From NCBI GenBank assembly GCA_000092065.1, contig CP000591.1: a stretch of 64,000 nucleotides of DNA; one strand, written 5' to 3'. This document shows positions 1 to 64,000 of this stretch, in pieces; the stretch's first letter is position 1, and the number at the start of each line of letters is the position of its first letter. The DNA comes from Ostreococcus lucimarinus (lineage: Eukaryota). Made by a program: the position numbers and the translations under genes. The notes beneath the pieces are model-generated. The model did no database searches. It saw only the letters and a program-made list of their open reading frames with translations, and was not told the origin of the DNA.

Positions 1-214
1 ACCGTTCCATGTCGTTCATCAAATCCTCTCCATCGCTCTCGTCGTCGCTCCCGCGCGAGTCCTCGCTCGCGTCGCCGTCGCTCGCCCCGACGTCGTCGCG
101 CTGATCGTGATGCGGCACGAACGGATCGTCCGCGCCCGCGCGCTCGAACGCGTCCCGCGCGTCGTCGTACGCGTCCGAGGCGTCGTCGCGGTCATCGCTA
201 TCGCTCGTCGCCAT
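1..214 (-). CDS. 5' end of an acidic Asp/Ser-rich protein gene running off the left edge (partial)
   Basis: An ATG at 214-212 (minus strand) opens a stop-free frame to position 1: MATSDSDDRDDASDAYDDARDAFERAGADDPFVPHHDQRDD... It is absent from the ORF track because it has no stop in the window. The sequence is low-complexity and I recognise no family. Confidence 0.3.
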   Translation of the reverse strand, partial: MATSDSDDRDDASDAYDDARDAFERAGADDPFVPHHDQRDDVGASDGDASEDSRGSDDESDGEDLMNDMER

Positions 215-454
215 CGCGGCGCGCGCGCGTCGTCGCGTCGCGTCGCGTCGCGCGTCGTCGAGTGTCGCGCGCGCGTTTGAATTCGCATCACAGCTCGACG
301 CGCGCGCGACGCGCCGGCGACGCGCCTTCGGCGAGCGCGCGCGCGGCGAGCGCGAGCGAGCGACGTCGCGCGCGCGCGCGCCGCGCGAGGACGAAACCGC
401 GCGCGAGGACGACGAGGCGCGCGATCGCGGATCGCGAATCGCGACGCGCGGGCG

Positions 455-1147
455 ATGGAAACGAAACGCGTCGTCTTCGTGTCGCTGAAACCGTCGTCGA
501 CGGCGAGCGATGATCAACACGCGTCGAGGAACGCGCGACGGAAGCGCGCGCTCGGGATCGAGGAGAGGGCGACGTGGGAGGAGTTTGTGAGCGCGGCGTG
601 CGCGCGGTTGCAAATCGCGGGCGCGCGGGCGGTGTATCACGCGAGCACGGGCGAACGCGTGCACGGGATAGAGGACGTGCAAGACATTGAAGATTTAATC
701 GTCGAGGAGGATGAGAGCGCGCGGATGATGACGAGCGGCGCGACGCCGGGGGTGAGCCCGTTGCGAACGCCGAACGGACGCGCGAACGGGGCGACCGCGC
801 GCGGAACGCCGGGAAGGGATTACGACGGTGATTACGACGACGACGATGGAAAGAGTAAACCGCGAAGGATGTCGGTGCTGTTGTCGAGCCTCGTACCGGG
901 ACTCGGCAGCGCGGTGGGCGACGGGGCGTTGAGGAAACTGGACAGCGCGTTGGACGCGGCGGAGCGCGGCGACGACGACGGCCGATCGAAGAATCATCGC
1001 GTGCCGACGCGCAAGCCCGTGGGCGCGCGAAAGACGTTGAAGCGAAAGAAGCGCTTGAATAGGCGCGCGGCGGCGTTGTTGCTGATCGTGTTCGTCGGTA
1101 CGTTGGTGTACGTCTTCGGTCGACGCTTTGAAGACGCGCCGTTCTAA
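455..1147 (+). CDS. hypothetical tail-anchored protein
   Basis: ATG-initiated 230-aa ORF. It has a non-repetitive N-terminal ~90 aa, an acidic/Gly-rich middle and a C-terminal hydrophobic anchor (AAALLLIVFVGTLVYVF) near the end. No family recognised. Confidence 0.5.
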   Translation: METKRVVFVSLKPSSTASDDQHASRNARRKRALGIEERATWEEFVSAACARLQIAGARAVYHASTGERVHGIEDVQDIEDLIVEEDESARMMTSGATPGVSPLRTPNGRANGATARGTPGRDYDGDYDDDDGKSKPRRMSVLLSSLVPGLGSAVGDGALRKLDSALDAAERGDDDGRSKNHRVPTRKPVGARKTLKRKKRLNRRAAALLLIVFVGTLVYVFGRRFEDAPF

Positions 1148-1156
1148 TAGTCTAGT

Positions 1157-1161
1157 TGTAA
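1157..1161 (+). terminator. TGTAA candidate poly(A) signal
   Basis: TGTAA lies 10 nt after the stop of 455..1147. UGUAA is the known green-algal poly(A) signal. Confidence 0.35.
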
Positions 1162-1245
1162 AACAGTCGTCATTGCGTCGCGTTCGCGACTTTGTCTCGG
1201 CGCCTCCGCGCGGTGCGCATCGCGCGAACGCGTAGCGCGCGACGC

Positions 1246-2175
1246 ATGCGCTCGTTCGGCGCGCCGTCGACGTCGGCGGCTCGTCCAACGCACGTCAGGA
1301 CGAAAAGTGCACCCAGACACAAATCCCGCTCGCGCGCCGCGCCGCGCGCCGCGGACGACCCGCAGGCGTGGGAACGGTTTTATCTCACGCACAGTAAAGA
1401 CGGCGCCAAAGGACACGACGTCGGGGCGTTCAAAGATCGGCATTACCTCCGGAAAGCGTTCGGGGAACTGGTGGACGAAGAAGCGCGCGCGGCGCCGGAG
1501 ACTTTTCGCCCGGCGCTTCGCCCGAGCGAGCTCCCAGACGTGGACGAAACGCGCAAAATCGATGTTTTGGAGCTCGGGTGTGGGGTCGGGAACTCGGTGT
1601 TTCCGCTTTTGAGGGCGAATTTAAACATGCGAGTCGTGGCGGTGGACTGTTCGCCGACGGCGATTGCGGCGGTTCGCGCGAACCCGGAGTTCGATGCGCG
1701 ACGACTTCGCACGCACGTCGTCGATGCGAGCGCGCGTCGTTCGATGGAGAGTTGCGTTGACGACGCATCGGTCGACGCCGTGACCGCGGTGTTCTTTCTT
1801 TCCGCGCTCACGGCGAACGGGTTGCGAAACGCCGCTGAGGAAATTCGGCGCGTGCTACGTCCGAATGGTGTACTTTTATTTCGAGATTACGCGAGAGGGG
1901 ACGTTAAGAACGCAGATGCGTCGTCGCAGTTTGTGCCGGGCGAACGCATCGATGAGAATGCGTCTTTGTCGTCGACGTCGAACGAGCAAACGTACCGCCG
2001 TTCCGACGGCACGCTCGCCGTCTTCTTCGACGAAGACGAGTTAAACGACGTGTTTGCATCCGTCGGGTTGGTGGGCGAGTGCGAAATAGTCACGCACTCA
2101 ATCACGAACCGCAAGCTAGGAGTGACGATGGATCGAAAGTTTGTGCAAGGGCGGTTCGTGAGGCTCGCAGGGTGA
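1246..2175 (+). CDS. METTL2/6/8-type (Trm140-like) SAM-dependent methyltransferase
   Basis: The ORF-track start at 1192 is TTG and the first ATG is 1246. Motifs: WERFY...FKDRHYLRKAF, SAM motif I VLELGCGVGNSVFPLL, and LLFRDYA. Confidence 0.75.
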   Translation: MRSFGAPSTSAARPTHVRTKSAPRHKSRSRAAPRAADDPQAWERFYLTHSKDGAKGHDVGAFKDRHYLRKAFGELVDEEARAAPETFRPALRPSELPDVDETRKIDVLELGCGVGNSVFPLLRANLNMRVVAVDCSPTAIAAVRANPEFDARRLRTHVVDASARRSMESCVDDASVDAVTAVFFLSALTANGLRNAAEEIRRVLRPNGVLLFRDYARGDVKNADASSQFVPGERIDENASLSSTSNEQTYRRSDGTLAVFFDEDELNDVFASVGLVGECEIVTHSITNRKLGVTMDRKFVQGRFVRLAG

Positions 2176-2222
2176 GTCGTTTGAATATAGATTTGTCATT
2201 TACATCTGTAGCGATCCCTATC

Positions 2223-3764
2223 TCACGCCGCAACCGATTGAGCGTTCGCGTCGCCGAGCACCGCCTCGCTCGCAGTCGGCGGGGCGAGGATCTTCCTGCT
2301 CTCGTGGAAGTATTGATGCGGCGTGTGCACGCCCGCCTCGATTTCGACGCCGTCGTGAATCGCCGCAAACGTCATACCGCACGCGATTTGGTAGTGCATA
2401 TTCGTCGCCTTCTCGACAATCGCGTGCGACTTAGCACCAGAGATTTTCAACGTACCGAGCAACTCGTGCAAACGTGCGCCGTTATCCTTGACGCCAGACG
2501 TGAGCGTCTTGAACGGACAACCGTGCGCGTCCTTCACGCCCGGATCCGCTGCGATGCACTGACCGCACGCGTGCGGGGTGTAGTTGACGCGCTTCCCTTC
2601 CTTACCGTACGCGTGTCTGATACCATACGCGTAATCTTTTTCAAACTTCTCCGCGGAGCATTTCGGGTGCTTTGTGAACTCTGTCTTCCAAAACACGAGC
2701 GCCTGGTCCAGAGGCAAGCCGATGCCCTTCAAATACAGTTGCAGTTGTCGTCGACCGCCGTGCGTCAGGTGATGATCTTTCTTGAGCGCCTTGTAAAGCT
2801 GGCGCATGCACAGCGGGAAAGACTCTTGCGTGGCTTCGATGCCGGCGATCGACATCGTGCCGTCTTCGCCTTGGAAATCGTACCCGCTTCCCGATCGACG
2901 GTTGTGCACAGATTTCAAAAGCGGCGTCAAACGGTGAGCCTCCTTCTTTTCAAACTTGTTGAAGAGCGTGATGGCTTCGGCGACCATCTTGTTCAGCATC
3001 GTCTTAAACCGACCGAACACGAGTTGATCGAGGGTTTCTTTACGAATCCACGCGTTTCCGCCGATCAAGTACGCCCGTCTCGACTTGACGAGCGGGCACA
3101 CCTCTTCGAAACCGACGACGAACCAACGCGACGCCTCGCTCGCCGCTTCCTCGCACATCCTCTGGTACTCCATCGTCCCGAGCTTACCATCTTTACTGAG
3201 ACTTCGACGCATCTGCCTATACTCGTGGTCCGCCATCAAGACGTCCCGCAAATCGTCCCGTCTCTCCCGCACTTCCTTCTCGCTCGCCCGCGCGTAATCG
3301 TTAAACCCATTCGTCCGCATAAACTCCATCTTCGCGTCCAAACTCAGCTCACCGTACCGATACTTGAACAACTCCAACTCGTTCTCCCGAAACCATCGCC
3401 TGTGTTCTTCGCTTCGACAGCTCGCCAACCTCAACAAAAAATGACTCGTCGCGTCTCTCGCCGCGCCCTCCGCGTCAAACGTCCCCCCCGTCGTCCGTCG
3501 CATGTTATATTCCTCCTCCGCGCTCGCGATCGCCCGTTTCAATTCCTCATCCTTCTTCCCACCGCTTCGCGCGTCGTCGATCGCCCGCAAGACGCCGTAC
3601 CGATCCATCGCCGCGCGCTCCAGGTACTCGATGGAGCGTTCGTCATCCGGCGCGGTGTTGTACGCGTCCAACCGCGCCGCGTTTCCGCCGTACTTTCGCT
3701 CGAGCGCGGTCTTGGCGCGCGCTTCCGCTTTCTCTCGATTCGTGCGCAGCGCGCCGAAGACCAT
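2223..3764 (-). CDS. PRIM2: DNA primase large subunit
   Basis: 513-aa ATG ORF. The C-terminal Fe-S domain signature is LYLKGIGLPLDQALVFWKTEF...YAYGIRHAYGKEGKRVNYTPHACGQCI...HGCPFK. Confidence 0.9.
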   Translation of the reverse strand: MVFGALRTNREKAEARAKTALERKYGGNAARLDAYNTAPDDERSIEYLERAAMDRYGVLRAIDDARSGGKKDEELKRAIASAEEEYNMRRTTGGTFDAEGAARDATSHFLLRLASCRSEEHRRWFRENELELFKYRYGELSLDAKMEFMRTNGFNDYARASEKEVRERRDDLRDVLMADHEYRQMRRSLSKDGKLGTMEYQRMCEEAASEASRWFVVGFEEVCPLVKSRRAYLIGGNAWIRKETLDQLVFGRFKTMLNKMVAEAITLFNKFEKKEAHRLTPLLKSVHNRRSGSGYDFQGEDGTMSIAGIEATQESFPLCMRQLYKALKKDHHLTHGGRRQLQLYLKGIGLPLDQALVFWKTEFTKHPKCSAEKFEKDYAYGIRHAYGKEGKRVNYTPHACGQCIAADPGVKDAHGCPFKTLTSGVKDNGARLHELLGTLKISGAKSHAIVEKATNMHYQIACGMTFAAIHDGVEIEAGVHTPHQYFHESRKILAPPTASEAVLGDANAQSVAA

Positions 3765-3897
3765 GGCGGCGTCGCCGCCGTCGTCGCGCGTCGCCGTGTC
3801 GCGCGATCGTCGAGCTGTCGCCGCGTCGCGATTTCAAATTTCGTGGCGTCGGCGCCGCGCGCGGTGCGATTTCGAGGGTCGGCCTCGCGCACCGCGC

Positions 3898-3915
3898 ACT
3901 GTTTACCCATACGCG
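3898..3915 (+). promoter_or_regulatory. conserved 18-mer ACTGTTTACCCATACGCG (copy 1 of 4 in window)
   Basis: Identical copy at 4022-4039. Near-identical copies (ACTGTTTGCCCAYACGCG) at 31614-31631 and 31682-31699. Confidence 0.5.
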
Positions 3916-4021
3916 CGTCGCGATTTCAAATTTCGTGGCGTCGGCGCCGCGCGCGGTGCGATTTCGAGGCGTCGGCGCCGCGCGCGGTGCGATTTCGAGG
4001 GTCGGACCTCGCGCACCGCGC

Positions 4022-4039
4022 ACTGTTTACCCATACGCG
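4022..4039 (+). promoter_or_regulatory. conserved 18-mer ACTGTTTACCCATACGCG (copy 2)
   Basis: Lies 90 nt upstream of the ATG at 4129. Confidence 0.5.
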
Positions 4040-4128
4040 TCAACGCGCGGACGCGGCGCGACGCGCGACGCGCGCGCGCACGTCGCGACGCGCGCGCGAC
4101 CGCGACCGCGACCGCGCGGCGACGCGCC

Positions 4129-5364
4129 ATGTCCGCGGCGCTGGCGGAGACGATCGCGCGCGACGCCGCGGACGGACGCGCGGGCGAGTACGACCTCGCG
4201 GGATTCGGCGAGGCGTGGGTCGACGCGCTCGTCGAGGCGGCGTTCGCGACGCCGACGCGCGCGAAAGGAGGGTTTTACGCGTCGTGCAAGTTCATCGTCG
4301 GCGGCGGGAAGAAGACGCGGGCGAAGTACGACGATGAGGTGGTGAAACACTTGACGGCGGCGCTGCGCGCGAGGGGGTTCGAGGACGACAGAGGCGCGAG
4401 CGCGTGCGAGGCGTGCCAAGGGACGTATAAGTACCAGCACGACACGGATAAGGATTTAAAATACTTGCACGTGTTTCCGAGGGTGACGCACGAGGCGGAG
4501 GGGGGGGAGGCGGCGGCGGCGGCGGGCGGGACGCAGTCGCCCGAGTATCGCGCGTGCGCGTGCGATTTGGAGGAGTTCGAGCGATTGGTGGAGATGTATT
4601 GTCCGAGCTTTTCGCAAAAGCGCGCGCTGTTGCGCAGGATGAAGGTGATGGAGCACGCGCTCGGGGCGCTGGAACAAAAGGTGATCGCGATGGAGAGCTT
4701 GAATGATCGCGAGCAGACGATGTACGACTCGATGGTTGAAGTCGCGGCGAAGATTGAGTTCTTACAACAGGCGCTGGACGACATGATCAAGAAGGGTCGA
4801 TTGACGAAAGGCGAACAAGGAGAAATCGTCGAAGATTTGGAGCTCAAGCTCGAAGATTTGAACCTGATGGTGAACGAGGCGAACGAGGAGGGGAAGCCGA
4901 AGCGCGCGGAGATGCTCGAGAGCAAGAAGGAAATCGTCGTCAAGAAGATTGACTCGGTGCGCGCGAAACCTCCAATCGTGTACACGGTGCCGCACGAACG
5001 CGAACTTTTGGACTTGAAGAAGGAGCTGAACTCGCTGAAAAAAATTGCCGCACAATCGAAAGGAAAGTTGATGAGCGGTGCGGACGCGGCGAAGTGCGCG
5101 AATATTCCCAAGCTCGAAGAGCGCATAGCGAATTTGGAAAACTCCGAGGAAAAAGGATGGTACGAGGACGAATGCCGAGCGCTTCTCTTTCCACCGGTCG
5201 CCGAAAAGAAAGCACCGGCGAAGGCCAAGGCGAGTGGCGCCAAAACCAATTCGGGATGGCTCACCAAGGCGGCAAAGGGCGGATCGCGCGGCGGAGGTGG
5301 ATCCGCGAAAGCTTCGTCGACTCGTGGTCCTTCCAACCCGTTCGCGATGCTCGGCGACGATTAG
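4129..5364 (+). CDS. hypothetical coiled-coil protein with Lys/Gly-rich tail
   Basis: In-frame ATG at 4129 within ORF 3502..5364; the upstream part of that ORF lies in the promoter repeat. The protein has a globular N-terminal ~110 aa, a long heptad-rich segment (LEDLELKLEDLNLMVNEANEE...) and a basic tail. No family recognised. Confidence 0.55.
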   Translation: MSAALAETIARDAADGRAGEYDLAGFGEAWVDALVEAAFATPTRAKGGFYASCKFIVGGGKKTRAKYDDEVVKHLTAALRARGFEDDRGASACEACQGTYKYQHDTDKDLKYLHVFPRVTHEAEGGEAAAAAGGTQSPEYRACACDLEEFERLVEMYCPSFSQKRALLRRMKVMEHALGALEQKVIAMESLNDREQTMYDSMVEVAAKIEFLQQALDDMIKKGRLTKGEQGEIVEDLELKLEDLNLMVNEANEEGKPKRAEMLESKKEIVVKKIDSVRAKPPIVYTVPHERELLDLKKELNSLKKIAAQSKGKLMSGADAAKCANIPKLEERIANLENSEEKGWYEDECRALLFPPVAEKKAPAKAKASGAKTNSGWLTKAAKGGSRGGGGSAKASSTRGPSNPFAMLGDD

Positions 5365-5411
5365 CATATAGCGGGTGTTTATATATCACAACATTCATCA
5401 AAATGTGCGTA

Positions 5412-8400
5412 TCAACGTTCACTGTGGTGTCTGGGCGGTCGAAACGGCAAAGGTTCGACGTTCCAAATCTTCGCCGCGTACTCCCGAATCGTGCGATCGG
5501 ATGAAAACATCCACATCGAACACGCAGCTTCGATGCACTTTGCGGTCCACTTCTCTTCGTACTGATACGCCGCATCGGCTTCTGCAATCGCCCCTAGATA
5601 CGACGGAAAATCATGCGCGGTGAGGTAGACGTCTTTCCTCGGATCGATGGCGTCCAAGAGCTGGTTGTACGCTCCGTCGTCCGGCTTGCCGAAGATGCCG
5701 GCGCGAATCATTCCCATGGCGCGGTGAAGACGAGGATCAATTTTTGGTGGGTCGTGCGCCATCTTGCGTCGAATCGCCGCGACTTGATCCGCCTTCGCGC
5801 CAAACGTGAACATGTTATGCTCGCCAATCGCTTGTTCTATCTCGATGTTCGCCCCGTCCATTGTACCCACGATCAATCCGCCGTTCATGACGAACTTCAT
5901 GTTCCCGGTGCCGCTCGCCTCCATACCCGCAGTGGAGATGTGTTGCGAGATATCACTCGCGGGAATGAGAATCTCCGCTAGAGACACGTTGAAGTTGGGA
6001 ACGAACACCACCTTGAGTAAGTCACGACACGCCGCGTCGGAGTTCACGACTTCAGACACGGCGCATACGAGCATGACAAGATTTTTCGCCATGACGTATC
6101 CGGGCGCAGCTTTGCCGGCGATGATGTGCACGCGCGGCACCATTGTTTTGCGCTGTTCGGGCGTAGCCTGCGTGATTTCGGCGTAGCGGTGCACGATTCC
6201 AAGGACATTCAACAACTGGCGCTTGTATTCGTGTATGCGTTTGATTTGCATGTCGAACAAGGCGTTGGGATCGACGCGGATATTCATCGAACGGTACAGC
6301 CATTCCGCAAGCGCTTGCTTGTTCGTTTGCTTGGCCGCGCGCCAACGCTGTCGAAATTGCGGATCTTGCGCCATCGTCTTGATCGGCTCGAGTCGCTTGA
6401 GATCGTTTACCCACCCAGGGCCGACCATGCCCGTGTAAATGCTCGCGAGCGCTGGATTCGCTTGCAACAGCCATCGTCGCGGCGTGACACCATTCGTCAC
6501 GTTGATGAACTTTTCTGGCCACATCAACAAAAAGTCGGGGAATAGCAAAGACTTCAAAAGCTTGGTGTGGATCATCGCCACCCCGTTTACGGTGTGCGAC
6601 CCGATGACGGCTAAGTTGGACATGCGTACCATCTTGGGTGATGACTCTTCGATGATACTCATCGACGACATGCGCGCGGTGTCGTTTGGCCACATCTTTT
6701 GAACCTCAAGCAAAAACCGGTGGTTGATTTCGTAAATGATTTGCATGTGTCGCGGCAAGAGCTCGGTGATCATCGGCACCGGCCACTTCTCCAGTGCCTC
6801 CGGGAGAATGGTGTGGTTGGTGTACGCGAAGACTTTTCTCGTTATTTCCCACGCCTCGTCCCAAGGTAGACGCTCGATGTCGAGGAGCAAACGCATGAGT
6901 TCGGGAATAGCAATCGCCGGGTGCGTGTCGTTGAGCTGTATCGCCACCTTGTCCGGCATATTCTTCATCGTCGTAGACCCACGACCGACGTTCTTCTTGA
7001 AACGTCTATAGATGTCTTGTAAAGTCGCGCTGACGAAGAAGTATTGTTGCTTCAATCGCAAACGCTTACCTTCTTCCGTGGCGTCGTTCGGGTACAGCAC
7101 TGACGTGATACTCTCGCAACGTTCCTTCGCCTCGACCGCGCCGTAGTAATTACCGGCGTTAAACGAGGCGAGATTGAATTCGTGCGATGGCTTGCTACTC
7201 CACAGTCGCATATTGTTGGTGTTGTACGTACCGTAGCCTGGAATCGGGGTATCGTACGCCTGCGCCATGACGACTTCGCCGCCCTCCCACGCGTACAACG
7301 TGTTCCCGTCCGGATCTTGAAACTCTCGAACGTGGCCGAATAAACGAACCGGGTACTGCACGTCTAATCGTTCAACTTCCCACGGGTTCCCATCGGTAAG
7401 CCAATAATCTGGAAACTCCACTTGTTTACCATTCACGATTCTTTGCTCAAACATTCCGTACTTGTAGCGAATGCCGTACCCCCACGCGGGATAATTTTGC
7501 GTCGCGAGCGTGTCCAAGAAACAAGACGCCAAGCGCCCCAGACCCCCGTTCCCGAGCGCTGGCTCTTTTTCCTCTGACATGATATCTTCCAAATCGTATC
7601 CAATCTGCCGCAAAGCCTCGGCGTAGGCGCCTCGTAACCCGAGATTTGAGACGGCATTGCCGAGCGAGCGGCCGATTAAAAATTCGAGCGACAGATAGTA
7701 CACTTTCTTCGCCCCTTTCTTGGCCGAATACTGCTGCGTGTCCGTCCATCGCTCGATCAATCGATCTCGCACCGAGTGCGCGGTGGCTTGATAAAACGAG
7801 CTCGTATCGAGCTTGTACCTCCTTCGCGCGAGCGTATACTCCACGTGCCGCACCAACGATCGCTGCAAACTCGCCACGTCGTTTGGCAAGTACGTGCTCG
7901 ATAGCTTCCACAACAACTCCTTGTGCGCCAAGTGATCGACGCCCATCTCTGCATCGTCGACGTACTGACGCGGGCGATCGAGGATCGTCGTCGCGCTCTC
8001 CAAGAACGATGACTCGGTCACGTCCGCGCGATCGCTTTCCATATCCACGCTAAACGAATCCAGCTGCCCGAGCGAGTCTTTCCTCCGATGCTGCAACAAA
8101 GACGCTCCGCTCGACCGTGGACTGTGCAAGCTCACCGGCGGTCGCCCTCGATGATGATTCTGATGTTGTTGGTACTGATATCCACCCCTGTCGACGCCCA
8201 CGATCACGGGCATACCCGTCTCGTCGTCCCCTCGCGCGTACGATCCCGCGCCGCTCCTCGCCATCCGACCGCCGTACGCGCTCGACGTCGACGAGTCGTT
8301 CTCCTGCGCCAGATTCGCCCGCAAGCTCTGTTCGAGCCACGCGTCCACGCGCGTGTTTTGCCCGCTCGCCACGGACGAGCCCGGCTTCCGCCTCGCGCTC

Positions 8401-8792
8401 GTCGTCGTCGTCGTCGTCGCGTCTGGCTGTCGCGCCGCCAACCGCAGGCGCGTCATCAGCGTCAGCTCTTCGCTCGACCCCACGTCGCGCGTTCGCCCTC
8501 CCGCGAACGCCCCGCGCGCGAACGACGTATCCGCGGCGTCGTGCGCCGCGCCTTCGTCGTCGCCCGTCGCGTCGCGCCCCGTCGTCGTCGTCCCGTCGCG
8601 ATGCCGATGCGTCGGCGTCAACCTCTCCGGCGCGCTCCTCGCGAACGCCGCGTCCCAGAACGTCTTCGCGTCGCGCGGGCGCGCGTCGTCGTCGTCGAAC
8701 GCGACGTCATCGCGCGGCATCGCGTCGCGCGCGCGCGCGCCGTCGTCGCGCGCAGATCTCTGAAGAATTTGGATGACGGTAACCGTCGCCAT
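5412..8792 (-). CDS. alpha-glucan (starch/glycogen) phosphorylase, GT35
   Basis: Motifs: EASGTGNMKFVMNGGLIVGTMDGANIEI (pyridoxal-phosphate Lys motif), NGGLGRLASCFLDTLAT and HEYKRQLLN. The conserved core begins near aa 310 after a low-complexity extension, so the true start is uncertain. Confidence 0.9.
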   Translation of the reverse strand: MATVTVIQILQRSARDDGARARDAMPRDDVAFDDDDARPRDAKTFWDAAFARSAPERLTPTHRHRDGTTTTGRDATGDDEGAAHDAADTSFARGAFAGGRTRDVGSSEELTLMTRLRLAARQPDATTTTTTSARRKPGSSVASGQNTRVDAWLEQSLRANLAQENDSSTSSAYGGRMARSGAGSYARGDDETGMPVIVGVDRGGYQYQQHQNHHRGRPPVSLHSPRSSGASLLQHRRKDSLGQLDSFSVDMESDRADVTESSFLESATTILDRPRQYVDDAEMGVDHLAHKELLWKLSSTYLPNDVASLQRSLVRHVEYTLARRRYKLDTSSFYQATAHSVRDRLIERWTDTQQYSAKKGAKKVYYLSLEFLIGRSLGNAVSNLGLRGAYAEALRQIGYDLEDIMSEEKEPALGNGGLGRLASCFLDTLATQNYPAWGYGIRYKYGMFEQRIVNGKQVEFPDYWLTDGNPWEVERLDVQYPVRLFGHVREFQDPDGNTLYAWEGGEVVMAQAYDTPIPGYGTYNTNNMRLWSSKPSHEFNLASFNAGNYYGAVEAKERCESITSVLYPNDATEEGKRLRLKQQYFFVSATLQDIYRRFKKNVGRGSTTMKNMPDKVAIQLNDTHPAIAIPELMRLLLDIERLPWDEAWEITRKVFAYTNHTILPEALEKWPVPMITELLPRHMQIIYEINHRFLLEVQKMWPNDTARMSSMSIIEESSPKMVRMSNLAVIGSHTVNGVAMIHTKLLKSLLFPDFLLMWPEKFINVTNGVTPRRWLLQANPALASIYTGMVGPGWVNDLKRLEPIKTMAQDPQFRQRWRAAKQTNKQALAEWLYRSMNIRVDPNALFDMQIKRIHEYKRQLLNVLGIVHRYAEITQATPEQRKTMVPRVHIIAGKAAPGYVMAKNLVMLVCAVSEVVNSDAACRDLLKVVFVPNFNVSLAEILIPASDISQHISTAGMEASGTGNMKFVMNGGLIVGTMDGANIEIEQAIGEHNMFTFGAKADQVAAIRRKMAHDPPKIDPRLHRAMGMIRAGIFGKPDDGAYNQLLDAIDPRKDVYLTAHDFPSYLGAIAEADAAYQYEEKWTAKCIEAACSMWMFSSDRTIREYAAKIWNVEPLPFRPPRHHSER

Positions 8793-8803
8793 CTCGCGGC
8801 GCG

Positions 8804-9366
8804 ATGTCGACGCGCGCGCCCGCGTTCGTCGCCGTCGTCGGCGCGGAGAGCGCGCCGGTGTTCGTCGCGTCGCTCGGCGCGCGCGAGGGCGCGAACGAAG
8901 CGTGCGTGACGCGCGCGAGCGCGGGATTTCGTCTCGACCGCGCGCGCGACGAGACGACGAGACGACGAGACGACGTCGACTGACGGCGAACTCGCGCGTT
9001 TCGTCGCGCAGCGCGCACGCGTCGCGCGCGCACGCCGCGCTGGACGCGATCGACGCGAAACTCGGCGCGATGACGACGGAGAGCGCGACGAGGTACTTGG
9101 GGGAGTGTCACCGCGCGCACGACGGCGTGTGCTACGGGTACGCGACGCGGTCGAGGGCGAGGATGGTGCTCGCGTACGAGGAAGACGCGAGCGAGGAGAC
9201 GGTGAGGAAGGATTTTGATTATTTAGCGACGGCGTACGCGGAGGCGGCGTGCGATGCGTTCGGGGAGATTGGGGGGAGGACGACGAGCGAGCGGTTTCGC
9301 GAGCGATGCGAAGCGTTGGGATCGGACGCGCGGCGGCGCGAGGAGGGGACGGGCGGTGGTGGGTGA
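8804..9366 (+). CDS. sedlin/TRAPPC2-family TRAPP subunit (2 exons: 8804..8901, 9012..9366)
   Basis: Exon 1 encodes MSTRAPAFVAVVGAESAPVFVASLGAREGANEA. Exon 2 encodes ...HAALDAIDAKL...YLGE...MVLAYE...FDYLATAYAEA... Joined, they give a protein of about 150 aa colinear with human TRAPPC2 (FVIVGHHDNPVFEMEF...HAALDLVDE...). No single ORF in the track covers it. Confidence 0.65.
8902..9011 (+). other. predicted spliceosomal intron (110 nt, phase 2)
   Basis: Donor GTGCGTGACG, branch-like GACTGACGG 29 nt upstream of the acceptor GCGCAG. Removing it joins two frames into one sedlin-like reading frame. Confidence 0.6.
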
Positions 9367-9520
9367 GCGTCGGCGCGACGCGCGTGGATTTCGCGTGATT
9401 TCGCGAATGGAGTGGTTTAGGAGTCAGCATGAAGACGGGGTTAGCGATTGTTTGACGCATGAGACCAGAGTTTAGTTTTGCGCAAGGGACGTTTTAGTGA
9501 GAAACCAAAGTTTAAAATGA

Positions 9521-9525
9521 TTACA
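9521..9525 (-). terminator. TGTAA candidate poly(A) signal (minus strand)
   Basis: TTACA on the plus strand, 43 nt after the LysRS stop. Confidence 0.35.
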
Positions 9526-9567
9526 TGTCGTAGCGCCGCTAAGAATATATATACTCTCGCGTATGAC

Positions 9568-11421
9568 TTACGAGTCTTGCTTCTTAAGAAGCGGGAACGC
9601 GATGACGTCGCGAATCGACGGCGAATTCGTGAGAAGCATGACGAGACGATCGACGCCGAGACCCATACCCGCGGTCGGGGGCATGCCGTACTCGAGCGCG
9701 GCGACGAAATCTTCATCCATTTCGACGTCGTACGCCTCGTCTTCGAGCGCTTTGAGTTCGTCTTTACCACTCGCCGCCGCCGCTTCGCGCTGCGCCGCGC
9801 TCGTTTTCGCGTGCGTCACCATCTGCGCCTCGAGGCGTTTACGTTGATCGATGGGATCGGTCAACTCGCTGAACGAGTTCGCGAGCTCGCGACCGACGAC
9901 GAAGAGCTCGAACCGTTCGGTGACTCCCGGTTTACTACGGTGCGGTTTCGCGAGAGGAGAAATCTCGAGCGGGTGGTCGAGAACGAACGTGGGCTGAATC
10001 AAATCGCTTTCGCACGCGGCTTCAAACATTTCGTTCAGCACGTGACCGACGCTCGCCGCCAACTTGACACCTTTGATGCCTTCCCCAGCTTTCTTAGAGT
10101 GCGCCTTGAGCGCGGGAATTGCCGCTGCCTTGGCTCCTTCCAAGTCATCCCCGAACGCCATGACGTCTACGCCCGTGGCTTCCTTGACTAGATCGTTCAT
10201 CGGCGCCCGGCGCCACGGGCGTTGGCTCAAATCAATCGTCACGTCGCCGTAAGGAATCGTCAGCGTCCCGCACGCCTTCATCGCGCATCGACAAATCATC
10301 TCTTCCGTGAGCTCCAACATGTCCGTGACGTCGGCGTACGCCTGATACACTTCTATGGACGTAAACTCCGGGTTGTGTCGCGTGCTCAAGCCTTCGTTGC
10401 GAAACACGCGTCCGAGCTCGTACACGCGTTCGAAACCGCCGACGACGAGTCGCTTGAGATGCAACTCGGTGGCGATACGAAGCGTGAGCTGCATGCCGAG
10501 CGCGTTGTGGAAGGTGTTGAAGGGCTTCGCGTCCGCGCCGCCCGCTTGCGTGTGCAGCACGGGCGTCTCCATCTCCAAAAACCCGTCGTCGTCGAGCATT
10601 CGACGAATGGTGGAGATGATGTTCGAGCGCGCCTTGAACGTGTTTCGCACCTCGGGCGACACGATCAAGTCCACGTATCGCTGCCGGTATCGCTTCTCCA
10701 CGTCCTGCAATCCGTGCCACTTATCCGGCAACGGCAGCAGCGCCTTTGTCAACATTTGCACCTTGGCCGGCACGATGGACAGCTCCCCCTTATCGCTCCT
10801 TTTCACGCTCCCGTGCACGCCGATGATGTCCCCGACGTCCACGAGTTCCGTGATCATCTCAAACGCCCCCGGGCTCGTCTCATCCAACCGTTTCTTATCG
10901 CAAAACAACTGCACGCTTCCCCGTTCGTCCACCAGCGACAAAAACGCCAACTTCCCGAACGACCGCTTCGCCATCACCCTTCCGCACACCGCCTCGCTCG
11001 AGCCCTCGATCTCGACCCCGTTCTCCAATCCTTCGTGTTCCCTCTGCAGCGCATCGCAATATTTCGTGCGATCGAACCGGTAATCGAATCCCCGCTGTCC
11101 GAGCGCGCCGAGCGCGTCCAGCTTTTGCGCGCGCAGCGCCTTGACCTCCTCGGGCGAGCTCGTCACCCCGCTCGCGTCTCGTCCGCCGCCCTCGCCGCGC
11201 TTTCGATTCCCCGCGCCGCCGTCGCGCTTTTTATTCGTTCCCGCGTCGCTCGCGCGCGCGCGCGTCCTCGTCGTCGCGCCTCGTCGTCGCGTCGTCGCCG
11301 CCGTCGCCGTCGCGCGCGCGCTCTCGCGCTCGCTCGCGCGCGTCGACGCCCGCGGGCGCGCCGCGAGCGACGCGCGCGGCGTCGAGACCGTCCTTCGCGC
11401 GAACGCGCGCGCGAGCAGCAT
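9568..11421 (-). CDS. lysyl-tRNA synthetase (class II), organelle-type N-terminal extension
   Basis: Motifs: [53 protein letters not shown] and [14 protein letters not shown]. The N-terminus is Arg/Ala/Thr-rich. Confidence 0.9.
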
Positions 11422-11551
11422 GCTCCGCGTCGCGCTCTGCGCGCGGCGCCGCGACGGATTCGCGCGCGCTCGACTCGAGGTTTTCGGTGCGACGAATCGT
11501 CACACCGCGACGCGCGCGCGTCGCGAAAGCGCGCGCGAATCCGTCGAAACG

Positions 11552-12199
11552 ATGGCGCTCGTCACGCTGTCGGTGTACGACATCAAGCACGCGGAGAACG
11601 CGCGGATATCGAGCGCGGTGACGTCGCTGAACACGCTGACGAGAAACGCGCTCAACGTCGGTGGCATCTTCCACGGCGGCGTCGAGGTGTTCGGCGACGA
11701 GTGGAGCTTTGGGTACTGCCCGGAGGGCTCGGGCGTGTATCGATGCAACCCGCGGATGAATCCGATGTACGAATACCGCGAGTCGGTGCCGCTGGGGGTG
11801 ACGTCGCTGTCGCCGGCGCGCGCGAGCGCGGCGGTGGCGGCGCTGCGCGCGCAATGGCGAGGGAGCGATTACGAGGTGCTGGAGAGGAATTGTAATCACT
11901 TTTGTGAGGCGCTGTGCGAGGCGCTCGGGTGCGAGGGACCGCCGGAGTGGCTGAACGCGTTCGCGAATAACGCGAACAAGGCGCGAGGGGCGTACCAGAG
12001 CGCGGTGAGCGGGGTGGAGAGCGCGTACGAGAGCGCGGTGAGCGGCGTCGCGGGCGCGTGGGCGTGGCTCGCGAGCGGCGGGGGGACGTCGGCGTCGAGT
12101 TACGCGAGCGCGTTGGAGAGCGAGGGCGAGCGCGAGGGCGGCGTGGTGGACGGGCCGCGCGCGGACGACGACGACGCGCGGCGCGGCGCGCGAGAGTAG
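11552..12199 (+). CDS. PPPDE/DeSI-family cysteine isopeptidase (DUF862)
   Basis: In-frame ATG at 11552 of ORF 11141..12199. Sequence: VYDI...GIFHGGVEVFGDEWSFGYC (catalytic His region) and LERNCNHFCEALCEALG (catalytic Cys). Confidence 0.8.
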   Translation: MALVTLSVYDIKHAENARISSAVTSLNTLTRNALNVGGIFHGGVEVFGDEWSFGYCPEGSGVYRCNPRMNPMYEYRESVPLGVTSLSPARASAAVAALRAQWRGSDYEVLERNCNHFCEALCEALGCEGPPEWLNAFANNANKARGAYQSAVSGVESAYESAVSGVAGAWAWLASGGGTSASSYASALESEGEREGGVVDGPRADDDDARRGARE

Positions 12200-12378
12200 C
12201 GCGTCGCGGTCGTCGTCGATGCGTTCGAGCGCGTTCGAGCGCGACGCGGATGAAACATCGCGGTGGATGTATTTCTTGGTCGTCTCTTTCGCTCGCGCGT
12301 CGTCGGCAGTAGTCAGGGTTGAAGCGCTGTTATAGATAGATTTGGTAGTTCGGCGTCCCGCACAACGCGCCTCGCGTC

Positions 12379-13476
12379 ATGCTTTCGCGCGGTCTCGTCT
12401 CGACGTCTCGAGCGTCTGTCGCCCGCGCGCGCGCGCCTGCGAGACAACAGCGCGCGACGACGTCGCGCCGCGCGTCGATCGTCCGTCGAACCGCCGCGCG
12501 CGCGACGAACGACGACGATAAAGCGTCGTCTTCTCAAGATGTCCCGGACGACGAACCGACGCCCGCGGTCGGCGACACGGACGTCAACAGCGCGCTAGGC
12601 GACGTCATCAGCTCGCCGTTGTTTTACGTCACGTTCGGCGTCGCCGGCGGCGTCGGACTGGTGCGCGCGCTCGGGGAGAACGCGAGCTTTCTGCTGAGCG
12701 CGGCGCCGGTGGTCTTGCTCACGGTGATTTCGAAGACGTCGTTCGGCGAGTCGCTGATGAAGAATATCGACGACCAACGACCGGCGTTGGTGGCGGAGAA
12801 GGCGCGAAGGGAAAACGAACGCGCGCGAGCGCGGGAGAGAAGTTCGCTGTACGGCGCGCGGCGAGTGAAATTTTTGGGAGACGCGGAGTACGAGTATCCG
12901 GCGCACTTGGACGGCTCGCTGTGCGGCGACGCGGGATTCGATCCGCTCGGGCTCGGGAAAGATGATTTGCCGCGCATGCGCGAATTAGAACTCTTGCACG
13001 CGCGTTGGGCGATGTTGGGAATCGTTGGTGTGGCGGTGCCAGAGCTTTTAGAGCGCTACGGCGTGGCAGATTTGGGCGAGCCGGTGTGGTGGAAAGTCGG
13101 CGCGGCGAAGATGAATAGCGACGTCTCGCTCGATTACTTTGGCTTGCAAGGTTTTCATATCGCCGGCGGATCGGGGATAGCCATCATCGCGGCGTGCCAG
13201 GTTGTGTTGATGGGCGGTCCAGAGTACGCGCGGTACGTCGGGATCGACTCGCTCGAGCCGGTGGGCGTTTACCTCCCGGGCGACAAAGATTATCCTGGCG
13301 GCGCGCCGTTTGATCCGTTCAAGATTTCCGACGACGCCGACGAGTTCGAAAAACAAAAGGTCATGGAGATTAAGCACGGACGCTTAGCCATGATCGCCAT
13401 GCTCGGAGTCGCCGCGCAAGCATTCGTCACGCGCGCGGGGCCGATCGAAAACTTAGCGAGTGTGTTTAGCGGTTGA
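12379..13476 (+). CDS. chlorophyll a/b-binding (LHC superfamily) protein with long N-terminal extension
   Basis: Helix 1 is GFDPLGLGKDD...ELELLHARWAMLGIVG and helix 3 is KVMEIKHGRLAMIAMLGVAAQAFVT. The ~175-aa N-terminal extension has two extra hydrophobic segments. Confidence 0.8.
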   Translation: MLSRGLVSTSRASVARARAPARQQRATTSRRASIVRRTAARATNDDDKASSSQDVPDDEPTPAVGDTDVNSALGDVISSPLFYVTFGVAGGVGLVRALGENASFLLSAAPVVLLTVISKTSFGESLMKNIDDQRPALVAEKARRENERARARERSSLYGARRVKFLGDAEYEYPAHLDGSLCGDAGFDPLGLGKDDLPRMRELELLHARWAMLGIVGVAVPELLERYGVADLGEPVWWKVGAAKMNSDVSLDYFGLQGFHIAGGSGIAIIAACQVVLMGGPEYARYVGIDSLEPVGVYLPGDKDYPGGAPFDPFKISDDADEFEKQKVMEIKHGRLAMIAMLGVAAQAFVTRAGPIENLASVFSG

Positions 13477-13517
13477 AAATTGATTCTTGATTAAAAAGAC
13501 GAGAACGCGCGTTTCGG

Positions 13518-15146
13518 TTACACGCTCTCGACACCGAACGGCTCGTTCGCATCCGGTGCGGGGGGCTCATCGAACGCCGGCACCTCGGGCATCGCTTCGG
13601 GCGCCGGTATTTCTTCATCGGGCTCGTCCGCCTTGACTTTGACGTCCTCGTAACCCAAGTCAATCTTGCTGAACATGCCTCCGAAAATCTTCGCGTCCTT
13701 CTTCGCCTGATGCGCCTCGAGCGCTTTCAAGCGCGTCAACATTCGCGTGGCCTCGGCGTGCGATTCATCTGCTTCCAATATTTTCTTCAACGAACGACGT
13801 GATTCGTCGTACTCTTGTAACTCCATCGCCGCTTGCGCGAAGCGATAGAGCGCTTTTTCGTTCGACCCTTCAATCGCGAGCGCCTTTTCGCTTGACTTGC
13901 GAGCGCTCATCCACGACTTGGTTTTGATGGCCACCGCCGCGGAGTTCAAATTCAAGCTGAGCTTGAGCTTCTTGCTCGCTTGCTTCTCCTCATCAGAGAA
14001 CGACTCGTCCATTTCGACGAACTTCAACGCCGCGTCGTACTTCTTCGTAGCGCGCGCAAACTTACCACCCTTGTACGCGTCGTTCCCGCTCGTCTTGTAT
14101 TTTTCCGCCGCCTCAATCTTTTCCGCGTTGTTCATCGACCATTGCTCCTTGGCGCGCTCGAGTTTGGTCATTTTGACCGTGTACTCGGTCCCATCCGCCA
14201 GCTTCACCAGCGCCTTTTCGTTCAGCTTCATCATCGCGATCGCGCTCTCGAGCTCATCCGGGACGTGCTCGTCGCCGACGACGATTTCGTGCGCCGGCTT
14301 GGTCTCCGTCGTCGCGCCGCCGACGCGCTTTTCGTACTCAATCTCGCACTTCGCCCCATCGTTCGGCGTCTCGTACCCTTCACCTTCCTCCAAAATCTTT
14401 TTCGTCGCCCCCTCGACGCCGTTCACGGCGACCACCGCGTGAATCGCGTCGAGCATCAACTCCACCACCGCGCCGTCCTTCGCCGTCGTCAACCCCTCGG
14501 CGTACGCTTCGCTCAGCGTCACCCGCGCCGTCTCCCCCCGCTTCATCTTCAGCAGCGCCGCGCGCACGCCCTCGCACGGCGCGTCTCCATTCGCCGCCAA
14601 CGAAAACGTCCGCGTCGTCTTCGCCACGAGCGTCTCGTCTCCCGTCCTCGTCTTCGCCTCCATCGTCGCCGTCGCCTCGTCCTCCGCGCTCGGGCTCGCG
14701 TATCCCTCGCCCTCTCTCACCGTCTCCTTCATCACCCCCCCATCGCCGCACAGATCCCTGTGCGACTTGAACGACAGCAATTCCACGTCAAATATCAGCG
14801 TCGCGCCGCCGGGAATCTTCGGCGGCGCCCCTCGATCGCCGTACGCGTACTCCGGCGCGCACGTCAGCGTCGCCCGTTCGCCGACGCGCATCGTCGCCAC
14901 GCCGACGTCCCACGCGTCGATCACCTCGTGTTTTCCCAGCGTGAACGTGAACGCCTCGTCGCGCTCGCGCGAGGAATCGAACGTCTCGCCCGTCGCGAGC
15001 GAGCCGACGTAGTGCACGGTGACGGCGTCGCCCTTTTCGGGCGCGCGCGCGTCGGGCGGCGCGGGCGTCGCGATGCGTTTCGTGACGCCGCCGTCGCCGA
15101 CGGGCGAGACGTCGACGGCGTCGACGGCGTCGTCGGCGGTCGTCAT
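13518..15146 (-). CDS. multi-domain FKBP-type peptidyl-prolyl isomerase with TPR domain (FKBP62/52-like)
   Basis: FKBP domain 1 is GDAVTVHYVGSL..GETFDSS...FTLGKHEVIDAWDVGVATMRVGERATL...YAYGDRGAPPKIPGGATLIFDVELLSF. Further FKBP-like repeats follow, then TPR (KYKTSGNDAYKGGKFARATKKYDAAL...). Confidence 0.9.
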   Translation of the reverse strand: MTTADDAVDAVDVSPVGDGGVTKRIATPAPPDARAPEKGDAVTVHYVGSLATGETFDSSRERDEAFTFTLGKHEVIDAWDVGVATMRVGERATLTCAPEYAYGDRGAPPKIPGGATLIFDVELLSFKSHRDLCGDGGVMKETVREGEGYASPSAEDEATATMEAKTRTGDETLVAKTTRTFSLAANGDAPCEGVRAALLKMKRGETARVTLSEAYAEGLTTAKDGAVVELMLDAIHAVVAVNGVEGATKKILEEGEGYETPNDGAKCEIEYEKRVGGATTETKPAHEIVVGDEHVPDELESAIAMMKLNEKALVKLADGTEYTVKMTKLERAKEQWSMNNAEKIEAAEKYKTSGNDAYKGGKFARATKKYDAALKFVEMDESFSDEEKQASKKLKLSLNLNSAAVAIKTKSWMSARKSSEKALAIEGSNEKALYRFAQAAMELQEYDESRRSLKKILEADESHAEATRMLTRLKALEAHQAKKDAKIFGGMFSKIDLGYEDVKVKADEPDEEIPAPEAMPEVPAFDEPPAPDANEPFGVESV

Positions 15147-15277
15147 GTCGCGCGGCGTCGCGCGTTCGATCGAGTCGCGGGCGCGGGCGGGCGCGATCGC
15201 GCGTCGCGGTGTGCGGGGACGCGCGTCGGTCGATGTGATTAATCTTCTAGAAACATCCGCCGCGTCGGCGCGGCGGA

Positions 15278-17095
15278 TTAATTCGGGTCGTCGTCGTCGG
15301 CGGAGGGCGGTGATTCGGCGCGCGCGAGCTCGATGGCGTCCATGTCTTCGCTGACTCGGCGCAGGGCGGCGCGCATGCGCTCGGCGTAGGAGACGCCGGA
15401 ATCGTCGTCGGCGGCGTCGTCGTCGGCGGCGTCGTCGGCGGCGAAATCGTTCACGGCGAGCAAGACCTCGTCCACGGCGGTGGATTCGTCGATGTCTTTC
15501 ACGCGCTTGACCTTTCGAACGACGTCTTGGAATAAGACGTTGACGTCGCGCGATATCGATGGGTCGCGCCGCATGGCGTCGACGACGTCGCGACCCATGC
15601 GTCGCTTTTTCCTCGCCAACATGTTTTTAAACGCGGCGGCTTGCGCCCTGCGAACGGTGTCCGGATCGGGCGGGCCGGCGCCGCGCGCGGGCGCGGCGTC
15701 GCCGAGCGCGCGCTCGATGAAACGCGTCATCGTGTTCCGTTGATGGATGATGTACATGGCGTCCGCGACGTAGCCGCCGACGATCGGGGCGAACACGCCT
15801 CCGGTGACGACGAAGGCGAGCGATTGCGAGACGAAGAGCAATCGACTGCGGCTGCCGTCCAAAAAATCTTTCACGCTCTTTCCGCGCAGGATGTTTTCGA
15901 ACGCGCGCGTCTCCGCGACGTTCGGCGCTTCGTTTGCGGACAGCGGCGACGACGACTCGTCGTCCGCGGCGGCGTCGGGCTTCTTCTCCCAAAACTTGAG
16001 CGACGGTTTCTTCGTCTTTTCGGCGCTCGCCTTGATGTCGTCCTCGCTCACCGGCACCAACTTTTGTTTGCCCGTCACCTTGTTCCGCTCCACTCTGAAC
16101 GCCTGCACGCGCGTTTGTCTCTGCACGCGTCGCAAACGCGCCTCGAGGACGAGGTACACGCCGAACGCCGCCGCCGCCTTGGCCGGGGCGTCGACTTCGT
16201 ACGGCTCGAACCCCGCCTCGACGGCGCGGTCGGCGAGCCACTTGGCGAGCAAACCCAAAACCACTCCGCGCTCGAGCATCTCGTCCGCGACTCGCGCGGT
16301 GAGCGCGACGGACGCGTCCATCCAAAACGGCATGCTTCTGCACGGATTATTCAGCGTCTCCTCTTCCTGATACCTCGACAGCGGCTCAAAGTACCGCTCG
16401 AGCGCCGACGCCTCGCGAACCTCCCCCGACGCCTCCTCGCGCGCCTCGTTCGTCGCCTCCGCGCGCGCGGTCCAATCGACCCCCATCACCAACGCGTCGT
16501 AAATCGCCGTCGGCGCCGCGAACGCCAATCCGATCGACGCCGCGCGCGCGAAATCCATCGCCTCGCCCCCCGTCCCGGCGCCGAAATCGCCAAACGCGCT
16601 CGCGCCCGCGGCGTACGCCAAGCACACCGCCAGCGTCCCTTTCACCCCTCCCACGGCCACCAACAGCGACAGATACTCTCGCATCATCGCCTTCTCCGGC
16701 GTTTCCGACGACGACGCGTCCGCGCCGTCGGCATCCGATTCGCGCGGCGTCTCGCCGCGTCCCGACGCCGCCGTCGAATCCCCGCGCGCGCGCGTCGTCG
16801 ACCTTCGCGCCGCCGACGCCCGGTCCATCGCCTCGGTCGCGCCCGCGCTCGACGCGCGCGCGTCCTCGTCGCCCTCCGTCGCGTCGTCGTCGTCCAGCGA
16901 CTCGCCGAGGACGCTGCGCAGCGCGTCGAACGTCCCGCTCGGCGACGCCGACGCGAGCGACTCGTCCTCGTCGTCCTCGCGCGTCGCGCGCGCGCGCCGG
17001 TTCGCGACGCCGCGCGCGCGGCGCGCTCGACGCCGGCGCGCGCTCGGGCGTCGCGCGAGCGCGCGCGCGGGCGCGCGCGTCGCGCGCGGCGCCAT
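15278..17095 (-). CDS. hypothetical multi-pass membrane protein with presequence-like N-terminus
   Basis: In-frame ATG at 17095 of ORF 15278..18004; the upstream part of that ORF is antisense to the neighbouring gene. There are several hydrophobic helices (LSLLVAVGGVKGTLAVCLAYAAGA, LLFVSQSLAFVVTGGVFAPIVGGYV). DEMLERG weakly resembles the CPBP EExxxR motif, but I do not assign it to that family. Confidence 0.5.
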   Translation of the reverse strand: MAPRATRAPARALARRPSARRRRARRARGVANRRARATREDDEDESLASASPSGTFDALRSVLGESLDDDDATEGDEDARASSAGATEAMDRASAARRSTTRARGDSTAASGRGETPRESDADGADASSSETPEKAMMREYLSLLVAVGGVKGTLAVCLAYAAGASAFGDFGAGTGGEAMDFARAASIGLAFAAPTAIYDALVMGVDWTARAEATNEAREEASGEVREASALERYFEPLSRYQEEETLNNPCRSMPFWMDASVALTARVADEMLERGVVLGLLAKWLADRAVEAGFEPYEVDAPAKAAAAFGVYLVLEARLRRVQRQTRVQAFRVERNKVTGKQKLVPVSEDDIKASAEKTKKPSLKFWEKKPDAAADDESSSPLSANEAPNVAETRAFENILRGKSVKDFLDGSRSRLLFVSQSLAFVVTGGVFAPIVGGYVADAMYIIHQRNTMTRFIERALGDAAPARGAGPPDPDTVRRAQAAAFKNMLARKKRRMGRDVVDAMRRDPSISRDVNVLFQDVVRKVKRVKDIDESTAVDEVLLAVNDFAADDAADDDAADDDSGVSYAERMRAALRRVSEDMDAIELARAESPPSADDDDPN

Positions 17096-17119
17096 GATGT
17101 GACACCGCGACGCGGCAGC

Positions 17120-18328
17120 ATGGCGCCGACGCCGCGCGCGGGCGAGCGCGACGGCGCCGACGCGGCGCGCGACGACACCGCGCGCGCGCCGGCGCGCGAG
17201 AGGGAGACGGCGAAGCCGGCGCCGCGCGAGGAGGGCGCGAACGATGGCGTCGGTGCGATGCGCGAATTCAACGACGACGACGAGGACGCGACGACGACGG
17301 CGACGGCGGCGACGCGCGACGCGATCGAGCGCGAAACGACGGCGTCGACGACGCCGGTGACGCCGGAGACGCGCCTGCTGGGCGAACGCCTGGACGCGCT
17401 GGACGAAGAGGCGGAGCTGACGGTGGAGTCGTTTCTGAGGGCGAAGTTCGACGCGGCGACGACGACGACGACGGATTTCGAGAGCGCGTCCGGACGGTCG
17501 GAGAGCGATGCGGGCGGAAGAGGCGAACGCGTGGACGACGCGGAGACGCTGTACGCGCGAGATACGGATTTGGAGGAGGCGGAGGAGGTGGACCCGCGCG
17601 TGGGCGACGCGCTGGACGAGTTGAACGATTCCATGACGGAGTGCAACGGGTTGGAAAACGCGCTGCAAGAGGCGAGGAAGGCGCGCTCGAGGACGCAAAC
17701 GGTGGCGAGAAAGAGACTGGATTCGGTGGCGGCGAGGTTGTCGTCGAGCGTCATGACGGCGGTGCCTGTGTTTCACAAGCGAGCGTTGGCGCAGCTGTAT
17801 CAGGTGCGAAGCATCGAGGCGCTGCGGGCGTACGAGAGCGCGCACGACGCGCACGAACGCGCGAAGAAGCGGAACGATGAGCTCGAGCGCGAGCTCGTGG
17901 CGAGTAGCGGTAAAGTAGACATCGAGCTCATGGAGGTGTGCGCGGAGGCCATGCGCGAGGTTTCTGAGACGACGGCGGTGAAGCTCCGAGCGACCGAGGT
18001 GCACGAGCGCAACACGCGACGCGCCGTCGAGGCCACCGCCGAAGCGGCCGGTCTCGAGCGCGAGCGCACGAGCGCGGTGAAAAAGGCTCTCCCGTGGTTC
18101 AACGCTAAAGCTTTGGGCGAGGCGGAGTGCGCGCAGGCGGACGAACGCGTGAGCGAATTAAAACTCGCCGTTCGCCAAGCCAAGGCGAGATACGAAGCCG
18201 CGCTCCGCGCGTTGAACGAAATCAGCGAGGAAGTGCACGCCCGTCGCGAGGCGCGCAAGCTCGCGCGCGAGGCTTCAGCTCTAGATATCAGCGCCGTTCC
18301 CGAGATCGAACGGGAGGAAGGCGTGTAA
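17120..18328 (+). CDS. SH3BP5-like coiled-coil protein (Rab11-GEF family)
   Basis: In-frame ATG at 17120 of ORF 15641..18328. The SH3BP5-type pattern is GDALDELNDSMTECNGLENALQEARKARSRTQTVARKRLDSVAARL...VFHKRALAQLYQVRSIEALRAYESAHDAHERAKKRNDELEREL. Confidence 0.7.
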   Translation: MAPTPRAGERDGADAARDDTARAPARERETAKPAPREEGANDGVGAMREFNDDDEDATTTATAATRDAIERETTASTTPVTPETRLLGERLDALDEEAELTVESFLRAKFDAATTTTTDFESASGRSESDAGGRGERVDDAETLYARDTDLEEAEEVDPRVGDALDELNDSMTECNGLENALQEARKARSRTQTVARKRLDSVAARLSSSVMTAVPVFHKRALAQLYQVRSIEALRAYESAHDAHERAKKRNDELERELVASSGKVDIELMEVCAEAMREVSETTAVKLRATEVHERNTRRAVEATAEAAGLERERTSAVKKALPWFNAKALGEAECAQADERVSELKLAVRQAKARYEAALRALNEISEEVHARREARKLAREASALDISAVPEIEREEGV

Positions 18329-18481
18329 ATTATTGTAGATAATCGTAGTTGCGAGTTGCGCGCCGAAAACCGTCGCGGAAAACCTGCTCGAGGTCAATGC
18401 GGCGATTTCCCGCACACGTCGTCGGCGCACGCGCGCGCGCGTCCGACACCGCTCGGACGCACGCCGGGCGTTCGAGCAAAC

Positions 18482-20440
18482 ATGCTCGCGCTTCCGCGCG
18501 CGAGCGTCATCGACGCGCGCGTCGCGCGGCGCGCGAACGCGCGGCGCGCGAACGCGCGGCGCAAACTTTCGGCGGCCCGCGGAGGAAACGCTGGGCCGTT
18601 ATCCGCGTCCCGCGACGCGCGCTCGACGCGCGCTCGAGGCGACGCGCGATGCGGCGACGCGCGCGCGAGCTTCTCGACGGCGTCGACGCCCGAAGCGGCG
18701 ATGCGCGGCGCGATGACGCGAGTGAGAGGCGATTTCGTCCTCGCGCGGGCGGAGAGCCGAGGCGTCCGCGGCGCGCCCGGCGGGTCGACGCACCAATCCG
18801 AGCGCTCGGCGCAAGGAAAAACGCAGAAAGAGACGAGAGTTGCCGTGAGGGTGGCCGCGCTCGTGTTTGGCGCGGTCGTGACGTCGGTGGCGTTCGCGGC
18901 TCGAGCGAGCGGAGCGTTGGCCAAGGTTGGCGCGCAGGTGGCGGCGGCGAACAAACAAGTCGGATCCATGGTGCTCACCGCGGGCGTGCTTTTGGTCATG
19001 TCGGCGTTTTTTTCGTTAGCGGAAACGTCCATCACGACGTTGTACCCTTGGAAAGTGCGAGAGTTGGCGGATCAGGAAGGTTCGACGGGCGGGGTGTTTC
19101 AGATTATGCGCAAGGACGTGACGAGATTTCTCACGACGATTTTGATAGGGACGACATTTTCTGGGATCATGGCCACCGCGCTCATTACGGAGGCTGCATT
19201 GATACTATATGGCGATGGTGCGACGACCGCGGTGACGGTGGCGCTGACGATCGTGATGCTGGTGTTTACAGAAATCGCTCCGAAGAGCGTGGCGGTGCAG
19301 CACGCCACGGTGATTGCACGCGTCATCGCGAAACCCATTTACTTGCTCTCCTTCGTCGTCTACCCGCTCGGTCGAACGTGTCAAATCGTTGTGAACGCCA
19401 TGTTTGCCCTTTTCGGTCTCAAAACTTCCGCTGAGCCGTTTGTGAGTGAAGAAGAGTTGAAACTCGTCCTCGCCGGGGCGACGAAGAGCGGCGAAGTGGA
19501 GAGCGCGGAGAAGGATATGATTCAAAATGTGTTGGATCTCGAAGAGACGGTCGTGAGAGATGTGATGACACCGCTCGTGCAAGTGCACGGCGTGCGAAGC
19601 GATGCCACATTGGCTGAATTTCGTACGGAATGGATCGAGCACAAGTACTCTCGCGTGCCGGCGTGGGAGGATCGCGTGGACAACATCGTGGGCATTGTTC
19701 GAGCGAATCAAATCATGCAGCTCGGAATAGAAAGAGATCTTCGCCCGGAGCAAAGTAAGGAACTCGAAGACGTCCTCGTCCAGGATGTCATGCTTCGTGA
19801 CACTTATTTTGTTCCCGAAAGCATGTCCGTGAGTAAACTCCTTCGCGAGCTCATGCAGCGCAAGTCTCACATGTGCGTCGTGGTGAATGAATTTGGCGGC
19901 ACTGTAGGTATCGCCACACTTGAGGATTGCGTGGAGGAGATCGTCGGTGAAATCTATGACGAAGAGGATAGTCAAAAGGCAAACGCGGATGAGGATGAGC
20001 AAGATGCGACGCCGTTCATTCGCGAGGTGGGACAGGGGGCGTATCTCGTAGACACTCGCGCGGCGCTATGGAAATTGGCGGATGAGTTGTCGCTGGACAT
20101 TCCCGAGTCGCCTCTGTACGAAACTGTGGGTGGTTTCGTGTGTGATTTATTCGGATCTATTCCCGACGTCGGGGCGTCGATCACGACAACGTTTGAGCAC
20201 GTCGAGGACGAGGACGCTAGTTCGGATGACGAGAGCGACGGCGAGACTGATGGGCTCGAATTCGACGGCATCACGCAGCGAGAAGTCGTGGTGACGGTCA
20301 CGGACGCGGATACGAGACGAGTTAATGAAATTCGTGTGCAAATAAAACGCTCTGGAAATTCTATACCCCCGGAAGATTCGGACGACGAAGAGTCGGGATG
20401 GGGCGATAGAAAACCAAAGTTCGCATCCCAGGCTGCGTAA
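18482..20440 (+). CDS. DUF21/CNNM-type transporter-like protein with CBS pair and CorC_HlyC domain
   Basis: The ORF-track start at 18356 is TTG and the first ATG is 18482. DUF21 TM region: LLVMSAFFSLAETSITTL...EIAPKSVA. A CBS pair and a C-terminal CorC/HlyC-like domain follow. The N-terminus is presequence-like. Confidence 0.85.
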   Translation: MLALPRASVIDARVARRANARRANARRKLSAARGGNAGPLSASRDARSTRARGDARCGDARASFSTASTPEAAMRGAMTRVRGDFVLARAESRGVRGAPGGSTHQSERSAQGKTQKETRVAVRVAALVFGAVVTSVAFAARASGALAKVGAQVAAANKQVGSMVLTAGVLLVMSAFFSLAETSITTLYPWKVRELADQEGSTGGVFQIMRKDVTRFLTTILIGTTFSGIMATALITEAALILYGDGATTAVTVALTIVMLVFTEIAPKSVAVQHATVIARVIAKPIYLLSFVVYPLGRTCQIVVNAMFALFGLKTSAEPFVSEEELKLVLAGATKSGEVESAEKDMIQNVLDLEETVVRDVMTPLVQVHGVRSDATLAEFRTEWIEHKYSRVPAWEDRVDNIVGIVRANQIMQLGIERDLRPEQSKELEDVLVQDVMLRDTYFVPESMSVSKLLRELMQRKSHMCVVVNEFGGTVGIATLEDCVEEIVGEIYDEEDSQKANADEDEQDATPFIREVGQGAYLVDTRAALWKLADELSLDIPESPLYETVGGFVCDLFGSIPDVGASITTTFEHVEDEDASSDDESDGETDGLEFDGITQREVVVTVTDADTRRVNEIRVQIKRSGNSIPPEDSDDEESGWGDRKPKFASQAA

Positions 20441-20475
20441 GCTCGACGAGCGTTCGCATTGTATAAGCGCTTTGT

Positions 20476-20480
20476 TGTAA
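20476..20480 (+). terminator. TGTAA candidate poly(A) signal
   Basis: Lies 36 nt after the stop at 20440, inside a 65-bp convergent spacer. Confidence 0.35.
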
Positions 20481-20505
20481 AACCAAACAGGCGGCAGTAA
20501 AATCA

Positions 20506-21597
20506 TCAATCCAAGTCGTTCAACCACGTGACGACGTCGTAAAAAAGCGCTTCCGATGTCTCACGCTCGATGAAATGATCGACTCCGTTCAACTTCCATT
20601 GCTCGACATCGACGTTGTTCTCGCATCGGTCGTACTTCGCCTTGGCGACGCGCACTTCGACGCTGTTGCCATCCGCGGGCAGGGTGTCCATGCTCTTGGC
20701 GACGACGTTCGAGCAATCCATGGCCTTACCCAGCGTGCTGAACGAATCGTCCGCCGATGGAAACGGTATGCCTCGAGCGTTCACACCTCCATCGATAGGT
20801 ACAGTGTGATCGTCGGTGCCGTGCACGAGGAGCACGTTTGTTTCGCCGCTCTTTGGACGACATCTGGACGCATCAGAAAACGTACCACCCGCGAGAGACA
20901 CGACGCCGCGGAAGAGTTCGGGCTTTTCGCACGCCAAGCGGCTCGCCATGAAACCTCCAGTAGCGATTCCAACGACGTAAATGCGCTTTTCATCGACGTT
21001 GAATTCCTTCTTCGCGGCGGCGACGACTTCTAGAATGTACTTTACGTCGAGGTCGTCCGTCGCCGAGATCTCTGGCAGCGCTACGGCGTCACTTCCATCC
21101 CACGCGCGGCACTCAAACTCTGGACTGTCTCGTGCGAGGATTCCCGTGATCCACGATCCGAACAGTCTGTCTTGCGAATTCGGTGAACTTTCCTGAAGGT
21201 TACACAGTACACACTCGCGCGTCGTGCGGGGAGCTCGCGGCGCCAAGTAAATCCAATTACGGTCGAGCGCGGCTTCTCGTAGCCCGCTTTGGACGAGCGT
21301 TTGCTGCCGGCGACGGGCGATACCCAATCGGTTACGCACGGCTGGCACGTTTCGCATGGACTCGAGCTTGAGCGTTTGCTGCGCGTCGTCGGACAAGCAA
21401 TATCCGTGAAGGAAGACCAGCAAAGGCCTTGCTTCTGAGCCATCGTACCTCGAAGACGTCAACGCACGCACGTCCACGGTGGTGCTCAGTTGAGCCTTGA
21501 AGTCGGCGTCTCCCGCACGGCAGCTCGCGCACAGAGTGAGCAGTAAAGTGAGAATGAGAAACATTTGGAGGAGCGAACGTCGAAGAATGAAGTCCAT
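20506..21597 (-). CDS. secreted alpha/beta-hydrolase, PHB-depolymerase/LpqC-type esterase-like
   Basis: The ORF-track start at 21606 is GTG and the first ATG is 21597. Signal peptide: MDFILRRSLLQMFLILTLLLTLCASC. Other motifs: LLVFLHGY, RIYVVGIATGGFMASRLACE (nucleophile-elbow region) and LLVHGTDDHTVP. Confidence 0.7.
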   Translation of the reverse strand: MDFILRRSLLQMFLILTLLLTLCASCRAGDADFKAQLSTTVDVRALTSSRYDGSEARPLLVFLHGYCLSDDAQQTLKLESMRNVPAVRNRLGIARRRQQTLVQSGLREAALDRNWIYLAPRAPRTTRECVLCNLQESSPNSQDRLFGSWITGILARDSPEFECRAWDGSDAVALPEISATDDLDVKYILEVVAAAKKEFNVDEKRIYVVGIATGGFMASRLACEKPELFRGVVSLAGGTFSDASRCRPKSGETNVLLVHGTDDHTVPIDGGVNARGIPFPSADDSFSTLGKAMDCSNVVAKSMDTLPADGNSVEVRVAKAKYDRCENNVDVEQWKLNGVDHFIERETSEALFYDVVTWLNDLD

Positions 21598-21726
21598 CAC
21601 TATCACGAGCCGTCTCTTTCGTCGTCTCGAACAACCTCGTCCTCACGAACGCACTTGTTCTTTGGTAGTATTCCAACCCGCTAAAATCCCGCTAATTATT
21701 CGTGCATGTAATGACGCTCACTAAAA

Positions 21727-22686
21727 TCAATTCGAAGACGCGCACGGCGACTCGTCGCTCTCCAACGCGTTCCCGCACTCGGCGTCGCGCAGAGTCTCGC
21801 TCACCCCGCATTGACGAAAGCAAGGCGACGCAAACGCCGGATCAGCCTCCACCGAAGGCGGTGTCGCGCCGTACGTAAACTGGCATTCAAATGTCTCGTA
21901 ATTTGGTGTCAACGTCACCGGCAAGCCAATCTCTTCCGTAAAAAACTTTTGCGTCGGATGCTTGCAAACGTTCGCGCAAACCGCGGCGCACCCGGTTTCC
22001 TCGAGAACGCGACATCGTTTCAACAAAACGCCCTGCTTATACCCCGCCCGCACTTTCGGCGCACCGATCATCGCCGCGAAAACACTCGTCGACACGTCAT
22101 CGCTCACGTCTAGCGCGACATCCTCCGGCGCGTCGTTCACCTCCGCCTCGCCGACGAGCCACGGCAACAACATCGGAGTCACCGCCGCGGCGTGCCGAGC
22201 CGCGAACCATTTCGGGAACAACCGCAGAAATCCCCCGAACGCACCCGCAAAGCCGGGCGGCGCGCAATTTCGTATGATCATCAACCCCTTCGCTCGCGTC
22301 TCGCGCGCGCCCGAGCTCTCGCGCACTAATCGCAGGCACGCGTCCCGCACGTCCGCGAAGTCGTCGCCGTCGTCGCCGCGTGCTTTTCGTCCCGGCGTCA
22401 ACTCGCGCTCCATGACCGACGCGAACGCCCTGAGAAACGCCCTGTCGACGAACGAAGTCTTGTAGTCGGGTTTCGGCGTGCTCGGACCGGCGCGTTCGCG
22501 TCGAAGGTCTCTGGGCGTCGTCTCCGGGCCTCGGTCGGTAGATGACGCAGCCGGTGACGTCCGCGACGTTCGGCGACTATTTTCGGCGCGCGCGCGCGGG
22601 CTCGCGCGCGTGCGGCGACGCGAACGCGCGCATGCGTGACCGCCCGGCGCGGACGAGGACGCGGCGCGCGAGGACGCCGCGCGCAT
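21727..22686 (-). CDS. D27: beta-carotene isomerase D27-like (DUF4033) protein
   Basis: Motifs: WLVGEAEVN...GVLLKRCRVLEETGCAAVCANVCKHPTQKFFTEEIGLPVTLTPNYETFECQFTYGATPP...PCFRQC. The N-terminus resembles a plastid transit peptide. Confidence 0.8.
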   Translation of the reverse strand: MRAASSRAASSSAPGGHACARSRRRTRASPRARAENSRRTSRTSPAASSTDRGPETTPRDLRRERAGPSTPKPDYKTSFVDRAFLRAFASVMERELTPGRKARGDDGDDFADVRDACLRLVRESSGARETRAKGLMIIRNCAPPGFAGAFGGFLRLFPKWFAARHAAAVTPMLLPWLVGEAEVNDAPEDVALDVSDDVSTSVFAAMIGAPKVRAGYKQGVLLKRCRVLEETGCAAVCANVCKHPTQKFFTEEIGLPVTLTPNYETFECQFTYGATPPSVEADPAFASPCFRQCGVSETLRDAECGNALESDESPCASSN

Positions 22687-22761
22687 GGTGACGGTCGCGC
22701 GCGGGAATGTGAGGCGCCGTCCGCCCGTCTACAACGCTAAAGAGCCTAAAGAGCTATGTGT

Positions 22762-24594
22762 CTACTTACGGTCGTACGCAGTGCGCTCGAACTTGTTGCC
22801 GAGGACGGCGTACGCTTTTTGAGCGAGTTGAAACCGCTCGGCGGCGCGCTTCTTGGCCGAGGCGTCGCCGGCGACCTTGTCGGGATGCGTCTCGAGCGCG
22901 ACGAGCCGAAACGCGGCTTTAATTTCTTCCTCCGTCGCGTGCCCGAGCTTGGCGTCGAGGCGAAGGGTCTTGTAGAAGCCGTGGATGTCGCGAGAGAAAC
23001 CGGGATGGCGTCCGCTGGGGGCGCCGTGCGCGTCGTCGCCGCGCGAACGCTTCCAGTTGGCGCCGTACTTGCGCTCCATCTCCGCCTCGCGTCTCGCGGC
23101 TTCGTCCGCGAGGTGCGCGCGCTCTTCCATCTCGTGTCGCATCTCTTGACGCTCGCGGAATCGGAATATTTGTGTCTCTAGAATGCTGTACGCCCACGCG
23201 CGACGTTTATCCGGATCCCAGCGCATCTTGTCCGTCTCTCGCCATCGTCGCCATTCGGCGTCGTCGCGTCGTCGCTGGACGCTCTCGTCCATCCACTCGC
23301 TGTTCCCTACTGATCGCATCGCACGCGCAAACGCGCGTTCCTCGTCGTGCACGCGCACGGCGTCAATTTTATCTTGACGCATCTTCGGCACCTGACGCGC
23401 GAGCACCGCCGCGCCCGCCGCCGCGACGGCGGACGCCAACGCGCCTTGGCCGAGAAAAAAATACGCGCTCTCGGGCCACACGTACGCGGCGATACTGGCG
23501 GGAATCGCGACCGCGCTGAACGCGAGGGCGCGCGCCTTGTGGTCACAAATCAAATCATCGCTCACGACGAGGCCCGTGACGCCGCACACGACGGCTTCGC
23601 GCGGCTGTTGAATAATCTTGTTTGCGTTTTCGTCGACGACGTACCCGTGCTCGAAGGACACGTACCACACCGGATGATAGACCGCGTACACGTCTCTCGA
23701 CAGCGTCGTGAACTCGACGCATATGTCTCGCGTCGACGTCGCGCCCTTGTGTTTCTTCATCAGCTCCTCCGAGGCCTCCGCGCGCGCCACATCTCGCATG
23801 CGCGCCGCGGCGAGCGACAACGCCATGCTTCGCCTCATCTCAAACGGCTCGACCACCGTCCCTTCCGGCGCCTTCGCGCGCGCGCGCGCCCAATCCATCG
23901 CGTCGAAATCGTTCGGATCAAAGCTCACGCACGCCCCGGGCAGCAAACGATCCACGAAATCCCTCCTGTGCGCGAAACTCGCGCATATTTGACTCGCCCT
24001 CGTCGTCGCGTCGAACCGCGTCGTCTTCGCCGCCGTCCCGCTTCGCACCCAACTCCCCCCCACCTCCACCGATCCCGCGCACGACGTCTCCGCCGTGACG
24101 TCGAACACCCAATACGGCGCGTACGCCGCCCGAAACGTCGGTTCGCGCGCGCCGTCCCGGCCGCGAACGCGCCGCGGCCGCGCGCCTCGACTTCGCAACC
24201 ACCGCCGCAGGGCGTCCCGCGCGTCGCGCTCGTCGCGCTCGAACGCGCGCCCTCGCGCGCCGCGCGGTCCCGACGCGCGTCCCGCGCGCGCGTCGCGCGT
24301 CGCCGCCGTCGTCGAGTCGCGCGAGTCGTCGCGCGTCGCGCGGCCGCGCCGCGCGTCGAATCCCCATCGCGTCGCCGTCGTCGCGCGTTCGCGCGCGAGC
24401 GCGCGCGTCGCGGCGGCGGCGACGCGACGCGCGCGCGCCCGCATCGCGCGCCGTCGCCTGGCGCCGTCGCCGCGCCGCGCCGGCCGTCGCGCCGCGCGCG
24501 CGTCGCGCGCGGGCGTCGCGCGCGTCGGCACCGCCAACCCTCGCGTCACTACATACCGCGAAACACACGCTAAACACGCGCGCGCGACGCGCAT
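22762..24594 (-). CDS. membrane protein with C-terminal J domain (DnaJ-like)
   Basis: The ORF-track start at 24636 is GTG and the first ATG is 24594. C-terminal J domain: FYKTLRLDAKLGHATEEEIKAAFRLVALETHPDKV...AERFQLAQKAYAVLGN. There is an internal hydrophobic pair (ALAFSAVAIPASIAAYVW, ALASAVAAAGAAVLA). Confidence 0.7.
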   Translation of the reverse strand: MRVARACLACVSRYVVTRGLAVPTRATPARDARAARRPARRGDGARRRRAMRARARRVAAAATRALARERATTATRWGFDARRGRATRDDSRDSTTAATRDARAGRASGPRGARGRAFERDERDARDALRRWLRSRGARPRRVRGRDGAREPTFRAAYAPYWVFDVTAETSCAGSVEVGGSWVRSGTAAKTTRFDATTRASQICASFAHRRDFVDRLLPGACVSFDPNDFDAMDWARARAKAPEGTVVEPFEMRRSMALSLAAARMRDVARAEASEELMKKHKGATSTRDICVEFTTLSRDVYAVYHPVWYVSFEHGYVVDENANKIIQQPREAVVCGVTGLVVSDDLICDHKARALAFSAVAIPASIAAYVWPESAYFFLGQGALASAVAAAGAAVLARQVPKMRQDKIDAVRVHDEERAFARAMRSVGNSEWMDESVQRRRDDAEWRRWRETDKMRWDPDKRRAWAYSILETQIFRFRERQEMRHEMEERAHLADEAARREAEMERKYGANWKRSRGDDAHGAPSGRHPGFSRDIHGFYKTLRLDAKLGHATEEEIKAAFRLVALETHPDKVAGDASAKKRAAERFQLAQKAYAVLGNKFERTAYDRK

Positions 24595-24671
24595 AAATCC
24601 AGTCCGACCGCGGTGATTCGTGACGCTCGACAACACCCTCGCGATTCCGCGACGCGACGCGGTTCGCCGAG

Positions 24672-26312
24672 ATGGCGCGACGACGCGGACCGCGACGCCG
24701 CGGGGACGGCGACGACGACGAGTCGACCCCGCTCGTCGCTCGCGGGCGCGGGTCGACGACGCCGGCGACGGTGACGCGGGTGACGCTTTTAGTGTTGGTC
24801 GCGATGGGCGTCGTCGGCGCGTCGACCGCGCCGCGTCGACGATTCTCGGCGCGAGTCGGCGTTTTCAAGAAGGGATTGAAAACGGTGACGAGCGCGGCGA
24901 GCGGGGTGGCGAGCGCGTGGTCGAAGACGGGCGACGCCGCGTGGACCAGGGCGGAAAATCTCTCTAAAAACGCGCGTAAAAAGGTTGGCGCCGAGTTGAC
25001 GGCGGCCATGCAATCCGGGCACCAAGAGATTTTTAAGCAATACGACGAGGCGTCGGGGTGGTCCCAGCAAGCGGCGAATCAAGTTGCGGGAGAGGCGACA
25101 GAACTCGGGGACGACGTCGAGAAGACGGCGAAGATGATTGCCGAGTTCCTCGACGGTTATAAATGCGACATCGGCGTCAAAGACTTGAAGAAGACCGTTG
25201 ACGATATTAAAAACGCGGTCGGCTCAAACTCTTTGAAATCCATGTACGACAAGGTGACGGGATCTCCGAATAGGTATTTCAAGAACATGGACGACTTGGC
25301 TTGCCAGATGATGTGGGATACGTCTGGATTCGCGCAAGCTGCATCCGTGATGGAGGCTTTCATCGAGTTGGCCAAGGATAAGTGTCCGCTCGTCGTCAAG
25401 GGTTCGAGTAAGCCCGCTTTCACCTATGGTTTCTCCGTCTCGGGTGACATTGTCGGCGTCGTACTCAGCGCCGGTCGCTCTGGCGAAGTCGGTCTCGGCA
25501 TCGACTTGTCTGGCCAAAAGTTTTGCTACGCTGGCCATTGCGTCTACTCGGGCTTCACCTTGGATGTACCTCAAGTGGGTGTGGACTTCAACGTCGTTGT
25601 CTCCGGTTGGAAGTCGATGTCAGACGTGTCTGGTCGGTCGAACATGATGGCTTTCGGCTTGAGTGGCGAGTTACCAGACTCCGCCATCCCAGATTTTGAC
25701 GTTGATCTCACGCTCGTCACCGGCGGCGCCAAGATGAGCAACATATTGGGCGTCTCCAAGGCGTTAGGCGTCGGTCAAGACGCGTCTGAGCTGCCGGTGA
25801 CGGGCAGCTTCGCCAAGGGTACGTGTATAACTCCTTGGTGCGTCACGTATGAAGGAGGTTCGTGCGCCGGTGATCCGGGAGAAGGGCGCGATTTCAAGTG
25901 CTATATCTCCAGACATTCGTCGTTCCGGCTTCCTGCTCCCTTTGCGGGTCAAACCGTTCAAGACCGATGGGATTACTACAATCGCAAATCGGAATCGGGC
26001 AAAAAGATGCGCAAAGAAATCGAATCGAATAATGACAAGTATCCGATTTACGAAGGGTGCGAGTTCGGCGACGCCGAGATGGAGTGTTACTACGACAAGT
26101 TCTACGCCAAGGCTCATCCAAAGGATTACGACGACATCGAGAAAAAAGTGAACAAAGAATCTTGCAACGGCTTCTCCTCTGACTCTGAATGCTCCAAGAA
26201 TCGCCGCGAGAGGATCATCGAGAAGAAGGTGAGCCGCGCCAAGGCTGATTTCTTCAAAGATAAGGGTGGCTGGAAAAACGAACCGACTTCTTACGCGAAG
26301 TGCGGCATTTAA
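24672..26312 (+). CDS. hypothetical N-terminally anchored, Cys-rich protein (no family recognised)
   Basis: ATG ORF of 546 aa. It has a basic N-terminus plus TM (VTLLVLVAMGVVGA), a helical segment, a beta-rich Gly/Ser/Val middle (GFSVSGDIVGVVLSAGRSGEVGLGIDLSG...) and a Cys-rich, Lys/Asp-rich C-terminus. Confidence 0.5.
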   Translation: MARRRGPRRRGDGDDDESTPLVARGRGSTTPATVTRVTLLVLVAMGVVGASTAPRRRFSARVGVFKKGLKTVTSAASGVASAWSKTGDAAWTRAENLSKNARKKVGAELTAAMQSGHQEIFKQYDEASGWSQQAANQVAGEATELGDDVEKTAKMIAEFLDGYKCDIGVKDLKKTVDDIKNAVGSNSLKSMYDKVTGSPNRYFKNMDDLACQMMWDTSGFAQAASVMEAFIELAKDKCPLVVKGSSKPAFTYGFSVSGDIVGVVLSAGRSGEVGLGIDLSGQKFCYAGHCVYSGFTLDVPQVGVDFNVVVSGWKSMSDVSGRSNMMAFGLSGELPDSAIPDFDVDLTLVTGGAKMSNILGVSKALGVGQDASELPVTGSFAKGTCITPWCVTYEGGSCAGDPGEGRDFKCYISRHSSFRLPAPFAGQTVQDRWDYYNRKSESGKKMRKEIESNNDKYPIYEGCEFGDAEMECYYDKFYAKAHPKDYDDIEKKVNKESCNGFSSDSECSKNRRERIIEKKVSRAKADFFKDKGGWKNEPTSYAKCGI

Positions 26313-26363
26313 GACGCGCGTTCCACCGCGGGCGCGCGCGCCGCACGATTTTGCCGACGACGC

Positions 26364-26368
26364 TGTAA
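26364..26368 (+). terminator. TGTAA candidate poly(A) signal
   Basis: Lies 52 nt after the stop at 26312. Confidence 0.35.
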
Positions 26369-26854
26369 ATAATATTGAAATCATCGCTCGCGTCCGCGCC
26401 CCCGTCGTCGTCGTCGTCGCCTTTCCCCGCGTCCGTCCGCGTCCATCCTTCGTCGCGGCGCGCCTGCATTCACAATAAATTCGTCATGATGCCGTTACGC
26501 ACAGTCAGAATACGCCATTTGACGCGTATAACGCGCATGTCCGCACATGGCGCAAACGCCGAGGCGATTAGGGCACGCGCGATCGACGCGAATTATGCGC
26601 ACCGCACATTCCCGCGCCGCGCGCGACGAACGCGCGGATTCGCGCGACGACGCCGTCGACGCGCGCGTTCGTGGGAGACGCCTCGCGGCCGGGCACCGTT
26701 CGAAACGATCGCGAACGCGCGACGCGAAAAACGGACGTCGATCGCGTTCGCGACGGCGGAATCATAAGAGTCGTTTGTTTGAATTTCGGATTCGAATCCG
26801 AGCGACGCGAGCGCGCGCTCTCGGCGAGCGGGAGCGGCGGGCGAGCGAGAGCGA

Positions 26855-28023
26855 ATGGCGAGGAGTGCGTGGACGCGGCGAGGCGATGCGAGGCGCGCGA
26901 GAGCGAGGACGAGGGCGCGGGGGGGGAAGGACGGGGCGCGCGCGACGACGCGCGTCGCGCGCGACGCGCGCGAAGAAAGACGACGACGACGCGACGACGA
27001 CGACGCGACGACGACGACGATCGCGGGACTGACGAGGGCGTTGATGTGCGCGCGCGCGCAGGCGTCGGGAGCGGCGCGATGCCGGCTTCGGCGGAAGATT
27101 CCATCGGGTGGTACCTGAGCTTGTACTGGCCGGCGATGAATAAGGAGTTCAAGGGCGTGGTGCAAAAGTACGATCACGATTCCAAGCATCACACGGTGAA
27201 GTGGGATAACGCGCCGAAAGGGAGCGATGGCGTGACCGAGGTTGATTTGACCGAGGGCGAGTTGACGTGGTTGAAGGCGCCGGAGAAGCCCGTGAAGAAG
27301 GCCGCGAAGGGCAAGCCGGCGGCGGCGAAAGCGAAACCCAAAGCGTACAAGGAGTACGATGCCTTGGAGACCATGGATGATTTGGAAGCGCGATTCACGG
27401 GCAAAACGACCAAGGCGGTGGCGTTTCAAGTGTTGAAGAACAGCGGCGTAAACGGGATGACGCTTCAAGAAATAGTCGACGAGTCGCAAAAGCTTGGGCT
27501 TCGGGACTGGACGCAGTGCAAACAGCCAAAGACGACCATCAACGTGTGCGTGAGTCAAGATTCGGCGTTTGTGAAGATTTCTCCCGGACGCGTGGGTTTG
27601 CGCATCAACGGCGCGCAAACGAGAGACGCTTCGCAAGAACCCAAGCACGTGAAGGCGTCGGGCGCTTCGAAAAAGCGTGGGCGTCCGCCGAAGACGGGCG
27701 AGGCCAAGCCGAAAAAAGTGCAACGTCAAGAACCGCAACACTGGGAGCGCAAGCCTCCGATTGATTTGTCGATTGAGGTGTACACGAGCAACAACACGCA
27801 CGTGACCAACGCGCCAATCTCAGTTGCGTACAACGTTACCATTAAGGCTTTGAAAAAGGCCATCTCGAATAACACCAAGGGCATGCTCAAGCCGCACTAT
27901 CAGCAACTTTACCACGATAACCGAAACATCGGTATGGATGAGGATGCGTTTTTGGTGCACGCGGTTCGCCCGCACAAATTTGAGCGCACGCTCGATTTGA
28001 AGCTCGTCATCAGCGATCAGTAG
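26855..28023 (+). CDS. chromatin-type protein: Tudor/Agenet-like + HARE-HTH winged helix + C-terminal ubiquitin-like region (exon 1 26855..26864, exon 2 27062..28023; alternative start ATG 27079)
   Basis: Domains: WYLSLYWPAMNKEFKGVVQKYDHDSKHHTVKWDN (Tudor-like) and AVAFQVLKNSGVNGMTLQEIVDESQKLGL...FVKISPGRVGLR (HARE-HTH-like). The 10-nt first exon (ATGGCGAGGA) joins in frame after the predicted intron. Confidence 0.55.
26865..27061 (+). other. predicted 5'-proximal intron (197 nt, phase 1)
   Basis: Donor GTGCGTGGAC, branch-like GGACTGACGAG 29 nt upstream of the acceptor GCGCAG. The signal set matches the 8902 and 57974 introns, and splicing keeps ATG 26855 in frame with the main ORF. Confidence 0.45.
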
Positions 28024-28115
28024 ACACTACAACAGTGACAGCGGTAACAGGCACATCATAGCCCGCGCGACAACACCAGGCGGAAATCTAATCATCGATC
28101 ATGTGTCGCGCGCGT

Positions 28116-28120
28116 TGTAA
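28116..28120 (+). terminator. TGTAA candidate poly(A) signal
   Basis: Lies 93 nt after the stop at 28023, in a 143-bp convergent spacer. Confidence 0.3.
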
Positions 28121-28166
28121 ATCGAATATTCCATAAACGACTTCGTCTCGAGTTGAATTACAACGT

Positions 28167-29570
28167 CTACGCCGCGACAGCCATCATGCCGCGCAAAACG
28201 AGCTCGCGAAGCGCCCAAGTGGGCTTGGTGTACTTTCGCCCGTCTTTGGTGGTATACTCCTTATCCACCAACTGCATGGCCCAAAGGTAGTGGACGGATT
28301 GAATGTCGTCCTCGGCGCCCTCGACGACGGCGCCGGATTTGTCGCGAACGCAGTTGATTTGTTGGCAACTAAAAGTCAGCACGACGAGGGGCTCGTTTTC
28401 CATCAAACGAACTTCCATGAGCTCGACTTCACTTAAATCTAAGATCCTCGGATCCACGTGCTGTCCTTCGTGCTTCCAAAGGTTCATCTGCCCGGATAAC
28501 CGCTCGAGCATTTCGCTCGAAATATTCGTTTGCTTCAACGCCTCGACGTCGCCCTTGAGGTAGGCGCCGAGAACTTTGGGAATATCTCTGCGCACTTCGG
28601 CGATAAAATCGTTAATGTTAAACATCGGATCTCGCTGACGAATCATGCGATACGCCTCGCCTTGCTCGGTCTCGCTGAACAGGTTATCCTGAAAGTCTTG
28701 AATGCGGTGCACCACGGGCGAGTCGCTCGTCTCCCATCGTTCGCGCATATCCTCCGCCAGCTCCGCCCCCTTGGCGTACGGCGCGGTCTTCTTCAACCCC
28801 TCGAGCTTATCGAACGCGCTCGCGATCCCGAGCTTGGACTTCACCCCTCCCCACAACTTTCCGAACGCGCTCGGTTTCGGCGCCGCCGTCGTCGCCACCG
28901 CCGTCGTCCCGTCGTACGGTTCAAACATCGCCTCATCGTACCCCGCCGCCTTCCTTCGCTCCGCCGCCGCGTCCCCCGGATCCATCATCGCCAACCGATA
29001 CTCCTCCTTCACCGCATCGATCGCCATCGCCGCGAATCCGCTCGGCGTCGTCCACGACTTTTTCCCCCCCGCCCTCGCGTCGCCCGTCGCCGCCGCCGCC
29101 GCCCGTCGTCCCGCCTTCCGCGCCGCCTCGCCCGCCTCCCTCGCCGCGTCGTCCACCGCGTCGACGTCGATGCCCGACGCTCTCGCGCGCGCCCGCATCT
29201 CCGCCGCCGCCTCCGCCGCGTACGTCGTCGCCCGCGCGCGTAAATCATCGAATCCCCGCGCGTCCGATCGCGTCGACGTCTTCCCCGTCGCCTCGCTCGC
29301 CGCGTCGCGCGGCGCGCGCGAGCGGCGCGTCGCGTCGCCGTCGTCGCGCGTCGCGTCGCGCGCGCGCGCGTCGTCGCGCTTGAGCGCGCGCGCGGACGCG
29401 CGAAGCGACGACATCGCGCGCGCGCGCGTCGCGTCGGCGCGCGTCGTCGCGCTCGAACGCGGCGCGACGCGCGCGAGCGCGCTCGAGCGCGACGCGACGC
29501 GCGCGAGCGACGCGTCGCCGAGCGCGCGCGCGCTCAGGCGCGCGAGCGCGCGTCGCGCGCGCGTCGCCAT
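28167..29570 (-). CDS. TIM44: mitochondrial import inner-membrane translocase subunit TIM44
   Basis: In-frame ATG at 29570 of ORF 28167..29744, giving MATRARRALARLSARAL (presequence-like). C-terminal Tim44 domain: DIPKVLGAYLKGDVEALKQ...LMENEPLVVLTFSCQQINCVRDKSGAVVEG..DDIQSVHYLWAM. Confidence 0.85.
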   Translation of the reverse strand: MATRARRALARLSARALGDASLARVASRSSALARVAPRSSATTRADATRARAMSSLRASARALKRDDARARDATRDDGDATRRSRAPRDAASEATGKTSTRSDARGFDDLRARATTYAAEAAAEMRARARASGIDVDAVDDAAREAGEAARKAGRRAAAAATGDARAGGKKSWTTPSGFAAMAIDAVKEEYRLAMMDPGDAAAERRKAAGYDEAMFEPYDGTTAVATTAAPKPSAFGKLWGGVKSKLGIASAFDKLEGLKKTAPYAKGAELAEDMRERWETSDSPVVHRIQDFQDNLFSETEQGEAYRMIRQRDPMFNINDFIAEVRRDIPKVLGAYLKGDVEALKQTNISSEMLERLSGQMNLWKHEGQHVDPRILDLSEVELMEVRLMENEPLVVLTFSCQQINCVRDKSGAVVEGAEDDIQSVHYLWAMQLVDKEYTTKDGRKYTKPTWALRELVLRGMMAVAA

Positions 29571-29609
29571 GGCGGCTCGAAGTGACGCGGCGACGCGGCG
29601 CGCACTTCG

Positions 29610-31157
29610 ATGCGCGCGCGCGCCGTCGCGCGATGCGCGCGGCGCGTCGTCGGCGCGGACGCGCGACCGGACGCGCGACCGCGACCGCGCGCGGCGTCGC
29701 GTCCGCGCGCTCAAGCGCGACGACGACGCGACGAGGACGCGCATCGCGCGACGGCGCGCGGCGGCGACGCGCGCGCGCTCGGCGCGCTCATGCGCTGGCT
29801 GCGCGCGCGCGGCGTCGAAGCGTCGCGCAAGACGCAGTTCGCGCGCGGACGCATGGGCGTCGGCGGCGTCGCGATCGAGGACATGGCGCAGGGGGAGGTG
29901 ATTTTCTCGCTGCGAATGCGAGACGACGACGACGCGCCGATCGCGCTGACGACGACGGAGGTCGAGAACGAGCGCGGACCGCTGCGAACGCTGGCGAAGA
30001 TGGTGAACGCGACGAGGCTGACGAGTAGGTACGCTGGGGTGATCGAGGACGAGTGGGGATTTCCGTTGGATTCGACGCGCGCGGCGACGCTGGCGCTGGC
30101 GCTGGCGCGGGAAGTCGAGCTGGGGGACGACGCGTACTGGCGCGCGTACGTCGATTTGTTGCCTCGAGAGGTGGATAGCTTGCAGATGTGGGACGATGAC
30201 GAGCTCGAGGCGCTGCAGGGGTCGAGATTGATCGAAAGGGCGCGGCGAAGACGCGCGCTGGTGCGACGGGAATACGAAGCGACGCGCGAGGCGTTGGGGG
30301 CGACGGCGCCGTCGTACGAGTCGTTTCGATGGGCGTACGCCACCGTGCTCGCGCGCGCGTTCGTGCTTCCAGATTTGAACTGCATGGCGCTGTTGCCGGG
30401 ATTAGATTTGTACAATTCCGCGCGCGACGCGGAAAAGTGTACGGTGGAGCGACTCGGGCACGTCGAAGACGACGACGACGAAGACGACGACGAGGACGTC
30501 GCGTTCGCGAACGAGGGCGAAGCGCAAGTCACGCTTCGCGTCGGTATCGGTGGCGCGGCGGCGGGAACGCAGCTGTTTCACGATTACGCCGACCACACCT
30601 CGGGCGGGGCGTTGCTCGAATTCGGTTTCGTGTACCACGGCGAACGCGAGCGAGGCTCGGGCGTGGACGCCGTCGAGACGAGTCTTGTGCGCGCGTACGA
30701 CGCACTCGACGCGCGTTCGCGCGCGTTTCTCGCCGAACGCGTGTTCGGTGCGTTCAACGTGCGCACCAGCCTGACGTTTGAGCTCTCGAACGTGGGTGGC
30801 GTGTACAAACCCGCCCTTCGCGGCGCCGCGTGCGTTCCGCTCGAAATGTGGCGCGCCGCGAGGGCGTTGGCGCTCTCGCCCGAGCGCGCGCTCCCGGCGT
30901 CGTTAGACGACGTCTTGGACGAAGACACCGAAATTCGAGCGCGTCGCATCATCCTCGACGCTCTCAAAGCCGAGCGCGCGCGCTACGCCGCGACGTCGAT
31001 CGAGGAAGACGTCCGCGCGCTTCGCCTCGCGCTCGACGCCGGCGCCGCCGCGCGTCGAACCGCCGCCGCGCTCGACGTGCGCGTCGGCGAGAAATCCCTC
31101 CTCGACGACGTCATCACCGATTTAGAAACGAACGCGCGACGCGCACGGCGCGGATAG
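29610..31157 (+). CDS. SET-domain lysine methyltransferase (Rubisco LSMT/SETD6-like)
   Basis: Sequence: MRWLRARGVE...GRMGVGGVAIEDMAQGEVIFSL, LFHDYADHTSGGALLEFGFVY, and a C-terminal substrate-binding-like helical region. The start is either ATG 29610 or ATG 29790. Confidence 0.8.
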   Translation: MRARAVARCARRVVGADARPDARPRPRAASRPRAQARRRRDEDAHRATARGGDARALGALMRWLRARGVEASRKTQFARGRMGVGGVAIEDMAQGEVIFSLRMRDDDDAPIALTTTEVENERGPLRTLAKMVNATRLTSRYAGVIEDEWGFPLDSTRAATLALALAREVELGDDAYWRAYVDLLPREVDSLQMWDDDELEALQGSRLIERARRRRALVRREYEATREALGATAPSYESFRWAYATVLARAFVLPDLNCMALLPGLDLYNSARDAEKCTVERLGHVEDDDDEDDDEDVAFANEGEAQVTLRVGIGGAAAGTQLFHDYADHTSGGALLEFGFVYHGERERGSGVDAVETSLVRAYDALDARSRAFLAERVFGAFNVRTSLTFELSNVGGVYKPALRGAACVPLEMWRAARALALSPERALPASLDDVLDEDTEIRARRIILDALKAERARYAATSIEEDVRALRLALDAGAAARRTAAALDVRVGEKSLLDDVITDLETNARRARRG

Positions 31158-31213
31158 CTCTCGACGTGGTAAACTAGTAAACATATTTATTCGTACATCG
31201 CTCGACGGCGTCG

Positions 31214-31549
31214 TCACGCGCGCGCGTCGTCGTCGTCGTCGTCCTTCGCCTCCCCCCTCCCCTCCTCCGGCTCGTACTCCACGCGCAGCAGCGCCTCCAG
31301 GCTCTCTCGCTTATACATCAGCGCGTCCCGTTCCTTATCGATGTCCCACGCCTCGCTCGGGTCGTCCGTCCGTCGCCATCGCTTATTCTCCTCGACCCGT
31401 CGTCGCTCATCCTCATCCCAGATCTCATCGTCGTCTTTCTTCGACCACGCGCGCGCGATCGTCGACGTCCCGGTCCCGCGCGCGCGCGCGATCCATCGCG
31501 GCGCGCGCGCGACGACGCGGCACCGCGGCTTCGTCGTCGTCGGCGGCAT
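31214..31549 (-). CDS. small hypothetical acidic protein
   Basis: ATG ORF of 111 aa with a basic N-terminus followed by WDEDERRRVEENKRWRRTDDPSEAWDIDKERDALMYKRESLEALL. No family recognised. Confidence 0.35.
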   Translation of the reverse strand: MPPTTTKPRCRVVARAPRWIARARGTGTSTIARAWSKKDDDEIWDEDERRRVEENKRWRRTDDPSEAWDIDKERDALMYKRESLEALLRVEYEPEEGRGEAKDDDDDDARA

Positions 31550-31613
31550 CGACGAGTGCGGCGGCGTCGACGCGCGCGCGGATCGCGCGGCGCGCGTCGA
31601 AAATCGGTCGCGT

Positions 31614-31631
31614 ACTGTTTGCCCACACGCG
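31614..31631 (+). promoter_or_regulatory. conserved 18-mer ACTGTTTGCCCACACGCG (copy 3)
   Basis: Differs at 2 positions from the 3898/4022 copies and is in the same orientation. Confidence 0.5.
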
Positions 31632-31635
31632 ACGT

Positions 31636-31647
31636 TTTCGCGCCAAA
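31636..31647. promoter_or_regulatory. palindromic double E2F-type site TTTCGCGCCAAA
   Basis: Matches TTTSSCGC on both strands (TTTCGCGC / TTTGGCGC). To my recollection, the classic DHFR-promoter E2F element has the same 12-mer. Confidence 0.5.
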
Positions 31648-31681
31648 TTCATTGACATGTCGCCTCGCACATCGGTCGCGG

Positions 31682-31699
31682 ACTGTTTGCCCATACGCG
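31682..31699 (+). promoter_or_regulatory. conserved 18-mer ACTGTTTGCCCATACGCG (copy 4)
   Basis: Differs at 1 position from the 3898/4022 copies and ends 28 nt upstream of ATG 31727. Confidence 0.5.
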
Positions 31700-31703
31700 A
31701 CGT

Positions 31704-31715
31704 TTTCGCGCCAAA
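31704..31715. promoter_or_regulatory. palindromic double E2F-type site TTTCGCGCCAAA (second copy)
   Basis: Identical 12-mer in the second repeat unit, 12 nt upstream of ATG 31727. Confidence 0.5.
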
Positions 31716-31726
31716 TTCATTGACAA

Positions 31727-32461
31727 ATGTCGCCTCGACGACGCGGACGCGCGACGACGACGCCGGCGCCGACGCGAGAGCGCGTCGCGACGACGGACGC
31801 GACGGCGCGACGGGAGGCGGCGATGACGGCGCGCGCGACGCGCGAGCGCGACGACGGCGCGCGGGCGACGACGGACGAGGGCGGCGCGCGGGCGACGACG
31901 GACGAGGATCGCGCGCGGCTGACAAAGTATTGGTTGCGACGACGGTGCTCGACGGGATCGCACGCGAGCGAGGCGACGGAGGTGGGGATGCTGACGGGAG
32001 GGGAGAGCAGCAACGAGAGCCATCAGGCGACGGGACGGCGAGCGCGACGGGGGGGGTCGGCGTCGGCGTCGACGCCGCCGGGCGCGGGGCGACGCGCGGA
32101 GAGAGGAGGGATCGATACGCCGGGACACTTCGCGTTCGCGACGCCGATGAGCGCGAGGGTGCGCGAGGAGGGGATGACGACGCCGAGAACGCCGACGCTG
32201 GCGAACGATAGTCCGGATCGAGCGCGGTTGGATGAGCTCTTGGCGGCGCCCGTGAAGCCGAATTTCGGTACGCGGGCGGCGATCGAGTGCACGCCGCGAC
32301 ACACGCCGTTGAAGCTGCGATTTGATGATAACGTGGACGTCGTCGTGAGTGGAACGCACGCGACGAGTAAGAAGCGCGCGCGTGGGAAGTTGAGCGATGT
32401 GTTCAAGGCGACCAAGTCGACGACGCCGAGGCTCACGCGCGCGCGAAAGGCGATGTTGTGA
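31727..32461 (+). CDS. hypothetical Ser/Thr-Pro-rich basic protein (candidate cell-cycle-regulated)
   Basis: ATG ORF of 244 aa with multiple S/T-P sites (TPGH, TPMS, TPRTPT, SPDR, TPRHTPLK), an RxxL (RARLDELL) and a basic cluster (SKKRARGKL). The C-terminal half is non-repetitive. No family recognised. Confidence 0.45.
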   Translation: MSPRRRGRATTTPAPTRERVATTDATARREAAMTARATRERDDGARATTDEGGARATTDEDRARLTKYWLRRRCSTGSHASEATEVGMLTGGESSNESHQATGRRARRGGSASASTPPGAGRRAERGGIDTPGHFAFATPMSARVREEGMTTPRTPTLANDSPDRARLDELLAAPVKPNFGTRAAIECTPRHTPLKLRFDDNVDVVVSGTHATSKKRARGKLSDVFKATKSTTPRLTRARKAML

Positions 32462-32502
32462 GCGACGCGGCGGTTCGGCGCGCAGTAATAATTAATCACG
32501 AA

Positions 32503-32507
32503 TGTAA
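32503..32507 (+). terminator. TGTAA candidate poly(A) signal
   Basis: Lies 42 nt after the stop at 32461. Confidence 0.35.
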
Positions 32508-32546
32508 AACAACGACGAGAGTACTTATTTGATTACAGGTCGTCGC

Positions 32547-32574
32547 GACGACGGACGTCGAAACGTCCGTCGTC
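32547..32574. other. perfect 11-bp hairpin (GACGACGGACG / CGTCCGTCGTC, 6-nt loop) in convergent spacer
   Basis: Seen directly: GACGACGGACG-TCGAAA-CGTCCGTCGTC, between the 3' ends of 31727..32461 (+) and 32625..33584 (-). Confidence 0.8.
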
Positions 32575-32624
32575 TCGGGCAAAACACTCCAATGACACGA
32601 ACAAAGCGACAAAACTGTATATAT

Positions 32625-33584
32625 TTACTCGGAACCCGGCACGAGGTGCGGCTCGAGCGCGGCGCGAGCGAACTCGGGCAGCACGAACGCCGCGGCGTGC
32701 ACTTGCGGGTTATAATAGCGCATCGGTTTCAGCGCGCTTTCATCGGCGGGTCGCGGAAATCGCTTGGCCTTGGTGAAATCCACCGTCGACCCGTCCGCCG
32801 CGGGTTTGCTGCACATCATGAAACCGATTTGTCCGCTCGGGTAAGTCGGTATCGTGGTGTACCCGTACGCCATGGACCCACCGACGAAAATACCCTTGCA
32901 CATCTTCGCCAAGTCCTCGATCAAATCGATGTGCAACCACACGCACTCGGCTTGCGTGCACACGACGCCGCCGGGCTTGAGCGCGCGGTGCATCTTTTTA
33001 AAGAACGCCTCCTCGAACAAAACGCTCGCCGGTCCGATCGGATCGCTCGAGTCGACGATGATGGCGTCGTACGTCCCCTCCTCCGCGTCCCCGACGTACT
33101 TGATCCCATCGCAAATATTCACCTCCACTCGCGCGTCGTCGAACCCCACCGCCATCGACGGCAAGAATTTCTTCGACATCTCCACCACCATCCCATCGAT
33201 CTCCGCGATCTCGATCCTTTCGATCGATCCGTGTCGCGTCACCTCCCTGAGCACGCCTCCATCGCCGCCACCGACGACGAGCACGCGTTTCGGTTCCTCG
33301 TTCAGCGCGCACAGCGGCAGGTGCGTTATCATCTCCTGGTACGCGAACTCGTCCCGCTCCGTCGCCTGAATCACCCCGTCCAGCACCAGCACGTTCCCGT
33401 ACGCCGAGTTTTTAAACACGTACACGTCTTGAAACTCGCTCCGTCCGCGGAACAGCTCCTCGTCGATCTTCAGCGACATCGCCTGGCCTTTCCACATTTC
33501 GCTCACCTCGCACAACCATCCCTCACCGCACGCGCCGATGCACTTGTCCGCGCTCTGCGGCGCGTCGTCGGCGTATTTATTCAT
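32625..33584 (-). CDS. SPDS: spermidine synthase
   Basis: In-frame ATG at 33584 of ORF 32625..34289. Motifs: [69 protein letters not shown] and [12 protein letters not shown]. Confidence 0.9.
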
Positions 33585-33756
33585 CCCTCGCGCGGTCGTC
33601 GCGCGGCGACGCGGCGCGCGGACGCGGAGCGCGCGGACGCGGAGCGCGCGGAGCGAAATCGCGTCTCGGAGTGGCGGCGCCGCGCCGCACAGCTCGACGC
33701 CGCGTCCGCGTCGCGTCGCGTCGCGCGCTCGCGTCGCGACGCGCACCGCGCGCGCG

Positions 33757-35883
33757 ATGGCGCTCACGACGTCGGTCGCGAGGGCGCGCGACGCGCGCGC
33801 GAGCGCCGATCGCGTCGTCGGTTTGGTCGGCGGTCTTCGCGTCGTCGTCGACGCGCTGCGCGAGCACGCCGCGGATGGACTCGCGACGAACGTCGCGCAC
33901 GTGCGCGAGGACGCGATGTACGTCGTGTTTCTCGCGGCGAGCGTGATCGGGTTCGGGACGGTGGCGAGCGGGGAGATGATGAGCCTGCGGCGACGACGGG
34001 ACAGGGCGCGCGCGGCGCTCAAGGAGTGCGCGACGATGTTGGATCTGAAGAGCAAAGAGACGAGCGGCGCGGCGGCGACGGCGGCGGTGGGGCGGAAAAC
34101 GCGCGACGCGGGACGGGGGAAGCGGACGCGCGAGATCGGGGTCGGGAAAGACTTTTGGAACGAGTTGGGATATCTGTTAAAGGTGGCGTTTCCCACGGCG
34201 GGGAGCCGAGGAGGGCAGTTGTTGGGCGCGCAGTTCACGCTGCTCGTCATGCGCACGCTGTTGACGGTCAGGGCGAATAAGGTGAACACGTTCTATTTGA
34301 CCAAGGCCATCTCGAGCGCGTCGTGGAAGTTTTGGGTGCGGTGGTTTTTCAACTTTGGCGGTTGGATGGCGAGCGGCGTGGTGGTGAACAGCGGGCTGCG
34401 ATACACCGAGAGTTTGATCACGATCGAACTCAGAGCGGCGTTGACGAAGAAGGCGCATAAGATGTACATGGAAAACAATAACTTTTACAAGACGGCGGTT
34501 TTGCGTCAAGGCGGGTTGGATAACGTCGATCAACGCATCGTGGCGGACATCGACGCCTTCGCCAAGGAGACGGCTTTCCTGTACGGGCACTCGTTCAAGC
34601 CCATTTTGGAGTTCACGCTGAGCTTGACCGAAGCCGCGAAGGAGTTGGGCTATTCTCGCCCGCTCGCGCTTTTCGCGTCACAAATCATCATCACCGGCGT
34701 TTTGCGATCCATCGCCCCGCGACTCGGACCGATGGTCGCTCGCGAAGCCGCGCTCGAGGGCGGTTTCCGCCACACGCACGCGCGCTTGATCGCTCACGCG
34801 GAGGAAATCGCCTTATTAGACGGGGGCAAACGCGAGATTGAGATTTTAGATGAAGGCTTGGATAATTTGGTCGTCACGCAGCGCTGGCATGCGCTGCAGC
34901 GTATTCGCAAGAGCGTCGCCGACAACGTATCCAAGTTCCAAGGCTTGCTCGTGGGCAGTATTTTCGTACACGTCCCGTTCATGATGAAGGCATCAGTGTC
35001 CGAAGGCGAGCGCATTTCATCCTTCCGAGCCACCGAGGAGCTCATGCTTCGATGCGGCGGCGCGTTCACCGAAGTGTTGCTTCTCGGCAAAAATCTCGAC
35101 GAACTCGCCGGATACACGCACCGGCTTTCGCAACTGTTCAAAACGTTGGATCTCGCGAGCAAGGAAGCGCGCGAAGACAAGGCTAAACTGGCTTCGGCAG
35201 GCGCTGACCACGCCGAAGGCTCGCCGATCGTGTTCGATAAAGTCACCGTAGGAGCGCCCGAGCCGGATGGCTCGCAACGCGTGTTGGTGAAGGACTTGAC
35301 GCTCGCCGTGGCGTCGGGTCAACACTTGTTGATAACTGGTCCGAATGGATGCGGAAAAACGTCATTGCTTCGCGTGTTGGCTGGATTATGGGCGCCCGTG
35401 TCCGGCACCGTCACCAGACCGTCTGGCGTATCCAGCATCATGTGGTTGCCGCAACGGCCGTACTTGTTGCAAGGATCGTTGCGCGATCAAGTCGTGTACC
35501 CGCGCGACGCGCGCACGGAGAAGATCGTCGACGCGCGCGTGAAGGAGTGTCTGATGATGGCTGGCCTGGCCAAATTCGTGGACGGCTCCATGAACGTTGG
35601 ATTAAACACGCGGCACTTGGAGTGGAACGATGTGTTGTCCGGCGGCGAGCGTCAGAGAATCGGTTTCGCCCGCCTTTACTATCACGCGCCAAAGTTTGCC
35701 ATTCTTGACGAAGCGACGAGCGCAATCAATCCAGACGAAGAGTCCAAGCTGTACGAACGTCTCATCGAAACCGACACCACCGTCGTGAGCATCGCGCACA
35801 GGCTCGAGCTTAGAAAATTCCACAAGTTGGAACTCAAAATCGCGGGCGACGGCGAAGGCGGTTTTCGAATCCTCAAACTTTAG
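33757..35883 (+). CDS. peroxisomal-type ABC half-transporter, subfamily D
   Basis: In-frame ATG at 33757 of ORF 33538..35883. It has an ABC_membrane_2-type TMD ([13 protein letters not shown]), Walker [19 protein letters not shown] and signature [30 protein letters not shown]. Confidence 0.85.
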
Positions 35884-35905
35884 ATTACTTGTGATAGCAC
35901 GTATA

Positions 35906-35910
35906 TTACA
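35906..35910 (-). terminator. TGTAA candidate poly(A) signal abutting the stop codon (minus strand)
   Basis: The minus strand reads TAA-TGTAA, inside a 27-bp convergent spacer. Confidence 0.3.
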
Positions 35911-36984
35911 TTAATGCGTCGACGTCGTCAAGTATGCGAACAACAGCATGGGCGCGCCGAAGAGGCCGACCATGGTGAGCATCGCCTGCGTGTTCAGCGC
36001 CTTGACTTCTTCTTCGTCGATTTCGCCCGCAAACTTTTCGTTCGCCATCTTGATCAGGTACTCGTCGTACGCGTCTAGTTTTGCGGCGTCCATGTAATCG
36101 AATAAGTCCGATTTCATCTTCTTGGAAGCCGTCGTCATCCCCCAAATCATTCGATCCGCTTGCTTGGACACGTTTCCGTACTGGTTTCCGATGCACCGAC
36201 GATACTGCTTCAACGCCTCATCTCGGCGCTGCAAGTTGTCCAGACAGATGGCGTAGTTGAAGATTATCCTCCCGCCCATCTCCGTCTTTTGCCCGATGCG
36301 ATCGAGCGCCCACGGCTCGAGCAAATCGAGCGCGTCTTGCATGTATCCTCGCTTCATCGCCTCGCCCGAACGCTCCAAAACCTCCCGCACCTCCGCGTAC
36401 TCCGCGTTCGTCAGCGTCATCCCCTGATCCTCGCGATATTTCGCCAATTTCTTCGCCACTCTCGCCCTTCGCGCCGCGATCGCCTCCTCGTCCTCCAACT
36501 CCTCCCGTTTAACGGTTCGTCCGCCGCCGTACGTCTTCGATATATCCGGCGGTCGCTCGAACACCCCCCACGTGCTCACCGACGGTTTATACACCGCGTC
36601 CTCCACGTCGTACCCCACCGCCTTCTCGTCCGCGTCGAACGGGTCGTAATCCCGGTCCCGCGTCAAGATGCGCACCGTCACCTCCCGTTTGCGCGTCGCC
36701 CCCGTCGCGCCGTCGCTCGCCGTCTCGCTCGCGAACGTCCCGTCCGTCGTCGACGCCTCCATCGCGTCGTCCCGATCGCCTCCGTCGCCCTCCGCGCGCG
36801 CGCGCTCCATCGCCGCCGCGTACTCGCGCGCCTTTTTCACGCGATCCTCCACCGACGCGCGCAGATCGATCCTCGCGTCCGCGTCCTCGCGCGGCGCCGC
36901 GCGCGCGCGAGAGCGACGCCGTCGCGCGACGCGCGTCGGCGCCCGCGGCCGCGCGACGCGCGCGACGCGCGCCGCGCGCGCCAT
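35911..36984 (-). CDS. hypothetical organelle-targeted protein with C-terminal TM helix
   Basis: ATG ORF of 357 aa. N-terminus: MARAARVARVARPRAP... (Arg/Ala-rich). Conserved-looking block: PSVSTWGVFERPPDISKTYGGGR. The middle is helical and the C-terminal anchor is MLTMVGLFGAPMLLFAYL. No family recognised. Confidence 0.55.
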   Translation of the reverse strand: MARAARVARVARPRAPTRVARRRRSRARAAPREDADARIDLRASVEDRVKKAREYAAAMERARAEGDGGDRDDAMEASTTDGTFASETASDGATGATRKREVTVRILTRDRDYDPFDADEKAVGYDVEDAVYKPSVSTWGVFERPPDISKTYGGGRTVKREELEDEEAIAARRARVAKKLAKYREDQGMTLTNAEYAEVREVLERSGEAMKRGYMQDALDLLEPWALDRIGQKTEMGGRIIFNYAICLDNLQRRDEALKQYRRCIGNQYGNVSKQADRMIWGMTTASKKMKSDLFDYMDAAKLDAYDEYLIKMANEKFAGEIDEEEVKALNTQAMLTMVGLFGAPMLLFAYLTTSTH

Positions 36985-37042
36985 CGCGCGCGCCGCTCTC
37001 GCGCGATCGCGCGCGCGCGACCGCGCGACGTTCGCGTCTCGA

Positions 37043-37108
37043 GGTTCGACGTCGAAACCGACGCGAGGTTCGATCGCGCGCGCTCGAACCTCGCGATCGC
37101 GGGTTCGA
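37043..37108. promoter_or_regulatory. cluster of five GGTTCGA / TCGA(A)ACC motifs including a perfect 11+11 inverted repeat
   Basis: GGTTCGA occurs at 37043, 37067 and 37102. The inverted form occurs at 37052 (TCGAAACC) and 37084 (TCGAACC). GCGAGGTTCGA-N10-TCGAACCTCGC spans 37063-37094. The cluster lies between divergent ATGs at 36984 and 37139. Confidence 0.6.
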
Positions 37109-37138
37109 TCGCGCGCGCGCCGACGTCACTGCGCGTCG

Positions 37139-37432
37139 ATGCCCGCGACCGGGACGGCGTCGTCGCGCGACGAGATCGTGCCCCCGCGACGAGGCGCGCG
37201 AAATCCATGGGTGCTCGTCGGTGCGGGCGCCACGGCGGCGGTGTTGCTCGCGGGATTCGTCGCGTTCAGGGCTGGGGACGCGCGCGCGTCGCAGCGGATG
37301 ATGCGCGCGCGAGTGCTCGCGCAGGGCGCGACGGTGGCGCTGATGGTGGCGACGTCCGCGGGAGGACTGTCGAGCGCGACGTCTTGGACGCTCGCGCGTC
37401 CCGGCGCGGGCGGGACGGCGGGCGAGGGGTGA
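37139..37432 (+). CDS. HIG1 (hypoxia-induced gene 1) domain protein
   Basis: In-frame ATG at 37139 of ORF 36668..37432. Sequence RNPWVLVGAGATAAVLLAGFVAFRAGDARASQRMMRARVLAQGATVALMV matches the HIG_1_N pattern (NP.V..G...T......F..G....SQ.MMR.RV.AQG.TV). Confidence 0.75.
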   Translation: MPATGTASSRDEIVPPRRGARNPWVLVGAGATAAVLLAGFVAFRAGDARASQRMMRARVLAQGATVALMVATSAGGLSSATSWTLARPGAGGTAGEG

Positions 37433-38424
37433 CGGACGCGCGGGCGAACGCGCGCGGGTTCGCGGCGAGCGCGACGACGACGCGCGGCGACGACGACGCG
37501 TCGACGTCGCGCGACGGAGGCGCGAGCGATGGTGGGGAGCGCGGGCGCGACGGTGACGCGAGAGACGCGCGCGCGAGGCGGGACGAGGAGTCGCGCGCGG
37601 TGCTGCGCGAACGCGCGCTGCGAGCGGCGTTGAAGCGCGTGCGCGAGCTGGGATGGACGGACGCCGCCGTCGACGCGGGATTGAGGGATTTGAATTTGTC
37701 GCCCGCGATGCGCGCGATCGTTCGCGGCGACGCGGGGGCGGGCGCGAGGGACTCGGGACCGGGCGACGGGCTCGCGGGGGAGTTGGCGGGATACTTTGAG
37801 GAGTGCGCGGACGCGGCGTTTCACGCGAAGGTCGTCGCCGAGGGCGAGACGCTGCGCGCGATGAAGTCGCGCGAGCGCGTGAAGTGGCTGATGCGCGCGC
37901 GTTTGGAGATGATCGAGTCCAAGCTCGATTCGTGGCCGCGCGCGCTCGCCGCGATGGCGACGCCGCGGTACGCGATGACGACGCTTCGGCGTCGCGCCGC
38001 GCTCGCGGATTTCATCGCCGACGCCGCGGACGTCGACGCCTTGGACGTGCTTCCGGATTCGTTGGATACGTTTCGTTGGCACGCCGAACGCGCCGCGATG
38101 CTCGCGCTGTACGCCGCCACCGAGTTACGCTTGTTGACGGATTCGAGCAAGGATCGTCGCAAGACGTGGGCCTTTCTCGACGCCCGCGTCGACGACATCG
38201 CGCGATCCCGCGTCGACGTCCTCGAGCTCAAGTCGTACATCGACGTCTTCGCGCGCGACGCCGACTTGACGACGCTCGGCGCGTCGTTCGCGAGCAAAGA
38301 CGCGCTCGCCGCGGCGTTCGCGCCCGTCGCCGACGTCTTCGCTCGCGCGTCTCGCGCCGTCTTCTCGACCCCTTCGCGCGACGCGTCCGAGCGCGACCCG
38401 CCGCGCGACTCGCCCGATCGATAG
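37207..38424 (+). CDS. COQ9: ubiquinone biosynthesis protein COQ9 (start uncertain; conserved part from about 37590)
   Basis: RERALRAALKRVRELGWTDAAVDAGLRDLNLS... aligns with human [32 protein letters not shown]. Further matches: SWPRALAAMATP and WHAERAAMLALYAATELRLLTDSSKDRRKTWAFLDARVDD. The only in-frame ATG upstream of the domain is 37207, which lies inside the HIG1 CDS in another frame. Confidence 0.6.
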   Translation: MGARRCGRHGGGVARGIRRVQGWGRARVAADDARASARAGRDGGADGGDVRGRTVERDVLDARASRRGRDGGRGVTDARANARGFAASATTTRGDDDASTSRDGGASDGGERGRDGDARDARARRDEESRAVLRERALRAALKRVRELGWTDAAVDAGLRDLNLSPAMRAIVRGDAGAGARDSGPGDGLAGELAGYFEECADAAFHAKVVAEGETLRAMKSRERVKWLMRARLEMIESKLDSWPRALAAMATPRYAMTTLRRRAALADFIADAADVDALDVLPDSLDTFRWHAERAAMLALYAATELRLLTDSSKDRRKTWAFLDARVDDIARSRVDVLELKSYIDVFARDADLTTLGASFASKDALAAAFAPVADVFARASRAVFSTPSRDASERDPPRDSPDR

Positions 38425-38583
38425 TTTACCCGGTAGTCTTAATGCTCACGCGCGCGCCTTTAACCGACTTCGCGCGCGCTCGCCGTCGCGTTTTGTGTCG
38501 CTTCGGTCGCTCCACTCCCGGGTGTTTCACGCCCGAATCGTCGCGCCGCCGCGCGCCGCGCGTCACGCGCGCGCGCTCGAGCG

Positions 38584-41500
38584 ATGTCGTTCGACCTGCG
38601 CTGCGCCGTCCTGTGCTACGCCCTCGCCGGCGTCGCGCACGAGCTCGCGCACGTCCTCGCGCACGCCGCGCTCGCGCTCGCGAAGCGTCGCGGGTCGGTC
38701 GCCGTCTTCGACGCGTGCGCCGCGCTCGACGCGCGCGCGTCGCCGTCGTCGCTCGCGGCGACGCTCGCGCGCGCGCTCGGACGGTGGAGCGCGTTCGCGG
38801 ACGCGCTCGACGACGCGTCGTGCGCGAACGCGCGCGCGATCGTGCGATGGGCGGGCGCGCTGGCGAGCCTGGGCGCGGCGGCGGCGGCGACGACGCGAAC
38901 GCGAGGCGACAAAAGCGGAACGAGCGCGGCGCTGCGAGTCGCGTGCTGGGCGACGGTCCTGGACGCGGTGTGCACGGACGTGCTGGACGCGCTGCCGCGC
39001 GCGCGAGGGACGGTGCTGTGCGGGAACTTTGGGATTATTTTGATAAACGCGGCGTGGTGCGAGAGCGAACGCGGGAAGCGGGCGTTTGATTTGTTGGAGA
39101 AGATGGTGTACGTGACGATGATGCGAGGGGCGCAGAGCGGTGGAGTCGTGACGTTCGACGAGTGCCGTGAGAAGGCGCGAGGGGAGGGTGCGGCTGTGGC
39201 GCTGCGCGGCGCGAGAAGTCGCGTGGTGAACATGAAGCGCACGGATTTGAGCAAGCTCGTGCGAGCAAAGGCGGAACGCGACTGCGGAGGGGCGAAGATG
39301 GGTCGACAAAACGTCACGCGCATGATCGTCGGCCACACGCGGTTCGCGACGACGTCCAAGGCTACGTTTGACGGCACGCATCCGCATCAGTGGTCGCCGC
39401 CGCAGCAGTGTCTCGTGTACGGGCAAAAACAGAAAACGCCCGGGCCGACGCGCGTCGGCGTGGAGAATTACATCACGCACAACGGCGATTTCGACTTTTA
39501 CCAAATCAACAAAAACTGGTACGAGCTCGGTGAGATGCAGCGGTGGTTAGAAATCGCCACGGGACATCCCATGCCGAGCGTGGTGGATTCTGCCGCCATC
39601 GCTGGCGTTATCGATTTACTCAGAGCGCAGGGGAGCTTCGCGCTCGCCGCGAGATTTGCGGTGTGCGTGGGGCTGAACACGAGCGACGCGTCGAAGGACG
39701 CCCCCGTGCCAACGCTCGCGAAATTCGAAGAAATCGCGCGGTATTTTGAAAACGCTTTGGATGCGTCGCTGAGTGCAGGTAAACATACCGTTCGCGAGCT
39801 CGGCTTTCAGGCGAGCACGCGCGAGTTGCTCACGGAAAAGGTCGTATCCGCGCTCGAGGGCGAAGGCAAAGCAGCGATCGAGTGCATCAACTATTACATC
39901 GATGAAGAAATGGGATCGAGTCTACGACACTTTGTGCGATCGACGATCGATGCATTCTTCGACAACGATAGCTTATTCGTGACGAAGACATTTCTCGCCA
40001 ACGCGAAAGGTTCGTTTGGTTTGATGGTGACAAACTCTTTAGATGCGCATCGGCAGCTTTGCGTCGCCGCGCGGGGGCAAACTATAAGCATCGCGTTCTA
40101 CCCGAAGAAGGGTTTGATTTGTTACGGCTCTGAACAAGCCGCCGTTAAAGCGGGTTTGTCGATCCCGACACCAGGTGGTGACGTGTTGGCGAGCGTTCAC
40201 GGCGGTGAATTCGGCGACGACAACGCCGCCGTGCGTCTCGACTTGGACGATTTGAATGGCGAAATTTGTTTGTTAGATTGGGAAGACGGCGACGAACCCG
40301 CGGTGTCGTTCCCGAACTCGCACTTGGAGCAATACCCACTCATGGGTGGCAAAGTTACCGTCGTCCTCGCCGCTGAAGGTACATCTGGCGTGAGCAAGTC
40401 AACCATCGGAACGCCTGCGCAGAGTCTCGTCATGCGCAAGCCGAGCCTACACGTGGGCGTTAGCGTGGACAAGAAGCTGTTTCGCCGAATGACTCGACTC
40501 GAAGGGAACGACCTCATCAAGCCGCTTTTACCCGATCGAGAGGACTTGGTGCTGCACGATATTCACGATATTCCCAAAATTTTGCGAAACATTCAGGAAG
40601 ACTGGCAAAATCGCCCACAGGCCACGATTAGTCTCAATCGACTCACGGCTTGGAACCTTGCGCGTTGTTTGCGGCGACGTCTCGATCGCCGACTCAACAG
40701 TACGACAAAGTCATCGCGTTCAATAGATGTCGTCGTCACCGGTTGTGAAGTGTCGCTTTGGCTAGCCGAACAATTTGCGGCTGATTTACAGCAAGCGTTC
40801 CCCCGGCTGACGGTGAAAGCTGTGAGCTCGAATAAAATACTCGGTTTGTTCGGCCAAGACATTCCCATCCCAACAGTGGGATTCCCAGACTCAAAGAAGA
40901 ACGATGACTTTACGGACTCTGTCGTCATTGTCGTCAGTCACTCTGGCGGGACGTTTGCGCCACTCGCGACTTCGAATCTCCTCGTGAGCTCCACGAGCTC
41001 CATCTTCGTCGTCGCCAGCGAATGGGACACACAAATCGGCAAACAACTCAGAGCGATCAAGTCTGATGGGGCCTTCTGCAGCCGTATCTTTAGCACAGAT
41101 GTTGGCGTCCGACCAGCTGAGCCGTGTTCGGTGAGCGTTGCGGCGACGCAGCAACTTTTGACGCAAATTTTCATGCACATGTCACTCGTGATTCTCGGTA
41201 ACGCCGATTACCGCAAGTACGCGGGCGCCGTGGTTACGAAGCACGACTTGGCGGAACTCGAAAGGTGCAATCAAATGAACATCACCGCGCTGGAAGAAAT
41301 AGTGGGAGTGAAAGCGACGGGCGAAAAGGTCGACTCGTCGACGGAGCGTAGTCTTCGAGCGCAAGGCGACGAGTGGTCCGATCACGTTCTCGAAGGCGTC
41401 AAGGGGTGGATGATGTCGTTTGCATACATCGTCGGCACCGTAACGGCGGGATACCCGCTCATCACCGGCGTTGCCGCCGCTTGTGGACTCGCGGCGACTT

Positions 41501-42900
41501 GGGCGTTTTACCTCACACGATTCTTCGACGCGTTGATTTACGTGTTTCTTCCTCAAATCAACATAACCATTATTCGTTTGGTGCAAGGACGAAACTTGCG
41601 TCATCGCATGACGGGTCGAACGGTTGTCATCGGCGACGTTCCGTGGGTCGCACAGGCTGCAGATGCGTTTCTGTCAAAGATTTTTGCATGCTCGTACTCT
41701 GCCGCTGGGTTGAACGTTCTCAGTGGTAATCCAAACGATCATCTCGTGCACCGACACACGCACCGCGTCGTTCGCGGCGCATTGCTCGTGGTCGGTCGTC
41801 CCGACGGTAGGCTCGCCGCGCTAACGTCCGCTGAGGCGACGACATCGCTCTCGCTCGCCCAAGCAAGTTCTATCCAAAGTTACGGCGGAACGTGCGAATC
41901 GATCACGATCGGGCACTCACCGTATAAGCTTCCACTATCAAAGAATGGTATCTTCCTCAAACGACACCGCCCGATGTACTTGTGCGAGAAGCTCGTGCTC
42001 GAGCGCGAGGGGGAAAAGAGTTTAGACGGTCGCTCGCCCGGCTCCTTGCTCGGCGTGTACAACAAGTATCACGAGGAAGGGGCGGAACTCTCTGTACATT
42101 CGCTTTCGCGTCGAAACGCGGTGCAAGTTCTCACAGCTTCGAGGATTAAGGCGGATAGACAGAAGGGTAATTTGCGCTCGGTGTTCGACGAAATCGACGT
42201 CAACCGCGACGGCAAACTATGCCTCGCTGAGTTCACGCAAGCGTACAAGAAAGTGGACGAATCGCTCACAGACGCACAAATAGCGAAGCTTTTCCGCGAT
42301 GCAGACGTTGACAACAGCGGTACATTGGACTACGATGAGTTTTGCGAAGTCATGAACCTTCCCGAAATGGACATGTTGAACATTCTCGAGGCAGATGCTC
42401 GAAACGAGGAAGGTTTGCTCATGGTGGAGCCGTCGCACGAAGATTATTTCGGGCAATCCATTCGACGAAGCGCACCGAAAAAGATCAAGGCGTACACTCT
42501 GGTGGAGTCTCAAGAGTTCAGCATGAGCTTGTACGAATCACGAATCGCGTCTTTGCAGCGCTTCGTCTCCATGACGGTGATGTTTCACCAAATGGGTGAC
42601 CGGGCTCAAAAGTTTTGGCGAAACGTCTCTTTCGGATATCTGGGATATCGCATGGATCGCACGCACAGTATCATGCGTATCGCCACCACGGCCTCACCCG
42701 TGAGCGGCGCTGAAGTGCGCGACCGGCGTCATTTTATCGCCCTCGTCACCGCGTTCAACAACGCGCTCGGCGTCATCGACAACTCCGGCCACATTCTTCT
42801 CTCTCGAAGACGCACGGAAAGCTACCGCCTCACATCGCGGCAAAAGTCCGCCGCGAGGCTTTCGCGTCAGAGCTCCGTCGCTAGCGCCACTGGCGCGTGA
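38584..42900 (+). CDS. 1438-aa multidomain protein: class-II glutamine amidotransferase + SIS domains (GlmS/GFAT-like) + EF-hand pair
   Basis: GATase-2 features: LCGNFGIIL (Cys146), MRGAQSGGVV and GHTRFATTSKATFDGTHPHQW. SIS features: VVVTGCEVSLWLAEQF and VVIVVSHSGGTFAPLA. EF-hands: DVNRDGKLCLAEF and DVDNSGTLDYDEF. The 145-aa N-terminal extension is hydrophobic and contains HELAH. Confidence 0.8.
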   Translation: MSFDLRCAVLCYALAGVAHELAHVLAHAALALAKRRGSVAVFDACAALDARASPSSLAATLARALGRWSAFADALDDASCANARAIVRWAGALASLGAAAAATTRTRGDKSGTSAALRVACWATVLDAVCTDVLDALPRARGTVLCGNFGIILINAAWCESERGKRAFDLLEKMVYVTMMRGAQSGGVVTFDECREKARGEGAAVALRGARSRVVNMKRTDLSKLVRAKAERDCGGAKMGRQNVTRMIVGHTRFATTSKATFDGTHPHQWSPPQQCLVYGQKQKTPGPTRVGVENYITHNGDFDFYQINKNWYELGEMQRWLEIATGHPMPSVVDSAAIAGVIDLLRAQGSFALAARFAVCVGLNTSDASKDAPVPTLAKFEEIARYFENALDASLSAGKHTVRELGFQASTRELLTEKVVSALEGEGKAAIECINYYIDEEMGSSLRHFVRSTIDAFFDNDSLFVTKTFLANAKGSFGLMVTNSLDAHRQLCVAARGQTISIAFYPKKGLICYGSEQAAVKAGLSIPTPGGDVLASVHGGEFGDDNAAVRLDLDDLNGEICLLDWEDGDEPAVSFPNSHLEQYPLMGGKVTVVLAAEGTSGVSKSTIGTPAQSLVMRKPSLHVGVSVDKKLFRRMTRLEGNDLIKPLLPDREDLVLHDIHDIPKILRNIQEDWQNRPQATISLNRLTAWNLARCLRRRLDRRLNSTTKSSRSIDVVVTGCEVSLWLAEQFAADLQQAFPRLTVKAVSSNKILGLFGQDIPIPTVGFPDSKKNDDFTDSVVIVVSHSGGTFAPLATSNLLVSSTSSIFVVASEWDTQIGKQLRAIKSDGAFCSRIFSTDVGVRPAEPCSVSVAATQQLLTQIFMHMSLVILGNADYRKYAGAVVTKHDLAELERCNQMNITALEEIVGVKATGEKVDSSTERSLRAQGDEWSDHVLEGVKGWMMSFAYIVGTVTAGYPLITGVAAACGLAATWAFYLTRFFDALIYVFLPQINITIIRLVQGRNLRHRMTGRTVVIGDVPWVAQAADAFLSKIFACSYSAAGLNVLSGNPNDHLVHRHTHRVVRGALLVVGRPDGRLAALTSAEATTSLSLAQASSIQSYGGTCESITIGHSPYKLPLSKNGIFLKRHRPMYLCEKLVLEREGEKSLDGRSPGSLLGVYNKYHEEGAELSVHSLSRRNAVQVLTASRIKADRQKGNLRSVFDEIDVNRDGKLCLAEFTQAYKKVDESLTDAQIAKLFRDADVDNSGTLDYDEFCEVMNLPEMDMLNILEADARNEEGLLMVEPSHEDYFGQSIRRSAPKKIKAYTLVESQEFSMSLYESRIASLQRFVSMTVMFHQMGDRAQKFWRNVSFGYLGYRMDRTHSIMRIATTASPVSGAEVRDRRHFIALVTAFNNALGVIDNSGHILLSRRRTESYRLTSRQKSAARLSRQSSVASATGA

Positions 42901-42990
42901 ATCTAGCGCATCTCGCGCCCATTTGTTTTAATACCGAAGCGCCGTCGCGTCTCGCTCTCGTCCCGCCCTCGCCCCAGACCTCGCCGCGCG

Positions 42991-44370
42991 ATGCGCCGCC
43001 GCGCCCTCGCGCGCGCGCTCGCGCGCTGGTGCGACGCGCCGTTGTCGTCGTCTCGTCCGTCGCCTCGCGCGCGAACGATCGCCCGCGCGTCGTCGACGAA
43101 GCCAAACGACGACGACGAAAACTTTGTCCCGAGCGCCAAAGCGCGCGCCTTCATGCGCGCGTTAAACCTTCGCGACGACGATCTCACGACCGCTCGCGAC
43201 GAGGTGCGACCGAGGGACAAAGCTTACGTCGATCGGCGTCGCGTGCGCGCGGAGGGAGGACGCGGCGGCGGCGGGGTGGCGTCGTTCGCGATGGATGGCG
43301 GTTCGCGGCGGCGACGCGGCGCCGACGGCGGCGACGGCGGTAAGGGCGGCGACGTCGTTCTCGTGGCATGCGCGCGGACGAAAGGGCTGGGAGACGTGAA
43401 GAATTTATTGCGAGGCGCGACGGGAGGTGCGGGAGGGGCGCAGGGACGGATCGGGAGTCGAGGCGCGGACGCGCGCGCGCGCGTGCCGCTAGGGACCATC
43501 GTGTGGCGCGAACTCGCGGACGGCGACGACGACGGCGGCGGCGGCGCGATCGATTTCACGCACTGGGGCACGGATTCACCGGTATCGTCGACGGCGGACG
43601 CGTCGGAAAGCGACGATGAATCGCGAGTGAATGAGAATGGTTGGACGCGGCCGCGCGGGCTCAGTAGAGGCGAATGGCTCGTCGTCGCCGACTTGACGCG
43701 CGACGGACAAACGTGCGTGCTCGCCCGAGGCGGGAAGGGAGGTAAAGGGAATAAACGCATGCCCGTTGGACGCGAAGCCGGGACGCGCGAGCCGGGCGCT
43801 CCGGGTGAAGAAGGTAAATTCGTGTTGGAGTTGAAAACCGTCGCCGACGTCGGGCTGGTGGGACTGCCGAACGCGGGAAAAAGCACGCTCTTGCGCGCTT
43901 TGTCCAACGCGACGCCGCGCGTCGGGTCTTACGCGTTCACCACGATGCAACCACAACTTGGCGCGGTATCGGCAACGGACGGCGAGACGATCACGCTGGC
44001 AGACATTCCCGGCTTGATCAAAGGGGCACACGAAAACAAAGGGTTGGGGCATAATTTCTTGCGACACGTCGAGCGATGCGAGGCGTTGGCGTACGTGGTA
44101 GATTTATCGAGCGGCGACGGCGTCAAACCTTGGGATGCGTTGGATATCCTCAAGCGCGAGTTGGAGGAGTACTTACCAGGACTTTCTAAACGCCCTGGGT
44201 TCATCGTCGCGACGAAGACGGATTTGCCGCACACGGCGCGGACGTTGAAGGCGCTTCGAGCGCGCACGGCGCCTACGCCCGTCTTTGCTGTGTCAGCGGC
44301 GAATCGCGAAGGCACGGACGAGGTTCTTCGCGTGTTTGAGAACGAAATCATAGGAAATAGACGAGTGTAG
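42991..44370 (+). CDS. OBG: Obg-family GTPase (organellar type)
   Basis: Obg fold: YVDRRRVRAEGGRGGGGVASF...GGDGGKGGDVVLV. G domain: DVGLVGLPNAGKSTLL, SYAFTTMQPQLG, ADIPGLIKGAHENKGLG and ATKTD. Confidence 0.9.
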   Translation: MRRRALARALARWCDAPLSSSRPSPRARTIARASSTKPNDDDENFVPSAKARAFMRALNLRDDDLTTARDEVRPRDKAYVDRRRVRAEGGRGGGGVASFAMDGGSRRRRGADGGDGGKGGDVVLVACARTKGLGDVKNLLRGATGGAGGAQGRIGSRGADARARVPLGTIVWRELADGDDDGGGGAIDFTHWGTDSPVSSTADASESDDESRVNENGWTRPRGLSRGEWLVVADLTRDGQTCVLARGGKGGKGNKRMPVGREAGTREPGAPGEEGKFVLELKTVADVGLVGLPNAGKSTLLRALSNATPRVGSYAFTTMQPQLGAVSATDGETITLADIPGLIKGAHENKGLGHNFLRHVERCEALAYVVDLSSGDGVKPWDALDILKRELEEYLPGLSKRPGFIVATKTDLPHTARTLKALRARTAPTPVFAVSAANREGTDEVLRVFENEIIGNRRV

Positions 44371-44421
44371 CGATTTAGCGACAGATGTAGATAACTAACA
44401 AGAACTAGAGGTGCAGTAAGT

Positions 44422-45798
44422 TTACGCCGATTGCCGCGTTGGACGCGCGCTTCGCGCATTGGGCGCGCGCTCCTTTTTCGACGACGATTTCCGAGCGGGC
44501 GCGCGCGCCTTACTCTCACGAGTACTCCCTTCCAATGGCGAAAGCTCAGCATCTCGTTCTCGCTCTGCCGCCGCGTTCAGCTTGCGTTGCCACGAAATCA
44601 AGTACGCCGCCGTCGTCGTGACGGCGACGATCCACGCGATGACTACGTGACGAGGCCAAGGAGCGGTGAATTTACCGCGACCGTTTTTCACGACGACCAA
44701 AAATTCAACGATGAGCACCGCGAGCGCTAACCACGCGTTCGGGCCGAGCTTGGCCTCCCCCACGTCCGGGGTTTCGATGAAGACGTAATATTCGCGAATC
44801 GCGATGTTAGACATGGCGAACCACAACCCGAGACGGTACAAGCAAAAGTTGTGCGACGGCGGCACGTGCAAGACGAACTTCATGAAGAACAGGTTCAAGT
44901 CAAACACCAACCCACAAAACACGAGAAACGCGCACTTCAAGAACCGACTGGGCGATCCGGTGGGACGCCACGTGTAGTGATCGACGCTCGCCGGCGTGAG
45001 CGACGTCAAAACCGTCTTCAGCGCTCCGCGCACCGGCGAACGCGGCGGCTCCTTCGCCGCCGCCGATCGAGACGACGCCTTCTTCCCGCTCCAATCGTGA
45101 AATTTCCCACGCATGAACTTCACGAGCCACATTCCCGCACAGATGCCCAACAAGTTACAAATCATCACGTCCCACACCCACATGTCCCACCAGCACTCGT
45201 TAAAATTGGGTTGCCAGTGCTCAAACGTCAGCTCGCACAGCTCGAACGCGATTGAATACGCCCACAACAACCCCCAATCCCTGATCGCCACCGCCTTACC
45301 GAACCATCCCAGCACGTGAGCCACGGTAAACTCATCGAACAGCGTTTCGTACACGATTCCAAACGATCCGCTTCGATGTCCCGGCGTGTACACGCGGCAA
45401 TCGCCGCCGTAGCTCCTCGTCGGCAGCGGCGTCCCCAAGTCGTCCCAAAAGAATTTCAGCATCTTTTGCGCGTCCGCGGGCGTTTGAAACAGCAGCACTA
45501 TCAACGCCAGAAGGTACATCGTGAACGCCGCGTGCACCACCTTCCACACCGCCGCGTGCGGTCGCGTCATGTGCGTCGCCGGTCCCTGCAGCGCGCCGTA
45601 CGCCAGGTACGCGCCCAGCGCGCCCGTCGCGCCTCGACGGATCCCGTCCTCCGTCGTCCATCGCGCGTCGTTCGCGTCGTTCGCGAACGCGTGCGTGGCG
45701 ACCGCCAGCGCGACCGCGCCGCACGCGAGCATCGTGAGCGTGTGCGGCGAGCGCGCGAGTCGCGCGACCGTCGACGTGCTATTCTCGGCCCATCGCAT
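44422..45798 (-). CDS. phosphatidylserine synthase (base-exchange type, PTDSS/PSS1-like)
   Basis: In-frame ATG at 45798 of ORF 44422..46653. Sequence: TRPHAAVWKVVHAAFTMYLL, DEFTVAHVLGWFGKAVAIRDWGLLWAYSIAFELCELTFEHWQPNFNECWWDMWVWDVMICN. Confidence 0.85.
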   Translation of the reverse strand: MRWAENSTSTVARLARSPHTLTMLACGAVALAVATHAFANDANDARWTTEDGIRRGATGALGAYLAYGALQGPATHMTRPHAAVWKVVHAAFTMYLLALIVLLFQTPADAQKMLKFFWDDLGTPLPTRSYGGDCRVYTPGHRSGSFGIVYETLFDEFTVAHVLGWFGKAVAIRDWGLLWAYSIAFELCELTFEHWQPNFNECWWDMWVWDVMICNLLGICAGMWLVKFMRGKFHDWSGKKASSRSAAAKEPPRSPVRGALKTVLTSLTPASVDHYTWRPTGSPSRFLKCAFLVFCGLVFDLNLFFMKFVLHVPPSHNFCLYRLGLWFAMSNIAIREYYVFIETPDVGEAKLGPNAWLALAVLIVEFLVVVKNGRGKFTAPWPRHVVIAWIVAVTTTAAYLISWQRKLNAAAERERDAELSPLEGSTRESKARAPARKSSSKKERAPNARSARPTRQSA

Positions 45799-46015
45799 CT
45801 TCGCGCGCGCGTCGCGTCGAGCGCGTCGCGCGCCCGGCGCGGCGCGCGGTGCGTTCGCGCGCGGCGCGCGGTGCGTTCGCGCGCGCGGTGCGCGTCGAGC
45901 GTTCGCGCGCGTCGGCCGTCGCGCGTCTCGAAGTGAAGATTTGTCGTCGACGGTGCATCGCGTCCACGCGCGCGCGAACGCGACCGCCACACGCGCGCGC
46001 GCGCGCGACGACGCG

Positions 46016-48295
46016 ATGCACCGCGCGCGCGACGACGCGCGCGACGACGCGCGCGACGACGGCGACGACGCGCGCGACGACGCGCGCGACGGCGCGAACG
46101 ATTGGATGCGAGCGATTGAAAATCTCCAACCGACGACGCCGCGCGGCTGCGCCGCGTGCGCGGTGCTGGTCGCGATCGCGCTCAAGGCGACGACGGCGAA
46201 CGAGTCGTCGTTCGCGCTCGGCGCGCTCGTCGGGTGCGCGGGAACGCTCGCGGCGCAGGTGGCGGCGGTGACGCGCGCGGTGCGAGCGAACGCGGCGGCG
46301 ACGGCGGCGCGAGAGGTCGCGGACGCGGCGGCGCGGGAGGAGTTCGATCGCGGGCGCGACGACGACGCGAGAAACGGGGACGAGGGGCGGAACGCGGGCG
46401 TCGGGGCGACGACGAGCGTCGGGGAGGCGCCGCATTCGGGATGGATCGTGGTCGCGCGAGCGAACGCGAAGAGCGCGAAGGGCGCGGCGGCGAGCGGCGA
46501 GAAGAAGTTTGCGCGATTGACGCGCGATGGGAGGTTGCAGCTCGCGAATGAGCGCGGTGGAGAGGTGGTGGACGTGATCGATCTGTGCGGGTGCGATGTG
46601 GCGTTGACGAAGTTTCCGGGATTGGAAAAGCCGACGGAGTTGCGATGGCACAAGTCGACGCCGATGGTGGTGCGTCACGGCGATCGCGCGGTGTATCGAT
46701 CGATGAAGACGGTGTGGCTGTTTGCGTTGTCGTCACCGGCAAAAGAGGCGTGGTTCGTGGCGCTGATGACGTGCGTGGAGCGTTTGCGCGCGGAGAGTGG
46801 CGGCGCCGAAGCGGACGCGCGCGCGCTCGACCGCATGCGCGTCGAGGCGGATGATTTCGCAAAGTTTACGCAAGAGACGAAGAAATACAAGGAAGAATCC
46901 GCGCGGCGAGACGCACACGCGCAAGGCACGCACTCTGCGGGCGCGGGTACGGCTGGGGCGACGATAAACGCTCTTGGATCGAGGCTGCTATTCGACATGT
47001 TTCGCGACGAGCGTTGGCAACTCGAGCAAAAGGAAAAGTTGGTCAACAAGATGAATAACGCTCCGGGCACGCCCAAGTTTGTCGGTACGTTTGAGATCAC
47101 GCATATCGACTTCGGATCAACGGTGCCGCACATCATTAGCGCTCGCGTGCCGAGCTTTAGCTCGTCGAGCGCGCCCTGGGATGGCGCCTCTATGCCGGGG
47201 CGCGGCTTCTCGCACGCGCTCGAACTCGACGTCGAGTACGTTGGTCGGGCGACAATGACCGTGCAGACGCGCGTGGATTTGTCCAAGTACGCGCAAGACA
47301 TGGAGAGTGAGGCGAATAACGTGTCGAACGCGGAGTCCGTCGACGAAATCGCGCGGAGTTTTTCGAGTATAAAAAAGGCGGCGGCTCGCGAGGCGGCGAG
47401 AGTTGTCACCTCGCTTTCTGATACACTTAGCGCGACGCCGTTGCGCTTCACGCTAACCCTGAAGAAGTGTCAGGGCGTCATGCGTCTGTGGATTCCACCG
47501 CCCCCGGGCGATCGTTTGTGGTGGGGGTTGATCAAGGAGCCGGACATCGATCTTGAAATCATCCCCGAGCTCGGCGCCGCGGCGATCTCTCATGAGGGTA
47601 TCGCCTCGCGTGTCTCGCAATTCCTTCGCAACCTATTCGTTGCCGACATGCACTCCCAACTTCTGCTGCCGAACTGCGTCGCTGAGCCTTGGAAGGAGCT
47701 TCGACCGTTCGTAAGCGCGATGGAGTTGTCGCTCGCCGAGGCGGCGACGGAGGAGTTCTCGGCCTTGCAGCCGCCTTCGCCTTCGCCCTCACCAATCAAC
47801 ACTGAACGTGAACGTCCAGCTGAACGTGACCGTCCAGCAGTATCGAACGTGACGACGCCAGCGTCGACTCCCAGACCCTCGTTCGACACCCCCACGTCAC
47901 CACCGCCCGAGCAAGTGATGGAGAGTCCACCTGTGTCGCCGAAAGCGTCCGTCGCGCCCATCGCCGCCGTGAGCGCGTCGCTCCCATCCTCCCCCACCGC
48001 CACCATCACCGGTCTCGCGACGACGACATCTACCGAGCCGCCACCCAAACGTCCAGCATCCGAAGACATCCAAGCCAAGCCAACGTCGTCTTTCTTCGCC
48101 CAGGCGAAATCGTTCACGCAAAAGCTCGAACGTTCCTTCGGCGACGACTTCAAGGATTTCACCGCCGCCGTCAAAGACGCCGGCGTCGCCGGCGGATTGA
48201 AGCACGTCTCCAAGAACATCGAAAAAGTTATCGCGCCGACGTCAAGCAAAGATCCCGCGCAACCATCCTCTTCGAATGTGTTAAAGAACGATTAG
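46016..48295 (+). CDS. TM + PH-like + SMP lipid-transfer domain protein (TEX2/Nvj2-like)
   Basis: In-frame ATG at 46016 of ORF 45521..48295. PH-like region: SGWIVVARAN...KKFARLTRDGRLQL...WLFALSSPAKEAWFVALM. SMP-like region: INALGSRLLFDMFRDERWQ...FVGTFEITHIDFGSTVPHIISARVP, compared with human TEX2 FMNELTLTELDMGVAVPKILQAFKP. The C-terminus is Pro/Ser-rich. Confidence 0.65.
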   Translation: MHRARDDARDDARDDGDDARDDARDGANDWMRAIENLQPTTPRGCAACAVLVAIALKATTANESSFALGALVGCAGTLAAQVAAVTRAVRANAAATAAREVADAAAREEFDRGRDDDARNGDEGRNAGVGATTSVGEAPHSGWIVVARANAKSAKGAAASGEKKFARLTRDGRLQLANERGGEVVDVIDLCGCDVALTKFPGLEKPTELRWHKSTPMVVRHGDRAVYRSMKTVWLFALSSPAKEAWFVALMTCVERLRAESGGAEADARALDRMRVEADDFAKFTQETKKYKEESARRDAHAQGTHSAGAGTAGATINALGSRLLFDMFRDERWQLEQKEKLVNKMNNAPGTPKFVGTFEITHIDFGSTVPHIISARVPSFSSSSAPWDGASMPGRGFSHALELDVEYVGRATMTVQTRVDLSKYAQDMESEANNVSNAESVDEIARSFSSIKKAAAREAARVVTSLSDTLSATPLRFTLTLKKCQGVMRLWIPPPPGDRLWWGLIKEPDIDLEIIPELGAAAISHEGIASRVSQFLRNLFVADMHSQLLLPNCVAEPWKELRPFVSAMELSLAEAATEEFSALQPPSPSPSPINTERERPAERDRPAVSNVTTPASTPRPSFDTPTSPPPEQVMESPPVSPKASVAPIAAVSASLPSSPTATITGLATTTSTEPPPKRPASEDIQAKPTSSFFAQAKSFTQKLERSFGDDFKDFTAAVKDAGVAGGLKHVSKNIEKVIAPTSSKDPAQPSSSNVLKND

Positions 48296-48315
48296 CCCGT
48301 CGCCGCGCTCAAAAA

Positions 48316-48329
48316 TTTGAAATTTCAAA
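48316..48329. promoter_or_regulatory. perfect 14-bp AT palindrome TTTGAAATTTCAAA
   Basis: Seen directly, 21 nt after the stop at 48295 and 149 nt before ATG 48478. It is an AT island in GC-rich DNA. Confidence 0.5.
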
Positions 48330-48477
48330 CCAGCTGTCGCAACTTCACGTCGACGTCCCCACACCGCGACGCTCGTCGCGCGTCCGACGGACGACGACGC
48401 GAACCGCGCGCAAACCCTGCGCGTGCTGCGCCCCCGGCTCGTCGTTCAATCGCTTCGCCTGCGCGCTCGCCGACGCC

Positions 48478-49494
48478 ATGGCTGCGGCGAAACGAAAACC
48501 ATCCGCGAGCGCCGCGTCGATGAAATCCTTCGACGACGACGTGCCGAGCGAGCGCGACGCGCTGAAAACGTGGAACGACATGGACGACGCCGCGCTCGAG
48601 GTCGAGATCGCGAAATATCGCGACGCGGTGGCGCGGTTGAAGGCGGAGATCGTCGCGAAGGATGGCGATCGCGCGATCGATGGGGTGGACTGGTTCGAGT
48701 ACGAACGAGACGCGACGACGACGGTCGACGGCGCCGATGGCGGCGCCGCGGGAGGTGAGAACGACGACGAGGATGAAGAGCTTGGAAATATCGATGACAT
48801 CGATCCGCGGGAGTGGATGGTGCCGAAACAGTGCATCCCGGTGCACGCAAACGTGACGACGTACGACTGGAAGCCGATGTACGAACACGAACAGTTCGAC
48901 GTCATCATGATGGACCCGCCGTGGCAGTTGGCCACGGCGAATCCGACGCGCGGGGTGAGTTTGGGATACTCGCAATTGACGGATCAGCACATCGCAGACT
49001 TGCCGTTGCCGCAATTGCAAAAGAATGGGTTGTTGTTCGTGTGGGTGATCAACGCGAAGTATCAGTGGTGCCTCAATCAGTTTAAAAAATGGGGCTACGA
49101 ATTCGTGGACGAGATCGTGTGGGTGAAGGTGACGAAAACGAGACGACTGGCGAAGTCACACGGCTTTTATTTGCAGCACGCGAAGGAAGTGTGCCTGGTC
49201 GCCCGTCGAGGAGACGCGCCGCCGGGATTGAAGAACAGAGCCATCGGGAGCGATATCATCTTCGCTCCTCGTCGCGGGCAATCGCAAAAGCCGACGGAGA
49301 TTTACGAGCTCATCGAAGAGCTCGTGCCGAACGGGCGGTACTTGGAGATTTTTGCGCGTAAGAACAACCTGCGCGACTATTGGGTGTCCGTCGGGAACGA
49401 GGTCACGGGGACTGGTTTGCCTCCGGACGACGTCAAGGCGTTCGAAGAGCGCGGGCACATTCCGTCCGCGAAATACGGCGCGTCTAATCGATAG
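48478..49494 (+). CDS. MT-A70 family N6-adenosine methyltransferase (METTL3/IME4-like catalytic core)
   Basis: Sequence: FDVIMMDPPWQL (DPPW catalytic motif), GLLFVWV, WGYEFVDEIVWVK, HAKEVCLVARRG and SQKPTEIYELIE. The protein is only 338 aa. Confidence 0.85.
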   Translation: MAAAKRKPSASAASMKSFDDDVPSERDALKTWNDMDDAALEVEIAKYRDAVARLKAEIVAKDGDRAIDGVDWFEYERDATTTVDGADGGAAGGENDDEDEELGNIDDIDPREWMVPKQCIPVHANVTTYDWKPMYEHEQFDVIMMDPPWQLATANPTRGVSLGYSQLTDQHIADLPLPQLQKNGLLFVWVINAKYQWCLNQFKKWGYEFVDEIVWVKVTKTRRLAKSHGFYLQHAKEVCLVARRGDAPPGLKNRAIGSDIIFAPRRGQSQKPTEIYELIEELVPNGRYLEIFARKNNLRDYWVSVGNEVTGTGLPPDDVKAFEERGHIPSAKYGASNR

Positions 49495-49563
49495 TCGCGT
49501 CTTCTTAGCTCTCATTGTGATTGGTGATTTCCTGTGTGACTTAAATAACTACTGAAAAGTGAC

Positions 49564-50277
49564 TCAGAACCGCGTCACGTCCCAAAGCACCCCCCGCGTC
49601 GTCGTCGCGAGCACGGTGATAACCAACGGCACCACGATCGCCACCGCCAACCCCACGGTGAGTTCATTCCAGAACCCTTTACCCACGAATTGATCGCCCT
49701 CCCAATTTTCCGTGTACAAATCCGGCCGATCTTCGATCCTTTTCCCGTTCGCGTCTCTCGATCGCGTCGGCGTTTCGTTCTTCGCCTTGGCTCTCGCCTC
49801 GCGCGCCTCTTCCTCCGCCCTCTCCTCCTCGCTCATCGCCGCGGCGACCATCTCCTGCGTCACCGTTATTTCCTTCTCCAGCACGAACGTGATCTCTTCC
49901 GCTCGCGTCGACCGTATGGCATCCTTCACGAACGCCAAGCGTTCCGTATCCGAAATTATCCAAAGCTTGTCCGCGTCCCCCACCGGCGACGTCAACGCGC
50001 GCAGTCTTTGTCCCGGCACCACCCCCGCGCGCTCGCAATCGCTCTCGCGCGCGACGCCAGCGACGAATATCGCTCGTTCGTTGTCGCCGACGACGAGGGC
50101 ATCCCATTTGATGCACTTTCGCGCTTCTTCCGTCGTCATCCTGATGGTGTACTCGGTGCTCTGGTCCGTCGAGTCGAGGAGTTGTGCGCGGCGCGCGTGA
50201 TGCGCGCGGCGCGCGCGCGACGCGAGCGCGCGCGACATCGGCGCGTTCGCGCGATGGGCGCGCGCGGAGGCGAGCAT
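49564..50277 (-). CDS. hypothetical organelle-targeted protein with C-terminal TM helix
   Basis: ATG ORF of 237 aa with a basic presequence-like N-terminus, a globular middle (possibly PDZ-like) and the anchor LTVGLAVAIVVPLVITVLA. No family recognised. Confidence 0.45.
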   Translation of the reverse strand: MLASARAHRANAPMSRALASRARRAHHARRAQLLDSTDQSTEYTIRMTTEEARKCIKWDALVVGDNERAIFVAGVARESDCERAGVVPGQRLRALTSPVGDADKLWIISDTERLAFVKDAIRSTRAEEITFVLEKEITVTQEMVAAAMSEEERAEEEAREARAKAKNETPTRSRDANGKRIEDRPDLYTENWEGDQFVGKGFWNELTVGLAVAIVVPLVITVLATTTRGVLWDVTRF

Positions 50278-50396
50278 GACGGCGGAAAGACGCGCGGCGC
50301 GGCGTTGTGAGGGCTCTATCCACTCGGCGAGCGGGACGACGAAGCCGAGCGTCGTCGCTCGATTGAAAATAAGCTATGGGCTACCGCTCCGACGCG

Positions 50397-51761
50397 TCAG
50401 TGTTTTGGTTTAGTGTTGCGGCGTGACGCTCGACGTGTCGTCGTCTGCGTCGTCGCTTCGCCGACTTGCGCGTGTGACTTATCGCCGCCGTGCAGGAACT
50501 CCTCGAGGACGCTTTCCTTCGGCGGACATGTCGGCGCGTTGTTGACGGCGACGCGTTCGCCCTTGGGCAAACGCTCGGCGAGTTGGCCGAGGGTGAGACC
50601 TATCAATTCCTTCGGCACCGTCTGTGAGGGCGCGCCCAGGTTCGCCGCGCTGCGCATGATGTCGTAACCTAAATGTTCGAAATCGCCGCCGTAGAACGTG
50701 TTGAAGAGATTCAAAAGCTCCGGATCAAAGCGCGACCAGCACGAGTGCAAGTCGGGCTTGGGGACATCCTTGTGCCACGCGTTCGTCACGACCATTTCGA
50801 TCTTTTTGTGATATCGATGGTGAATGAAACTAATGATGTTTTCCTCCTTTACGGACGCGCCCCCATGTCGTTTAGACCACGGCGTCAGCGGACACTCGCC
50901 TTCCTCCGCGCCGAAGCACTCTTCGATTCGAAAAAGATTTTCGGCGCGCGACGCCATGAGCATCTGCGGCGCCCAGTGAGACAACGAGGCGACGCCTCCG
51001 TTTATTTCATCCTCGCACTTCTTCTGCGCTCTCAACTCCCATCCACCCGCTTCGTAGCACGCTCGAATTTTTGAATCGTGCACGTTGAGCGTCAGGTGCG
51101 CGGCGAACTTTTCGCAATTCCCCTCGTCGTACCCAACCTTCAGGCTGTCGAACAACTTTCTATCGTACGTCCCGGTCCAGTACAAAAACTCTGACTCCGC
51201 GCGTTCGTACGGATTCCTCACGATCGCCCACGACTTTCGCACGTAATCCTTCGGAATCGAGTGCCAATTTTCCCAGCCGCGGTACCTCGGGTGCAGCTCG
51301 TACGCGCGATCCTCGCGCTTGATGCAGTACCCTTCCGCGATCCCCGACACCCCGAGCGAGGTCTCGATCGTCGTCCCGCCCGTCTTCGGGATGTGCAAAA
51401 ATATCGGAAATCCGTGGCCGGATCGTTTGTCGCCGATCGAGCGCCGCACGTCCAGCGCGCGCGCCTTTTCCGCGTCGGTGTACCCGAGGCGCGCGCGCGT
51501 CGCCGCGGCGTCGCTCGCGTCGCCCGATCGTCCCGCGATCGCGATCGCCACGCTCGCGGCGCCGAGCAGCGCGATGGCGGCGGCGCCAGCGGCGACGCGC
51601 GACCGGGACGGCGACGGTGACGGCGCGAAGCGCGAGCGAACGTCGTCGTCGCGACGGGTGTTGACGCCGATCGCGTCGACGTCGACGACGATGGCGTCGT
51701 CCGCGAGCGCGCGCGGGGGCGAGAACGCGGAGATGAGGCGCTCGCGTTCGTTGAGCGTCAT
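50397..51761 (-). CDS. type-II membrane sulfotransferase-like protein
   Basis: N-terminal TM: AAGAAAIALLGAASVAIAIA. IFLHIPKTGGTTIE matches the PAPS 5'-phosphosulfate-binding motif of Golgi carbohydrate sulfotransferases (for example HS6ST FLHIQKTGGTTF). Confidence 0.6.
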   Translation of the reverse strand: MTLNERERLISAFSPPRALADDAIVVDVDAIGVNTRRDDDVRSRFAPSPSPSRSRVAAGAAAIALLGAASVAIAIAGRSGDASDAAATRARLGYTDAEKARALDVRRSIGDKRSGHGFPIFLHIPKTGGTTIETSLGVSGIAEGYCIKREDRAYELHPRYRGWENWHSIPKDYVRKSWAIVRNPYERAESEFLYWTGTYDRKLFDSLKVGYDEGNCEKFAAHLTLNVHDSKIRACYEAGGWELRAQKKCEDEINGGVASLSHWAPQMLMASRAENLFRIEECFGAEEGECPLTPWSKRHGGASVKEENIISFIHHRYHKKIEMVVTNAWHKDVPKPDLHSCWSRFDPELLNLFNTFYGGDFEHLGYDIMRSAANLGAPSQTVPKELIGLTLGQLAERLPKGERVAVNNAPTCPPKESVLEEFLHGGDKSHAQVGEATTQTTTRRASRRNTKPKH

Positions 51762-51870
51762 GGCGCCGCGCGCCGAGGGCGGTGCGACGCGGTGGGCGCG
51801 AGCCGAAGTGAAGTTACGCAGACCGCGTCGCGGCGGAGCTAACGCTAGAAGACTAGAAATCTACTGGGAA

Positions 51871-53535
51871 TCAATCGTCGACGGCGAACGCCGAGCCGCG
51901 AAGACGAATGATGAAATCGTCGGTGAACGCGCACCAGTCGCTCCACGCGCGGAGCGTGGCGAGGACGTCGCGCTTGAAGGCGCGCCGCGAGGCTGAGGAC
52001 GAAGCGGCCTCGAGGTACAGCTCGAGGCGCTCGAAGACGCTCGGAAGCGCGCTGATGAAGAGCGCGCGGTACGCTTGCACGCCCTTGACCGGTGCGGCAC
52101 AGTTATGAAGTAAATCTGAAACGACGTACAGGCGTGCGGTCATCGTTTGACGAGGGGTTTCGAGGTTGCAAAGCGACGTCGCGATGACGTCGACGACATC
52201 GGCGGCGCACTCGGCGCGCTCGACGGCGAACTCCATCGCATCGCGAATGTCGTCCCGTGCGACGGTGATGTGCTGAAGTATCTCAACCAGACTCTTGCGA
52301 TCCGCCGTAGAGAGCTTCATCGCCGCGCGTTTCGACGATCGACCAACACGATTCTCTAGTCGCGAGGCTTGCGTCTCGTCCAGGGGCGGCGGGATCCATC
52401 GCGCACCGTCACGAATCATCACGAACGGCTCGGTTCGCCACGTCTCTAACGCGTCGCTCTGTGCAAACGCGAACACGCGCCACGCGTAGTACGCGTGGGC
52501 TTGGGAACATTCGTCGAACAAAAACCGATACTCTTCGTTCGTAGCCTCTCGAGCCTTTAAAGCGCGCTCAAATACTTCGCCATCCTCTGCGACGTACGCC
52601 GCAGTTATGTCTATGCGCCTCTTGAGATCTTCATCATCTGGAATTTGCACGACAACGTCCGCTTCGTCCGACGTATCACTCGTCGCCGTCGGCGCCACGC
52701 TCCACGGAATGTCACCAAGCACTTCCGCGGGCGCGCGGGCCAAAAGTTCCGCCGCCTCATTCGCGTGCAACGTCGTCGGCCACATCGCGTGTTGTGGAAT
52801 CCTCATCGCCATGGATATGACAACATTTACCGTGTTGCCGAAAAGTAGCGCGTCGTGCATCTCGTCCACCGCGCGCTCCGCGCTCGTTCGCGACATGAAG
52901 CACACGTATCCGCTATTCGACGTCTCGCGGCTCTCCTTACTCGGCCGCCAAATTTTTACGCTCGCGATCGGGCCGTACCGCTCAAACGCTCGCGCCAGGT
53001 CAACGGCGGCGACGTCTACGGGTAGATTTGTGATTCGCACGTTTGAGCTTCGCGAGGCGTCCGTCGCCGTCGCCGGTTCGACGCGCTCCGACGTCGACGC
53101 CGGCTCCGAGCGCGCCGACGCTTCCGGCACCACCGGCGCCTTGGCCGCGAATTCCTCCAGCATCGCATCGATCGCTTTGAGCTTCTTCTTCCCGCGCGGC
53201 GCGCTCGGTCCGGCTTCGACGTCGTTCTCGGCGTCGGCGCCTTTGCGTTTCGCCGCCGGCGCCGGTCCGTCGCGAGCGCCGAGCGCGTACACCTCCCCGA
53301 CGCCCTCGTCGTCGACGCCGTCGCGCGCGTCCGGTCGTTGTAACCCTCCGCGCACGAAAGTCACGGCGTTCGCTCGTCCATCCTCGTCGTCGTCGTCGCC
53401 GTCGCCGAATTCGTTCTGAAACGTCTCGAGCACGGCTTCGACTTCCGCGGCGTCGCGCGCGGCTTTGCGGGCGTCGCGCGCGCGCTGCAGCGCGAGACGA
53501 TTGCCCTTGCGCGGATTGTTCAGGGAGAAGTGCAT
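51871..53535 (-). CDS. U2SURP: U2 snRNP-associated SURP/RRM/CID protein (U2SURP/SR140-like)
   Basis: The ORF-track start at 53637 is TTG, directly abutting the CWC22 stop; the first ATG is 53535. RRM: VRITNLPVDV...SGYVCFMSRTSAERAV. SURP: RRIDITAAYVAEDGEVFERAL...EEYRFLFD. CID-like: RDDIRDAMEFAVERAECAADVVDVI...RLYVVSDLLHN. Confidence 0.8.
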   Translation of the reverse strand: MHFSLNNPRKGNRLALQRARDARKAARDAAEVEAVLETFQNEFGDGDDDDEDGRANAVTFVRGGLQRPDARDGVDDEGVGEVYALGARDGPAPAAKRKGADAENDVEAGPSAPRGKKKLKAIDAMLEEFAAKAPVVPEASARSEPASTSERVEPATATDASRSSNVRITNLPVDVAAVDLARAFERYGPIASVKIWRPSKESRETSNSGYVCFMSRTSAERAVDEMHDALLFGNTVNVVISMAMRIPQHAMWPTTLHANEAAELLARAPAEVLGDIPWSVAPTATSDTSDEADVVVQIPDDEDLKRRIDITAAYVAEDGEVFERALKAREATNEEYRFLFDECSQAHAYYAWRVFAFAQSDALETWRTEPFVMIRDGARWIPPPLDETQASRLENRVGRSSKRAAMKLSTADRKSLVEILQHITVARDDIRDAMEFAVERAECAADVVDVIATSLCNLETPRQTMTARLYVVSDLLHNCAAPVKGVQAYRALFISALPSVFERLELYLEAASSSASRRAFKRDVLATLRAWSDWCAFTDDFIIRLRGSAFAVDD

Positions 53536-53633
53536 CGCGGCGCGCGCGGCGCGCGCGCGCGCGAGAGTGAGGCGCGGGGGCGACGGGGGCGACGCCGAGA
53601 AGGCCGAGCGCGCGCGCCGTCGCGATGGTATTA

Positions 53634-55930
53634 TCAACGTCTTCTAGATCGCTTACGACGCCTGTCCCTGGAGCGCGAGCGCGAGGACGATGAACTATGC
53701 GAGCTCGATCCACTGGATGAACTCGACGAACTACGCGACCCGGAGGTCGAACTCGACGAACTGGAGCTCGAGCTCGACGAACTGGAGCTTGAACTCGACG
53801 AACTCGACGAGCTCCTAGAGCGCTTCGGCACCGTCTTGGGAGCTGTTTTCAACCACTCACGCATGTCCTCAGTAAGCGCACCAAGAGAGATGGAGGTGAA
53901 AAAGTTGATGCTAAACCGCGTGTTGCGAGGCTCGTCCTTGGGCATGATGCCTTGGAAGTACTCACGCATTTCAGGATTTTGCATCTTTTCGTTGAGCTGC
54001 TTCAAACCGAGCGCCTCTGCGAGTTCTTGGAACAGAATCTTGATAAAAATTCGTGAACTTGACGTCGTAGCTTCCTCGGTGAGTTGGATGTATGCCAGAC
54101 ACGTCCACGACATGGCGTCGGTGGCGAGTAAGTGCGCAAAGAATTTTGCCACGTTGCGAAGCTTGTTTGTCTCCAAACGGTGAATCGTACTGTACTGCTT
54201 CATGAAAACTTCGTCGAACAGTTGCGGGTAGATTTTGTGGATGAAACAAAACCGTTGCGCGAGCAAACCGTAGTACCGCAAGTAGGTGCGCTCCTGCGAC
54301 GCACATTCAACGAGCATCGTGCACAACTCTACTTCGGCGCCCGGCGGAATGTTGAGCTTCATCAATTTATGCCCAGCTTCTTCGAAATCTAACGAAGACA
54401 TGATGGTGAGATAAATCGTCCTTCGGAGGTTTACGAGATTTGTCTCCGTGAGATCCGCGATTTCGACCTTGCCATCGCCTCGGCTCGCCACAATGGCGCC
54501 CGCGCCCTCGTCGTCGCTCGACGAAGAACTCGACGACGAACCACTGTCGCTGTCGCTGTCGCTATCGCTCGAGCTCGAGCTCGATTCACCGAGAATTTCC
54601 TTGCGAATGTCTGCATATCGACGCTCGTTTTCCTCAAACTCGGGATCTTCTTTGAACACATCCAAACCAGGCTGCGCTTGCATCTCGTCGTCCAAGCCGA
54701 TTTCGTGCACGATTTGGTCGTCCTCGTCGACCAAATCTAGCTCGGGAGAGACCCCCTTTTTCCCCTCGAATCCACCTTTTCGAAACGCGAACAACCCTTC
54801 GATCATAAACTGAACGCGCTTGTCGATCTCACCTTCGTGTAAAATTCCTCTAAATCGCTCAAAGATGCCGTGCAAACCTTGCGGCGTGAGCTCTTGGAGC
54901 GTGAAGCCGCACTCCTTGACAAAATCAATCGCAACCTCTACGCTGTCGTCCGTGGGAGTGCCTAGCAACACAGTCAATAACTCTAGTGCTATCAACTCGT
55001 GAATGATCTGTCGAGAAAAAAGGTAAACGGTCAATCACCCGCGCTGGAGAAGCGCCCCGTCGCGTCGGCGACCGCGTCGGCGGCGGCGTGACATCAGTGT
55101 TAAAAAGCTCGATATGATTTTGATCCTCACGGGAATCAGTGAGTGTTGCGTGATCATAATTCATCCTCTGTCACATCGCGCGCACCGCGTCGCATCGCGT
55201 CGTCCATCGAGCATCGTACCTGTTGATTAATCAGCGCCGCCAAAAACCTCGTCGCCGCCACGCACACCGGCTTATCGTTCCTCTTATACGCCCGTCTAAA
55301 CTGCAAAACGCATCTCTTCGCGATCAACTCGCCGATTTCAGGAAACTTCGTGTTCACCACCGCCACCAGCGCGGCGAACACACCACTAAACTGCGGCGAC
55401 GCCATCTGAGACTTCATCACGCTCCTCGCGAACAATCCCCGCCCGCGTATCAAATTCTCCTGAAACAGCTCCGGCACCACGTGTTGCACGTTCGACGCGT
55501 TCACCTTATTCACCAATCCATTGATCGATTTCTTCAGCGCGTCCCACGACATGCGTTGATACTCGACGCTCGTCTTATCGTTCGTCTCGCGCATCATCTG
55601 CGCCAGCTTGAACGGCGGCACGTACGCGCCCCCCGTCCTCGTCCCTCTCGCCGCCGTCCCGCGGCTCGCGCTCGGCGCCGTCGCCGTCGCCCTCGCGCGC
55701 GCGTCCGCATCGTTCGCGTCCGGCGCGATCTCTCCTCGTTCGAGCGTCGCGCCGTCGTCGCCGTCGGCGTTCGCGCCGTCCGAGGATCGCCGCCGCCGCG
55801 CGCGATTCGTCGTCGCCTCGCCGCGCGCCGCGTCGCCGCGCGTCGCGCGCGGCGAGCCGTCGCGGCGCGCGTCGCCGTCGCCGTCGTCGTCGTCGCGACC
55901 GCGCGAGCGCGAGCGGCTTCGCGTGCGCAT
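53634..55930 (-). CDS. CWC22: pre-mRNA splicing factor CWC22 (2 exons: 55930..55220 and 55007..53634)
   Basis: MIF4G: YVPPFKLAQMM...FAALVAVVNTKFPEIGELI...RFLAALINQQ | IIHELIALELLTVLLGTPTDDSVEVAIDFVKECG. MA3: NLRRTIYLTIMSSLDFEEAGHKLMKL. The protein is colinear with human CWC22 across the splice junction, and both exons are frame-checked against the ORF track. Confidence 0.9.
55008..55219 (-). other. CWC22 intron (212 nt, phase 0)
   Basis: Donor CAG|GTACGATG. The 3' end is GATTGACCGTTTACCTTTTTTCTCGACAG|ATC. The intron is required to join INQQ to IIHELIALE as in orthologues. Confidence 0.85.
55088..55174 (-). ncRNA. box C/D snoRNA candidate (intron-encoded, 87 nt), 18S rRNA guide
   Basis: The minus strand reads GUGACAG-AGGAUGA-...-CUGA(D')-...-CGAGCUUUUUAAC-A-CUGA(D)-UGUCAC. 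It has a 6-bp terminal stem (GUGACA/UGUCAC) and a 13-nt perfect complement to 18S GUUAAAAAGCUCG adjacent to box D. Confidence 0.55.
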
Positions 55931-55983
55931 CGCGCGCGCGTCGACGAGTGGCGACGCTTTACCGCGACGCGCGCGTCGTCGCG

Positions 55984-56811
55984 ATGCGACGCGTCGCCGT
56001 CGCGCGCGCCGCGTTTTCCGGCGCCGCGCGCGGACGCGGACGACCGAGCGCGCGCGCGCGCGCGGACGCGCGGCGCGACGGGCGCGGACGCGCGCGCGGA
56101 CGCGACGTCGCGCGCGCGTCGACGACGGGGACGACGCGCGAGGACGACGCGCGCGACGACGCGCGCGACGACGCGCGGGCGGCGTACGACGCGACGTACG
56201 AGGGGCTCGATCGCGACGCGGGACTGGCGATCGCCGAGCGCGCGGACCGCGGGAAGACGCGAGAGGACGAGTGGTTCTACGGCGAGTTGGAGTTCGCGGC
56301 GGCGCGAGACGCGCTGCGAAGAGTGTGCCCGAACGCGGGAGAAGGGCGAGAGTTCGTCGATTTGGGAAGCGGACTCGGGAAAATGGTGATCGTGGCGGCG
56401 CTGAGCGGGCTGTTTGAACGCGCGCGAGGGGTGGAGTTGTTGACGGAGCTGCACGAGGCGGCGACGAGCGCGAGAGCGGCGTTCGACGACGCGTTGGCGC
56501 GAGGGGATGGTGAAGTGATCGAAGGCGCGCGCGCGTGCGAGGTGACGCTGGATGAGGGCGATTTGCTGAATTACGACGTGTCGAGCGCGGACGTGGTGTA
56601 CATTCACGCGACTTGTTTCACGCCGCAGTTGCTGAGCGCGTTGGCGTTGAAGTTGGCGAGCGAGTTGAAAACGGGCGCGCGGGTGATGATCATGAGTAAA
56701 CAATTCCCGGAAGGTTGGGTGTTCAAACCATTCGACGGCGGTTACGCCGCGTTGGCTCAACCGCAGAGCAAATGGAAGCTCGATTGCTTTTTGTACGAAA
56801 TATCGAGGTGA
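55984..56811 (+). CDS. class I SAM-dependent methyltransferase (DOT1-like fold), presequence-bearing
   Basis: The ORF-track start at 55948 is GTG and the first ATG is 55984. Motif I: REFVDLGSGLGKMVIVAAL..FERARGVEL. Also ADVVYIHATCF. The N-terminus is Arg-rich. Confidence 0.65.
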   Translation: MRRVAVARAAFSGAARGRGRPSARARADARRDGRGRARGRDVARASTTGTTREDDARDDARDDARAAYDATYEGLDRDAGLAIAERADRGKTREDEWFYGELEFAAARDALRRVCPNAGEGREFVDLGSGLGKMVIVAALSGLFERARGVELLTELHEAATSARAAFDDALARGDGEVIEGARACEVTLDEGDLLNYDVSSADVVYIHATCFTPQLLSALALKLASELKTGARVMIMSKQFPEGWVFKPFDGGYAALAQPQSKWKLDCFLYEISR

Positions 56812-56844
56812 GAGCCCGCTCGTCGAGCGCCGGCTCGCTCGAGG

Positions 56845-56855
56845 TGTAAATTACA
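56845..56855. terminator. back-to-back poly(A) signal candidates TGTAA-A-TTACA
   Basis: The palindrome TGTAAATTACA sits in the centre of the 58-bp spacer between convergent stops at 56811 and 56870, so it presents TGTAA to both strands. Confidence 0.4.
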
Positions 56856-56869
56856 ATTATAATACTTCT

Positions 56870-57751
56870 TCACGAACTCGATGAGCTCGAACTCGAATCG
56901 TCCCTGCGAGAGCGTTTCTTTTCCCTCTTCTTGCGCTTCTTGCGCTCCTTCTTGCGCTCCTTCTTCCGCTTTCGCTCTCGACGGCTTCGCGCGTCTACGC
57001 CGTCGTCGTCGTCGCCGAGCTCCATCTCGTACGTCTTCGTCGCCCCGTGCGATCTCGACAGCGCGTCGAGCCCGCGCGCGGGATTCAACACGCGCGCGCG
57101 TAAACTATCCAAATCCTCCGTCGTCGCGCGCGCGCCGACGTTCGCGCCGCTCCGCGCGCGCTCGAGCCTTCGCGCCTTTTCCTCGACCGCCGCCTTGTAC
57201 GCCTTCGCCGCGCCGTCGTTCGGATCAATCTTCAACGCCCGATCGAAATCCCGAATCGCCTCGGCGTACATCCTTCGATTCGCATAACACGCCCCTCGCG
57301 CGGCGTACGCCCTGACGTGCTCTGGATCGAGTTCCAGCGCCTGCGCGAAGCACCGCTCCGCCTCCTCCCATCGCTCCGCCTTCGTCGCCAGCGCGCCCCG
57401 CAGCGCGCTCTCCTTCGCCCACCCCCATCGCACCCTCGCCCGCGCGCGCTCCATGATCTTCGCCCTCGCCATCTCATCTCGCACCCGTTCCGCGCTTCGC
57501 GCGTCCGGGATCGCGACGCGCGTCACCGCCCGCGCCGCGCCGTGCGCGTCGCACAGCGTTCGCGCCGCGCCGCCGACGCCGAACCCTCTCGACGCGCGCG
57601 CGTCCGCGACGAACGTCGACGCCTCGCCGAGGCGCGCCGCCTCGGCGTACGCTTCGAACGTTTTCGCGTCGCCGTGCGCGTGCGCGCGCGCCGCGCGTCG
57701 TCGCGCGCGCGTCGCGTCGTCCTCGTCCTCGTCGTCCTCGTCGCGCGGCAT
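56870..57751 (-). CDS. TPR-repeat protein with Lys/Arg-rich and poly-Ser tail
   Basis: In-frame ATG at 57751 of ORF 56870..58273. TPR: WEEAERCFAQALELDPEHVRAYAARGACYANRRMYAEAIRDFDRALKIDPND. Tail: RKRKKERKKERKKRKKREKKRSRRDDSSSSSSSS. Confidence 0.65.
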   Translation of the reverse strand: MPRDEDDEDEDDATRARRRAARAHAHGDAKTFEAYAEAARLGEASTFVADARASRGFGVGGAARTLCDAHGAARAVTRVAIPDARSAERVRDEMARAKIMERARARVRWGWAKESALRGALATKAERWEEAERCFAQALELDPEHVRAYAARGACYANRRMYAEAIRDFDRALKIDPNDGAAKAYKAAVEEKARRLERARSGANVGARATTEDLDSLRARVLNPARGLDALSRSHGATKTYEMELGDDDDGVDARSRRERKRKKERKKERKKRKKREKKRSRRDDSSSSSSSS

Positions 57752-57907
57752 CGTCCTCGCCGTCGCGTCGCGCGCGCGCCGCGACGCCGTCGCGCGCGCC
57801 GACCGGGTCGGCGCCGTCGCGTCGCCGCGGCCGTCACCGTCGCCGCGCGCGCGCGCGTGTGCGGCGCGGCGCCGTCGGCCGACGCCAGACGGCGACGCGG
57901 CGACATC

Positions 57908-60900
57908 ATGCCCGGCGCGCGCGACGGCGGCGCCGAGGCCGCGGCGCGGTACCGACAGTACGAGTACAAGGCGGTGCGTGACGACGACGACGCGCGCGCG
58001 CGACGACCGACCGACGCGACGCGCGCGACGACCGCGCGACGACCGAGGGCGCGGCGATCGAGGACGGCGGCGGCGGGCGAACGAATGCGCGACGAAATCG
58101 ACGTCGCCGAGCGCGGACGCGGCGATGAAACGCGCGGTGACCGAAGCGAACGCGCGCGATGTAAACGCGGCGCGACGCGCGAGCGCGGACTGACGAAGAG
58201 GCACGCGCGCGCGACAGAACGCGTCGTTGGTGCTGGAGAGCGATCGACGCGGGCGACCGCGGGGCGAACCCACGGGCGCGCCGGAGTCGCTCGAGGGAAA
58301 GATCGACGCGTCGCGGTTCGGAGATCGAGCGCGAGGCGGGACGGACGGTGATTTCGCGGAAAAACGGGAGCGAGCGGCGAGACGAAGGGCGGAAAAACGA
58401 GCGAGAGGGGACGCGGGGGAGGCGGAGGCGTTCGGGAAGCGCGGCCGAGCGACGAAGGGGGCGAGCGTTCTGGGAGGGAGTGAGTATGGGTTGTATAAAC
58501 CGAAGACGCGGGAAACGCGGGCGGCGTACGAGGGGTTGTTGAGCGTGTTGCAGGGAGTGTTCGGAGATCAACCGCAGGACGTCATGCGCGGCGCGGCGGA
58601 TGAGGTTTTGGCGGCGCTGAAGGAGGAGGGGAAGACGGAACGCGCGAAACAAAAGGACGTCGAGGCGTTGATGGGGACTTTAACTTCGGAGAGATTCGCG
58701 CAAATTACCGCCATCGGGAAGCTGATCACGGATTTCTCTATTCCAGGTGAAGGTGGCGAAGGCGCGGGCGAGGAGTTGGACGACGACATCGGCGTCGCCG
58801 TGGAGTTTGAAGAGGAAGAAGAGGAAGACTCGGACGTGGACGAGGTGTTAGAGGCGTCCGACGTAGACGACGACGACGAAGGCGACGAAGGCGCGTACGA
58901 CGGCGCCGTGGGCGCGAGAGCAGTCGAGGATGAGTACACGCCGAACGCGGACCACGGGTTGAATCCGGCGGACATCGACGCGCACTGGTTGCAGCGCGCC
59001 ATCTCGAAAGCGTTCGGGTTTACGGACTCTGACGCCGCGGAGAGCTTGAAGCTGTCCGAAGACGTATATCAGGTGTTGTCCACCGAAGATGACCGCGAGT
59101 GCGAAAATGCGCTCGTGTCAATGCTCGATTACGACAAGTTTGATTTGATCAAAGTGCTGTTGAAGAACCGACTCAAGGTGTTTTGGTGCACAAGACTCGC
59201 TCGATCCGCGAGCGAGGAAGAAACCGCGAACATCGAGGCGCAAATGAAAGCCGATCCGGCCGCTGCTGGGATTTTAGCGTCCATGCGCGCGACGCGCGCG
59301 TCCGCACGCGATCGACAGACGGCGACGGAGCAAAAGATTCGCGAAGAGGCTCGCAAGCTTCGCGGCGAAGTCGCGGAGATGCGAACTCAAGGCGGCGCCG
59401 CTGCGGCTGGACGTCAGCTTTTGGAGCTCGACGCGCTTGCCTTCGTGCAAGGTTCGCATTTTATGAGCAACAAGCGATGCGAGCTTCCGCCCGGTTCGTT
59501 TAGAAGCGCCAAAAAGGGTTACGAAGAAGTACACATACCGGCGCTCAAACAGCCACCGTTCAACGACGACGAAGCGCTCCGTGCGATTGAAGAAATGCCA
59601 GAGTGGGCGCAACCTGCGTTTGAGGGCATGAAGACGTTGAATCGCATTCAGAGTCGCGTGTACGAATGCGCATTGCTTTCGCCAGAGAACATGCTTCTCT
59701 GCGCGCCGACGGGCGCGGGTAAGACGAACTGTGCGATGTTGACTATTTTACATGAAGTTGGTCTTCACCGTCGTCGTGACGGGAGCGTCGATACGTCTGC
59801 GTTTAAGATCGTGTATGTTGCGCCGATGAAAGCTCTCGTCGCAGAAATTGTGGGCAACTTGAGTAATCGTTTGAAGACCTTTGGGATCCAAGTGCGAGAA
59901 TTGACGGGCGACGTTTCGCTGAGTAAGGCTGAAATTGAAGCCACGCAAATCATCGTTACCACGCCAGAAAAATGGGATATTATCACTCGAAAGTCTGGTG
60001 ATCGCGTGTACACGCAGCTCGTCAAGCTTATCATCATCGATGAAGTCCATCTCTTGCACGACGACCGCGGTCCCGTGCTCGAATCCATCATCGCGAGAAC
60101 GGTGCGACAAGTTGAGACGACGCAAGAAATGGTCCGTTTAGTCGGTCTTTCTGCAACGCTGCCAAACTTCGAGGACGTTGCGACGTTTATGCGAGTAAAC
60201 CCTGAGAAGGGGTTGCACGTTTTTGACAACTCGTACCGCCCGTGTCCTTTGCAGCAGCAATACATCGGCGTCACGGTGAAGAAGCCGTTGCAGCGAATGC
60301 AACTCATGAATGAAATTTGCTACGAAAAGGTGATGGAAAGTGCGGGCAAGAGTCAAGTACTCGTATTCGTACACAGTCGTAAGGATACGGCGAAAACCGC
60401 GAAAGCTCTTAGAGATTTGGCGATGGAGAACGAGACTCTAGGAAAGTTGATGCGTGACGATTCGGCGAGTCGTGAAATTTTACTCACCGAAGCCGAGACG
60501 GTGAAGAGCTCCGAGCTGCGTGATTTGCTCCCGTACGGGTTCGCCATACACCACGCCGGTATGAGTCGCGCTGATCGTACATTAGTAGAGGAGCTCTTCG
60601 GCGACGGTCACGTGCAAGTGCTCGTCTCCACGGCGACGCTCGCGTGGGGGGTCAACCTGCCCGCGCACACCGTGATCATCAAGGGCACGCAAGTGTACAA
60701 CCCCGAAAAGGGTGGTTGGGACGAGCTTAGTTTCCAAGACGTCATGCAAATGATGGGTCGTGCGGGTCGGCCGCAGTTTGACACGTTCGGCGAAGGTATC
60801 ATCATCACGCAACACTCCGAGTTGCAGTACTACCTGTCGCTGTTCAACCAACAGCTCCCCATCGAATCTCAATTCGTCAAGCAGCTCGCCGACGCTTTGA

Positions 60901-63900
60901 ACGCCGAAATTATTCTCGGTACGATTCAAAACGTTCGTGACGCGGTGATTTGGTTAGGGTACACGTATTTGTTTGTTCGCATGTTGCGAAACCCAACGTT
61001 GTATGGCGTGTCGGTGGATGCTGTCGAGGACGACCCCGTGCTCGAACAGCGAAGGTCAGATTTGATTCATACTGCTGCGGCGCAACTAGATAAGAGTGGC
61101 CTTATTCGCTACGATAGGCGAAGCGGTGCATTACAAGGCACTGACTTAGGTAGAATTGCTTCAACGTACTACGTCTCTCATGGCACGCTCATGGCATTCA
61201 ATCAACACTTGAAGCCTACGATGGGCGACATCGAGCTGTGTCGTCTATTCTCTCTCGCCGAGGAGTTCAAGTATATTAGTGTGCGGGAGGAAGAAAAGAT
61301 GGAGCTGTCAAAGCTCGCTGAGCGAGTGCCAATTCCAGTGAAAGAGTCGATCGAGGAACCGACGGCGAAGATAAACATTCTTCTCCAGGCGTACATCAGT
61401 AACATGCGCCTCGATGGGTTTGCGCTCATGTCCGACATGGTTTACGTGACGCAGAGCGCAGGTCGCATCTTGCGTTGTATTTTCGAAATCGTACTCAAGA
61501 AGGGTTGGTCGCAACTCGCTGAGAAGTCATTGGCGCTGTGTAAGATGTGTGCTCGCAGAACGTGGGCTTCACAAACGCCGCTGCGTCAGTTCTCCGCTAT
61601 ACCTGTGGACGTCTTGCAAAAGATTGAACGAAAAGATTTAGCGTGGGATAGGTATTACGACTTAAGTAGTCAAGAAATTGGCGAGCTTATGCGAGCGCCA
61701 AAGCTCAGTAAGGCTTTGCATAGATTCATTCATCAGGTTCCTCGATTAGAGCTCTCGGCGCACGTGCAGCCGATCACGCGAAGCGTGCTCAAGGTGGATT
61801 TGAACATCCAACCGGACTTCATTTGGGACGAATCTGTACATGGGTACGTCCAGGGCTTCTGGATCATTGTGGAAGATAACGATGGCGAAAATATCTTACA
61901 TCACGAGTACTTCTTACTCAAGGGGCATAACGCGGAAGAAGAGCACGGAGTGTCATTCACGGTGCCTTTGTCCGATCCACTGCCACCGCAGTATTTCATT
62001 CGCGTCGTCAGCGACAATTGGTTGGGAAGCGACACGGTGATTCCGGTTTCGTTCAAGCACTTGATGTTACCCGAGAAGAATCCACCGCCAACGGAGCTTC
62101 TGGACTTGCAGCCCTTACTCGTGAGCACTCTCAAAGCAGATGGCTACGACGAGCTTTACGCCGGTCGGTTCACGCACTTTAACCCGATTCAAACCCAAGT
62201 CTTCCAATGCCTGTACAACACAGATGAAAACGCCCTCGTTGGTGCACCGACGGGGAGCGGGAAGACGGTATGCGCGGAGTTTGCGATCATGCGATCACTT
62301 ATGACGAATCAGGATGGACGTTCCGTGTACATGGCGCCGACGGCGACGCTTGCTGATGAACGATACGACGACTGGAGCTCGAGATTTGGGGCGCTTGGCG
62401 TCTCCGTCACCAAGCTCACGGGTGATACGACGGCGGATCTGAAATTGTTAGAAAAGGGACAAATCGTCATCACCACACCGCAACAGTGGGACGTCATAAG
62501 TCGTCGATGGAAACAGCGAAAGAACGTACAAACGGTGTCGCTGTTTATTGCGGATGAACTTCAGCTCATAGGCGGTTCCAACGGTCCGACGATCGAAGTC
62601 GTCGTCTCGCGTATGCGTTACATGTCGAGTCAACTGGCGAAACCTGTCAGAGTGTTGGGTTTGTGTACCTCGTTAGCAAACGCTCGCGACTTGGGCGAAT
62701 GGATCGGTGCGAGTTCTCACGGCACGTTCAACTTTTCTCCGGGCGTTCGCCCAGTGCCACTCGAGATCCACTTCCAAGGCGTAGATATCATCAACTTTGA
62801 GGCGCGAATGCAGGCCATGGCGAGACCAGTGTATGGGGCGATTGCGAATCATTGTCGTCGATCGGAGCCGTCGATTGTCTTCGTGCCTACGCGTAAGCAC
62901 GCGAAGTTGGCGTCTCTCGACTTGCTCGCGTTTGCCGCTGCGGAGGGCGAGCCGGGTCGGTTCTTACAAGTTGAAGAAGGTGATCTCGAGCCTTACTTGG
63001 CGCAAATATCTGATGAGTCTGTACGCCATGCCCTGACGTTTGGCGTCGCGCTTATTCACGAAGCCATGAGCGAAAAGGAGCGAAAGGTTGTCGAACGAGT
63101 GTTCGCCGTCGGTGCGGCGTCTGTGCTCGTCGCCACTGCGCCCCTGGCTTGGGGACTCACGACTCCCTGCAAGCTCGTGGTCATCATGGGGACGCAGTAC
63201 TACGACGCCGGGGGTGCTGGTGCGGCGGATTATCCAGTGACGGATCTTCTTCAAATGATGGGCCGTGCATCCAGACCTGGCATCGACGATGCCGGTGTGT
63301 GTTTACTCTTGTGTCACGCGCCGAGGAAGGAATACTACAAGAAGTTCCTCTTCGAACCGTTCCCTGTCGAGTCGCACCTCGATCACTTCTTGCACGATCC
63401 CATGGTGGCTGAAATTGTCACGCGCACGATCGAAACGAAGCAAGACGCCGTGGACTACATCACGTGGAGCTTCTACTACAGGCGACTGACGCAGAACCCG
63501 AACTACTACAATCTCACCGGCGTTTCGCACCGCCATCTTTCCGACGCTCTTTCCGAGCTCGTCGAAACGACTTTGGGTGACTTGGAGGCGAGCAAATGTA
63601 TCAGCATCGAGGACGATATGGATTGCGCTCCACTGAACCTCGGGATGATTTCCGCGTACTACTACATCACGTACACGACGATTGAACTCTTCGCCGCTTC
63701 GCTCACGGCGAAGACCAAACTGAAGGGTTTACTTGAAATCGTTGCCGGTGCGACTGAATTCGAGTCCTTTGCCGTCAGACCGGGCGAGGCAGATATGCTT
63801 CGACGCATACTCAACCACGCGCCGATCACGTTATCAAGCAATAAAACCACGGATCCGCATGTCAAGGTCGCCGCTCTTCTCCAGGCATACTTTGGCCGAA

Positions 63901-64000
63901 CGAGCATTCACGGCGACTTTACGCAAGACTTGCAAAAGATTTTGCCCGACGCAACGCGCCTGCTCCAAGCTATGGTCGATGTCATCTCATCTAACGGATG
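57908..64000 (+). CDS. BRR2: U5 snRNP 200-kDa helicase BRR2/SNRNP200 (exon 1 57908..57973, exon 2 58218..>64000; 3' end beyond window)
   Basis: The protein is colinear with human SNRNP200: RYRQYEYKA|NASLVLESDR (human RSLQYEYKANSNLVLQADR), YKPKTRETRAAYEGLL, CAPTGAGKTN, DEVHLLHDDRGPVLE, GAPTGSGKT and ...MVDVISSNG at the edge. The frame stays open to 64000. The gene is absent from the ORF track because it has no stop in the window. Confidence 0.9.
57974..58217 (+). other. BRR2 intron 1 (244 nt, phase 0)
   Basis: Donor GTGCGTGACG, branch-like GGACTGACGAAG 25 nt upstream of the acceptor CGACAG. Removal restores the conserved YEYKA-N junction. Confidence 0.8.

Follow-up and report, generated by a model that had tools for sequence, protein, structure and literature searches.

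A tandemly duplicated candidate promoter module with palindromic E2F-type sites upstream of an orphan gene in a probable Mamiellales picoalga

The locus and its 68-bp tandem duplication

The DNA analyzed, designated here as the window, is a stretch of 64,000 nt, CpG-rich and with a GC content of 52–71 % (2-kb bins), containing long, mostly intron-free and tightly packed ORFs. Their products are ordinary eukaryotic and plastid-type proteins, including Tim44, a SET/LSMT-like protein, spermidine synthase, an ABC-D transporter, LHC, starch phosphorylase and the large subunit of DNA primase, which is the sole clear replication gene within the window. The best named match of this primase subunit is from Ostreococcus tauri (69 % identity), whose primase locus shows the same microsynteny as the window; the match and the microsynteny suggest that the host belongs to the picoalgae of the order Mamiellales.

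The features of interest occupy, or flank, a 273-bp intergenic region between a small gene on the minus strand and a divergent orphan gene on the plus strand:

31214–31549, minus strand: small conserved divergent gene of 111 aa, with its ATG at 31549 and ca. 70 % identity across four lineages, sharing the intergenic region with the orphan gene
31593–31599: left-flank microhomology CGCGTCG, matching the CGCCTCG that closes each copy (31661–31667 and 31731–31737)
31600–31667, plus strand: copy 1 of the promoter unit, 68 bp, a direct repeat (from Tandem Repeats Finder, TRF, and pairwise alignment of the copies)
31614–31631, plus strand: core motif of copy 1, ACTGTTTGCCCACACGCG
31636–31647: distal palindromic double E2F-consensus site, TTTCGCGCCAAA
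31652–31657, plus strand: distal TTGACA, 8 nt past the E2F 8-mer
31657–31659, plus strand: upstream ATG created by the duplication, in frame +1 with respect to the CDS and opening a 184-codon ORF
31668–31737, plus strand: copy 2 of the promoter unit, 70 bp, equivalent to the lone copy of most haplotypes (from TRF, copy alignment and population alignment)
31682–31699, plus strand: core motif of copy 2, ACTGTTTGCCCATACGCG, whose relative position is kept in L013 and L008
31704–31715: proximal palindromic double E2F-consensus site, TTTCGCGCCAAA, 108–119 bp upstream of ATG 31823
31720–31725, plus strand: proximal TTGACA, 8 nt past the E2F 8-mer, a spacing shared with L013 and L006
31727–31729, plus strand: upstream ATG specific to one haplogroup, sharing the frame of the CDS, to which it would add 32 aa; not the conserved start
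31823–32461, plus strand: conserved CDS of the orphan gene, for a predicted disordered, basic protein of 212 aa with nine S/T-P sites

An earlier note on this DNA, made from the sequence alone, described a unit of about 68 bp occurring twice back to back as part of a promoter or 5′ module, and both aspects of this description were borne out. TRF delimits the repeat at 31603–31737 (period 68, 2.0 copies, 94 % matches, score 240), and the alignment of the two copies (68 and 70 bp) shows four substitutions and a 2-nt AA indel. The sub-elements listed in that note were all in place, including CATTGACA and ATGTCGCCTCG (with the ATGs at 31657 and 31727), and each copy holds ACTGTTTGCCCAYACGCG, which corresponds to the core motif, followed by TTTCGCGCCAAA, TTGACA and ATGTCGCCTCG. 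The position of the repeat between two divergent genes supports its assignment to a promoter region, and a search of Rfam with the region retrieved no match.

The comparison among lineages indicates that the small minus-strand ORF is a real gene and, with the plus-strand ORF ending at 32461 on the other side, the repeat would thus sit in a bidirectional promoter. Gene order is kept at the loci of metagenomic relatives (Tim44, SET, the small gene when present, the target orphan gene, spermidine synthase and ABC-D), and the small divergent gene is absent from the L008, L011 and L015 loci.

Copy number and translation start

The same orphan protein is encoded by 14 sequences, comprising the window and 13 informative metagenome contigs. 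Comparing the number of repeat copies in related strains had been suggested in the earlier note, and this number does vary, with haplotypes having either two copies or one. Two copies are present in the window and in contigs L001 and L002, each of these sequences with private SNPs, and a single copy in ten contigs (L003, L016–L020 and L022–L025). These counts come from metagenome assemblies, where short repeats are liable to be collapsed or wrongly scaffolded, and in L018 a scaffold gap falls at the exact spot. Copy number is unreadable in L004, where the contig begins too near the gene, and in L021, which is masked at the spot. No haplotype contains a three-copy allele, and the 68-bp duplication is absent from every other lineage compared. 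As judged from these assemblies, the duplication is a segregating polymorphism, with copy number differing among haplotypes of one species-level population.

The two copies are nearly identical, indicating that the duplication is young. It was probably generated at the microhomology CGC(G/C)TCG, either by slippage during replication or by unequal exchange, and the triplet CAC found at the junction is an allelic variant of the left flank in other haplotypes. The duplication could be functionally neutral, a result of slippage in intergenic DNA that is rich in CpG and prone to repeats, and devoid of regulatory consequence, which is compatible with the E2F site being functional. We regard this as a possibility to be taken seriously, if somewhat doubtful. 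Short tandem repeats indeed abound in the window (309 TRF rows), microhomology bounds the copies of this young repeat, and the duplicated allele is in the minority, with no further expansion to three copies. Nevertheless, promoter segments bearing the core motif have been duplicated independently at least four times: upstream of the target gene (68 bp, twice), upstream of the primase large-subunit gene of the window (123 bp, twice), in the orthologous promoter of L013 (a 41-nt repeat at 122-bp spacing) and upstream of a primase small-subunit gene in L132 (32 bp, twice). This recurrence hints at more than chance and, additionally, doubling a cluster of transcription factor sites usually alters output.

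Between positions 31550 and 31830 there are only three ATGs, at 31657, 31727 and 31823. The earlier note took the second one as the start of the CDS, duplicated together with the rest of the module, so that the first one would open an overlapping uORF. The reading frame itself was as described, since ATG 31657 opens a 184-codon ORF in frame +1 with respect to both ATG 31727 and ATG 31823; the duplicated start codon and the uORF, however, did not hold up in the comparison among haplotypes. ATG 31727 is limited to the haplogroup formed by the window and L001–L004; ten of the 14 informative haplotypes, counting the window, lack it and encode an identical protein from Met33. At this spot the other haplotypes read GACATCTCGCC, GACATCGCC, GACAAGCGTCGCC, GACACTCGCC or GACAAACGTCGCC, with length differences that are not multiples of three, and L024 and L025 contain further frame-breaking indels between 31727 and 31823, again with an identical protein from Met33. 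Close relatives (P0003 and P0004) begin with MATARRE…, at the position equivalent to Met33, which corresponds to ATG 31823, and the spacing of 75–165 bp between E2F site and start codon in the orthologues fits 31823 rather than 31727. The lack of conservation of ATG 31727, the frame-breaking indels and the start of the relatives thus identify ATG 31823 as the conserved start, for a protein of 212 aa. Since ATG 31727 is restricted to one haplogroup, both copied ATGs appear to be young upstream ATGs, and probably neither is the real start.

The alternative of a true start at ATG 31727, copied by the duplication and leaving ATG 31657 as the out-of-frame start of an overlapping uORF that throttles translation, appears quite unlikely to us from the evidence above. 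In its favor, both ATGs exist with a purine at −3, the uORF would run for its 184 codons with no further ATG between 31550 and 31823 apart from these two, and the arrangement would hold for transcription started by the distal copy at a point upstream of 31657. Initiation near TTCATTGACA, on the other hand, would leave each of these ATGs at 0–8 nt from the cap, where they would be poorly used. A short Logan contig (L026) was considered as transcript-like evidence for the transcription start site and discarded, because it is genomic and carries the convergent neighboring gene.

The E2F-type site and the orphan protein

The 12-mer TTTCGCGCCAAA fits the E2F consensus TTTSSCGC on both strands, as the earlier note had pointed out. 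Its comparison with the DHFR promoter was also correct, because the 12-mer is the E2F element of DHFR, where it is a proven E2F site (Transfac entry R01928, ATTTCGCGCCAAA; also a DHFR EMSA probe), as was its claim that the window has canonical paired sites at this place only: TTTSSCGSSAAA has two matches, against 0.18 expected, and none elsewhere in the window. Both matches derive from a single duplication, however, and amount to one independent occurrence, which is not significant by itself, and the window shows no enrichment of the plain 8-mer TTTSSCGC, with 32 matches versus 39.9 expected. The significance of the site comes, therefore, from its conservation across lineages and not from counts within the window.

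All seven orthologous lineages (the window, L013, L014, L006, L008, L011 and L015), spanning 45–100 % protein identity, contain TTTSSCGC between −165 and −75 relative to the conserved ATG, in the following forms:

Window, L014 and L006: TTT(T)CGCGCCAAA(A)
L013 and L008: TTTCCCGC
L011: TTTTCCCGCC
L015: TTTTGGCGCCAAAA

The proximal TTTCGCGCCAAA at 31704–31715 is invariant among all the haplotypes. In the distant lineages the flanks of the site have diverged until they are not alignable, and the site itself drifts only within the consensus (TTTCGCGCCAAA, TTTCCCGC, TTTTCCCGCC and TTTTGGCGCCAAAA). As a control, we counted 14 TTTSSCGC sites in the upstream regions of the target gene (1593 bp in total) versus one site in 3543 bp of neighboring intergenic DNA from the same loci, where a single region out of 14 was positive. 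The palindromic form was confined to the upstream region of this gene family in a scan of 771 kb of related contigs. The arrangement with the neighboring element is also recurrent: the 8-nt spacer between the E2F site and TTGWCA is identical in three lineages (window, L013 and L006), and TTGACA or TTGTCAA occur near the E2F site in L011 and L015 as well. The site is thus conserved in orthologous promoters beyond background, as would be expected of a promoter regulated by E2F/DP, and this comparative evidence supports well the existence of a functional E2F-type site.

A factor different from E2F/DP might instead bind the palindrome, or the palindrome might serve mainly the divergent small gene at 31214–31549. 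The promoter is bidirectional in this lineage, and palindromes rich in GC are often targeted by other factors. Nevertheless, the three lineages lacking the small gene (L008, L011 and L015) retain the E2F site, which indicates that the site belongs to the target gene. Moreover, the site varies and yet stays within TTTSSCGC (TTTCCCGC, TTTTCCCGCC, TTTGGCGCC), as the specificity of E2F predicts, unlike what would be expected for a factor recognizing a CGCG core. We consider, in consequence, that binding by another factor or a main role for the small gene is improbable.

Ostreococcus has a working RB/E2F pathway, with its components described and an E2F motif reported in the cyclin B promoter of this genus (PMC2873908); the window itself contains none of the genes for E2F, DP and RB. 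The canonical site is absent from the promoters of the primase large subunit in four lineages, indicating that E2F sites are not a general mark of S-phase promoters in these organisms.

The product of the orphan gene did not show any match in Pfam, and its family profile retrieved no sequence match from the PDB at E ≤ 10. Word-indexed searches identified 19–23 related metagenomic proteins, and an exhaustive HMM search found eight representatives among 1.84 billion proteins; the gene was absent from the annotated reference proteomes searched. The protein is predicted to be disordered, with a single short helix in the AlphaFold model (pLDDT 50.6), and has a net charge of +14 with a basic C-terminus. 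The abundance of S/T-P sites noticed earlier stands, with six of the nine sites being invariant, and the NLS-like cluster corresponds to a conserved basic cluster, KKRxR; the RxxL motifs, by contrast, are not conserved as a D-box. Other short conserved motifs are YWLRRR, FAFATP, ARLxxLLAPxKPN, TPLKLRF and [LVM]SD[VH]FKATKSTTPRxTRA. We take TPLKLRFD to resemble the Cy (cyclin-docking) motif of Rb, and [LVM]SD[VH]Fxxx-K presumably resembles a PIP degron; the most distant member of the family, P0262, does not contain the SD of the [LVM]SD[VH]F motif. The S/T-P sites and the conserved motifs of the protein fit, but do not prove, a putative CDK-regulated protein.

The core motif, a promoter model and known systems

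The core motif is overrepresented in the window, where ACTGTTTRCCCAYACGCG occurs four times, always in promoters, against 0.16 expected, and it also recurs in metagenome contigs. Besides the two copies upstream of the orphan gene, the others are situated in the divergent promoter of the primase large-subunit gene:

3898–3915, plus strand: core ACTGTTTACCCATACGCG, in copy 1 of a 123-bp tandem repeat
4022–4039, plus strand: second copy of the core in the same 123-bp tandem repeat

In the promoter of the target gene, the core keeps its relative position in L013 as well as in L008, whose protein is only 52 % identical. A scan of metagenomes with the 15-mer ACTGTTTRCCCATAC identified at least 120 contigs, often with several matches per contig. 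About a third of the core occurrences (41 of 114) are situated within stereotyped introns, in units with a median length of ca. 78 nt (range 68–149) and the layout GGTACGTATTG…TTTCCCAAATCC…core…AAGACTGACAC…pyrimidine tract…CAG. These units run from a GT donor to an AG acceptor, have a CTGAC branch point and a pyrimidine tract, and contain the 15-mer as their invariant core. Splicing them out in silico was weakly discriminating, with 34 of 44 reading frames open after splicing versus 15 of 44 when unspliced, for a random baseline of 56 %. Most of the remaining occurrences fall in short stretches between genes, close to gene starts. Among them, the promoter of the gene for the small subunit of DNA primase (L132) has a tandemly duplicated core with an E2F consensus nearby. 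It was unexpected to find the promoter 15-mer ACTGTTTRCCCATAC shared by the promoters of both primase subunits and by the introner-like introns of related algae.

The ACTGTTT core was considered as a general S-phase element and rejected, despite its presence upstream of the genes for both primase subunits. Neither O. tauri nor two other lineages have the core in their primase large-subunit promoters, it adjoins many unrelated genes, and it does not generally co-occur with E2F sites (4 of 73, with about 6.6 % expected). A literature search with the core sequence returned nothing relevant.

The unit as a whole could also be a mobile element, or a derivative of one, akin to the introner-like introns with the ACTGTTTGCCCATAC core, its duplication being then due to transposon activity. 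Pointing in this direction are the presence of the 15-mer as the invariant core of intron units in many related contigs, a core copy situated 89 bp from a Harbinger/PIF transposase gene (L138), and the reports of degenerate introner fragments beside coding sequences (PMC3879977; PMC4815162). The similarity is restricted, however, to 15–18 nt, and an examination of the sequence and folding of the 68-bp unit revealed no splice sites, TIRs, TSDs or unusual fold. Additionally, the retention of the core position in L013 and in the divergent L008 is indicative of long-term maintenance rather than of a recent insertion, and the window, with its long intron-free ORFs, contains no cores outside promoters. 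We therefore rejected a mobile origin of the unit for its lack of TIRs and of any special fold, and deem it very unlikely.

We favor, with moderate confidence, the explanation that the module is the composite E2F promoter of a lineage-restricted orphan gene, duplicated in a minority haplogroup. The core promoter of the gene (CDS 31823–32461) would consist of three short elements in fixed order: the 18-nt core ACTGTTTGCCCATACGCG, the overlapping inverted E2F/DP pair TTTCGCGCCAAA and, 8 nt further on, TTGACA. Binding of the palindrome by E2F/DP, under control of the RB pathway, would direct transcription at the G1/S phase, and the product of this E2F-driven gene would be a disordered protein rich in CDK-type sites. 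As for the history of the allele, ATG 31727 would have arisen first, by a point mutation in one haplogroup, and the tandem duplication of 68 bp with all three elements would have followed, probably by the slippage or unequal exchange indicated above. ATG 31657 would then be an out-of-frame copy of ATG 31727, and both ATGs by-products. In the two-copy allele the composite modules lie 68 bp apart; the effect of the duplication would most likely be quantitative, either by increasing E2F occupancy or by providing a second initiation zone, and may well be nearly neutral.

Two other readings, independent of each other, are put forward as conjectures that we consider unlikely to be right. According to the first, ACTGTTTRCCCATAC would be recognized by an abundant factor of the host that, for example, opens chromatin or marks promoters. 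The sequence may then have been kept and repeatedly duplicated in the promoters of the intron-poor Mamiellales, among them those of the present orphan gene and of the two primase subunits, while forming the core of introner-type introns in related lineages; either introners may have captured a host promoter element or promoters may have domesticated introner fragments. According to the second, the orphan product would be a clade-specific S-phase regulator, controlled by E2F and removed via a PCNA-dependent degron.

Should E2F regulation be true, the orphan gene would be among the most clearly E2F-marked genes of its clade, and a lineage-specific, disordered protein rich in CDK sites would be added to the very small cell-cycle toolkit of the Mamiellales picoalgae. 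The natural alleles with one and two copies offer a ready test of the effect of E2F site dosage on expression in wild phytoplankton, and the occurrence of one 15-mer in both promoters and introner-like introns bears on the sequence source, or the binding target, of intron-generating elements. Current understanding would remain unchanged unless these predictions are confirmed experimentally.

Introner elements (IEs) have been described in Micromonas (PMC4815162; PMC3879977; PMC4540971), including non-intronic partial copies near genes (PMC3879977; PMC4815162). The introner-like introns from related contigs, which match the Micromonas IEs by their published descriptions, have as their conserved core the 15-mer ACTGTTTGCCCATAC that is also part of the promoter unit. 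The unit in the window differs from IEs in being intergenic, without intron architecture and lacking the other IE modules, and does not qualify as an introner element.

The targets of E2F in plants and algae include S-phase genes with TTTSSCGC in their promoters, and the orphan gene likewise has the consensus within about 200 bp of its start codon; unlike what would be expected from these systems, the primase large-subunit promoters compared here do not contain it. In the DHFR promoter, the E2F site is located at the transcription start site. The DHFR element consists of overlapping inverted sites with a 12-mer, TTTCGCGCCAAA, identical to that found here, and the likeness extends to a position close upstream of the coding region and to a TATA-less, GC-rich promoter. 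The present case differs in that it concerns a green picoalga and an orphan target, in having two extra conserved flanking elements and in being duplicated within a 68-bp unit. Copy-number polymorphisms of promoter tandem repeats (VNTR-like) tune expression. As in VNTR-like promoters, a short segment with transcription factor sites occurs here in one or two copies among natural haplotypes, although with only two allelic states. The module is, in sum, an E2F-site promoter combined with a tandem-repeat polymorphism of a promoter, both being of known kinds.

Repeated promoters carrying the core

The core, a motif of 15 to 18 nt within the 68-bp promoter unit of the orphan gene, recurs in the window in the promoter of the DNA primase large subunit gene, where it lies in a tandem repeat.

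window 2223-3764, minus strand: primase large subunit gene
window 3838-4079: tandem repeat of the primase large-subunit promoter, between two divergent genes
window 4129-5364, plus strand: gene on the other side of this promoter

The repeat consists of a 123-bp unit in two tandem copies (83%), with a 31-bp unit nested inside it in about 5.7 copies, and each 123-bp copy carries the core ACTGTTTACCCATACGCG together with the element GATTTCAAATTTCG. This element is the counterpart of a palindromic TTTGAAAATTTTCAAA-type element that O. tauri and two further lineages have kept in the promoter of the primase large subunit; the element contains TTTGAA, which is CHR-like. No canonical E2F site occurs in this promoter (window 3838-4079).

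The promoter of the primase small-subunit gene (PF01896) from another lineage, on metagenome contig L132, contains a 32-bp tandem duplication (91%) with a reverse-oriented core in each copy, near an E2F consensus.

L132:7072-7135: tandem duplication in the small-subunit promoter
L132:7172-7183, minus strand: E2F consensus TTTTTCGCGCCA

The orphan-gene orthologue of sister lineage L013 also has a direct repeat in its promoter, with degenerate copies of 41 nt (71%) spaced 122 bp apart, whose end is the start of the core.

L013:2012-2052 and 2134-2174: direct repeat

The L013 repeat is older than the 68-bp duplication of the window, the same promoter segment having been duplicated independently.

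Open reading frames at the core and other features of the window

The reverse complement of the core (GT ATG GGC AAA CAG T) contains ATG GGC AAA CAG, so that mechanical callers yield spurious ORFs starting with MGKQ at every core.

window 31318-31626 and 3539-3910, minus strand: MGKQ ORFs
L098:2006 and L132:7117: positions of MGKQ ORFs

In L132 the call of the primase small-subunit gene is thereby lengthened upstream, past the likely true start at about 7382.

window 31214-31549, minus strand: small divergent protein gene
window 55089-55165, minus strand: SNORD36-like C/D-box snoRNA match (Rfam)

The small protein, which matches nothing in Pfam, is strongly conserved, with core DDEIWDEDERRRVEENKRWRRTDDPSEAWDIDKERDALMYKRESLEALLR; its N-terminus resembles a transit peptide, and its gene adjoins the orphan gene in only some lineages. 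The snoRNA match, which adjoins the 3′ end of ORF 55154-55930, is borderline, scoring 36.6 bits where the gathering score is 30, with an E-value of 0.033. From ca. 57000 to 64000, GC falls to 0.52-0.60 and the heuristic ORF search yields hardly any long ORF, in contrast to the remaining window; this region could hold intron-rich genes or be a segment of distinct composition.

The core near a transposase gene and in repeated introns

On contig L138, a core 15-mer copy is separated by 89 bp from a transposase gene, making a connection of the core with a DNA transposon possible.

L138:854-2449, minus strand: Harbinger/PIF-type transposase gene (PF04827, PF13359)

Additionally, metagenome contigs L027-L146 (e.g., L039:3043-3119, L029, L076 and L094) contain repeated introns of a stereotyped build, all of which share ACTGTTTGCCCATAC as an invariant core. 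These introns have a median of ca. 78 nt (range 68-149) and reach up to 4 per 12 kb. In them a GT donor is followed by TTTCCCAAATCC, a branch point CTGAC, a pyrimidine tract and the AG acceptor, and they look similar to the introner elements of Micromonas.

Follow-up and report, generated by a model that had tools for sequence, protein, structure and literature searches.

In green algae, polycistronic nuclear mRNAs have recently become a textbook exception, and exclusively bicistronic nuclear loci have been reported there, for example one that pairs a TOM22-like with an SDHAF3-like protein (Gallaher et al. 2021, PMC7896298; Duenas et al. 2025, PMC11892635). In these green-algal bicistrons ORF 1 is about 300 nt long and has a weak Kozak context, AUGs are depleted, the products are often small mitochondrial proteins, and leaky scanning has been demonstrated experimentally (PMC11892635, PMC7896298). 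The ORFs of the described loci do not overlap and are separated by a median spacer of 40-183 nt, or they share at most a stop/start overlap. We analyzed a 64,000-nt stretch of the Ostreococcus lucimarinus CCE9901 genome, referred to below as the window, in which an ORF for a HIG1-domain protein is followed on the plus strand by COQ9 in the -1 (=+2) frame. Judging from comparison of the sequences, HIG1 and COQ9 probably (at a rough estimate, 0.6) form a bicistron with overlapping ORFs that is translated by leaky scanning and in which the presequence of COQ9 has been overprinted on HIG1. COQ9 lacks its own start codon and most likely starts inside HIG1 in a different frame, so that one stretch of mRNA would encode parts of two mitochondrial proteins.

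The features of the locus are collected in Table 1. ORF 1 matches Pfam HIG_1_N (PF04588) with E=1.2e-18 over profile positions 2-51 of 52, and it has the two-helix transmembrane hairpin and the Q-x-x-M-R-x-R-V-x-x-Q motif that characterize the HIG1/HIGD/Rcf1 family. The sequence SQRMMRARVLAQGATV of HIG1 is kept in every clade compared, and the HIG1 core of the window shares 64-84% amino-acid identity with that of five other clades. The protein is known only from metagenome "hypothetical protein" calls, and no XP_ or UniRef accession was found for it. Its start context, gtcgATGc, is weak, with a T at -3; among the 26 long ORFs of the window, this position holds a purine in 22 and a T in one. 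The intergenic region in front of HIG1 presumably serves as promoter and short HIG1 5' UTR. In the ATG listing, this region holds no plus-strand ATG, and no ATG in any frame occurs from 36668 to 37139.

Table 1. Coordinates of features at the HIG1-COQ9 locus, in window positions.
Feature	Position	Strand	Basis or remark
Intergenic region, 154 nt	36985..37138	+	Also upstream of a divergent minus-strand gene (ATG at 36984)
HIG1-domain CDS, 97 aa, 294 nt (ORF 1)	37139..37432	+	Pfam HIG_1_N
Candidate COQ9 initiation codon	37207..37209	+	-1 frame ATG within HIG1 Pro-Trp codons CCA TGG
Dual-coding overlap, 226 nt	37207..37432	+	Frame 0, HIG1; frame -1, COQ9 N-terminus
GUGA junction, in-frame COQ9 GUG overlapping the HIG1 UGA stop	37429..37432	+	Candidate restart or non-AUG start
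RGFAAS motif, COQ9 residues 83-88 counted from 37207	37453..37470	+	Conserved
Acidic/Ser/Thr low-complexity linker of COQ9	37471..37575	+	Length variable between clades, in whole codons only
COQ9 folded domain (COQ9_N region and COQ9 C-terminal domain) plus stop codon	37576..38424	+	PDB 4RHP/6AWL, Pfam
Annotated COQ9 ATG	37708..37710	+	Reference model XP_001420281.1 / A4S4K5, 238 aa, current RefSeq/UniProt entry

No stop codon interrupts the COQ9 frame between 36106 and its end at 38422-38424. The encoded protein matches the human COQ9 structures PDB 4RHP, 6DEW and 6AWL with E about 2e-15, over chain residues 88-283 of 6AWL, and it matches Pfam COQ9 (PF08511) at 1.4e-13, while the match to COQ9_N (PF21392) is weak (0.006, 16.7 bits, below its cutoff). 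The C-terminal domain and the N-terminal part of the fold by which the COQ9 family is recognized are both present. Similarity to the human structures begins at about 37576, i.e., some 130 nt upstream of the annotated ATG, and the invariant COQ9 block LRERALRAAL begins at 37603. The protein P0017 has the same sequence as the window ORF starting at 37708. Since 37708 lies inside the fold and similarity extends 44 residues further upstream, the reference COQ9 model is N-terminally truncated. A start at 37708 was rejected, as it would cost about 44 conserved fold residues and any targeting signal.

The sole in-frame ATG upstream of the conserved COQ9 block is 37207, the next being 37708. It would come second among the ATGs of the presumed mRNA and lies 68 nt inside HIG1, with no ATG in any frame between 37139 and 37207 in the ATG listing. 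Its own context is uccAUGg, with a pyrimidine at -3. The Pro codon that contributes to this ATG, CCA, is otherwise rare, accounting for 7 of 116 Pro codons when this site is not counted and for 2 of 62 in the clades that use CCA here. The earlier note had read the locus in the same way: a HIG1-domain ORF with a weak start context, COQ9 similarity beginning before 37708, and a COQ9 frame open far back whose only upstream ATG is 37207, in another frame than HIG1. Each of these points was confirmed.

Across the overlap, frame 0 carries the codons of the HIG1 transmembrane hairpin and tail, and frame -1 encodes an Arg/Gly/Ala-rich COQ9 N-terminus that is presumed to act as an import presequence. 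Acidic residues are absent from the first 29 positions of the peptide that begins at 37207, and the segment after the junction comprises only 10 aa, one Asp included. Residues R-2 and R-3 relative to the cleavage site are a general motif of presequence processing, and we interpret RGFAAS as the presequence end with a putative processing site. Arg excess or acid depletion of the alternative frame beyond that given by codon shuffling gave no signal, and extra synonymous-site conservation in the HIG1 overlap versus COQ9 gave no clear signal in a comparison of low power. For the window alone, the probability that the -1 frame is open by chance was 0.49 in a synonymous-codon simulation, the DNA being 75-80% GC. 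An open alternative frame is unremarkable in one GC-rich genome, and its significance therefore comes from comparison across clades only.

Comparison of the orthologous loci, which the earlier note had proposed, took in seven Ostreococcus-like clades, the window's included. The order HIG1-COQ9 is kept in all seven, the frame relation between the two ORFs is invariant, and no clade has a stop in the -1 frame across HIG1. The spacing from the HIG1 stop to LRER takes 11 different values of 170-227 nt, each of them 2 mod 3, a pattern of coding constraint, and RGFAAS is present in the window and in the L004, L006, L009, L011 and L013 clades. As protein conservation extends from RGFAAS onward and all spacings are 2 mod 3, translation must begin upstream of 37453. 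Simulated probabilities of an open -1 frame were 0.49, 0.15, 0.18, 0.12, 0.18, 0.15, 0.37, 0.42 and 0.14. In six of the seven clades, the first ATG downstream of the HIG1 start belongs to the COQ9 frame, with no stop before the end of COQ9; such an ATG has a probability of 0.019-0.127 per clade in the synonymous-codon simulation, to be read with the clades being partly non-independent (4-fold-site identity of 0.43-0.72 vs about 0.37 at saturation). An ATG equivalent to 37207 is also found in the L004, L011, L014, L015 and L019 clades, and across the comparison the alternative-frame ATG is formed from three codon pairs, namely CCA-TGG, ATA-TGC (L013/L024) and GAA-TGC (L028). The excess of alternative-frame ATGs has three codon origins.

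The HIG1 AUG and the alternative-frame AUG are 56-83 nt apart, and no AUG lies between them in any clade. Position -3 of HIG1 is a pyrimidine in five of the seven clades, among them the window's, and in five of the six that have an alternative-frame AUG inside HIG1, the exception being L028 with an A. In L011 and L015 there are extra upstream in-frame HIG1 ATGs, and which ATG counts as "second" there depends on the transcription start site (TSS). In the L013 clade, the MMETSP transcript ORF P0086 ("complete", 412 aa) has the alternative-frame ATG as its start and follows the genome sequence colinearly across the equivalent overlap into COQ9. It shows a transcript that reaches at least about 9 nt upstream of this AUG. 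The "M" starts of the homologues P0006-P0012 are GTG codons in the DNA, picked by prokaryote-type gene callers, and they are no evidence for normal ATGs.

These data also bear on a conventional reading of the locus, in which 37708 is correct after all, an assembly indel hides a HIG1-COQ9 fusion or a normal ATG such as 37529, an intron supplies another first exon, or a -1 frameshift joins the two ORFs. The 238-aa model is the entry currently held by RefSeq and UniProt, and COQ9 lies in the -1 frame relative to HIG1, which is the geometry for a -1 frameshift; however, each of these variants is contradicted by the fold, contig, colinearity or slippery-site data, and we consider the conventional reading highly improbable. 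The earlier note had listed a 1-nt assembly error hiding a HIG1-COQ9 fusion among its explanations. This was rejected because four independent contigs of the same species (L001, L016-L018) show 3-4 SNPs relative to the window and no indel over 638-734 nt, and because all clades have the same frame relation. An intron with another first exon was rejected as there is no upstream ATG to supply it and the HIG1 stop is separated from RGFAAS by only 24 nt; variation of length in whole codons and the colinearity of P0086 with the genome further exclude it. For a -1 frameshift fusion, the X_XXY_YYZ heptamer is absent in the window, L009, L013 and L014 and is conserved nowhere else, and readthrough of UGA-C would run on in the wrong frame. 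Within the genus we found none of the three things that the earlier note had named as refuting its claim, i.e., an intron, a frameshift in the assembly, or a conventional ATG without conservation of the alternative frame. A search for an IRES or known RNA element gave no Rfam match, and fold z-scores around the AUGs and the junction were unremarkable.

Not all clades are equally well accounted for by a start within HIG1. L009 lacks in-frame AUGs altogether ahead of the COQ9 fold, and the only one in its sister L006 precedes the HIG1 AUG; the HIG1 context is strong in both (acaaaAUGa) and in L028. At least one clade must therefore use another route of COQ9 initiation. A candidate is the GUGA junction, where termination-coupled reinitiation or non-AUG initiation at GUG 37429 would yield a 331-aa COQ9, either alone or beside initiation at 37207. 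The pattern [A/G]TGA, with its NTG in the COQ9 frame, is found in six of the seven clades, compared with a background of 3 among 26 window stops, and it is a true ATGA in L011, the one clade in which the start codon at the overlap is AUG and not GUG. L004 has both the homologous GTGA and a new one. The absence of in-frame AUGs in L009 calls for an AUG-independent route, the segment after the junction in this clade is long (29 aa) and Arg-rich, and the strong HIG1 context together with GTGA in L006, L009 and L028 would favor restart. Stop/start overlaps have also been reported in some Auxenochlorella bicistrons (PMC11291117). The junction sequence is GTGAG in some clades and then resembles a splice donor, yet L011 has ATGAG and the window GTGAC.

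Against restart, L013/L024 have GTAG/GTAA at this site, where the COQ9-frame Val and the HIG1-frame stop are kept but the GUG is gone, and GGGGTGA may have been kept by descent as a dual-constrained site. In the window, restart would leave a presequence of a mere 10 aa (MTDARANARGF), and neither the open -1 frame nor the three independent alternative-frame AUGs would be explained by it. ORF 1, at 97 codons, is long for reinitiation, there is no structure signal in the 100 nt before the junction (fold z=-0.72), and experiments in green algae spoke against reinitiation as the main route (PMC11892635). We therefore regard restart at the junction as unlikely. It is also doubtful, though conceivable, that Ostreococcus has compensated for losing the COQ9 start by more than one route, namely overprinting, with the -1 AUG invented three times, and GUGA coupling. 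In that case GUGA restart would operate at least in L009 and may be a second route in O. lucimarinus. The GUGA route, if real, would amount to prokaryote-like coupling, with termination followed by reinitiation at a non-AUG codon of a cellular mRNA from the nucleus.

As outgroup we used a more distant, Mamiellales-like genus, represented by loci L032 and L033 and reached via HIG1; a profile search aimed at COQ9 of Micromonas and Bathycoccus returned the same clades only. Synteny in the outgroup is identical, with an ABC transporter, a minus-strand gene, HIG1 and COQ9 in this order. Unlike the window, the outgroup has a spacer of 97-119 nt in place of the overlap, COQ9 has its own AUG in good context, and the frames are unconstrained, L032 having the +1 and L033 the -1 relation across the noncoding spacer. 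The outgroup COQ9 presequence of 65-88 aa ends in RGFAA, in the form (S/T)RGFAA, and resembles in length the 84 aa predicted for the window. The HIG1 AUG is weak, and there are no out-of-frame AUGs before the COQ9 AUG. The outgroup thus shows the classical layout of an algal bicistron.

The same observations weigh on the possibility that the two ORFs are overlapping genes, with a separate COQ9 mRNA produced from an internal TSS at about 37140-37206 or from alternative TSSs. The protein product would be the same, with AUG 37207 coming first on a transcript of its own. The genomes of Ostreococcus are extremely compact, and P0086 is compatible with this arrangement, as it establishes a reach of only about 9 nt upstream of the alternative-frame AUG. 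However, the two AUGs are only 56-83 nt apart, and with an inter-ORF space of -226 nt a separate promoter would have to sit within HIG1. The weak HIG1 Kozak context of most clades and the lack of an intervening AUG are expected if scanning proceeds from a shared 5' end and are unnecessary if COQ9 has its own TSS, and the outgroup has bicistron-like AUG depletion over HIG1 and the spacer. An internal TSS is thus a rather unlikely explanation.

The support for any of these readings is comparative. The constant frame relation, the open -1 frame, the alternative-frame ATGs, the Kozak context and the outgroup favor the overlapping bicistron read by leaky scanning; the earlier note had put this forward as one of several explanations, and it is the one that comparison between clades supports. 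We infer a single mRNA, which would start within the 154-nt region upstream of 37139. Part of the scanning 40S subunits would initiate at 37139, where the U at -3 makes the context weak, and produce the 97-aa HIG1 membrane protein. Subunits that skip this codon would reach 37207, 68 nt on, before any of the internal Met codons of HIG1, and would produce a COQ9 precursor of 405 aa. Its first 75 or so residues would share nucleotides with the HIG1 transmembrane hairpin and tail, and the Arg/Gly/Ala-rich N-terminus would act as a mitochondrial presequence removed near RGF/AAS. The ancestral locus may have resembled the outgroup, with HIG1, a spacer of about 100 nt, and a COQ9 having its own AUG and a presequence of 65-88 aa. 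During genome compaction in Ostreococcus, the spacer and the old presequence would have been lost and a presequence overprinted on HIG1.

If this is true, the mechanism known from algal bicistrons would extend to a long out-of-frame overlap of two ancient housekeeping genes. The locus would also be a dated, multi-clade case of a targeting peptide born by overprinting during an intergenic squeeze, with one of the smallest eukaryotic genomes as its setting. The O. lucimarinus COQ9 reference model is without the presequence and about 44 fold residues, HIG1 is apparently missing from the protein set, and the same error is expected from ATG-first gene callers in other compact algal genomes. As Ostreococcus tauri is transformable, the leaky-scanning and restart models can be tested directly by silent point mutations. 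The HIG1-COQ9 pair was not found in the main texts of PMC7896298 and PMC11892635 or in the text supplements of Duenas et al. 2025, and a search for literature on HIG1-COQ9 or on Ostreococcus COQ9 found nothing.

The locus can also be compared with other known systems. Overlaps of two frames read by leaky scanning are known from RNA viruses, such as paramyxovirus P/C and reovirus S1, and from a few animal mRNAs, such as GNAS XLas/ALEX. As in these, the first AUG of the window locus is weak, the second follows tens of nt on in another frame, and the newer frame has a biased composition and little conservation, as expected for overprinting. Unlike them, HIG1 and COQ9 are a nuclear pair of ancient housekeeping genes, and the overprinted part is apparently a targeting peptide and not a new protein. 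Termination-reinitiation at stop/start overlaps is known from calicivirus TURBS, influenza B M1/BM2 (UAAUG) and victorivirus (AUGA). The 4-nt stop-start overlap [A/G]UGA between the two ORFs is like these, whereas the start codon is GUG in most clades, the overlap is absent in one clade, and no structure was identified.

The closest likeness is to the green-algal bicistrons. As there, a small mitochondrial membrane protein is encoded by ORF 1 and followed on the same strand by a larger ORF 2 for mitochondrial biogenesis, and the two conserved ORFs are colinear in several species. ORF 1 is short (294 nt), its Kozak-like context is weak because of the U at -3, and AUGs are depleted between the two starts, a feature that is weak alone over 68 nt. 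Unlike the described loci, whose ORFs are non-overlapping with a short spacer, ORF 2 here begins 226 nt before the end of ORF 1 and in another frame, and a single mRNA is the presumed carrier of both. HIG1-COQ9 would be a variant, with overlapping ORFs, of the mRNAs for two proteins that have been described in green algae.

The HIG1-domain ORF described in the earlier note was recovered in this sequence from Ostreococcus lucimarinus CCE9901 by a Pfam search, and the factual statements of that note were all confirmed. Human COQ9 crystal structures align to the downstream frame from about 37576, placing COQ9 homology upstream of the ATG at 37708 as had been claimed, and a block beginning LRERALRAAL at 37603 is invariant in an alignment of relatives. 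The COQ9 frame is open back to 36106, and a listing of ATG codons agreed that only one in-frame ATG, 37207, precedes the conserved fold, the next being 37708, and that 36668-37139 and 37139-37207 hold no ATG in any frame. Since fold homology begins upstream of it, the annotated start would remove ~44 fold residues and any targeting signal and was rejected; XP_001420281.1/A4S4K5 is a COQ9 model truncated at its N-terminus. The locus has a clear consequence for annotation: the 405-aa COQ9 model that a start at 37207 would give was found in no source, and the HIG1 ORF has no RefSeq or UniProt accession, appearing only as metagenome "hypothetical protein" calls.

Coordinates of features in the window and in contigs of related clades
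Feature	Coordinates	Strand	Remarks
Divergent ORF	35911-36984	-	357 aa; ATG only 154 nt from HIG1 ATG; no Pfam match
GC peak	36600-38900		72-81% GC (flanking gene bodies 50-60%); 5' ends of divergent pair, HIG1/COQ9, start of next gene
HIG1 ORF	37139-37432	+	97 codons; Pfam HIG_1_N, E=1.2e-18
Candidate COQ9 ATG	37207	+	68 nt into HIG1, -1 frame; Pro-Trp codons CCA TGG
HIG1 internal Met codons	37298, 37301, 37343	+
Palindromic stretch	37475-37520		CG-rich (GACGACGACGCGCGGCGACGACGACGCGTCGACGTCGCGCG); just past HIG1 stop, in variable acidic COQ9 linker
Annotated COQ9 ORF	37708 (ATG) to 38424 (stop)	+	identical to XP_001420281.1/UniRef100_A4S4K5, 238-aa "predicted protein"
Downstream ORF	38584-42900	+	1438 aa; synteny-conserved; EF-hand matches C-terminal only (residues about 1197-1258); no Pfam assignment in first ~1,190 residues
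L004, two GTGA motifs	2989-3004		12 nt apart (tcGTGAgggggtggGTGAggg)
L006, COQ9 ATG to HIG1 ATG	3001-3146		145 nt
L009, two tiny upstream ORFs	about 2686-2730		stop of second (ATGAAATCC...ACAAAATGA) overlaps HIG1 ATG (AAAATGA)

The orthologous locus was compared, as had been suggested, across seven Ostreococcus-like clades (the window with L001, L016-18 and L019; L004/L011; L006/L009; L013/L024; L014; L015; L028), between which COQ9 proteins are 50-67% identical. Where contigs reach, all seven share one gene order of ABC transporter, divergent minus-strand gene, HIG1, COQ9 and large EF-hand protein; the divergent ORF is also syntenic in the outgroup genus (319-485 aa throughout), and in the window GC skew switches sign around 37000-37100, at the divergent promoter. 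COQ9 occupies the -1 frame of HIG1 in 7/7 clades, and this frame is open across HIG1 in every one. Eleven different distances (170-227 nt) separate the HIG1 stop and the LRER block, all equal to 2 mod 3. All of this interval must hence be read in the COQ9 frame, from a start at or before the HIG1 stop.

An assembly error hiding a HIG1-COQ9 fusion, raised in the earlier note, was rejected, as same-species contigs show no indel. An intron supplying a separate COQ9 first exon was rejected given the lack of an upstream ATG, the whole-codon spacings and P0086, a "complete" 412-aa MMETSP transcriptome ORF from the L013 clade, which begins at that clade's alternative-frame ATG and is colinear with the genome across the overlap into COQ9. 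One unspliced RNA thus spans the overlap and COQ9, at least in the P0086 species. P0086 does not fix the 5' end of this RNA. An internal TSS, from which a COQ9 mRNA of its own would have 37207 as its first AUG and encode the same protein, is a less probable alternative to a shared mRNA. Fusion by -1 frameshifting was rejected for want of a conserved slippery heptamer, and stop readthrough because its product would run on in the wrong frame. Explanations by a known RNA element or by strong folding around the locus were likewise rejected. The palindromic stretch folds better than shuffles (z=-2.25, 8/200 shuffles as good).

Relatives found by protein search seemingly have an ordinary Met start shortly (a few codons) ahead of a conserved RGFAAS motif. 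Most of these residues are GTG at the DNA level, picked when metagenome contigs were annotated with prokaryote-type gene callers, and so do not show a normal ATG. Two homologous entries have oddities of their own: P0004, from a Logan assembly (homologous to window 37429-38200), carries systematic Ala-to-Val, Arg-to-Cys, Ser-to-Leu/Phe and His-to-Tyr changes, a pattern of C-to-T conversion probably due to bisulfite-treated or deaminated reads, and P0003, a COQ9 call on a 341,886-nt ENA contig, is 98% identical with N- and C-terminal segments frame-shifted relative to the window, suggesting indel errors of that assembly rather than biology.

Chance occurrence of the alternative-frame ATG was assessed by resampling synonymous HIG1 codons clade by clade. 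The -1 frame of the window HIG1 stayed open in 49% of trials, and in a single genome of 75-80% GC such a start is not beyond chance. Across clades it is more than chance: simulation gave each clade a probability of 0.12-0.49 for an open frame, yet all have one. In 6/7 clades the ATG next after that of HIG1 lies in the COQ9 frame, with no stop before COQ9; simulation gave this outcome probabilities of 0.045 (window), 0.032 (L004), 0.019 (L011), 0.028 (L013), 0.127 (L014), 0.102 (L015) and 0.054 (L028); multiplying these overstates significance because the clades share history, with 4-fold sites 43-72% identical between clades versus ~37% at saturation. The ATG is, however, built in three non-homologous ways: CCA-TGG from HIG1 Pro-Trp (window, L004/L011, L014, L015), ATA-TGC where HIG1 Cys replaces Leu/Val (L013/L024), and GAA-TGC (L028). 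If the three arose independently, each with a probability of about 0.03-0.05, their joint probability is near 1e-4. CCA is a rare Pro codon elsewhere in these genes (7/116 overall; 2/62 in clades using it at the ATG site).

The comparative evidence supports the earlier note's lead interpretation, a dual-coding bicistronic mRNA on which ribosomes would reach the COQ9 start at 37207 by leaky scanning (probability about 0.58); with leaky scanning and an internal TSS taken together, 37207 is held to be the start with good confidence. The HIG1 ATG context is weak as described, with T at -3, where 22 of 26 long window ORFs have a purine and one has T. T or C occupies this position in five of the six clades with an alternative-frame ATG inside HIG1 (L028 has A) and in the outgroup, a pattern expected if ribosomes skip the HIG1 AUG to get to the COQ9 AUG. 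In the contigs L032 and L033 of the more distant outgroup genus (GC 62-66%), used as a control, the same genes are separated by a non-coding spacer of 97-119 nt, their frame relation varies (+1 in one contig, -1 in the other), and COQ9 carries an ATG of its own (cgccATGa in L033). All internal HIG1 Met codons of the window lie past 37207, an arrangement that removes competitors the outgroup layout must tolerate.

The L006/L009 clade has no alternative-frame ATG inside HIG1, whose context there is acaaaATGa. In L006, the sole in-frame COQ9 ATG lies upstream of HIG1 and opens a segment (MATLSRVRWSTSASRRRV... / MATLSRVRWSTSASRRRVAVAVAVRSS...) resembling a classical transit peptide; the COQ9 ORF would in that case enclose all of HIG1, with start order reversed. 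L009 has a strong HIG1 ATG context and no in-frame COQ9 AUG anywhere upstream of the fold, and its segment after the HIG1 stop is 29 aa and Arg-rich. A live rival is therefore restart or non-AUG initiation of COQ9 at that stop, which overlaps an in-frame GTG or ATG ([A/G]TGA) in 6/7 clades versus 3/26 window stops. As the main route in the window it is disfavoured: the corresponding window segment is just 10 aa with an Asp, a very short presequence, L013/L024 have GTAG/GTAA, ORF 1 is 97 codons long, and such a junction explains neither the alternative-frame AUGs nor the open -1 frame. At least one clade probably requires restart or a non-AUG start at the junction, which in O. lucimarinus may act beside the main route to a minor extent, a question tractable by experiment. 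In L004, the first GTGA is a lineage-specific earlier HIG1 stop; the ATGA of the sister L011 is the homologue of the second.

With initiation at 37207, the overlapped COQ9 segment (MGARRCGRHGGGVARGIRRVQGWGRARVAA...), free of acidic residues in its first 29 positions, would plausibly serve as an import presequence. Its 84 residues to the RGF motif are near the 65-88 aa of outgroup presequences, which are acid-free early on and end in (S/T)RGFAA; we take RGF/AAS to resemble a putative R-2/R-3 processing site. Codon shuffling gave no Arg enrichment of the -1 frame beyond expectation, the Arg-rich peptide being the default -1-frame product of a GC-rich transmembrane helix, which may have made overprinting easy at HIG1.

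We propose, from sequence comparison, that the locus may be a member of the green-algal family of bicistronic loci. Mutagenesis has demonstrated leaky scanning for that family, whose ORF 1 usually measures ~300 nt and starts in a weak Kozak context, and which often encodes small mitochondrial proteins (PMC7896298, PMC11892635). Neither the main text of these two papers nor the supplement files of PMC11892635 available as text contained the HIG1-COQ9 pair. Overlap in published sets is reported only as overlapping stop/start codons (PMC11291117); in place of a spacer between the ORFs, HIG1 and COQ9 share a 226-nt out-of-frame overlap.

Follow-up and report, generated by a model that had tools for sequence, protein, structure and literature searches.

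How can a class II (Ntn) glutamine amidotransferase function when its nucleophilic cysteine is residue 146 of the translated product, behind a hydrophobic extension, and what might such a protein do when it also carries EF-hands? This question is raised by a long open reading frame in the window, by which we mean the whole 64,000-nucleotide stretch of Ostreococcus lucimarinus DNA that was analysed. The uninterrupted frame of 1438 codons described in the earlier note was found with exactly the coordinates, strand, ATG start and TGA stop given there (Table 1). The genes around it in the window are ordinary eukaryotic housekeeping genes and are uninformative on its function.

The protein belongs to a family that ranges over cyanobacteria, a few other bacteria and algae (Mamiellophyceae, diatoms, pelagophytes, Symbiodiniaceae and cryptophytes) and comprises 292 algal and 408 cyanobacterial clusters, some of them with hundreds of ocean-metagenome members. 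Members from green algae, diatoms and dinoflagellates share 45-50% identity. Every copy is annotated as 'hypothetical', and literature searches, including searches with motif strings, found no paper on the family. The family is probably cyanobacterial in origin and would have been passed on to plastid-bearing algae.

Table 1. Positions in the window of the open reading frame and of the domains and motifs of its product.
Feature	Position	Strand	Basis or remark
Complete single-exon ORF, 1438 aa + TGA stop, ATG start	38584..42900	+	ORF translation; colinear homologues
N-terminal membrane domain, residues 1-145	38584..39018	+	AF2 model, invariant residues, hhalign
HELAH (H19-E20-x-x-H23), putative metal site in helix 1	38638..38652	+	family conservation
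D132, candidate third ligand	38977..38979	+	
Class II (Ntn) glutaminase domain, residues 146 to ~600	39019..40383	+	
CGNFG, Cys146 = Ntn nucleophile; L145/C146 = predicted maturation site	39019..39033	+	family-invariant; aligns to Cys1 of E. coli GlmS
First SIS subdomain, residues ~655-905	40546..41298	+	includes phosphate-loop motif SHSGGT
SHSGGT phosphate-loop motif, residues 785-790	40936..40953	+	
Hydrophobic helical insertion between SIS subdomains, residues ~919-1001, predicted membrane hairpin	41338..41586	+	AF2 helices, hydropathy
Second SIS subdomain, residues ~1010-1145	41611..42018	+	invariant residues, fold comparison
EF-hand pair, residues 1197-1258	42172..42357	+	loops 1205-1216 and 1241-1252
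Conserved C-terminal module: long helix 1311-1348 + tail RIATTASPVSG	42514..42717	+	invariant residues
RIATTASPVSG tail motif, residues 1365-1375	42676..42708	+	

Fold and residues of the catalytic core

Fold comparison revealed a class II glutaminase fold and a double-SIS fold in the arrangement of GlmS, and GlmS/GFAT was the best structural match across both domains. Curated profiles gave a different picture. Neither GATase nor SIS was matched in Pfam even at E values up to 10 when the whole protein and four sub-fragments were searched, TIGR01135 (glmS) scored 10.3 bits (cut-off 418) and PRK00331 11.8 bits (cut-off 381), and six diverse family members yielded a single SIS match in Pfam (E=0.022). 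Across all Pfam and NCBIfam searches, which covered the whole protein, its sub-fragments, these six members and the algal and cyanobacterial N-terminal domains, EF-hands were the only significant matches. Profile support for GATase-2/SIS homology, which the earlier note had proposed to seek, is thus absent in the Pfam and TIGR01135 runs, and the evidence for homology comes from predicted structures together with short motifs. Using hhalign, the whole family matched E. coli GlmS over 21 columns with a probability of 2%, and usable alignments of the glutaminase and first SIS regions were obtained when the domains were run separately. The domain-wise alignment of the second SIS subdomain contradicts the fold order and was rejected as spurious.

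In these alignments Cys146, Arg181, Arg253, Asn300, Gly301 and Asp335 pair with GlmS Cys1, Arg26, Arg73, Asn98, Gly99 and Asp123, and all six are invariant in 35/35 diverse sequences. The glutaminase catalytic set of GlmS/GFAT is fully present, and the degeneration of residues beyond the cysteine that the earlier note named as a possible refutation did not appear. Cys146 itself lies where it had been placed, at nt 39019-39021 within LCGNFGII. The glutaminase domain also harbours a helical insertion of ~120 aa (~345-470). In the second SIS subdomain K1032, N1049, D1052, H1053, H1056, GRPDGRL and E1105-G-H1111 are invariant. The isomerase residues Glu488, His504 and Lys603 were mapped by a topology-based alignment (fold order and a shared '...SY' helix end), not by residue-level superposition, and on this basis Lys485 would be represented by K1032, Glu488 by A1035 and His504, approximately, by H1053. 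At the Glu488 position 35/35 sequences have Ala and cyanobacteria have Ser, and the same mapping found no equivalent of Lys603; the three isomerase residues do not occur as a set, with H1053 a possible match to His504. The structural models support a GlmS/GFAT-like core made of a class II glutaminase and a double SIS, and both domain assignments of the earlier note hold by fold comparison and motif-level alignment while failing by curated profiles.

The membrane domain ahead of Cys146

AF2 predicts helices 5-35, 54-66, 78-105 and 112-133 in the N-terminal domain (pLDDT ~80-96), followed by a disordered linker at 137-145 (pLDDT <50), and its invariant residues are H19, E20, H23, R67, S95 and D132. 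The AHELAHVLAH string reported ahead of the cysteine is present as HELAH at residues 19-23. HExxH with its catalytic-type Glu occurs in 142/143 representative N-termini, far above chance and always 98-202 residues ahead of CGNFG, and H19, E20, H23 and D132 are invariant in 35/35 sequences. In cyanobacterial N-terminal domains the motif is HGxGH, or in rare cases HELGH, and is accompanied by a conserved SD; algal and cyanobacterial domains align in hhalign with a probability of 86-91% (E ~1e-6). By these sequence comparisons, HExxH characterises the family as a whole and belongs to a conserved membrane domain, a homologue of the HGxGH domain of cyanobacteria. Gly takes the place of the HExxH Glu in 97/105 cyanobacterial homologues; those with HGxGH have a conserved Glu nearby in 'NILE', which is absent from two of the four HELGH forms.

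The domain resembles site-2 proteases (peptidase M50) in that HExxH (HExGH in four members from cyanobacteria) lies in a hydrophobic helix, that a hydrophobic helix further along contains an invariant Asp, and that the core is compact, with about three helices. Unlike them, it lacks a significant profile match and the NxxPxxxLDG motif, shows HGxGH in most cyanobacterial members and is fused to its presumed substrate. PF02163 (Peptidase_M50) reached only E=0.27, in 2/23 N-terminal domains, the cyanobacterial domains had no match in Pfam, and the N-domain profile had none among PDB sequences. The best 150 matches of this profile in the representative library were all family N-termini, with no stand-alone relative and no N-domain lacking the Cys among them.

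The earlier note held that the cysteine has to be unmasked, and the strongest support for this comes from at least 34 cyanobacterial relatives that start with Met-Cys, the short forms beginning MCGNFG. Other relatives have long soluble extensions, so that unrelated extensions, or none, precede the same CGN[FIE]G. Met-Cys and long forms seem to occur side by side in Leptolyngbya NIES-2104; the gene call for the short copy, P0476, is truncated at its N-terminus. One bacterial relative has the CPBP-like motifs EEWIFR, FALYH and HVAYN directly before the Cys, and profile matches in this region of other bacteria were Rce1-like (E=3.3) or to Cofac_haem_bdg (E=0.005-0.18). As these profile matches are all sub-threshold, a CPBP or Tiki/ChaN protease ahead of the Cys was kept as a lead only.

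Central hairpin, EF-hands and C-terminal module

The central insertion is predicted to form helices 919-955, 959-966, 972-987 and 989-1001 (AF2 model), and hydropathy peaks there in the protein and in all homologues, including the Met-Cys short forms. Kyte-Doolittle values of the hydrophobic segments are 1.4-1.7, which is borderline in an Ala-rich protein, and 1.6-2.4 in homologues. The hydrophobic segments claimed earlier do exist, in the N-terminal domain and this one insertion, borderline here and clearer in homologues. Membrane association is supported, with a topology predicted from hydropathy.

Pfam EF-hand_7 matched residues 1197-1257 with 60.2 bits (cut-off 30, E=2.6e-16), and two canonical 12-residue loops, DVNRDGKLCLAE (1205-1216) and DVDNSGTLDYDE (1241-1252), begin with Asp (position 1), have Asp, Asn or Ser at positions 3 and 5 and Gly at position 6, and end with Glu (position 12), which bears out the EF-hand pair read from the sequence before. 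When PDB sequences were searched with the whole protein (phmmer/profile search), only calmodulin-type matches were returned, the best being the regulatory region of a CDPK. As in calcium-dependent protein kinases, a single polypeptide joins an enzyme to a canonical EF-hand pair; here, however, there is one pair and not four hands, it is inserted after the catalytic core and ahead of a conserved C-terminal tail, and the enzyme class is that of an amidotransferase. The EF-hands are an algal insertion into a family of probable cyanobacterial origin. Algal homologues of ~1200 aa were considered as EF-hand-less forms and rejected, being truncated gene calls.

The ~190 aa that follow the EF-hands had been called unassigned, but they hold the conserved helix and RIATTASPVSG, both of which are found in cyanobacteria (BLASTP E=8e-7). 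Bacterial loci were recovered with the pattern R[IV]A[TS]TASP[VI]S. The pLDDT is below 50 at residues 1362-1368.

Proposed maturation of Cys146 and possible functions

The reading that we prefer, with confidence evenly balanced for and against, is a membrane-embedded GlmS-like amidotransferase proenzyme, cut at Leu145/Cys146, anchored by the hairpin and bearing an EF-hand-gated tail; its maturation is a part that we purely infer. The protein would be made with a 145-aa N-terminal membrane domain containing a metal-type site (H19-E20-x-x-H23...D132), and removal of this domain at Leu145/Cys146 would free the amino group of Cys146 as the catalytic base. Since CGN[FIE]G is preceded in relatives by unrelated extensions or by nothing, the simplest view is that the glutaminase fold would make the cut, as it does in other class II amidotransferases (MEROPS C44); self-processing is the known route to expose the Cys in this class (PMC9140057). 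Held in the membrane by the central hairpin, the mature enzyme would hydrolyse glutamine and pass ammonia to a SIS site with a phosphorylated, sugar-like acceptor, which, given the Ala at the Glu488 position, need not be fructose-6-phosphate. The tether linking the core to the C-terminal helix and tail contains the alga-specific EF-hand pair, and the placement of the tail, hence activity, would probably be Ca2+-dependent.

The earlier note envisaged either propeptide processing or a non-catalytic sensor; the former is favoured, since Cys146, Arg181, Arg253, Asn300-Gly301 and Asp335 are invariant. As in B. subtilis PurF and glutamate synthase (MEROPS C44), the nucleophile is not the first translated residue and must be exposed. 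Known class II amidotransferase propeptides are short (~11-42 aa) and unstructured, whereas here 100-200 aa precede the Cys and form a conserved membrane domain of several helices in which His, Glu, His and Asp are invariant. Self-cleavage does not explain the invariance of H19, E20, H23 and D132 in algae. An Asn-lyase (intein-like) cut at the cyanobacterial 'FN/C' was also considered and is not general, P1 being Tyr in 39/105 cases and Phe, Tyr or Leu in algae.

The N-terminal domain could instead be an intramembrane zinc protease akin to site-2 proteases and built into the chain, which would cut itself off at Leu145/Cys146, a single-turnover maturase switching the enzyme on. We consider this unlikely, although several observations agree with it: the near-universal HExxH at its bounded distance from CGNFG, an invariant D132 only 14 residues from the scissile bond with the disordered linker between, conserved hydrophobic P2 and P1 residues, the constant association of the domain with the Cys among the best 150 matches, the 'NILE' Glu of HGxGH cyanobacteria that two HELGH forms do without, and the CPBP-like motifs of the bacterial relative. 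They have to be set against the Gly in most cyanobacterial homologues, the marginal M50 and Rce1-like scores, the empty PDB profile search and the known self-processing of class II enzymes; moreover, Met-Cys forms and soluble extensions exist, and the N-domain is therefore not needed in general for cleavage. Equally unlikely, in our estimate, is the wider version in which the HExxH/His-His-Asp domain would act as a dedicated intramembrane maturase or gate, timing the unmasking by cutting the chain at the Cys or by licensing that cut, and the EF-hands would gate a C-terminal active-site tail.

Somewhat less probable again is an uncleaved membrane sensor or regulator, not an enzyme, that would sense glutamine or sugar-phosphate status and pass it on, in algae to Ca2+ signalling and in cyanobacteria to two-component systems. 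Signalling genes adjoin the gene in 4/5 cyanobacterial contexts (Tll0287-like/HAMP histidine kinases, REC/PAS proteins and a Ser/Thr kinase with a periplasmic-binding domain), no glm or nag gene lies nearby in the contexts examined, the EF-hands tie the algal form to Ca2+, and the Glu488 equivalent is lost. That the neighbours are signalling and not metabolic genes is also a point against the amidotransferase proposal. Such adjacency is weak evidence because large cyanobacterial genomes are rich in signalling genes, and a sensor would leave the invariance of the glutaminase catalytic residues and of dozens of polar SIS-region residues, from green algae to dinoflagellates, as well as the canonical Ntn start of the Met-Cys forms, hard to reconcile.

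It is improbable that the protein is the organism's own glucosamine-6-phosphate synthase (GFAT, EC 2.6.1.16) with extra decorations, feeding the hexosamine pathway. GlmS/GFAT is the best structural match, the phosphate-binding loop is kept and one bacterial relative has a fused NagB/Pgl-type domain, but identity to GlmS/GFAT is only ~10-14%, all curated profiles failed, the Glu488 position is occupied by Ala or Ser in all members, and Lys603 could not be located. GlmS/GFAT, furthermore, has no counterpart of the ~120 aa helical insertion in the glutaminase domain, the hydrophobic hairpin between the SIS halves, the membrane domain ahead of the Cys or the EF-hands, and its C-terminal tail differs. 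The family is confined to cyanobacteria, a few other bacteria and algae, and diatoms that have it also own a canonical GFAT for chitin synthesis, according to the literature. By these sequence features the protein is not an orthologue of the hexosamine-pathway GlmS, and the 'Ca2+-linked hexosamine enzyme' of the earlier note goes beyond the evidence because Glu488 is always replaced and Lys603 was not seen. Other double-SIS proteins, namely the archaeal GlcN6P deaminase GlmD, the FrlB/FraB deglycases and AgaS, differ in having neither a glutaminase domain nor membrane segments.

That the frame is a gene-model artefact, made up of several genes or of one gene with introns that truly begins in a Met-Cys exon, has next to no likelihood: spurious long ORFs do arise in high-GC genomes and many ORFs overlap here, but the N-domain is kept as protein across phyla, ~90 full-length homologues are colinear with the ORF across 93-99% of the protein, some of them complete transcriptome ORFs bearing both HExxH and CGNFG, and two independent assemblies yield the same 1438-aa product with identical neighbour genes. 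An AG, said earlier to be missing just upstream of the Cys, does lie 12 nt upstream of the Cys146 codon, but has no bearing here, since the sequence ahead of the Cys is conserved at the protein level.

The family is strongly conserved and occurs in ecologically dominant phytoplankton, and the apparent presence of Met-Cys and long forms in one cyanobacterial genome would offer a natural experiment on Ntn enzyme maturation. If the protein is an active amidotransferase, it would mark a new nitrogen-transfer reaction at the membrane and would be the first member of the class II amidotransferases to have a structured pro-domain in the membrane and a direct Ca2+ input. Should the version with an intramembrane maturase or gate be true, abundant marine phytoplankton and cyanobacteria would possess a proteolytically armed, Ca2+-switched membrane amidotransferase, whose product would be a novel aminated phospho-metabolite or a report on carbon/nitrogen status.

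Gene, locus and algal relatives

The GlmS-like gene lies in DNA of ~0.62 GC as one complete ORF. The same protein was called, identically, on two independent read-archive assemblies, and the neighbours on both agree (an ABCD-type transporter, HIG1, COQ9 and Obg), which is the mark of a compact eukaryotic nuclear locus. The window neighbours are ordinary eukaryotic genes, and we found no functional tie between them and the GlmS-like gene. Cys146 (nt 39019), HELAH (residues 19-23) and the two EF-hand loops were all found where the earlier note had placed them, and its single-ORF reading is borne out by complete transcriptome ORFs that carry the whole architecture and exclude an exon-structure artefact. 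The start at 38584 is backed by homologue N-termini. In P0001, a protein from a closely related strain whose local alignment is 100% identical, 48 upstream codons are in frame and yield a 1486-aa call, whereas in the window this upstream sequence (38440-38583, just 5' of the start) lies in a different frame (ORF 37803..39089); the two strains therefore differ by an indel polymorphism directly 5' of the ATG. Numerous long ORFs overlap on both strands at 36160-39504, for example an Arg/Ala-rich one of 313 aa at 38563..39504 (-); we rejected these as genes and regard them as by-products of high GC.

Features of the window and cyanobacterial family loci near signalling genes
Feature	Position	Strand	Remarks
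ABCD-type half transporter	window 33538-35883		
GlmS-like gene	window 38584..42900	+	complete uninterrupted ORF, 1438 codons, ATG start, TGA stop
Obg GTPase	window 42991-44370		
Phosphatidylserine synthase	window 44425-46050	-	
MT-A70 methyltransferase	window 48478-49494		
Cyanobacterial locus	L005:7036-12292		near signalling genes
Cyanobacterial locus	L008:9494-10453		near signalling genes
Cyanobacterial locus	L012:1580-6577		near signalling genes
Cyanobacterial locus	L013:4538-6931		near signalling genes

A homology search with the window protein returned 292 clusters, with named members from diatoms, Pelagophyceae, Symbiodiniaceae, Pycnococcus, Bathycoccus and the cryptophyte Baffinella, all annotated as hypothetical or after the EF-hand; among named relatives Bathycoccus prasinos is the nearest, its cluster being 66% identical to the window protein, which points to a mamiellophyte-like picoalga as the source. 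Homologues of ~1200 aa, considered as EF-hand-less forms, proved to be truncated gene calls.

A GlmS-like core and its bacterial relatives

The earlier note had proposed a GATase-2/SIS/EF-hand protein and a check by HMM profiles. As stated, this check fails: the EF-hand pair is the only curated-profile match (EF-hand_7, E=2.6e-16, residues 1197-1257), neither the window protein, including its sub-fragments at E<=10, nor six diverse family members match any GATase or SIS model, the glmS equivalog profile reaches 10.3 bits where its cut-off is 418, and a PDB sequence search with the window protein returned calmodulin and CDPK matches only. Confident AlphaFold models made from family alignments (residues 1-1170, pLDDT 86.6, pTM 0.78; residues 640-1438, pLDDT 85.0, pTM 0.84) resemble GlmS/GFAT across both domains in Foldseek, with E=3.4e-14 for E. 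coli GlmS and E about 1e-13 for human GFAT-1. Domain-wise hhalign against E. coli GlmS (E=0.0048; E=0.0065) places the motifs in GlmS order, pairing C146 with Cys1, RGAQSGG with RGYDSAG, GHTRFAT with AHTRWAT, HPH with HPH, HNGD with HNGI, VDSAAIAG with TDTEVIAH, KGSFG with RGAYG, SHSGGTFAPLA with SQSGETADTLA and VAAT with VAST. All residues of these motifs are invariant in 35/35 sequences from green algae, diatoms, a pelagophyte, a cryptophyte and dinoflagellates. The observation in the earlier note is confirmed and its interpretation supported in part.

The patterns GHTRFAT[ST]S and R[IV]A[TS]TASP[VI]S, run against bacterial genomes, picked out four loci. One, on a contig assigned to a Verrucomicrobiaceae MAG (L006:7689-12107), holds a eukaryote-type member (HETCH...CGNFG) whose ORF breaks and then resumes as though over an intron, and is probably a mis-binned eukaryotic contig. 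Another, L005, is a genuine Nostoc contig; its 1232-aa protein aligns with the window protein over residues 146-1113 (E=5e-90) and over the C-terminal module 1316-1378 (E=8e-7), with a 36-aa linker where the algal segment 1114-1315, containing the EF-hands, sits. The Nostoc protein, used as query, returned 408 clusters, and the 120 listed are ~1200 aa long, cyanobacterial wherever an organism is named, and without Pfam domains. Six cyanobacterial proteins (P0356, P0357, P0368, P0382, P0424 and P0436) carry extra fusions, either WD40/beta-propeller arrays (~1590 aa) or DUF8082; P0436, from Oculatella, looks mis-annotated under its source name 'restriction endonuclease, SacI family'. In the Elusimicrobia MAG contig CAZFYO010000007.1 (L004:4314-12971), a 2885-aa ORF with its Cys at residue 1241 joins a ~1200-aa N-terminal region to the GlmS-like core. 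This region comprises weak LysM and ChaN/Tiki matches, a Pro/Thr-rich linker and, before the Cys, a membrane segment bearing CPBP-like EExxxR, FxxxH and HxxxN motifs (Pfam Rce1-like only at E=3.3); a Glucosamine_iso (NagB/Pgl) domain forms the C-terminus (E=1.5e-7).

The domain ahead of Cys146 and maturation

The extension ahead of Cys146 is a conserved domain. G-x-x-HExxH precedes the invariant CGNFG in 90 full-length homologues. The invariant positions include H19, E20, H23, R67, S95 and D132, and VRHxGWxxS and AAxxTAxEAxxTD are recurrent motifs. When a profile of this N-domain was searched against 1.84 billion representatives, 429 proteins were recovered, and in all of the best 150 the Cys motif ends the domain. 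Among these 150, 142 of 143 new sequences contain HExxH and 135/143 both HExxH and CGNFG, 98-202 residues apart, with Phe or Leu at P2 and mostly Phe, Tyr or Leu at P1. AlphaFold predicts four helices, at 5-35, 54-66, 78-105 and 112-133, with residues 137-145 as a disordered linker; hydropathy is borderline in the window protein and clearer in homologues.

In 104 aligned cyanobacterial long forms, the Cys (positions 150-260) follows a ~190-aa N-terminal membrane domain keeping HG[LF]GH (HELGH in four), NILExR and SSLSD, then F-[NY]-CGNFG. Alignment by hhalign shows that it shares homology with its algal counterpart (probability 86-91%, E about 1e-6), HGxGH pairing with HExxH and SD with TD. 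Other members start directly with MCGNFG (14 clusters among those listed and 20 more in a later search); in one, the ATG is the first start past a stop, with GAGAGG upstream. Leptolyngbya sp. NIES-2104 appears to have both an N-domain long form and a short paralogue (P0390, P0476), the short copy being an N-terminally truncated call. In a second bacterial clade, RCGNEG is preceded by ~640 soluble residues.

Catalysis by class II amidotransferases relies on the free amino group of an N-terminal Cys. Since the Met-Cys forms show that the family follows this rule, we infer that the long forms, including the window protein, must be proenzymes. Residues ahead of the Cys of class II amidotransferases are removed autocatalytically (PMC9140057). 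Across the family, CGN[FIE]G stays constant whether it follows a membrane domain, very long unrelated stretches or nothing at all, which makes the glutaminase fold the common catalytic element; self-cleavage by this fold would most likely expose the Cys. This route gives no account of the invariant His-Glu-His...Asp in algae, and the N-domain could itself act in cleavage through these residues, as the invariant Glu of the algal HExxH and the position of D132 near the junction would suggest, together with a Glu found either in HELGH or in NILE, an either/or pattern from one clade only. We consider such a role unlikely, because Gly occupies the Glu position in 97/105 cyanobacterial domains and N-domain sequence searches matched neither a protease family nor a solved structure.

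Second half-reaction, function and EF-hands

Besides the fold, the family shares with GlmS the phosphate loop (S785, S787, T790) and K1032, matching Lys485, and H1053 may be the counterpart of His504. When the SIS2 helix is aligned by fold order and the common '...SY' end, the Glu488 position holds Ala throughout the algae and Ser in the cyanobacterial members. The family shows no evident counterpart of Lys603 and has instead an invariant tail of its own, RIATTASPVSG. The window protein is therefore GlmS-like in its predicted fold and is not a GlmS orthologue. Part of the tail is modelled at low confidence, as expected if it were a mobile active-site lid. Diatoms also retain a canonical GFAT. 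The NagB/Pgl-type fusion of the Elusimicrobia protein points to hexose-phosphate chemistry. A regulatory role is also in play, as cyanobacterial members adjoin signalling genes in 4/5 contexts, namely sensor kinases of the Tll0287-like/HAMP type, multi-REC/PAS proteins and a Ser/Thr kinase that carries a fused periplasmic-binding domain.

Both EF-hand loops are canonical, and the insertion of the pair falls precisely within the tether that joins the catalytic core to the C-terminal helix and tail; the most economical reading is that Ca2+ binding would position the tail. Together, our data describe a GlmS-type amidotransferase variant that is new, widespread and unannotated, distinguished by a predicted membrane pro-domain with a structure of its own and by a Ca2+ module specific to the algae.

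Follow-up and report, generated by a model that had tools for sequence, protein, structure and literature searches.

The window analysed here, a stretch of 64,000 nt from Ostreococcus lucimarinus (contig CP000591.1), carries on its minus strand a two-exon gene whose single intron holds a small RNA element. The gene is laid out as follows:

55220..55930, minus strand: CWC22 exon 1, codons 1-237, assigned from the joined reading frame, its domains and its homologues
55008..55219, minus strand: host intron of 212 nt with GT..AG borders; joining the exons across it restores one open reading frame
53634..55007, minus strand: CWC22 exon 2, codon 238 to the stop codon, assigned on the same grounds as exon 1

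The joined exons encode a single open protein of 694 residues with two Pfam domains, MIF4G (residues 134-314) and MA3 (residues 431-536), and its homologues are named CWC22, in agreement with the host gene proposed by a first-pass annotation of this DNA; the protein-database hits include none from Ostreococcus. Within the intron lies an AT-rich island of 87 nt with a GC content of 41%, flanked by 45 nt up to the 5' splice site (67% GC) and 80 nt up to the 3' splice site (68% GC). The element encoded by the island is read from the same strand as the host transcript.

Box C/D architecture of the island

Box C/D snoRNAs carry box C near the 5' end and box D near the 3' end, joined by a short terminal stem, and their antisense elements, at least 10 nt long, stop 1-2 nt short of box D or D' and place the nucleotide to be modified opposite position 5. 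Such RNAs accumulate in stable form in complex with Snu13, Nop56, Nop58 and fibrillarin. The island follows this plan when read 5' to 3' on the minus strand from 55174 to 55088, giving the 87-nt sequence GUGACAG AGGAUGA AUUAUGAUCACGCAACACUCA CUGA UUCCC GUGAGGA UCAAAAUCAUAU CGAGCUUUUUAAC A CUGA UGUCAC, whose parts are:

55088..55174, minus strand: complete box C/D snoRNA, 87 nt, assigned from sequence and Rfam as a U36/SNORD36-family SSU guide orthologous to O. tauri Ot-CDsno3
55169..55174, minus strand: 5' half of the terminal stem, GUGACA, pairing with UGUCAC at 55093..55088 and present in the minimum-free-energy fold
55161..55167, minus strand: box C, AGGAUGA, with one deviation (G at position 2) from the consensus RUGAUGA
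55140..55160, minus strand: D' antisense region, AUUAUGAUCACGCAACACUCA, identical to O. tauri at 21 of 21 positions
55136..55139, minus strand: box D', CUGA, read from the sequence and the same in O. tauri
55124..55130, minus strand: box C', GUGAGGA, 5 nt downstream of D' and aligned with the C' region of the SNORD36 model
55099..55111, minus strand: D antisense element, CGAGCUUUUUAAC, complementary to 18S 601-613 and predicted to select A604
55094..55097, minus strand: box D, CUGA, read from the sequence and the same in the window, O. tauri and Bathycoccus
55088..55093, minus strand: 3' half of the terminal stem, UGUCAC, from the minimum-free-energy fold and the three-way comparison

The element thus has a box C with one deviation, a box D and a 6-bp terminal stem (GUGACA/UGUCAC), together with an internal C'/D' motif (CUGA and GUGAGGA, 5 nt apart) that is kept in O. 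tauri. The first-pass annotation had described the 212-nt intron, the AT-rich island, the 6-bp stem and boxes C, D' and D, all of which we reproduced from the sequence, but its inventory had overlooked box C' at 55130..55124. The fold energy of the snoRNA is no better than that of shuffled sequences (z = -0.54), as commonly seen among C/D snoRNAs, and has no bearing on the call either way.

Family assignment and the predicted 18S target of the D guide

The Rfam covariance model of SNORD36 (RF00049) recognises the element at 55165..55089 with 36.6 bits, above the gathering score of 30, in line with the U36/snR47 class that the first-pass annotation had put forward. The accompanying E-value of 0.033 is computed over 128 kb and 4227 families and corresponds to roughly 1e-5 for SNORD36 alone. 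The Rfam alignment places the C box on UUAUGAU, 7 nt downstream of the conserved box C; this UUAUGAU is not conserved in Bathycoccus. Matches below the Rfam threshold at 59122-59180 (within the BRR2 coding sequence), 50332-50466, 192-333 and 15394-15451 were dismissed as chance, and no second U36-type guide was seen within the window.

For the target of the D guide we used Ostreococcus 18S, 5.8S and 25S sequences taken from rDNA recovered from metagenomes (locus L032). The BATHY01 and MICRO01 probe sequences had no match in any of the rDNA loci recovered, so that those outside Ostreococcus are assigned no further than Mamiellales. The D guide, which ends 1 nt before box D, forms 13 contiguous Watson-Crick pairs with 18S 601-613 (GUUAAAAAGCUCG), and the guide position 5 nt upstream of box D lies opposite A604, the first A of the A5 run in that segment. 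Both the 13-nt match and the choice of nucleotide had been predicted by the first-pass annotation; only the wider 18S segment had been misquoted, as ...GUAGUUGG, where Ostreococcus reads ...GCUCGUAGUCGG, a difference that falls outside the duplex. The next-best anchored match of the D guide on the same rDNA spans only 10 bp, including one G-U pair. The 13-mer CGAGCUUUUUAAC occurs once in the window, for which about 0.10 matches are expected even with one mismatch allowed. On this complementarity, the D guide should direct methylation of A604 in 18S rRNA. The site is equivalent to yeast Am619 (guided by snR47), human Am668 (U36) and Arabidopsis Am621 (AtU36), and its methylation, guided by U36, snR47 and AtU36, dates to the level of LECA (PMC3511168, PMC8817022), so that the proposed site class is borne out as well.

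Orthologues in O. tauri and Bathycoccus prasinos

An RNA of this kind is already known from O. tauri. Ot-CDsno3 was described in 2020 as an uncapped C/D-class RNA of 87 nt, detected as a stable RNA with a mean abundance of 1817 TPM, and encoded in an intron of ostta01g03570, annotated as 'MIF4-like'; its predicted targets are 18S.A604 and 25S.G1828 and its listed orthologues SNORD36 and At-U36 (Bouchouicha et al. 2020, NAR Genom Bioinform, PMC7671301). The O. lucimarinus element shares with it the length of 87 nt, a host intron in a gene with a MIF4G domain and the predicted 18S.A604 target. Aligned over these 87 nt, the two show three substitutions and three 1-nt indels, with no difference in the D' region, in boxes D', C' and D or in the terminal stem; the sequence thus belongs to a different Ostreococcus-like species or strain. 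One change lies in box C (AGGAUGA in the window, AUGAUGA in Ot-CDsno3), and the remaining ones in the loop between D' and C' and in the spacer that precedes the D guide. The D guides differ only in their T run, which counts 5 T in the window but 4 T in the printed Ot-CDsno3 sequence; the latter is probably a typographic loss, because Ostreococcus 18S has 5 A and the coordinates published for Ot-CDsno3 cover 88 nt. On the two points compared, the host gene family and the nearly identical sequence, the two RNAs are orthologous. The first-pass annotation had singled out a splicing-factor gene as an unusual host, a view that does not hold against the O. tauri catalogue, where introns house 72 of the 131 snoRNAs and RNA-processing genes make up 18% of hosts (PMC7671301).

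An orthologue is also present in Bathycoccus prasinos (OZ116997.1; locus L002, 4849-4957), in an intron that follows the same CWC22 codon (..NQQ|gt). It shares with the O. lucimarinus element the D guide (here 14 bp), box D (CUGA), a box C ending in NGAUGA (ACGAUGA) and a terminal stem in the same register (AAAGGCA/UGCCUUU), but is longer (109 nt), has a different D' region and differs in three stem pairs, each changed on both sides. The terminal stem is fully paired in the window, O. tauri and Bathycoccus with 3 of 7 pairs altered on both sides, and conservation of the island in a relative's CWC22 intron, which had been suggested as a check, is upheld by compensatory change. Across the three species box C reads AGGAUGA, AUGAUGA and ACGAUGA, with NGAUGA beside the stem conserved, and box C' reads GUGAGGA in both Ostreococcus species and GUGACGA in Bathycoccus. 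The Bathycoccus D' region, beside a degenerate D' box (CCGA), forms 10 contiguous bp with 18S AGUUGGAUUU, three nt 3' of the D duplex and 15 nt downstream of the A site, a pairing equalled by 0.4% of shuffles; at this second 18S site, close to the first, the Bathycoccus RNA may act as a guide or in an assisting role.

Only a motif search and a reading of the intron revealed the Bathycoccus copy: it has no annotation in the gene table of OZ116997.1, and an Rfam search over the CWC22 loci of four relatives at E <= 1 returned no SNORD36, missing this copy too. A scan of viral contigs for further orthologues found none. Seven other Mamiellales-like relatives do not have the host intron, and the location of the snoRNA is therefore not deeply conserved. 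A CWC22-intron location common to Ostreococcus and Bathycoccus and absent from these seven fits the 'constrained drift' of snoRNA location; such locations are known to drift between introns (PMC3511168).

Taken together, we consider it highly probable (about 0.93) that the island encodes, within an intron, a box C/D snoRNA that belongs to the U36/SNORD36 family and is orthologous to Ot-CDsno3 of O. tauri. The biological gain is small, since the family is as old as LECA, the element scores above the Rfam threshold, and for O. tauri this RNA, in this host gene, has already been described with expression data. What the case does confirm is that a genuine snoRNA and its target can be recognised by reading nothing but the sequence.

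The D' region and the place of the snoRNA among U36-type guides

A chance resemblance in an AT-rich patch of intron, for which nothing speaks beyond the shortness of the motifs, is effectively refuted by the Rfam score above the gathering cut-off, the uniqueness of the 13-mer in the window, the Bathycoccus orthologue with its compensatory stem and the experimentally detected orthologue in O. tauri. The deviant box C raises a different concern: the G at position 2, where O. tauri has the canonical U, could lower stability, and if it weakened the kink-turn so that the RNA no longer accumulates, the O. lucimarinus copy would be a decaying or poorly expressed one. We regard such decay as very unlikely. 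The guide, boxes D, D' and C' and the terminal stem are all intact, and no other U36-type guide was seen in the window; moreover, Bathycoccus has a C at the same box-C position and has kept the whole element, so the position varies in this lineage.

A true double guide, in which D' also directs 2'-O-methylation at 25S G1828 or on an snRNA, tRNA or mRNA, would account for the well-formed and conserved boxes D' (CUGA) and C' (GUGAGGA) and for a 21-nt D' region that is unchanged between the window and O. tauri while 19 spacer and loop positions show about 4 changes; at the spacer rate, zero changes in D' would have a rough P of ~0.007, our own estimate from a small sample. The 25S.G1828 target listed for Ot-CDsno3 is itself a snoScan prediction (PMC7671301). 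We calibrated the 25S numbering of that study with Ot-CDsno52 (offset +10) and read the pairing by hand: the duplex comprises only 4 + 4 bp with an A:G mismatch exactly at the target nucleotide, and the position of that mismatch is why we rejected it. The D' target prediction published for Ot-CDsno3 looks unsound. For the D' region we scanned Ostreococcus 18S, 5.8S and 25S and the sense strand of the whole L032 rDNA in anchored mode (with CUGA or CUCA as D'), in unanchored ungapped mode and with RNAduplex. No anchored duplex of at least 9 bp was found across 18S, 5.8S, 25S, ETS and ITS, and the best pairings in all scans reached 8-9 bp including G-U pairs, in accord with the first-pass annotation, which had recognised no target for this guide. 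A 25S context guessed for the D' target, TGTTGCGTGATCAT...CAGGTCTCCAAGG, was searched in metagenomes and nothing was found. The D' region also differs in the Bathycoccus orthologue, and on balance we hold a double guide to be unlikely.

The D' region might instead act beside the A604 duplex as an accessory ('extra base-pairing') element that boosts methylation, as for yeast snoRNAs including snR47. Accessory pairings of this type span 4-11 bp, snR47 is named among them, and in one-guide snoRNAs they may occupy the second guide region (PMC3116282). In the window, GCAACA (RNA nt 26-31) can pair with 18S 594-599 (UGUUGC), one nt 5' of the D-guide duplex, and the 10-bp pairing of the Bathycoccus D' region also speaks for such a role. 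Against it, 23% of shuffled D' regions equal this 6-bp match, which is thus not significant and cannot explain conservation across all 21 nt; we rate an accessory element as rather improbable. A guide for a non-ribosomal RNA (snRNA, tRNA or mRNA) comes into view because 21 nt are invariant in two Ostreococcus species while the spacers have diverged and no rRNA target was found; the RNA would then be an Ostreococcus-specific dual-purpose U36 homologue, a proposal that we likewise consider doubtful. The D' region shares a 14-nt identity, in sense orientation, with the coding sequence of BRR2. Followed into two relatives, this site in BRR2 changes at synonymous positions (ACG to ACA or ACC, among others), and we therefore treat the identity as coincidence. 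Most likely, the D' region does not guide a second rRNA methylation but serves snoRNP architecture or pairs weakly in an accessory role.

For the preferred reading of the island as a U36-family snoRNA, we infer the following course of processing, snoRNP assembly and methylation in O. lucimarinus. The snoRNA would be transcribed within the CWC22 pre-mRNA; splicing and debranching would release the intron, and exonucleases would trim it to snoRNP-protected ends, presumably marked out by the C/D kink-turn together with the 6-bp terminal stem. Once in the nucleolus, the snoRNA would pair through its 13-nt D antisense element with 18S rRNA 601-613, and fibrillarin bound at box D would 2'-O-methylate A604 opposite the fifth guide position. 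For the O. tauri orthologue, others have shown a stable, abundant and uncapped RNA of 87 nt.

Among known systems, the closest counterparts outside the green algae compared here are human SNORD36/U36 (RF00049), AtU36 and yeast snR47 (RF01203), which belong to clan CL00051. In human U36 and yeast snR47 the D' region is a further guide, directed at an LSU site (Am3703 and Am2218, respectively), whereas the O. lucimarinus snoRNA is without that guide: its D' region has no complementarity to the corresponding 25S segment ...GAAGAAAUUC... (human A3703, yeast A2218/2220). In O. tauri the LSU site is assigned to a separate snoRNA, Ot-CDsno52 (PMC7671301), and Arabidopsis likewise splits the two sites between AtU36 and AtU36a (PMC3511168). 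Since SSU and LSU guides are split in Arabidopsis too, a missing LSU guide does not exclude membership in the U36 family. The host genes differ between these RNAs and the O. lucimarinus snoRNA, but all share the same box C/D architecture, and their D guides address the same universally conserved 18S adenosine (Am668 in human, Am621 in Arabidopsis, Am619 in yeast) as the D guide in the CWC22 intron.

Structure, family and host gene of the snoRNA

The island at 55174..55088 on the minus strand, whose sequence we reproduced exactly as the first-pass annotation had given it, is 87 nt long with a GC content of 41% and lies on the coding strand of its host, in a 212-nt GT..AG intron (55219..55008, minus strand) with 67-68% GC in the 45 and 80 nt that flank the island. 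Splicing of 55930..55220 to 55007..53634 (minus strand) yields a single open frame of 694 codons; its product contains MIF4G and MA3 domains (Pfam), and its database homologues carry the name CWC22. The snoRNA lies 80 nt from the 3' splice site, a distance resembling the optimum that Hirose and Steitz reportedly described in 2001 for mammalian intronic C/D snoRNAs. Its parts are listed below, including a C' box that was absent from the first reading.

Parts of the box C/D snoRNA (window positions, strand, element)
55174-55169, minus: 5' terminal stem GUGACA
55168, minus: unpaired G
55167-55161, minus: box C, AGGAUGA
55160-55140, minus: D' antisense region, 21 nt
55139-55136, minus: box D', CUGA
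55135-55131, minus: loop, 5 nt
55130-55124, minus: box C', GUGAGGA
55123-55112, minus: spacer, 12 nt
55111-55099, minus: D antisense element, CGAGCUUUUUAAC
55098, minus: unpaired A
55097-55094, minus: box D, CUGA
55093-55088, minus: 3' terminal stem UGUCAC

The minimum-free-energy fold contains the terminal stem, and its total energy does not surpass that of shuffles (z = -0.54), as expected because C/D snoRNA structure is mostly protein-induced. SNORD36 is the sole Rfam family to reach its gathering score in the whole window (36.6 bits against 30; E-value 0.033, spanning both strands and 4227 families), which bears out the U36/snR47-type assignment proposed at first pass. The Rfam alignment takes as C box UUAUGAU, 7 nt downstream of AGGAUGA; the original parse is the better one, since an NGAUGA element beside the stem is conserved with two orthologues (O. 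tauri and Bathycoccus). Sub-threshold Rfam matches (MIR3454, MIR4374, sR45 and snoMe28S-Cm3227) are far below their gathering scores and look like chance; they occupy 192-333 (minus), 15394-15451 (plus), 50332-50466 (plus) and 59122-59180 (plus), the last within BRR2 coding sequence. A splicing-factor host had been called notable, but it is unremarkable given that 72 of the 131 O. tauri snoRNAs are intronic and RNA-processing genes make up 18% of hosts (PMC7671301). The CWC22 gene (53634-55930, minus strand) also encodes long tracts of low complexity, Ser/Arg-rich and Ser/Asp in composition, at both protein termini and in the middle, among them a poly-Ser run of >20 residues, and these may inflate the GC and repeat signals of the region.

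The 18S target of the D guide

Since the window contains no rRNA, Mamiellales rDNA was taken from metagenome contigs, using as search pattern the reverse complement of what we take to be the PRAS02 probe; the Ostreococcus signature OSTREO01 is also present in five of the rDNA loci. On L032, an Ostreococcus rDNA locus, 18S, 5.8S and 25S boundaries were set by Rfam. An anchored scan of L032 gave 13 Watson-Crick pairs between the D guide and 18S 601-613, with the fifth guide position facing A604, which opens the A5 run and is the very nucleotide predicted from the window; the second-best anchored match has 10 bp including one G-U pair. The window contains a single copy of the 13-mer, against 0.1 matches expected even allowing one mismatch. 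The site class named at first pass is likewise correct, the site being known as Am619 (snR47), Am668 (U36) and Am621 (AtU36) (Hoeppner and Poole, PMC3511168; Diesend et al., PMC8817022).

The best-supported account is the textbook intronic route: the snoRNA would be transcribed together with CWC22, splicing and debranching would free the intron, exonuclease trimming would stop at the snoRNP, and the D guide would base-pair with 18S for methylation of A604 by fibrillarin. The analysis shows the snoRNA's architecture and family, its complementarity to the target, its conservation and its orientation. Stable accumulation is documented solely for the O. tauri orthologue; processing of the window's snoRNA and A604 methylation in O. 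lucimarinus are what we infer.

Orthologues in O. tauri and Bathycoccus

The decisive comparison among relatives is the O. tauri snoRNA catalogue (Bouchouicha et al. 2020, PMC7671301). Its supplement lists Ot-CDsno3, an uncapped C/D RNA of 87 nt at 1817 TPM in an intron of ostta01g03570 ('MIF4-like, RNA metabolism'), with SNORD36 and At-U36 as orthologues and 18S.A604 and 25S.G1828 as predicted targets. Relative to it, the window's snoRNA has three substitutions and three single-base indels: box C is canonical AUGAUGA in Ot-CDsno3 and AGGAUGA here, and the other changes fall in the D'-C' loop and spacer, apart from one indel in a T run. This last is probably typographic; the printed sequence has CTTTTAAC with four T, against five T in the window and five A in Ostreococcus 18S, and 87 letters are printed for coordinates covering 88 nt. 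These differences place the window in a distinct Ostreococcus-like alga closely related to O. tauri. The U36-type call is correct, and the object was already known.

Conservation in CWC22 introns of related algae, raised at first pass, was found in Bathycoccus prasinos (OZ116997.1), where CWC22 is interrupted behind the same codon (..NQQ|gt) by an intron of 360 nt that holds a 109-nt orthologue at 4849-4957 of locus L002 (stem AAAGGCA, then A, box C ACGAUGA ... AAACGAGCUUUUUAACC CUGA UGCCUUU). Rfam returned no match to it at E <= 1. In the three-way alignment with the window and O. tauri, the terminal stem is 100% paired, with 3 of 7 pairs changed on both sides. By contrast, seven environmental or MAG contigs (L001, L003, L004 and L049-L052), with CWC22 69-82% identical to the window's in tblastn alignments, have no intron at this codon, the frame being uninterrupted, so intron and snoRNA are common to Ostreococcus and Bathycoccus and not to those lineages. 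The D-guide motif is absent from these seven contigs, and their U36-type guide must be located elsewhere. This distribution among the compared lineages agrees with the documented mobility of intronic snoRNAs (PMC3511168).

A BRR2/SNRNP200 gene runs from ~58350 to beyond 64000 (plus strand; open frame of >1880 codons, past the window end); it and CWC22 are divergently oriented and 2.4 kb apart. In Bathycoccus, BRR2 is also <4 kb from CWC22, making the two spliceosome genes syntenic neighbours.

The D' region and comparison with known U36 systems

No D' duplex of at least 9 bp anchored to Ostreococcus 18S, 5.8S or 25S was found with either CUGA or an upstream CUCA as box D', unanchored and RNAduplex searches of these rRNAs gave only 8-9 bp, wobbles included, and the ETS and ITS on L032 yielded nothing further; the first-pass annotation had likewise recognised no D' target. 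Calibrating the 25S numbering of PMC7671301 by Ot-CDsno52 (A2063 and G2079 of the paper being 2073 and 2089 here) places the published G1828 at G1838, within UGAGGGUUG. That prediction is weak because the pairing of Ot-CDsno3 there amounts to 4 + 4 bp, with an A:G mismatch exactly where methylation would occur.

The D' region is identical between the window and O. tauri at 21/21 nt, with ~4/19 spacer and loop positions changed, which in this small sample hints at constraint. A structural role is possible, inactive C'/D' motifs being often highly conserved (Van Nues et al., PMC3116282), and so is accessory pairing of GCAACA with 18S 594-599, adjoining the main duplex, although 23% of shuffles equal this pairing; a conserved guide acting on a non-rRNA target is a further possibility, of low probability. 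The Bathycoccus D' region (..ACAAAAUCCAACU beside CCGA) forms 10 contiguous bp with AGUUGGAUUU, just 3' of the main D duplex in 18S, a match reached by 0.4% of shuffles. With CCGA as degenerate box it would select a G 15 nt 3' of the U36-site A, presumably the equivalent of human Gm683; instead of guiding, it may provide accessory pairing as described for snR47. Just 3' of the U36 target, 18S reads GCUCGUAGUCGGAUUUUGG in Ostreococcus (L016, L031, L032, L038 and L046) and GUAGUUGGAUUUCGG in other Mamiellales, a U-to-C change within the stretch paired by the Bathycoccus D' region that may be linked to the different D' region of Ostreococcus.

Fourteen D' nucleotides (AUCACGCAACACUC, 55141-55154, minus strand) are identical in sense to BRR2 coding sequence at 60804-60817 (plus strand; codons I-T-Q-H-S in GEGIIITQHSELQ), extending to 17/18 with one mismatch; chance would give ~0.003-0.01 matches of this kind across the window. 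Being sense to sense, the identity implies no snoRNA-mRNA pairing, and since two relatives show synonymous drift at the BRR2 site (L053, ATCACACAACACTC; L054, ATCACCCAGCACAG) it is probably coincidence and was set aside.

Human U36 and yeast snR47 typically carry an LSU guide, whereas the window's snoRNA does not; in O. tauri, the LSU guide resides on a separate snoRNA, Ot-CDsno52.
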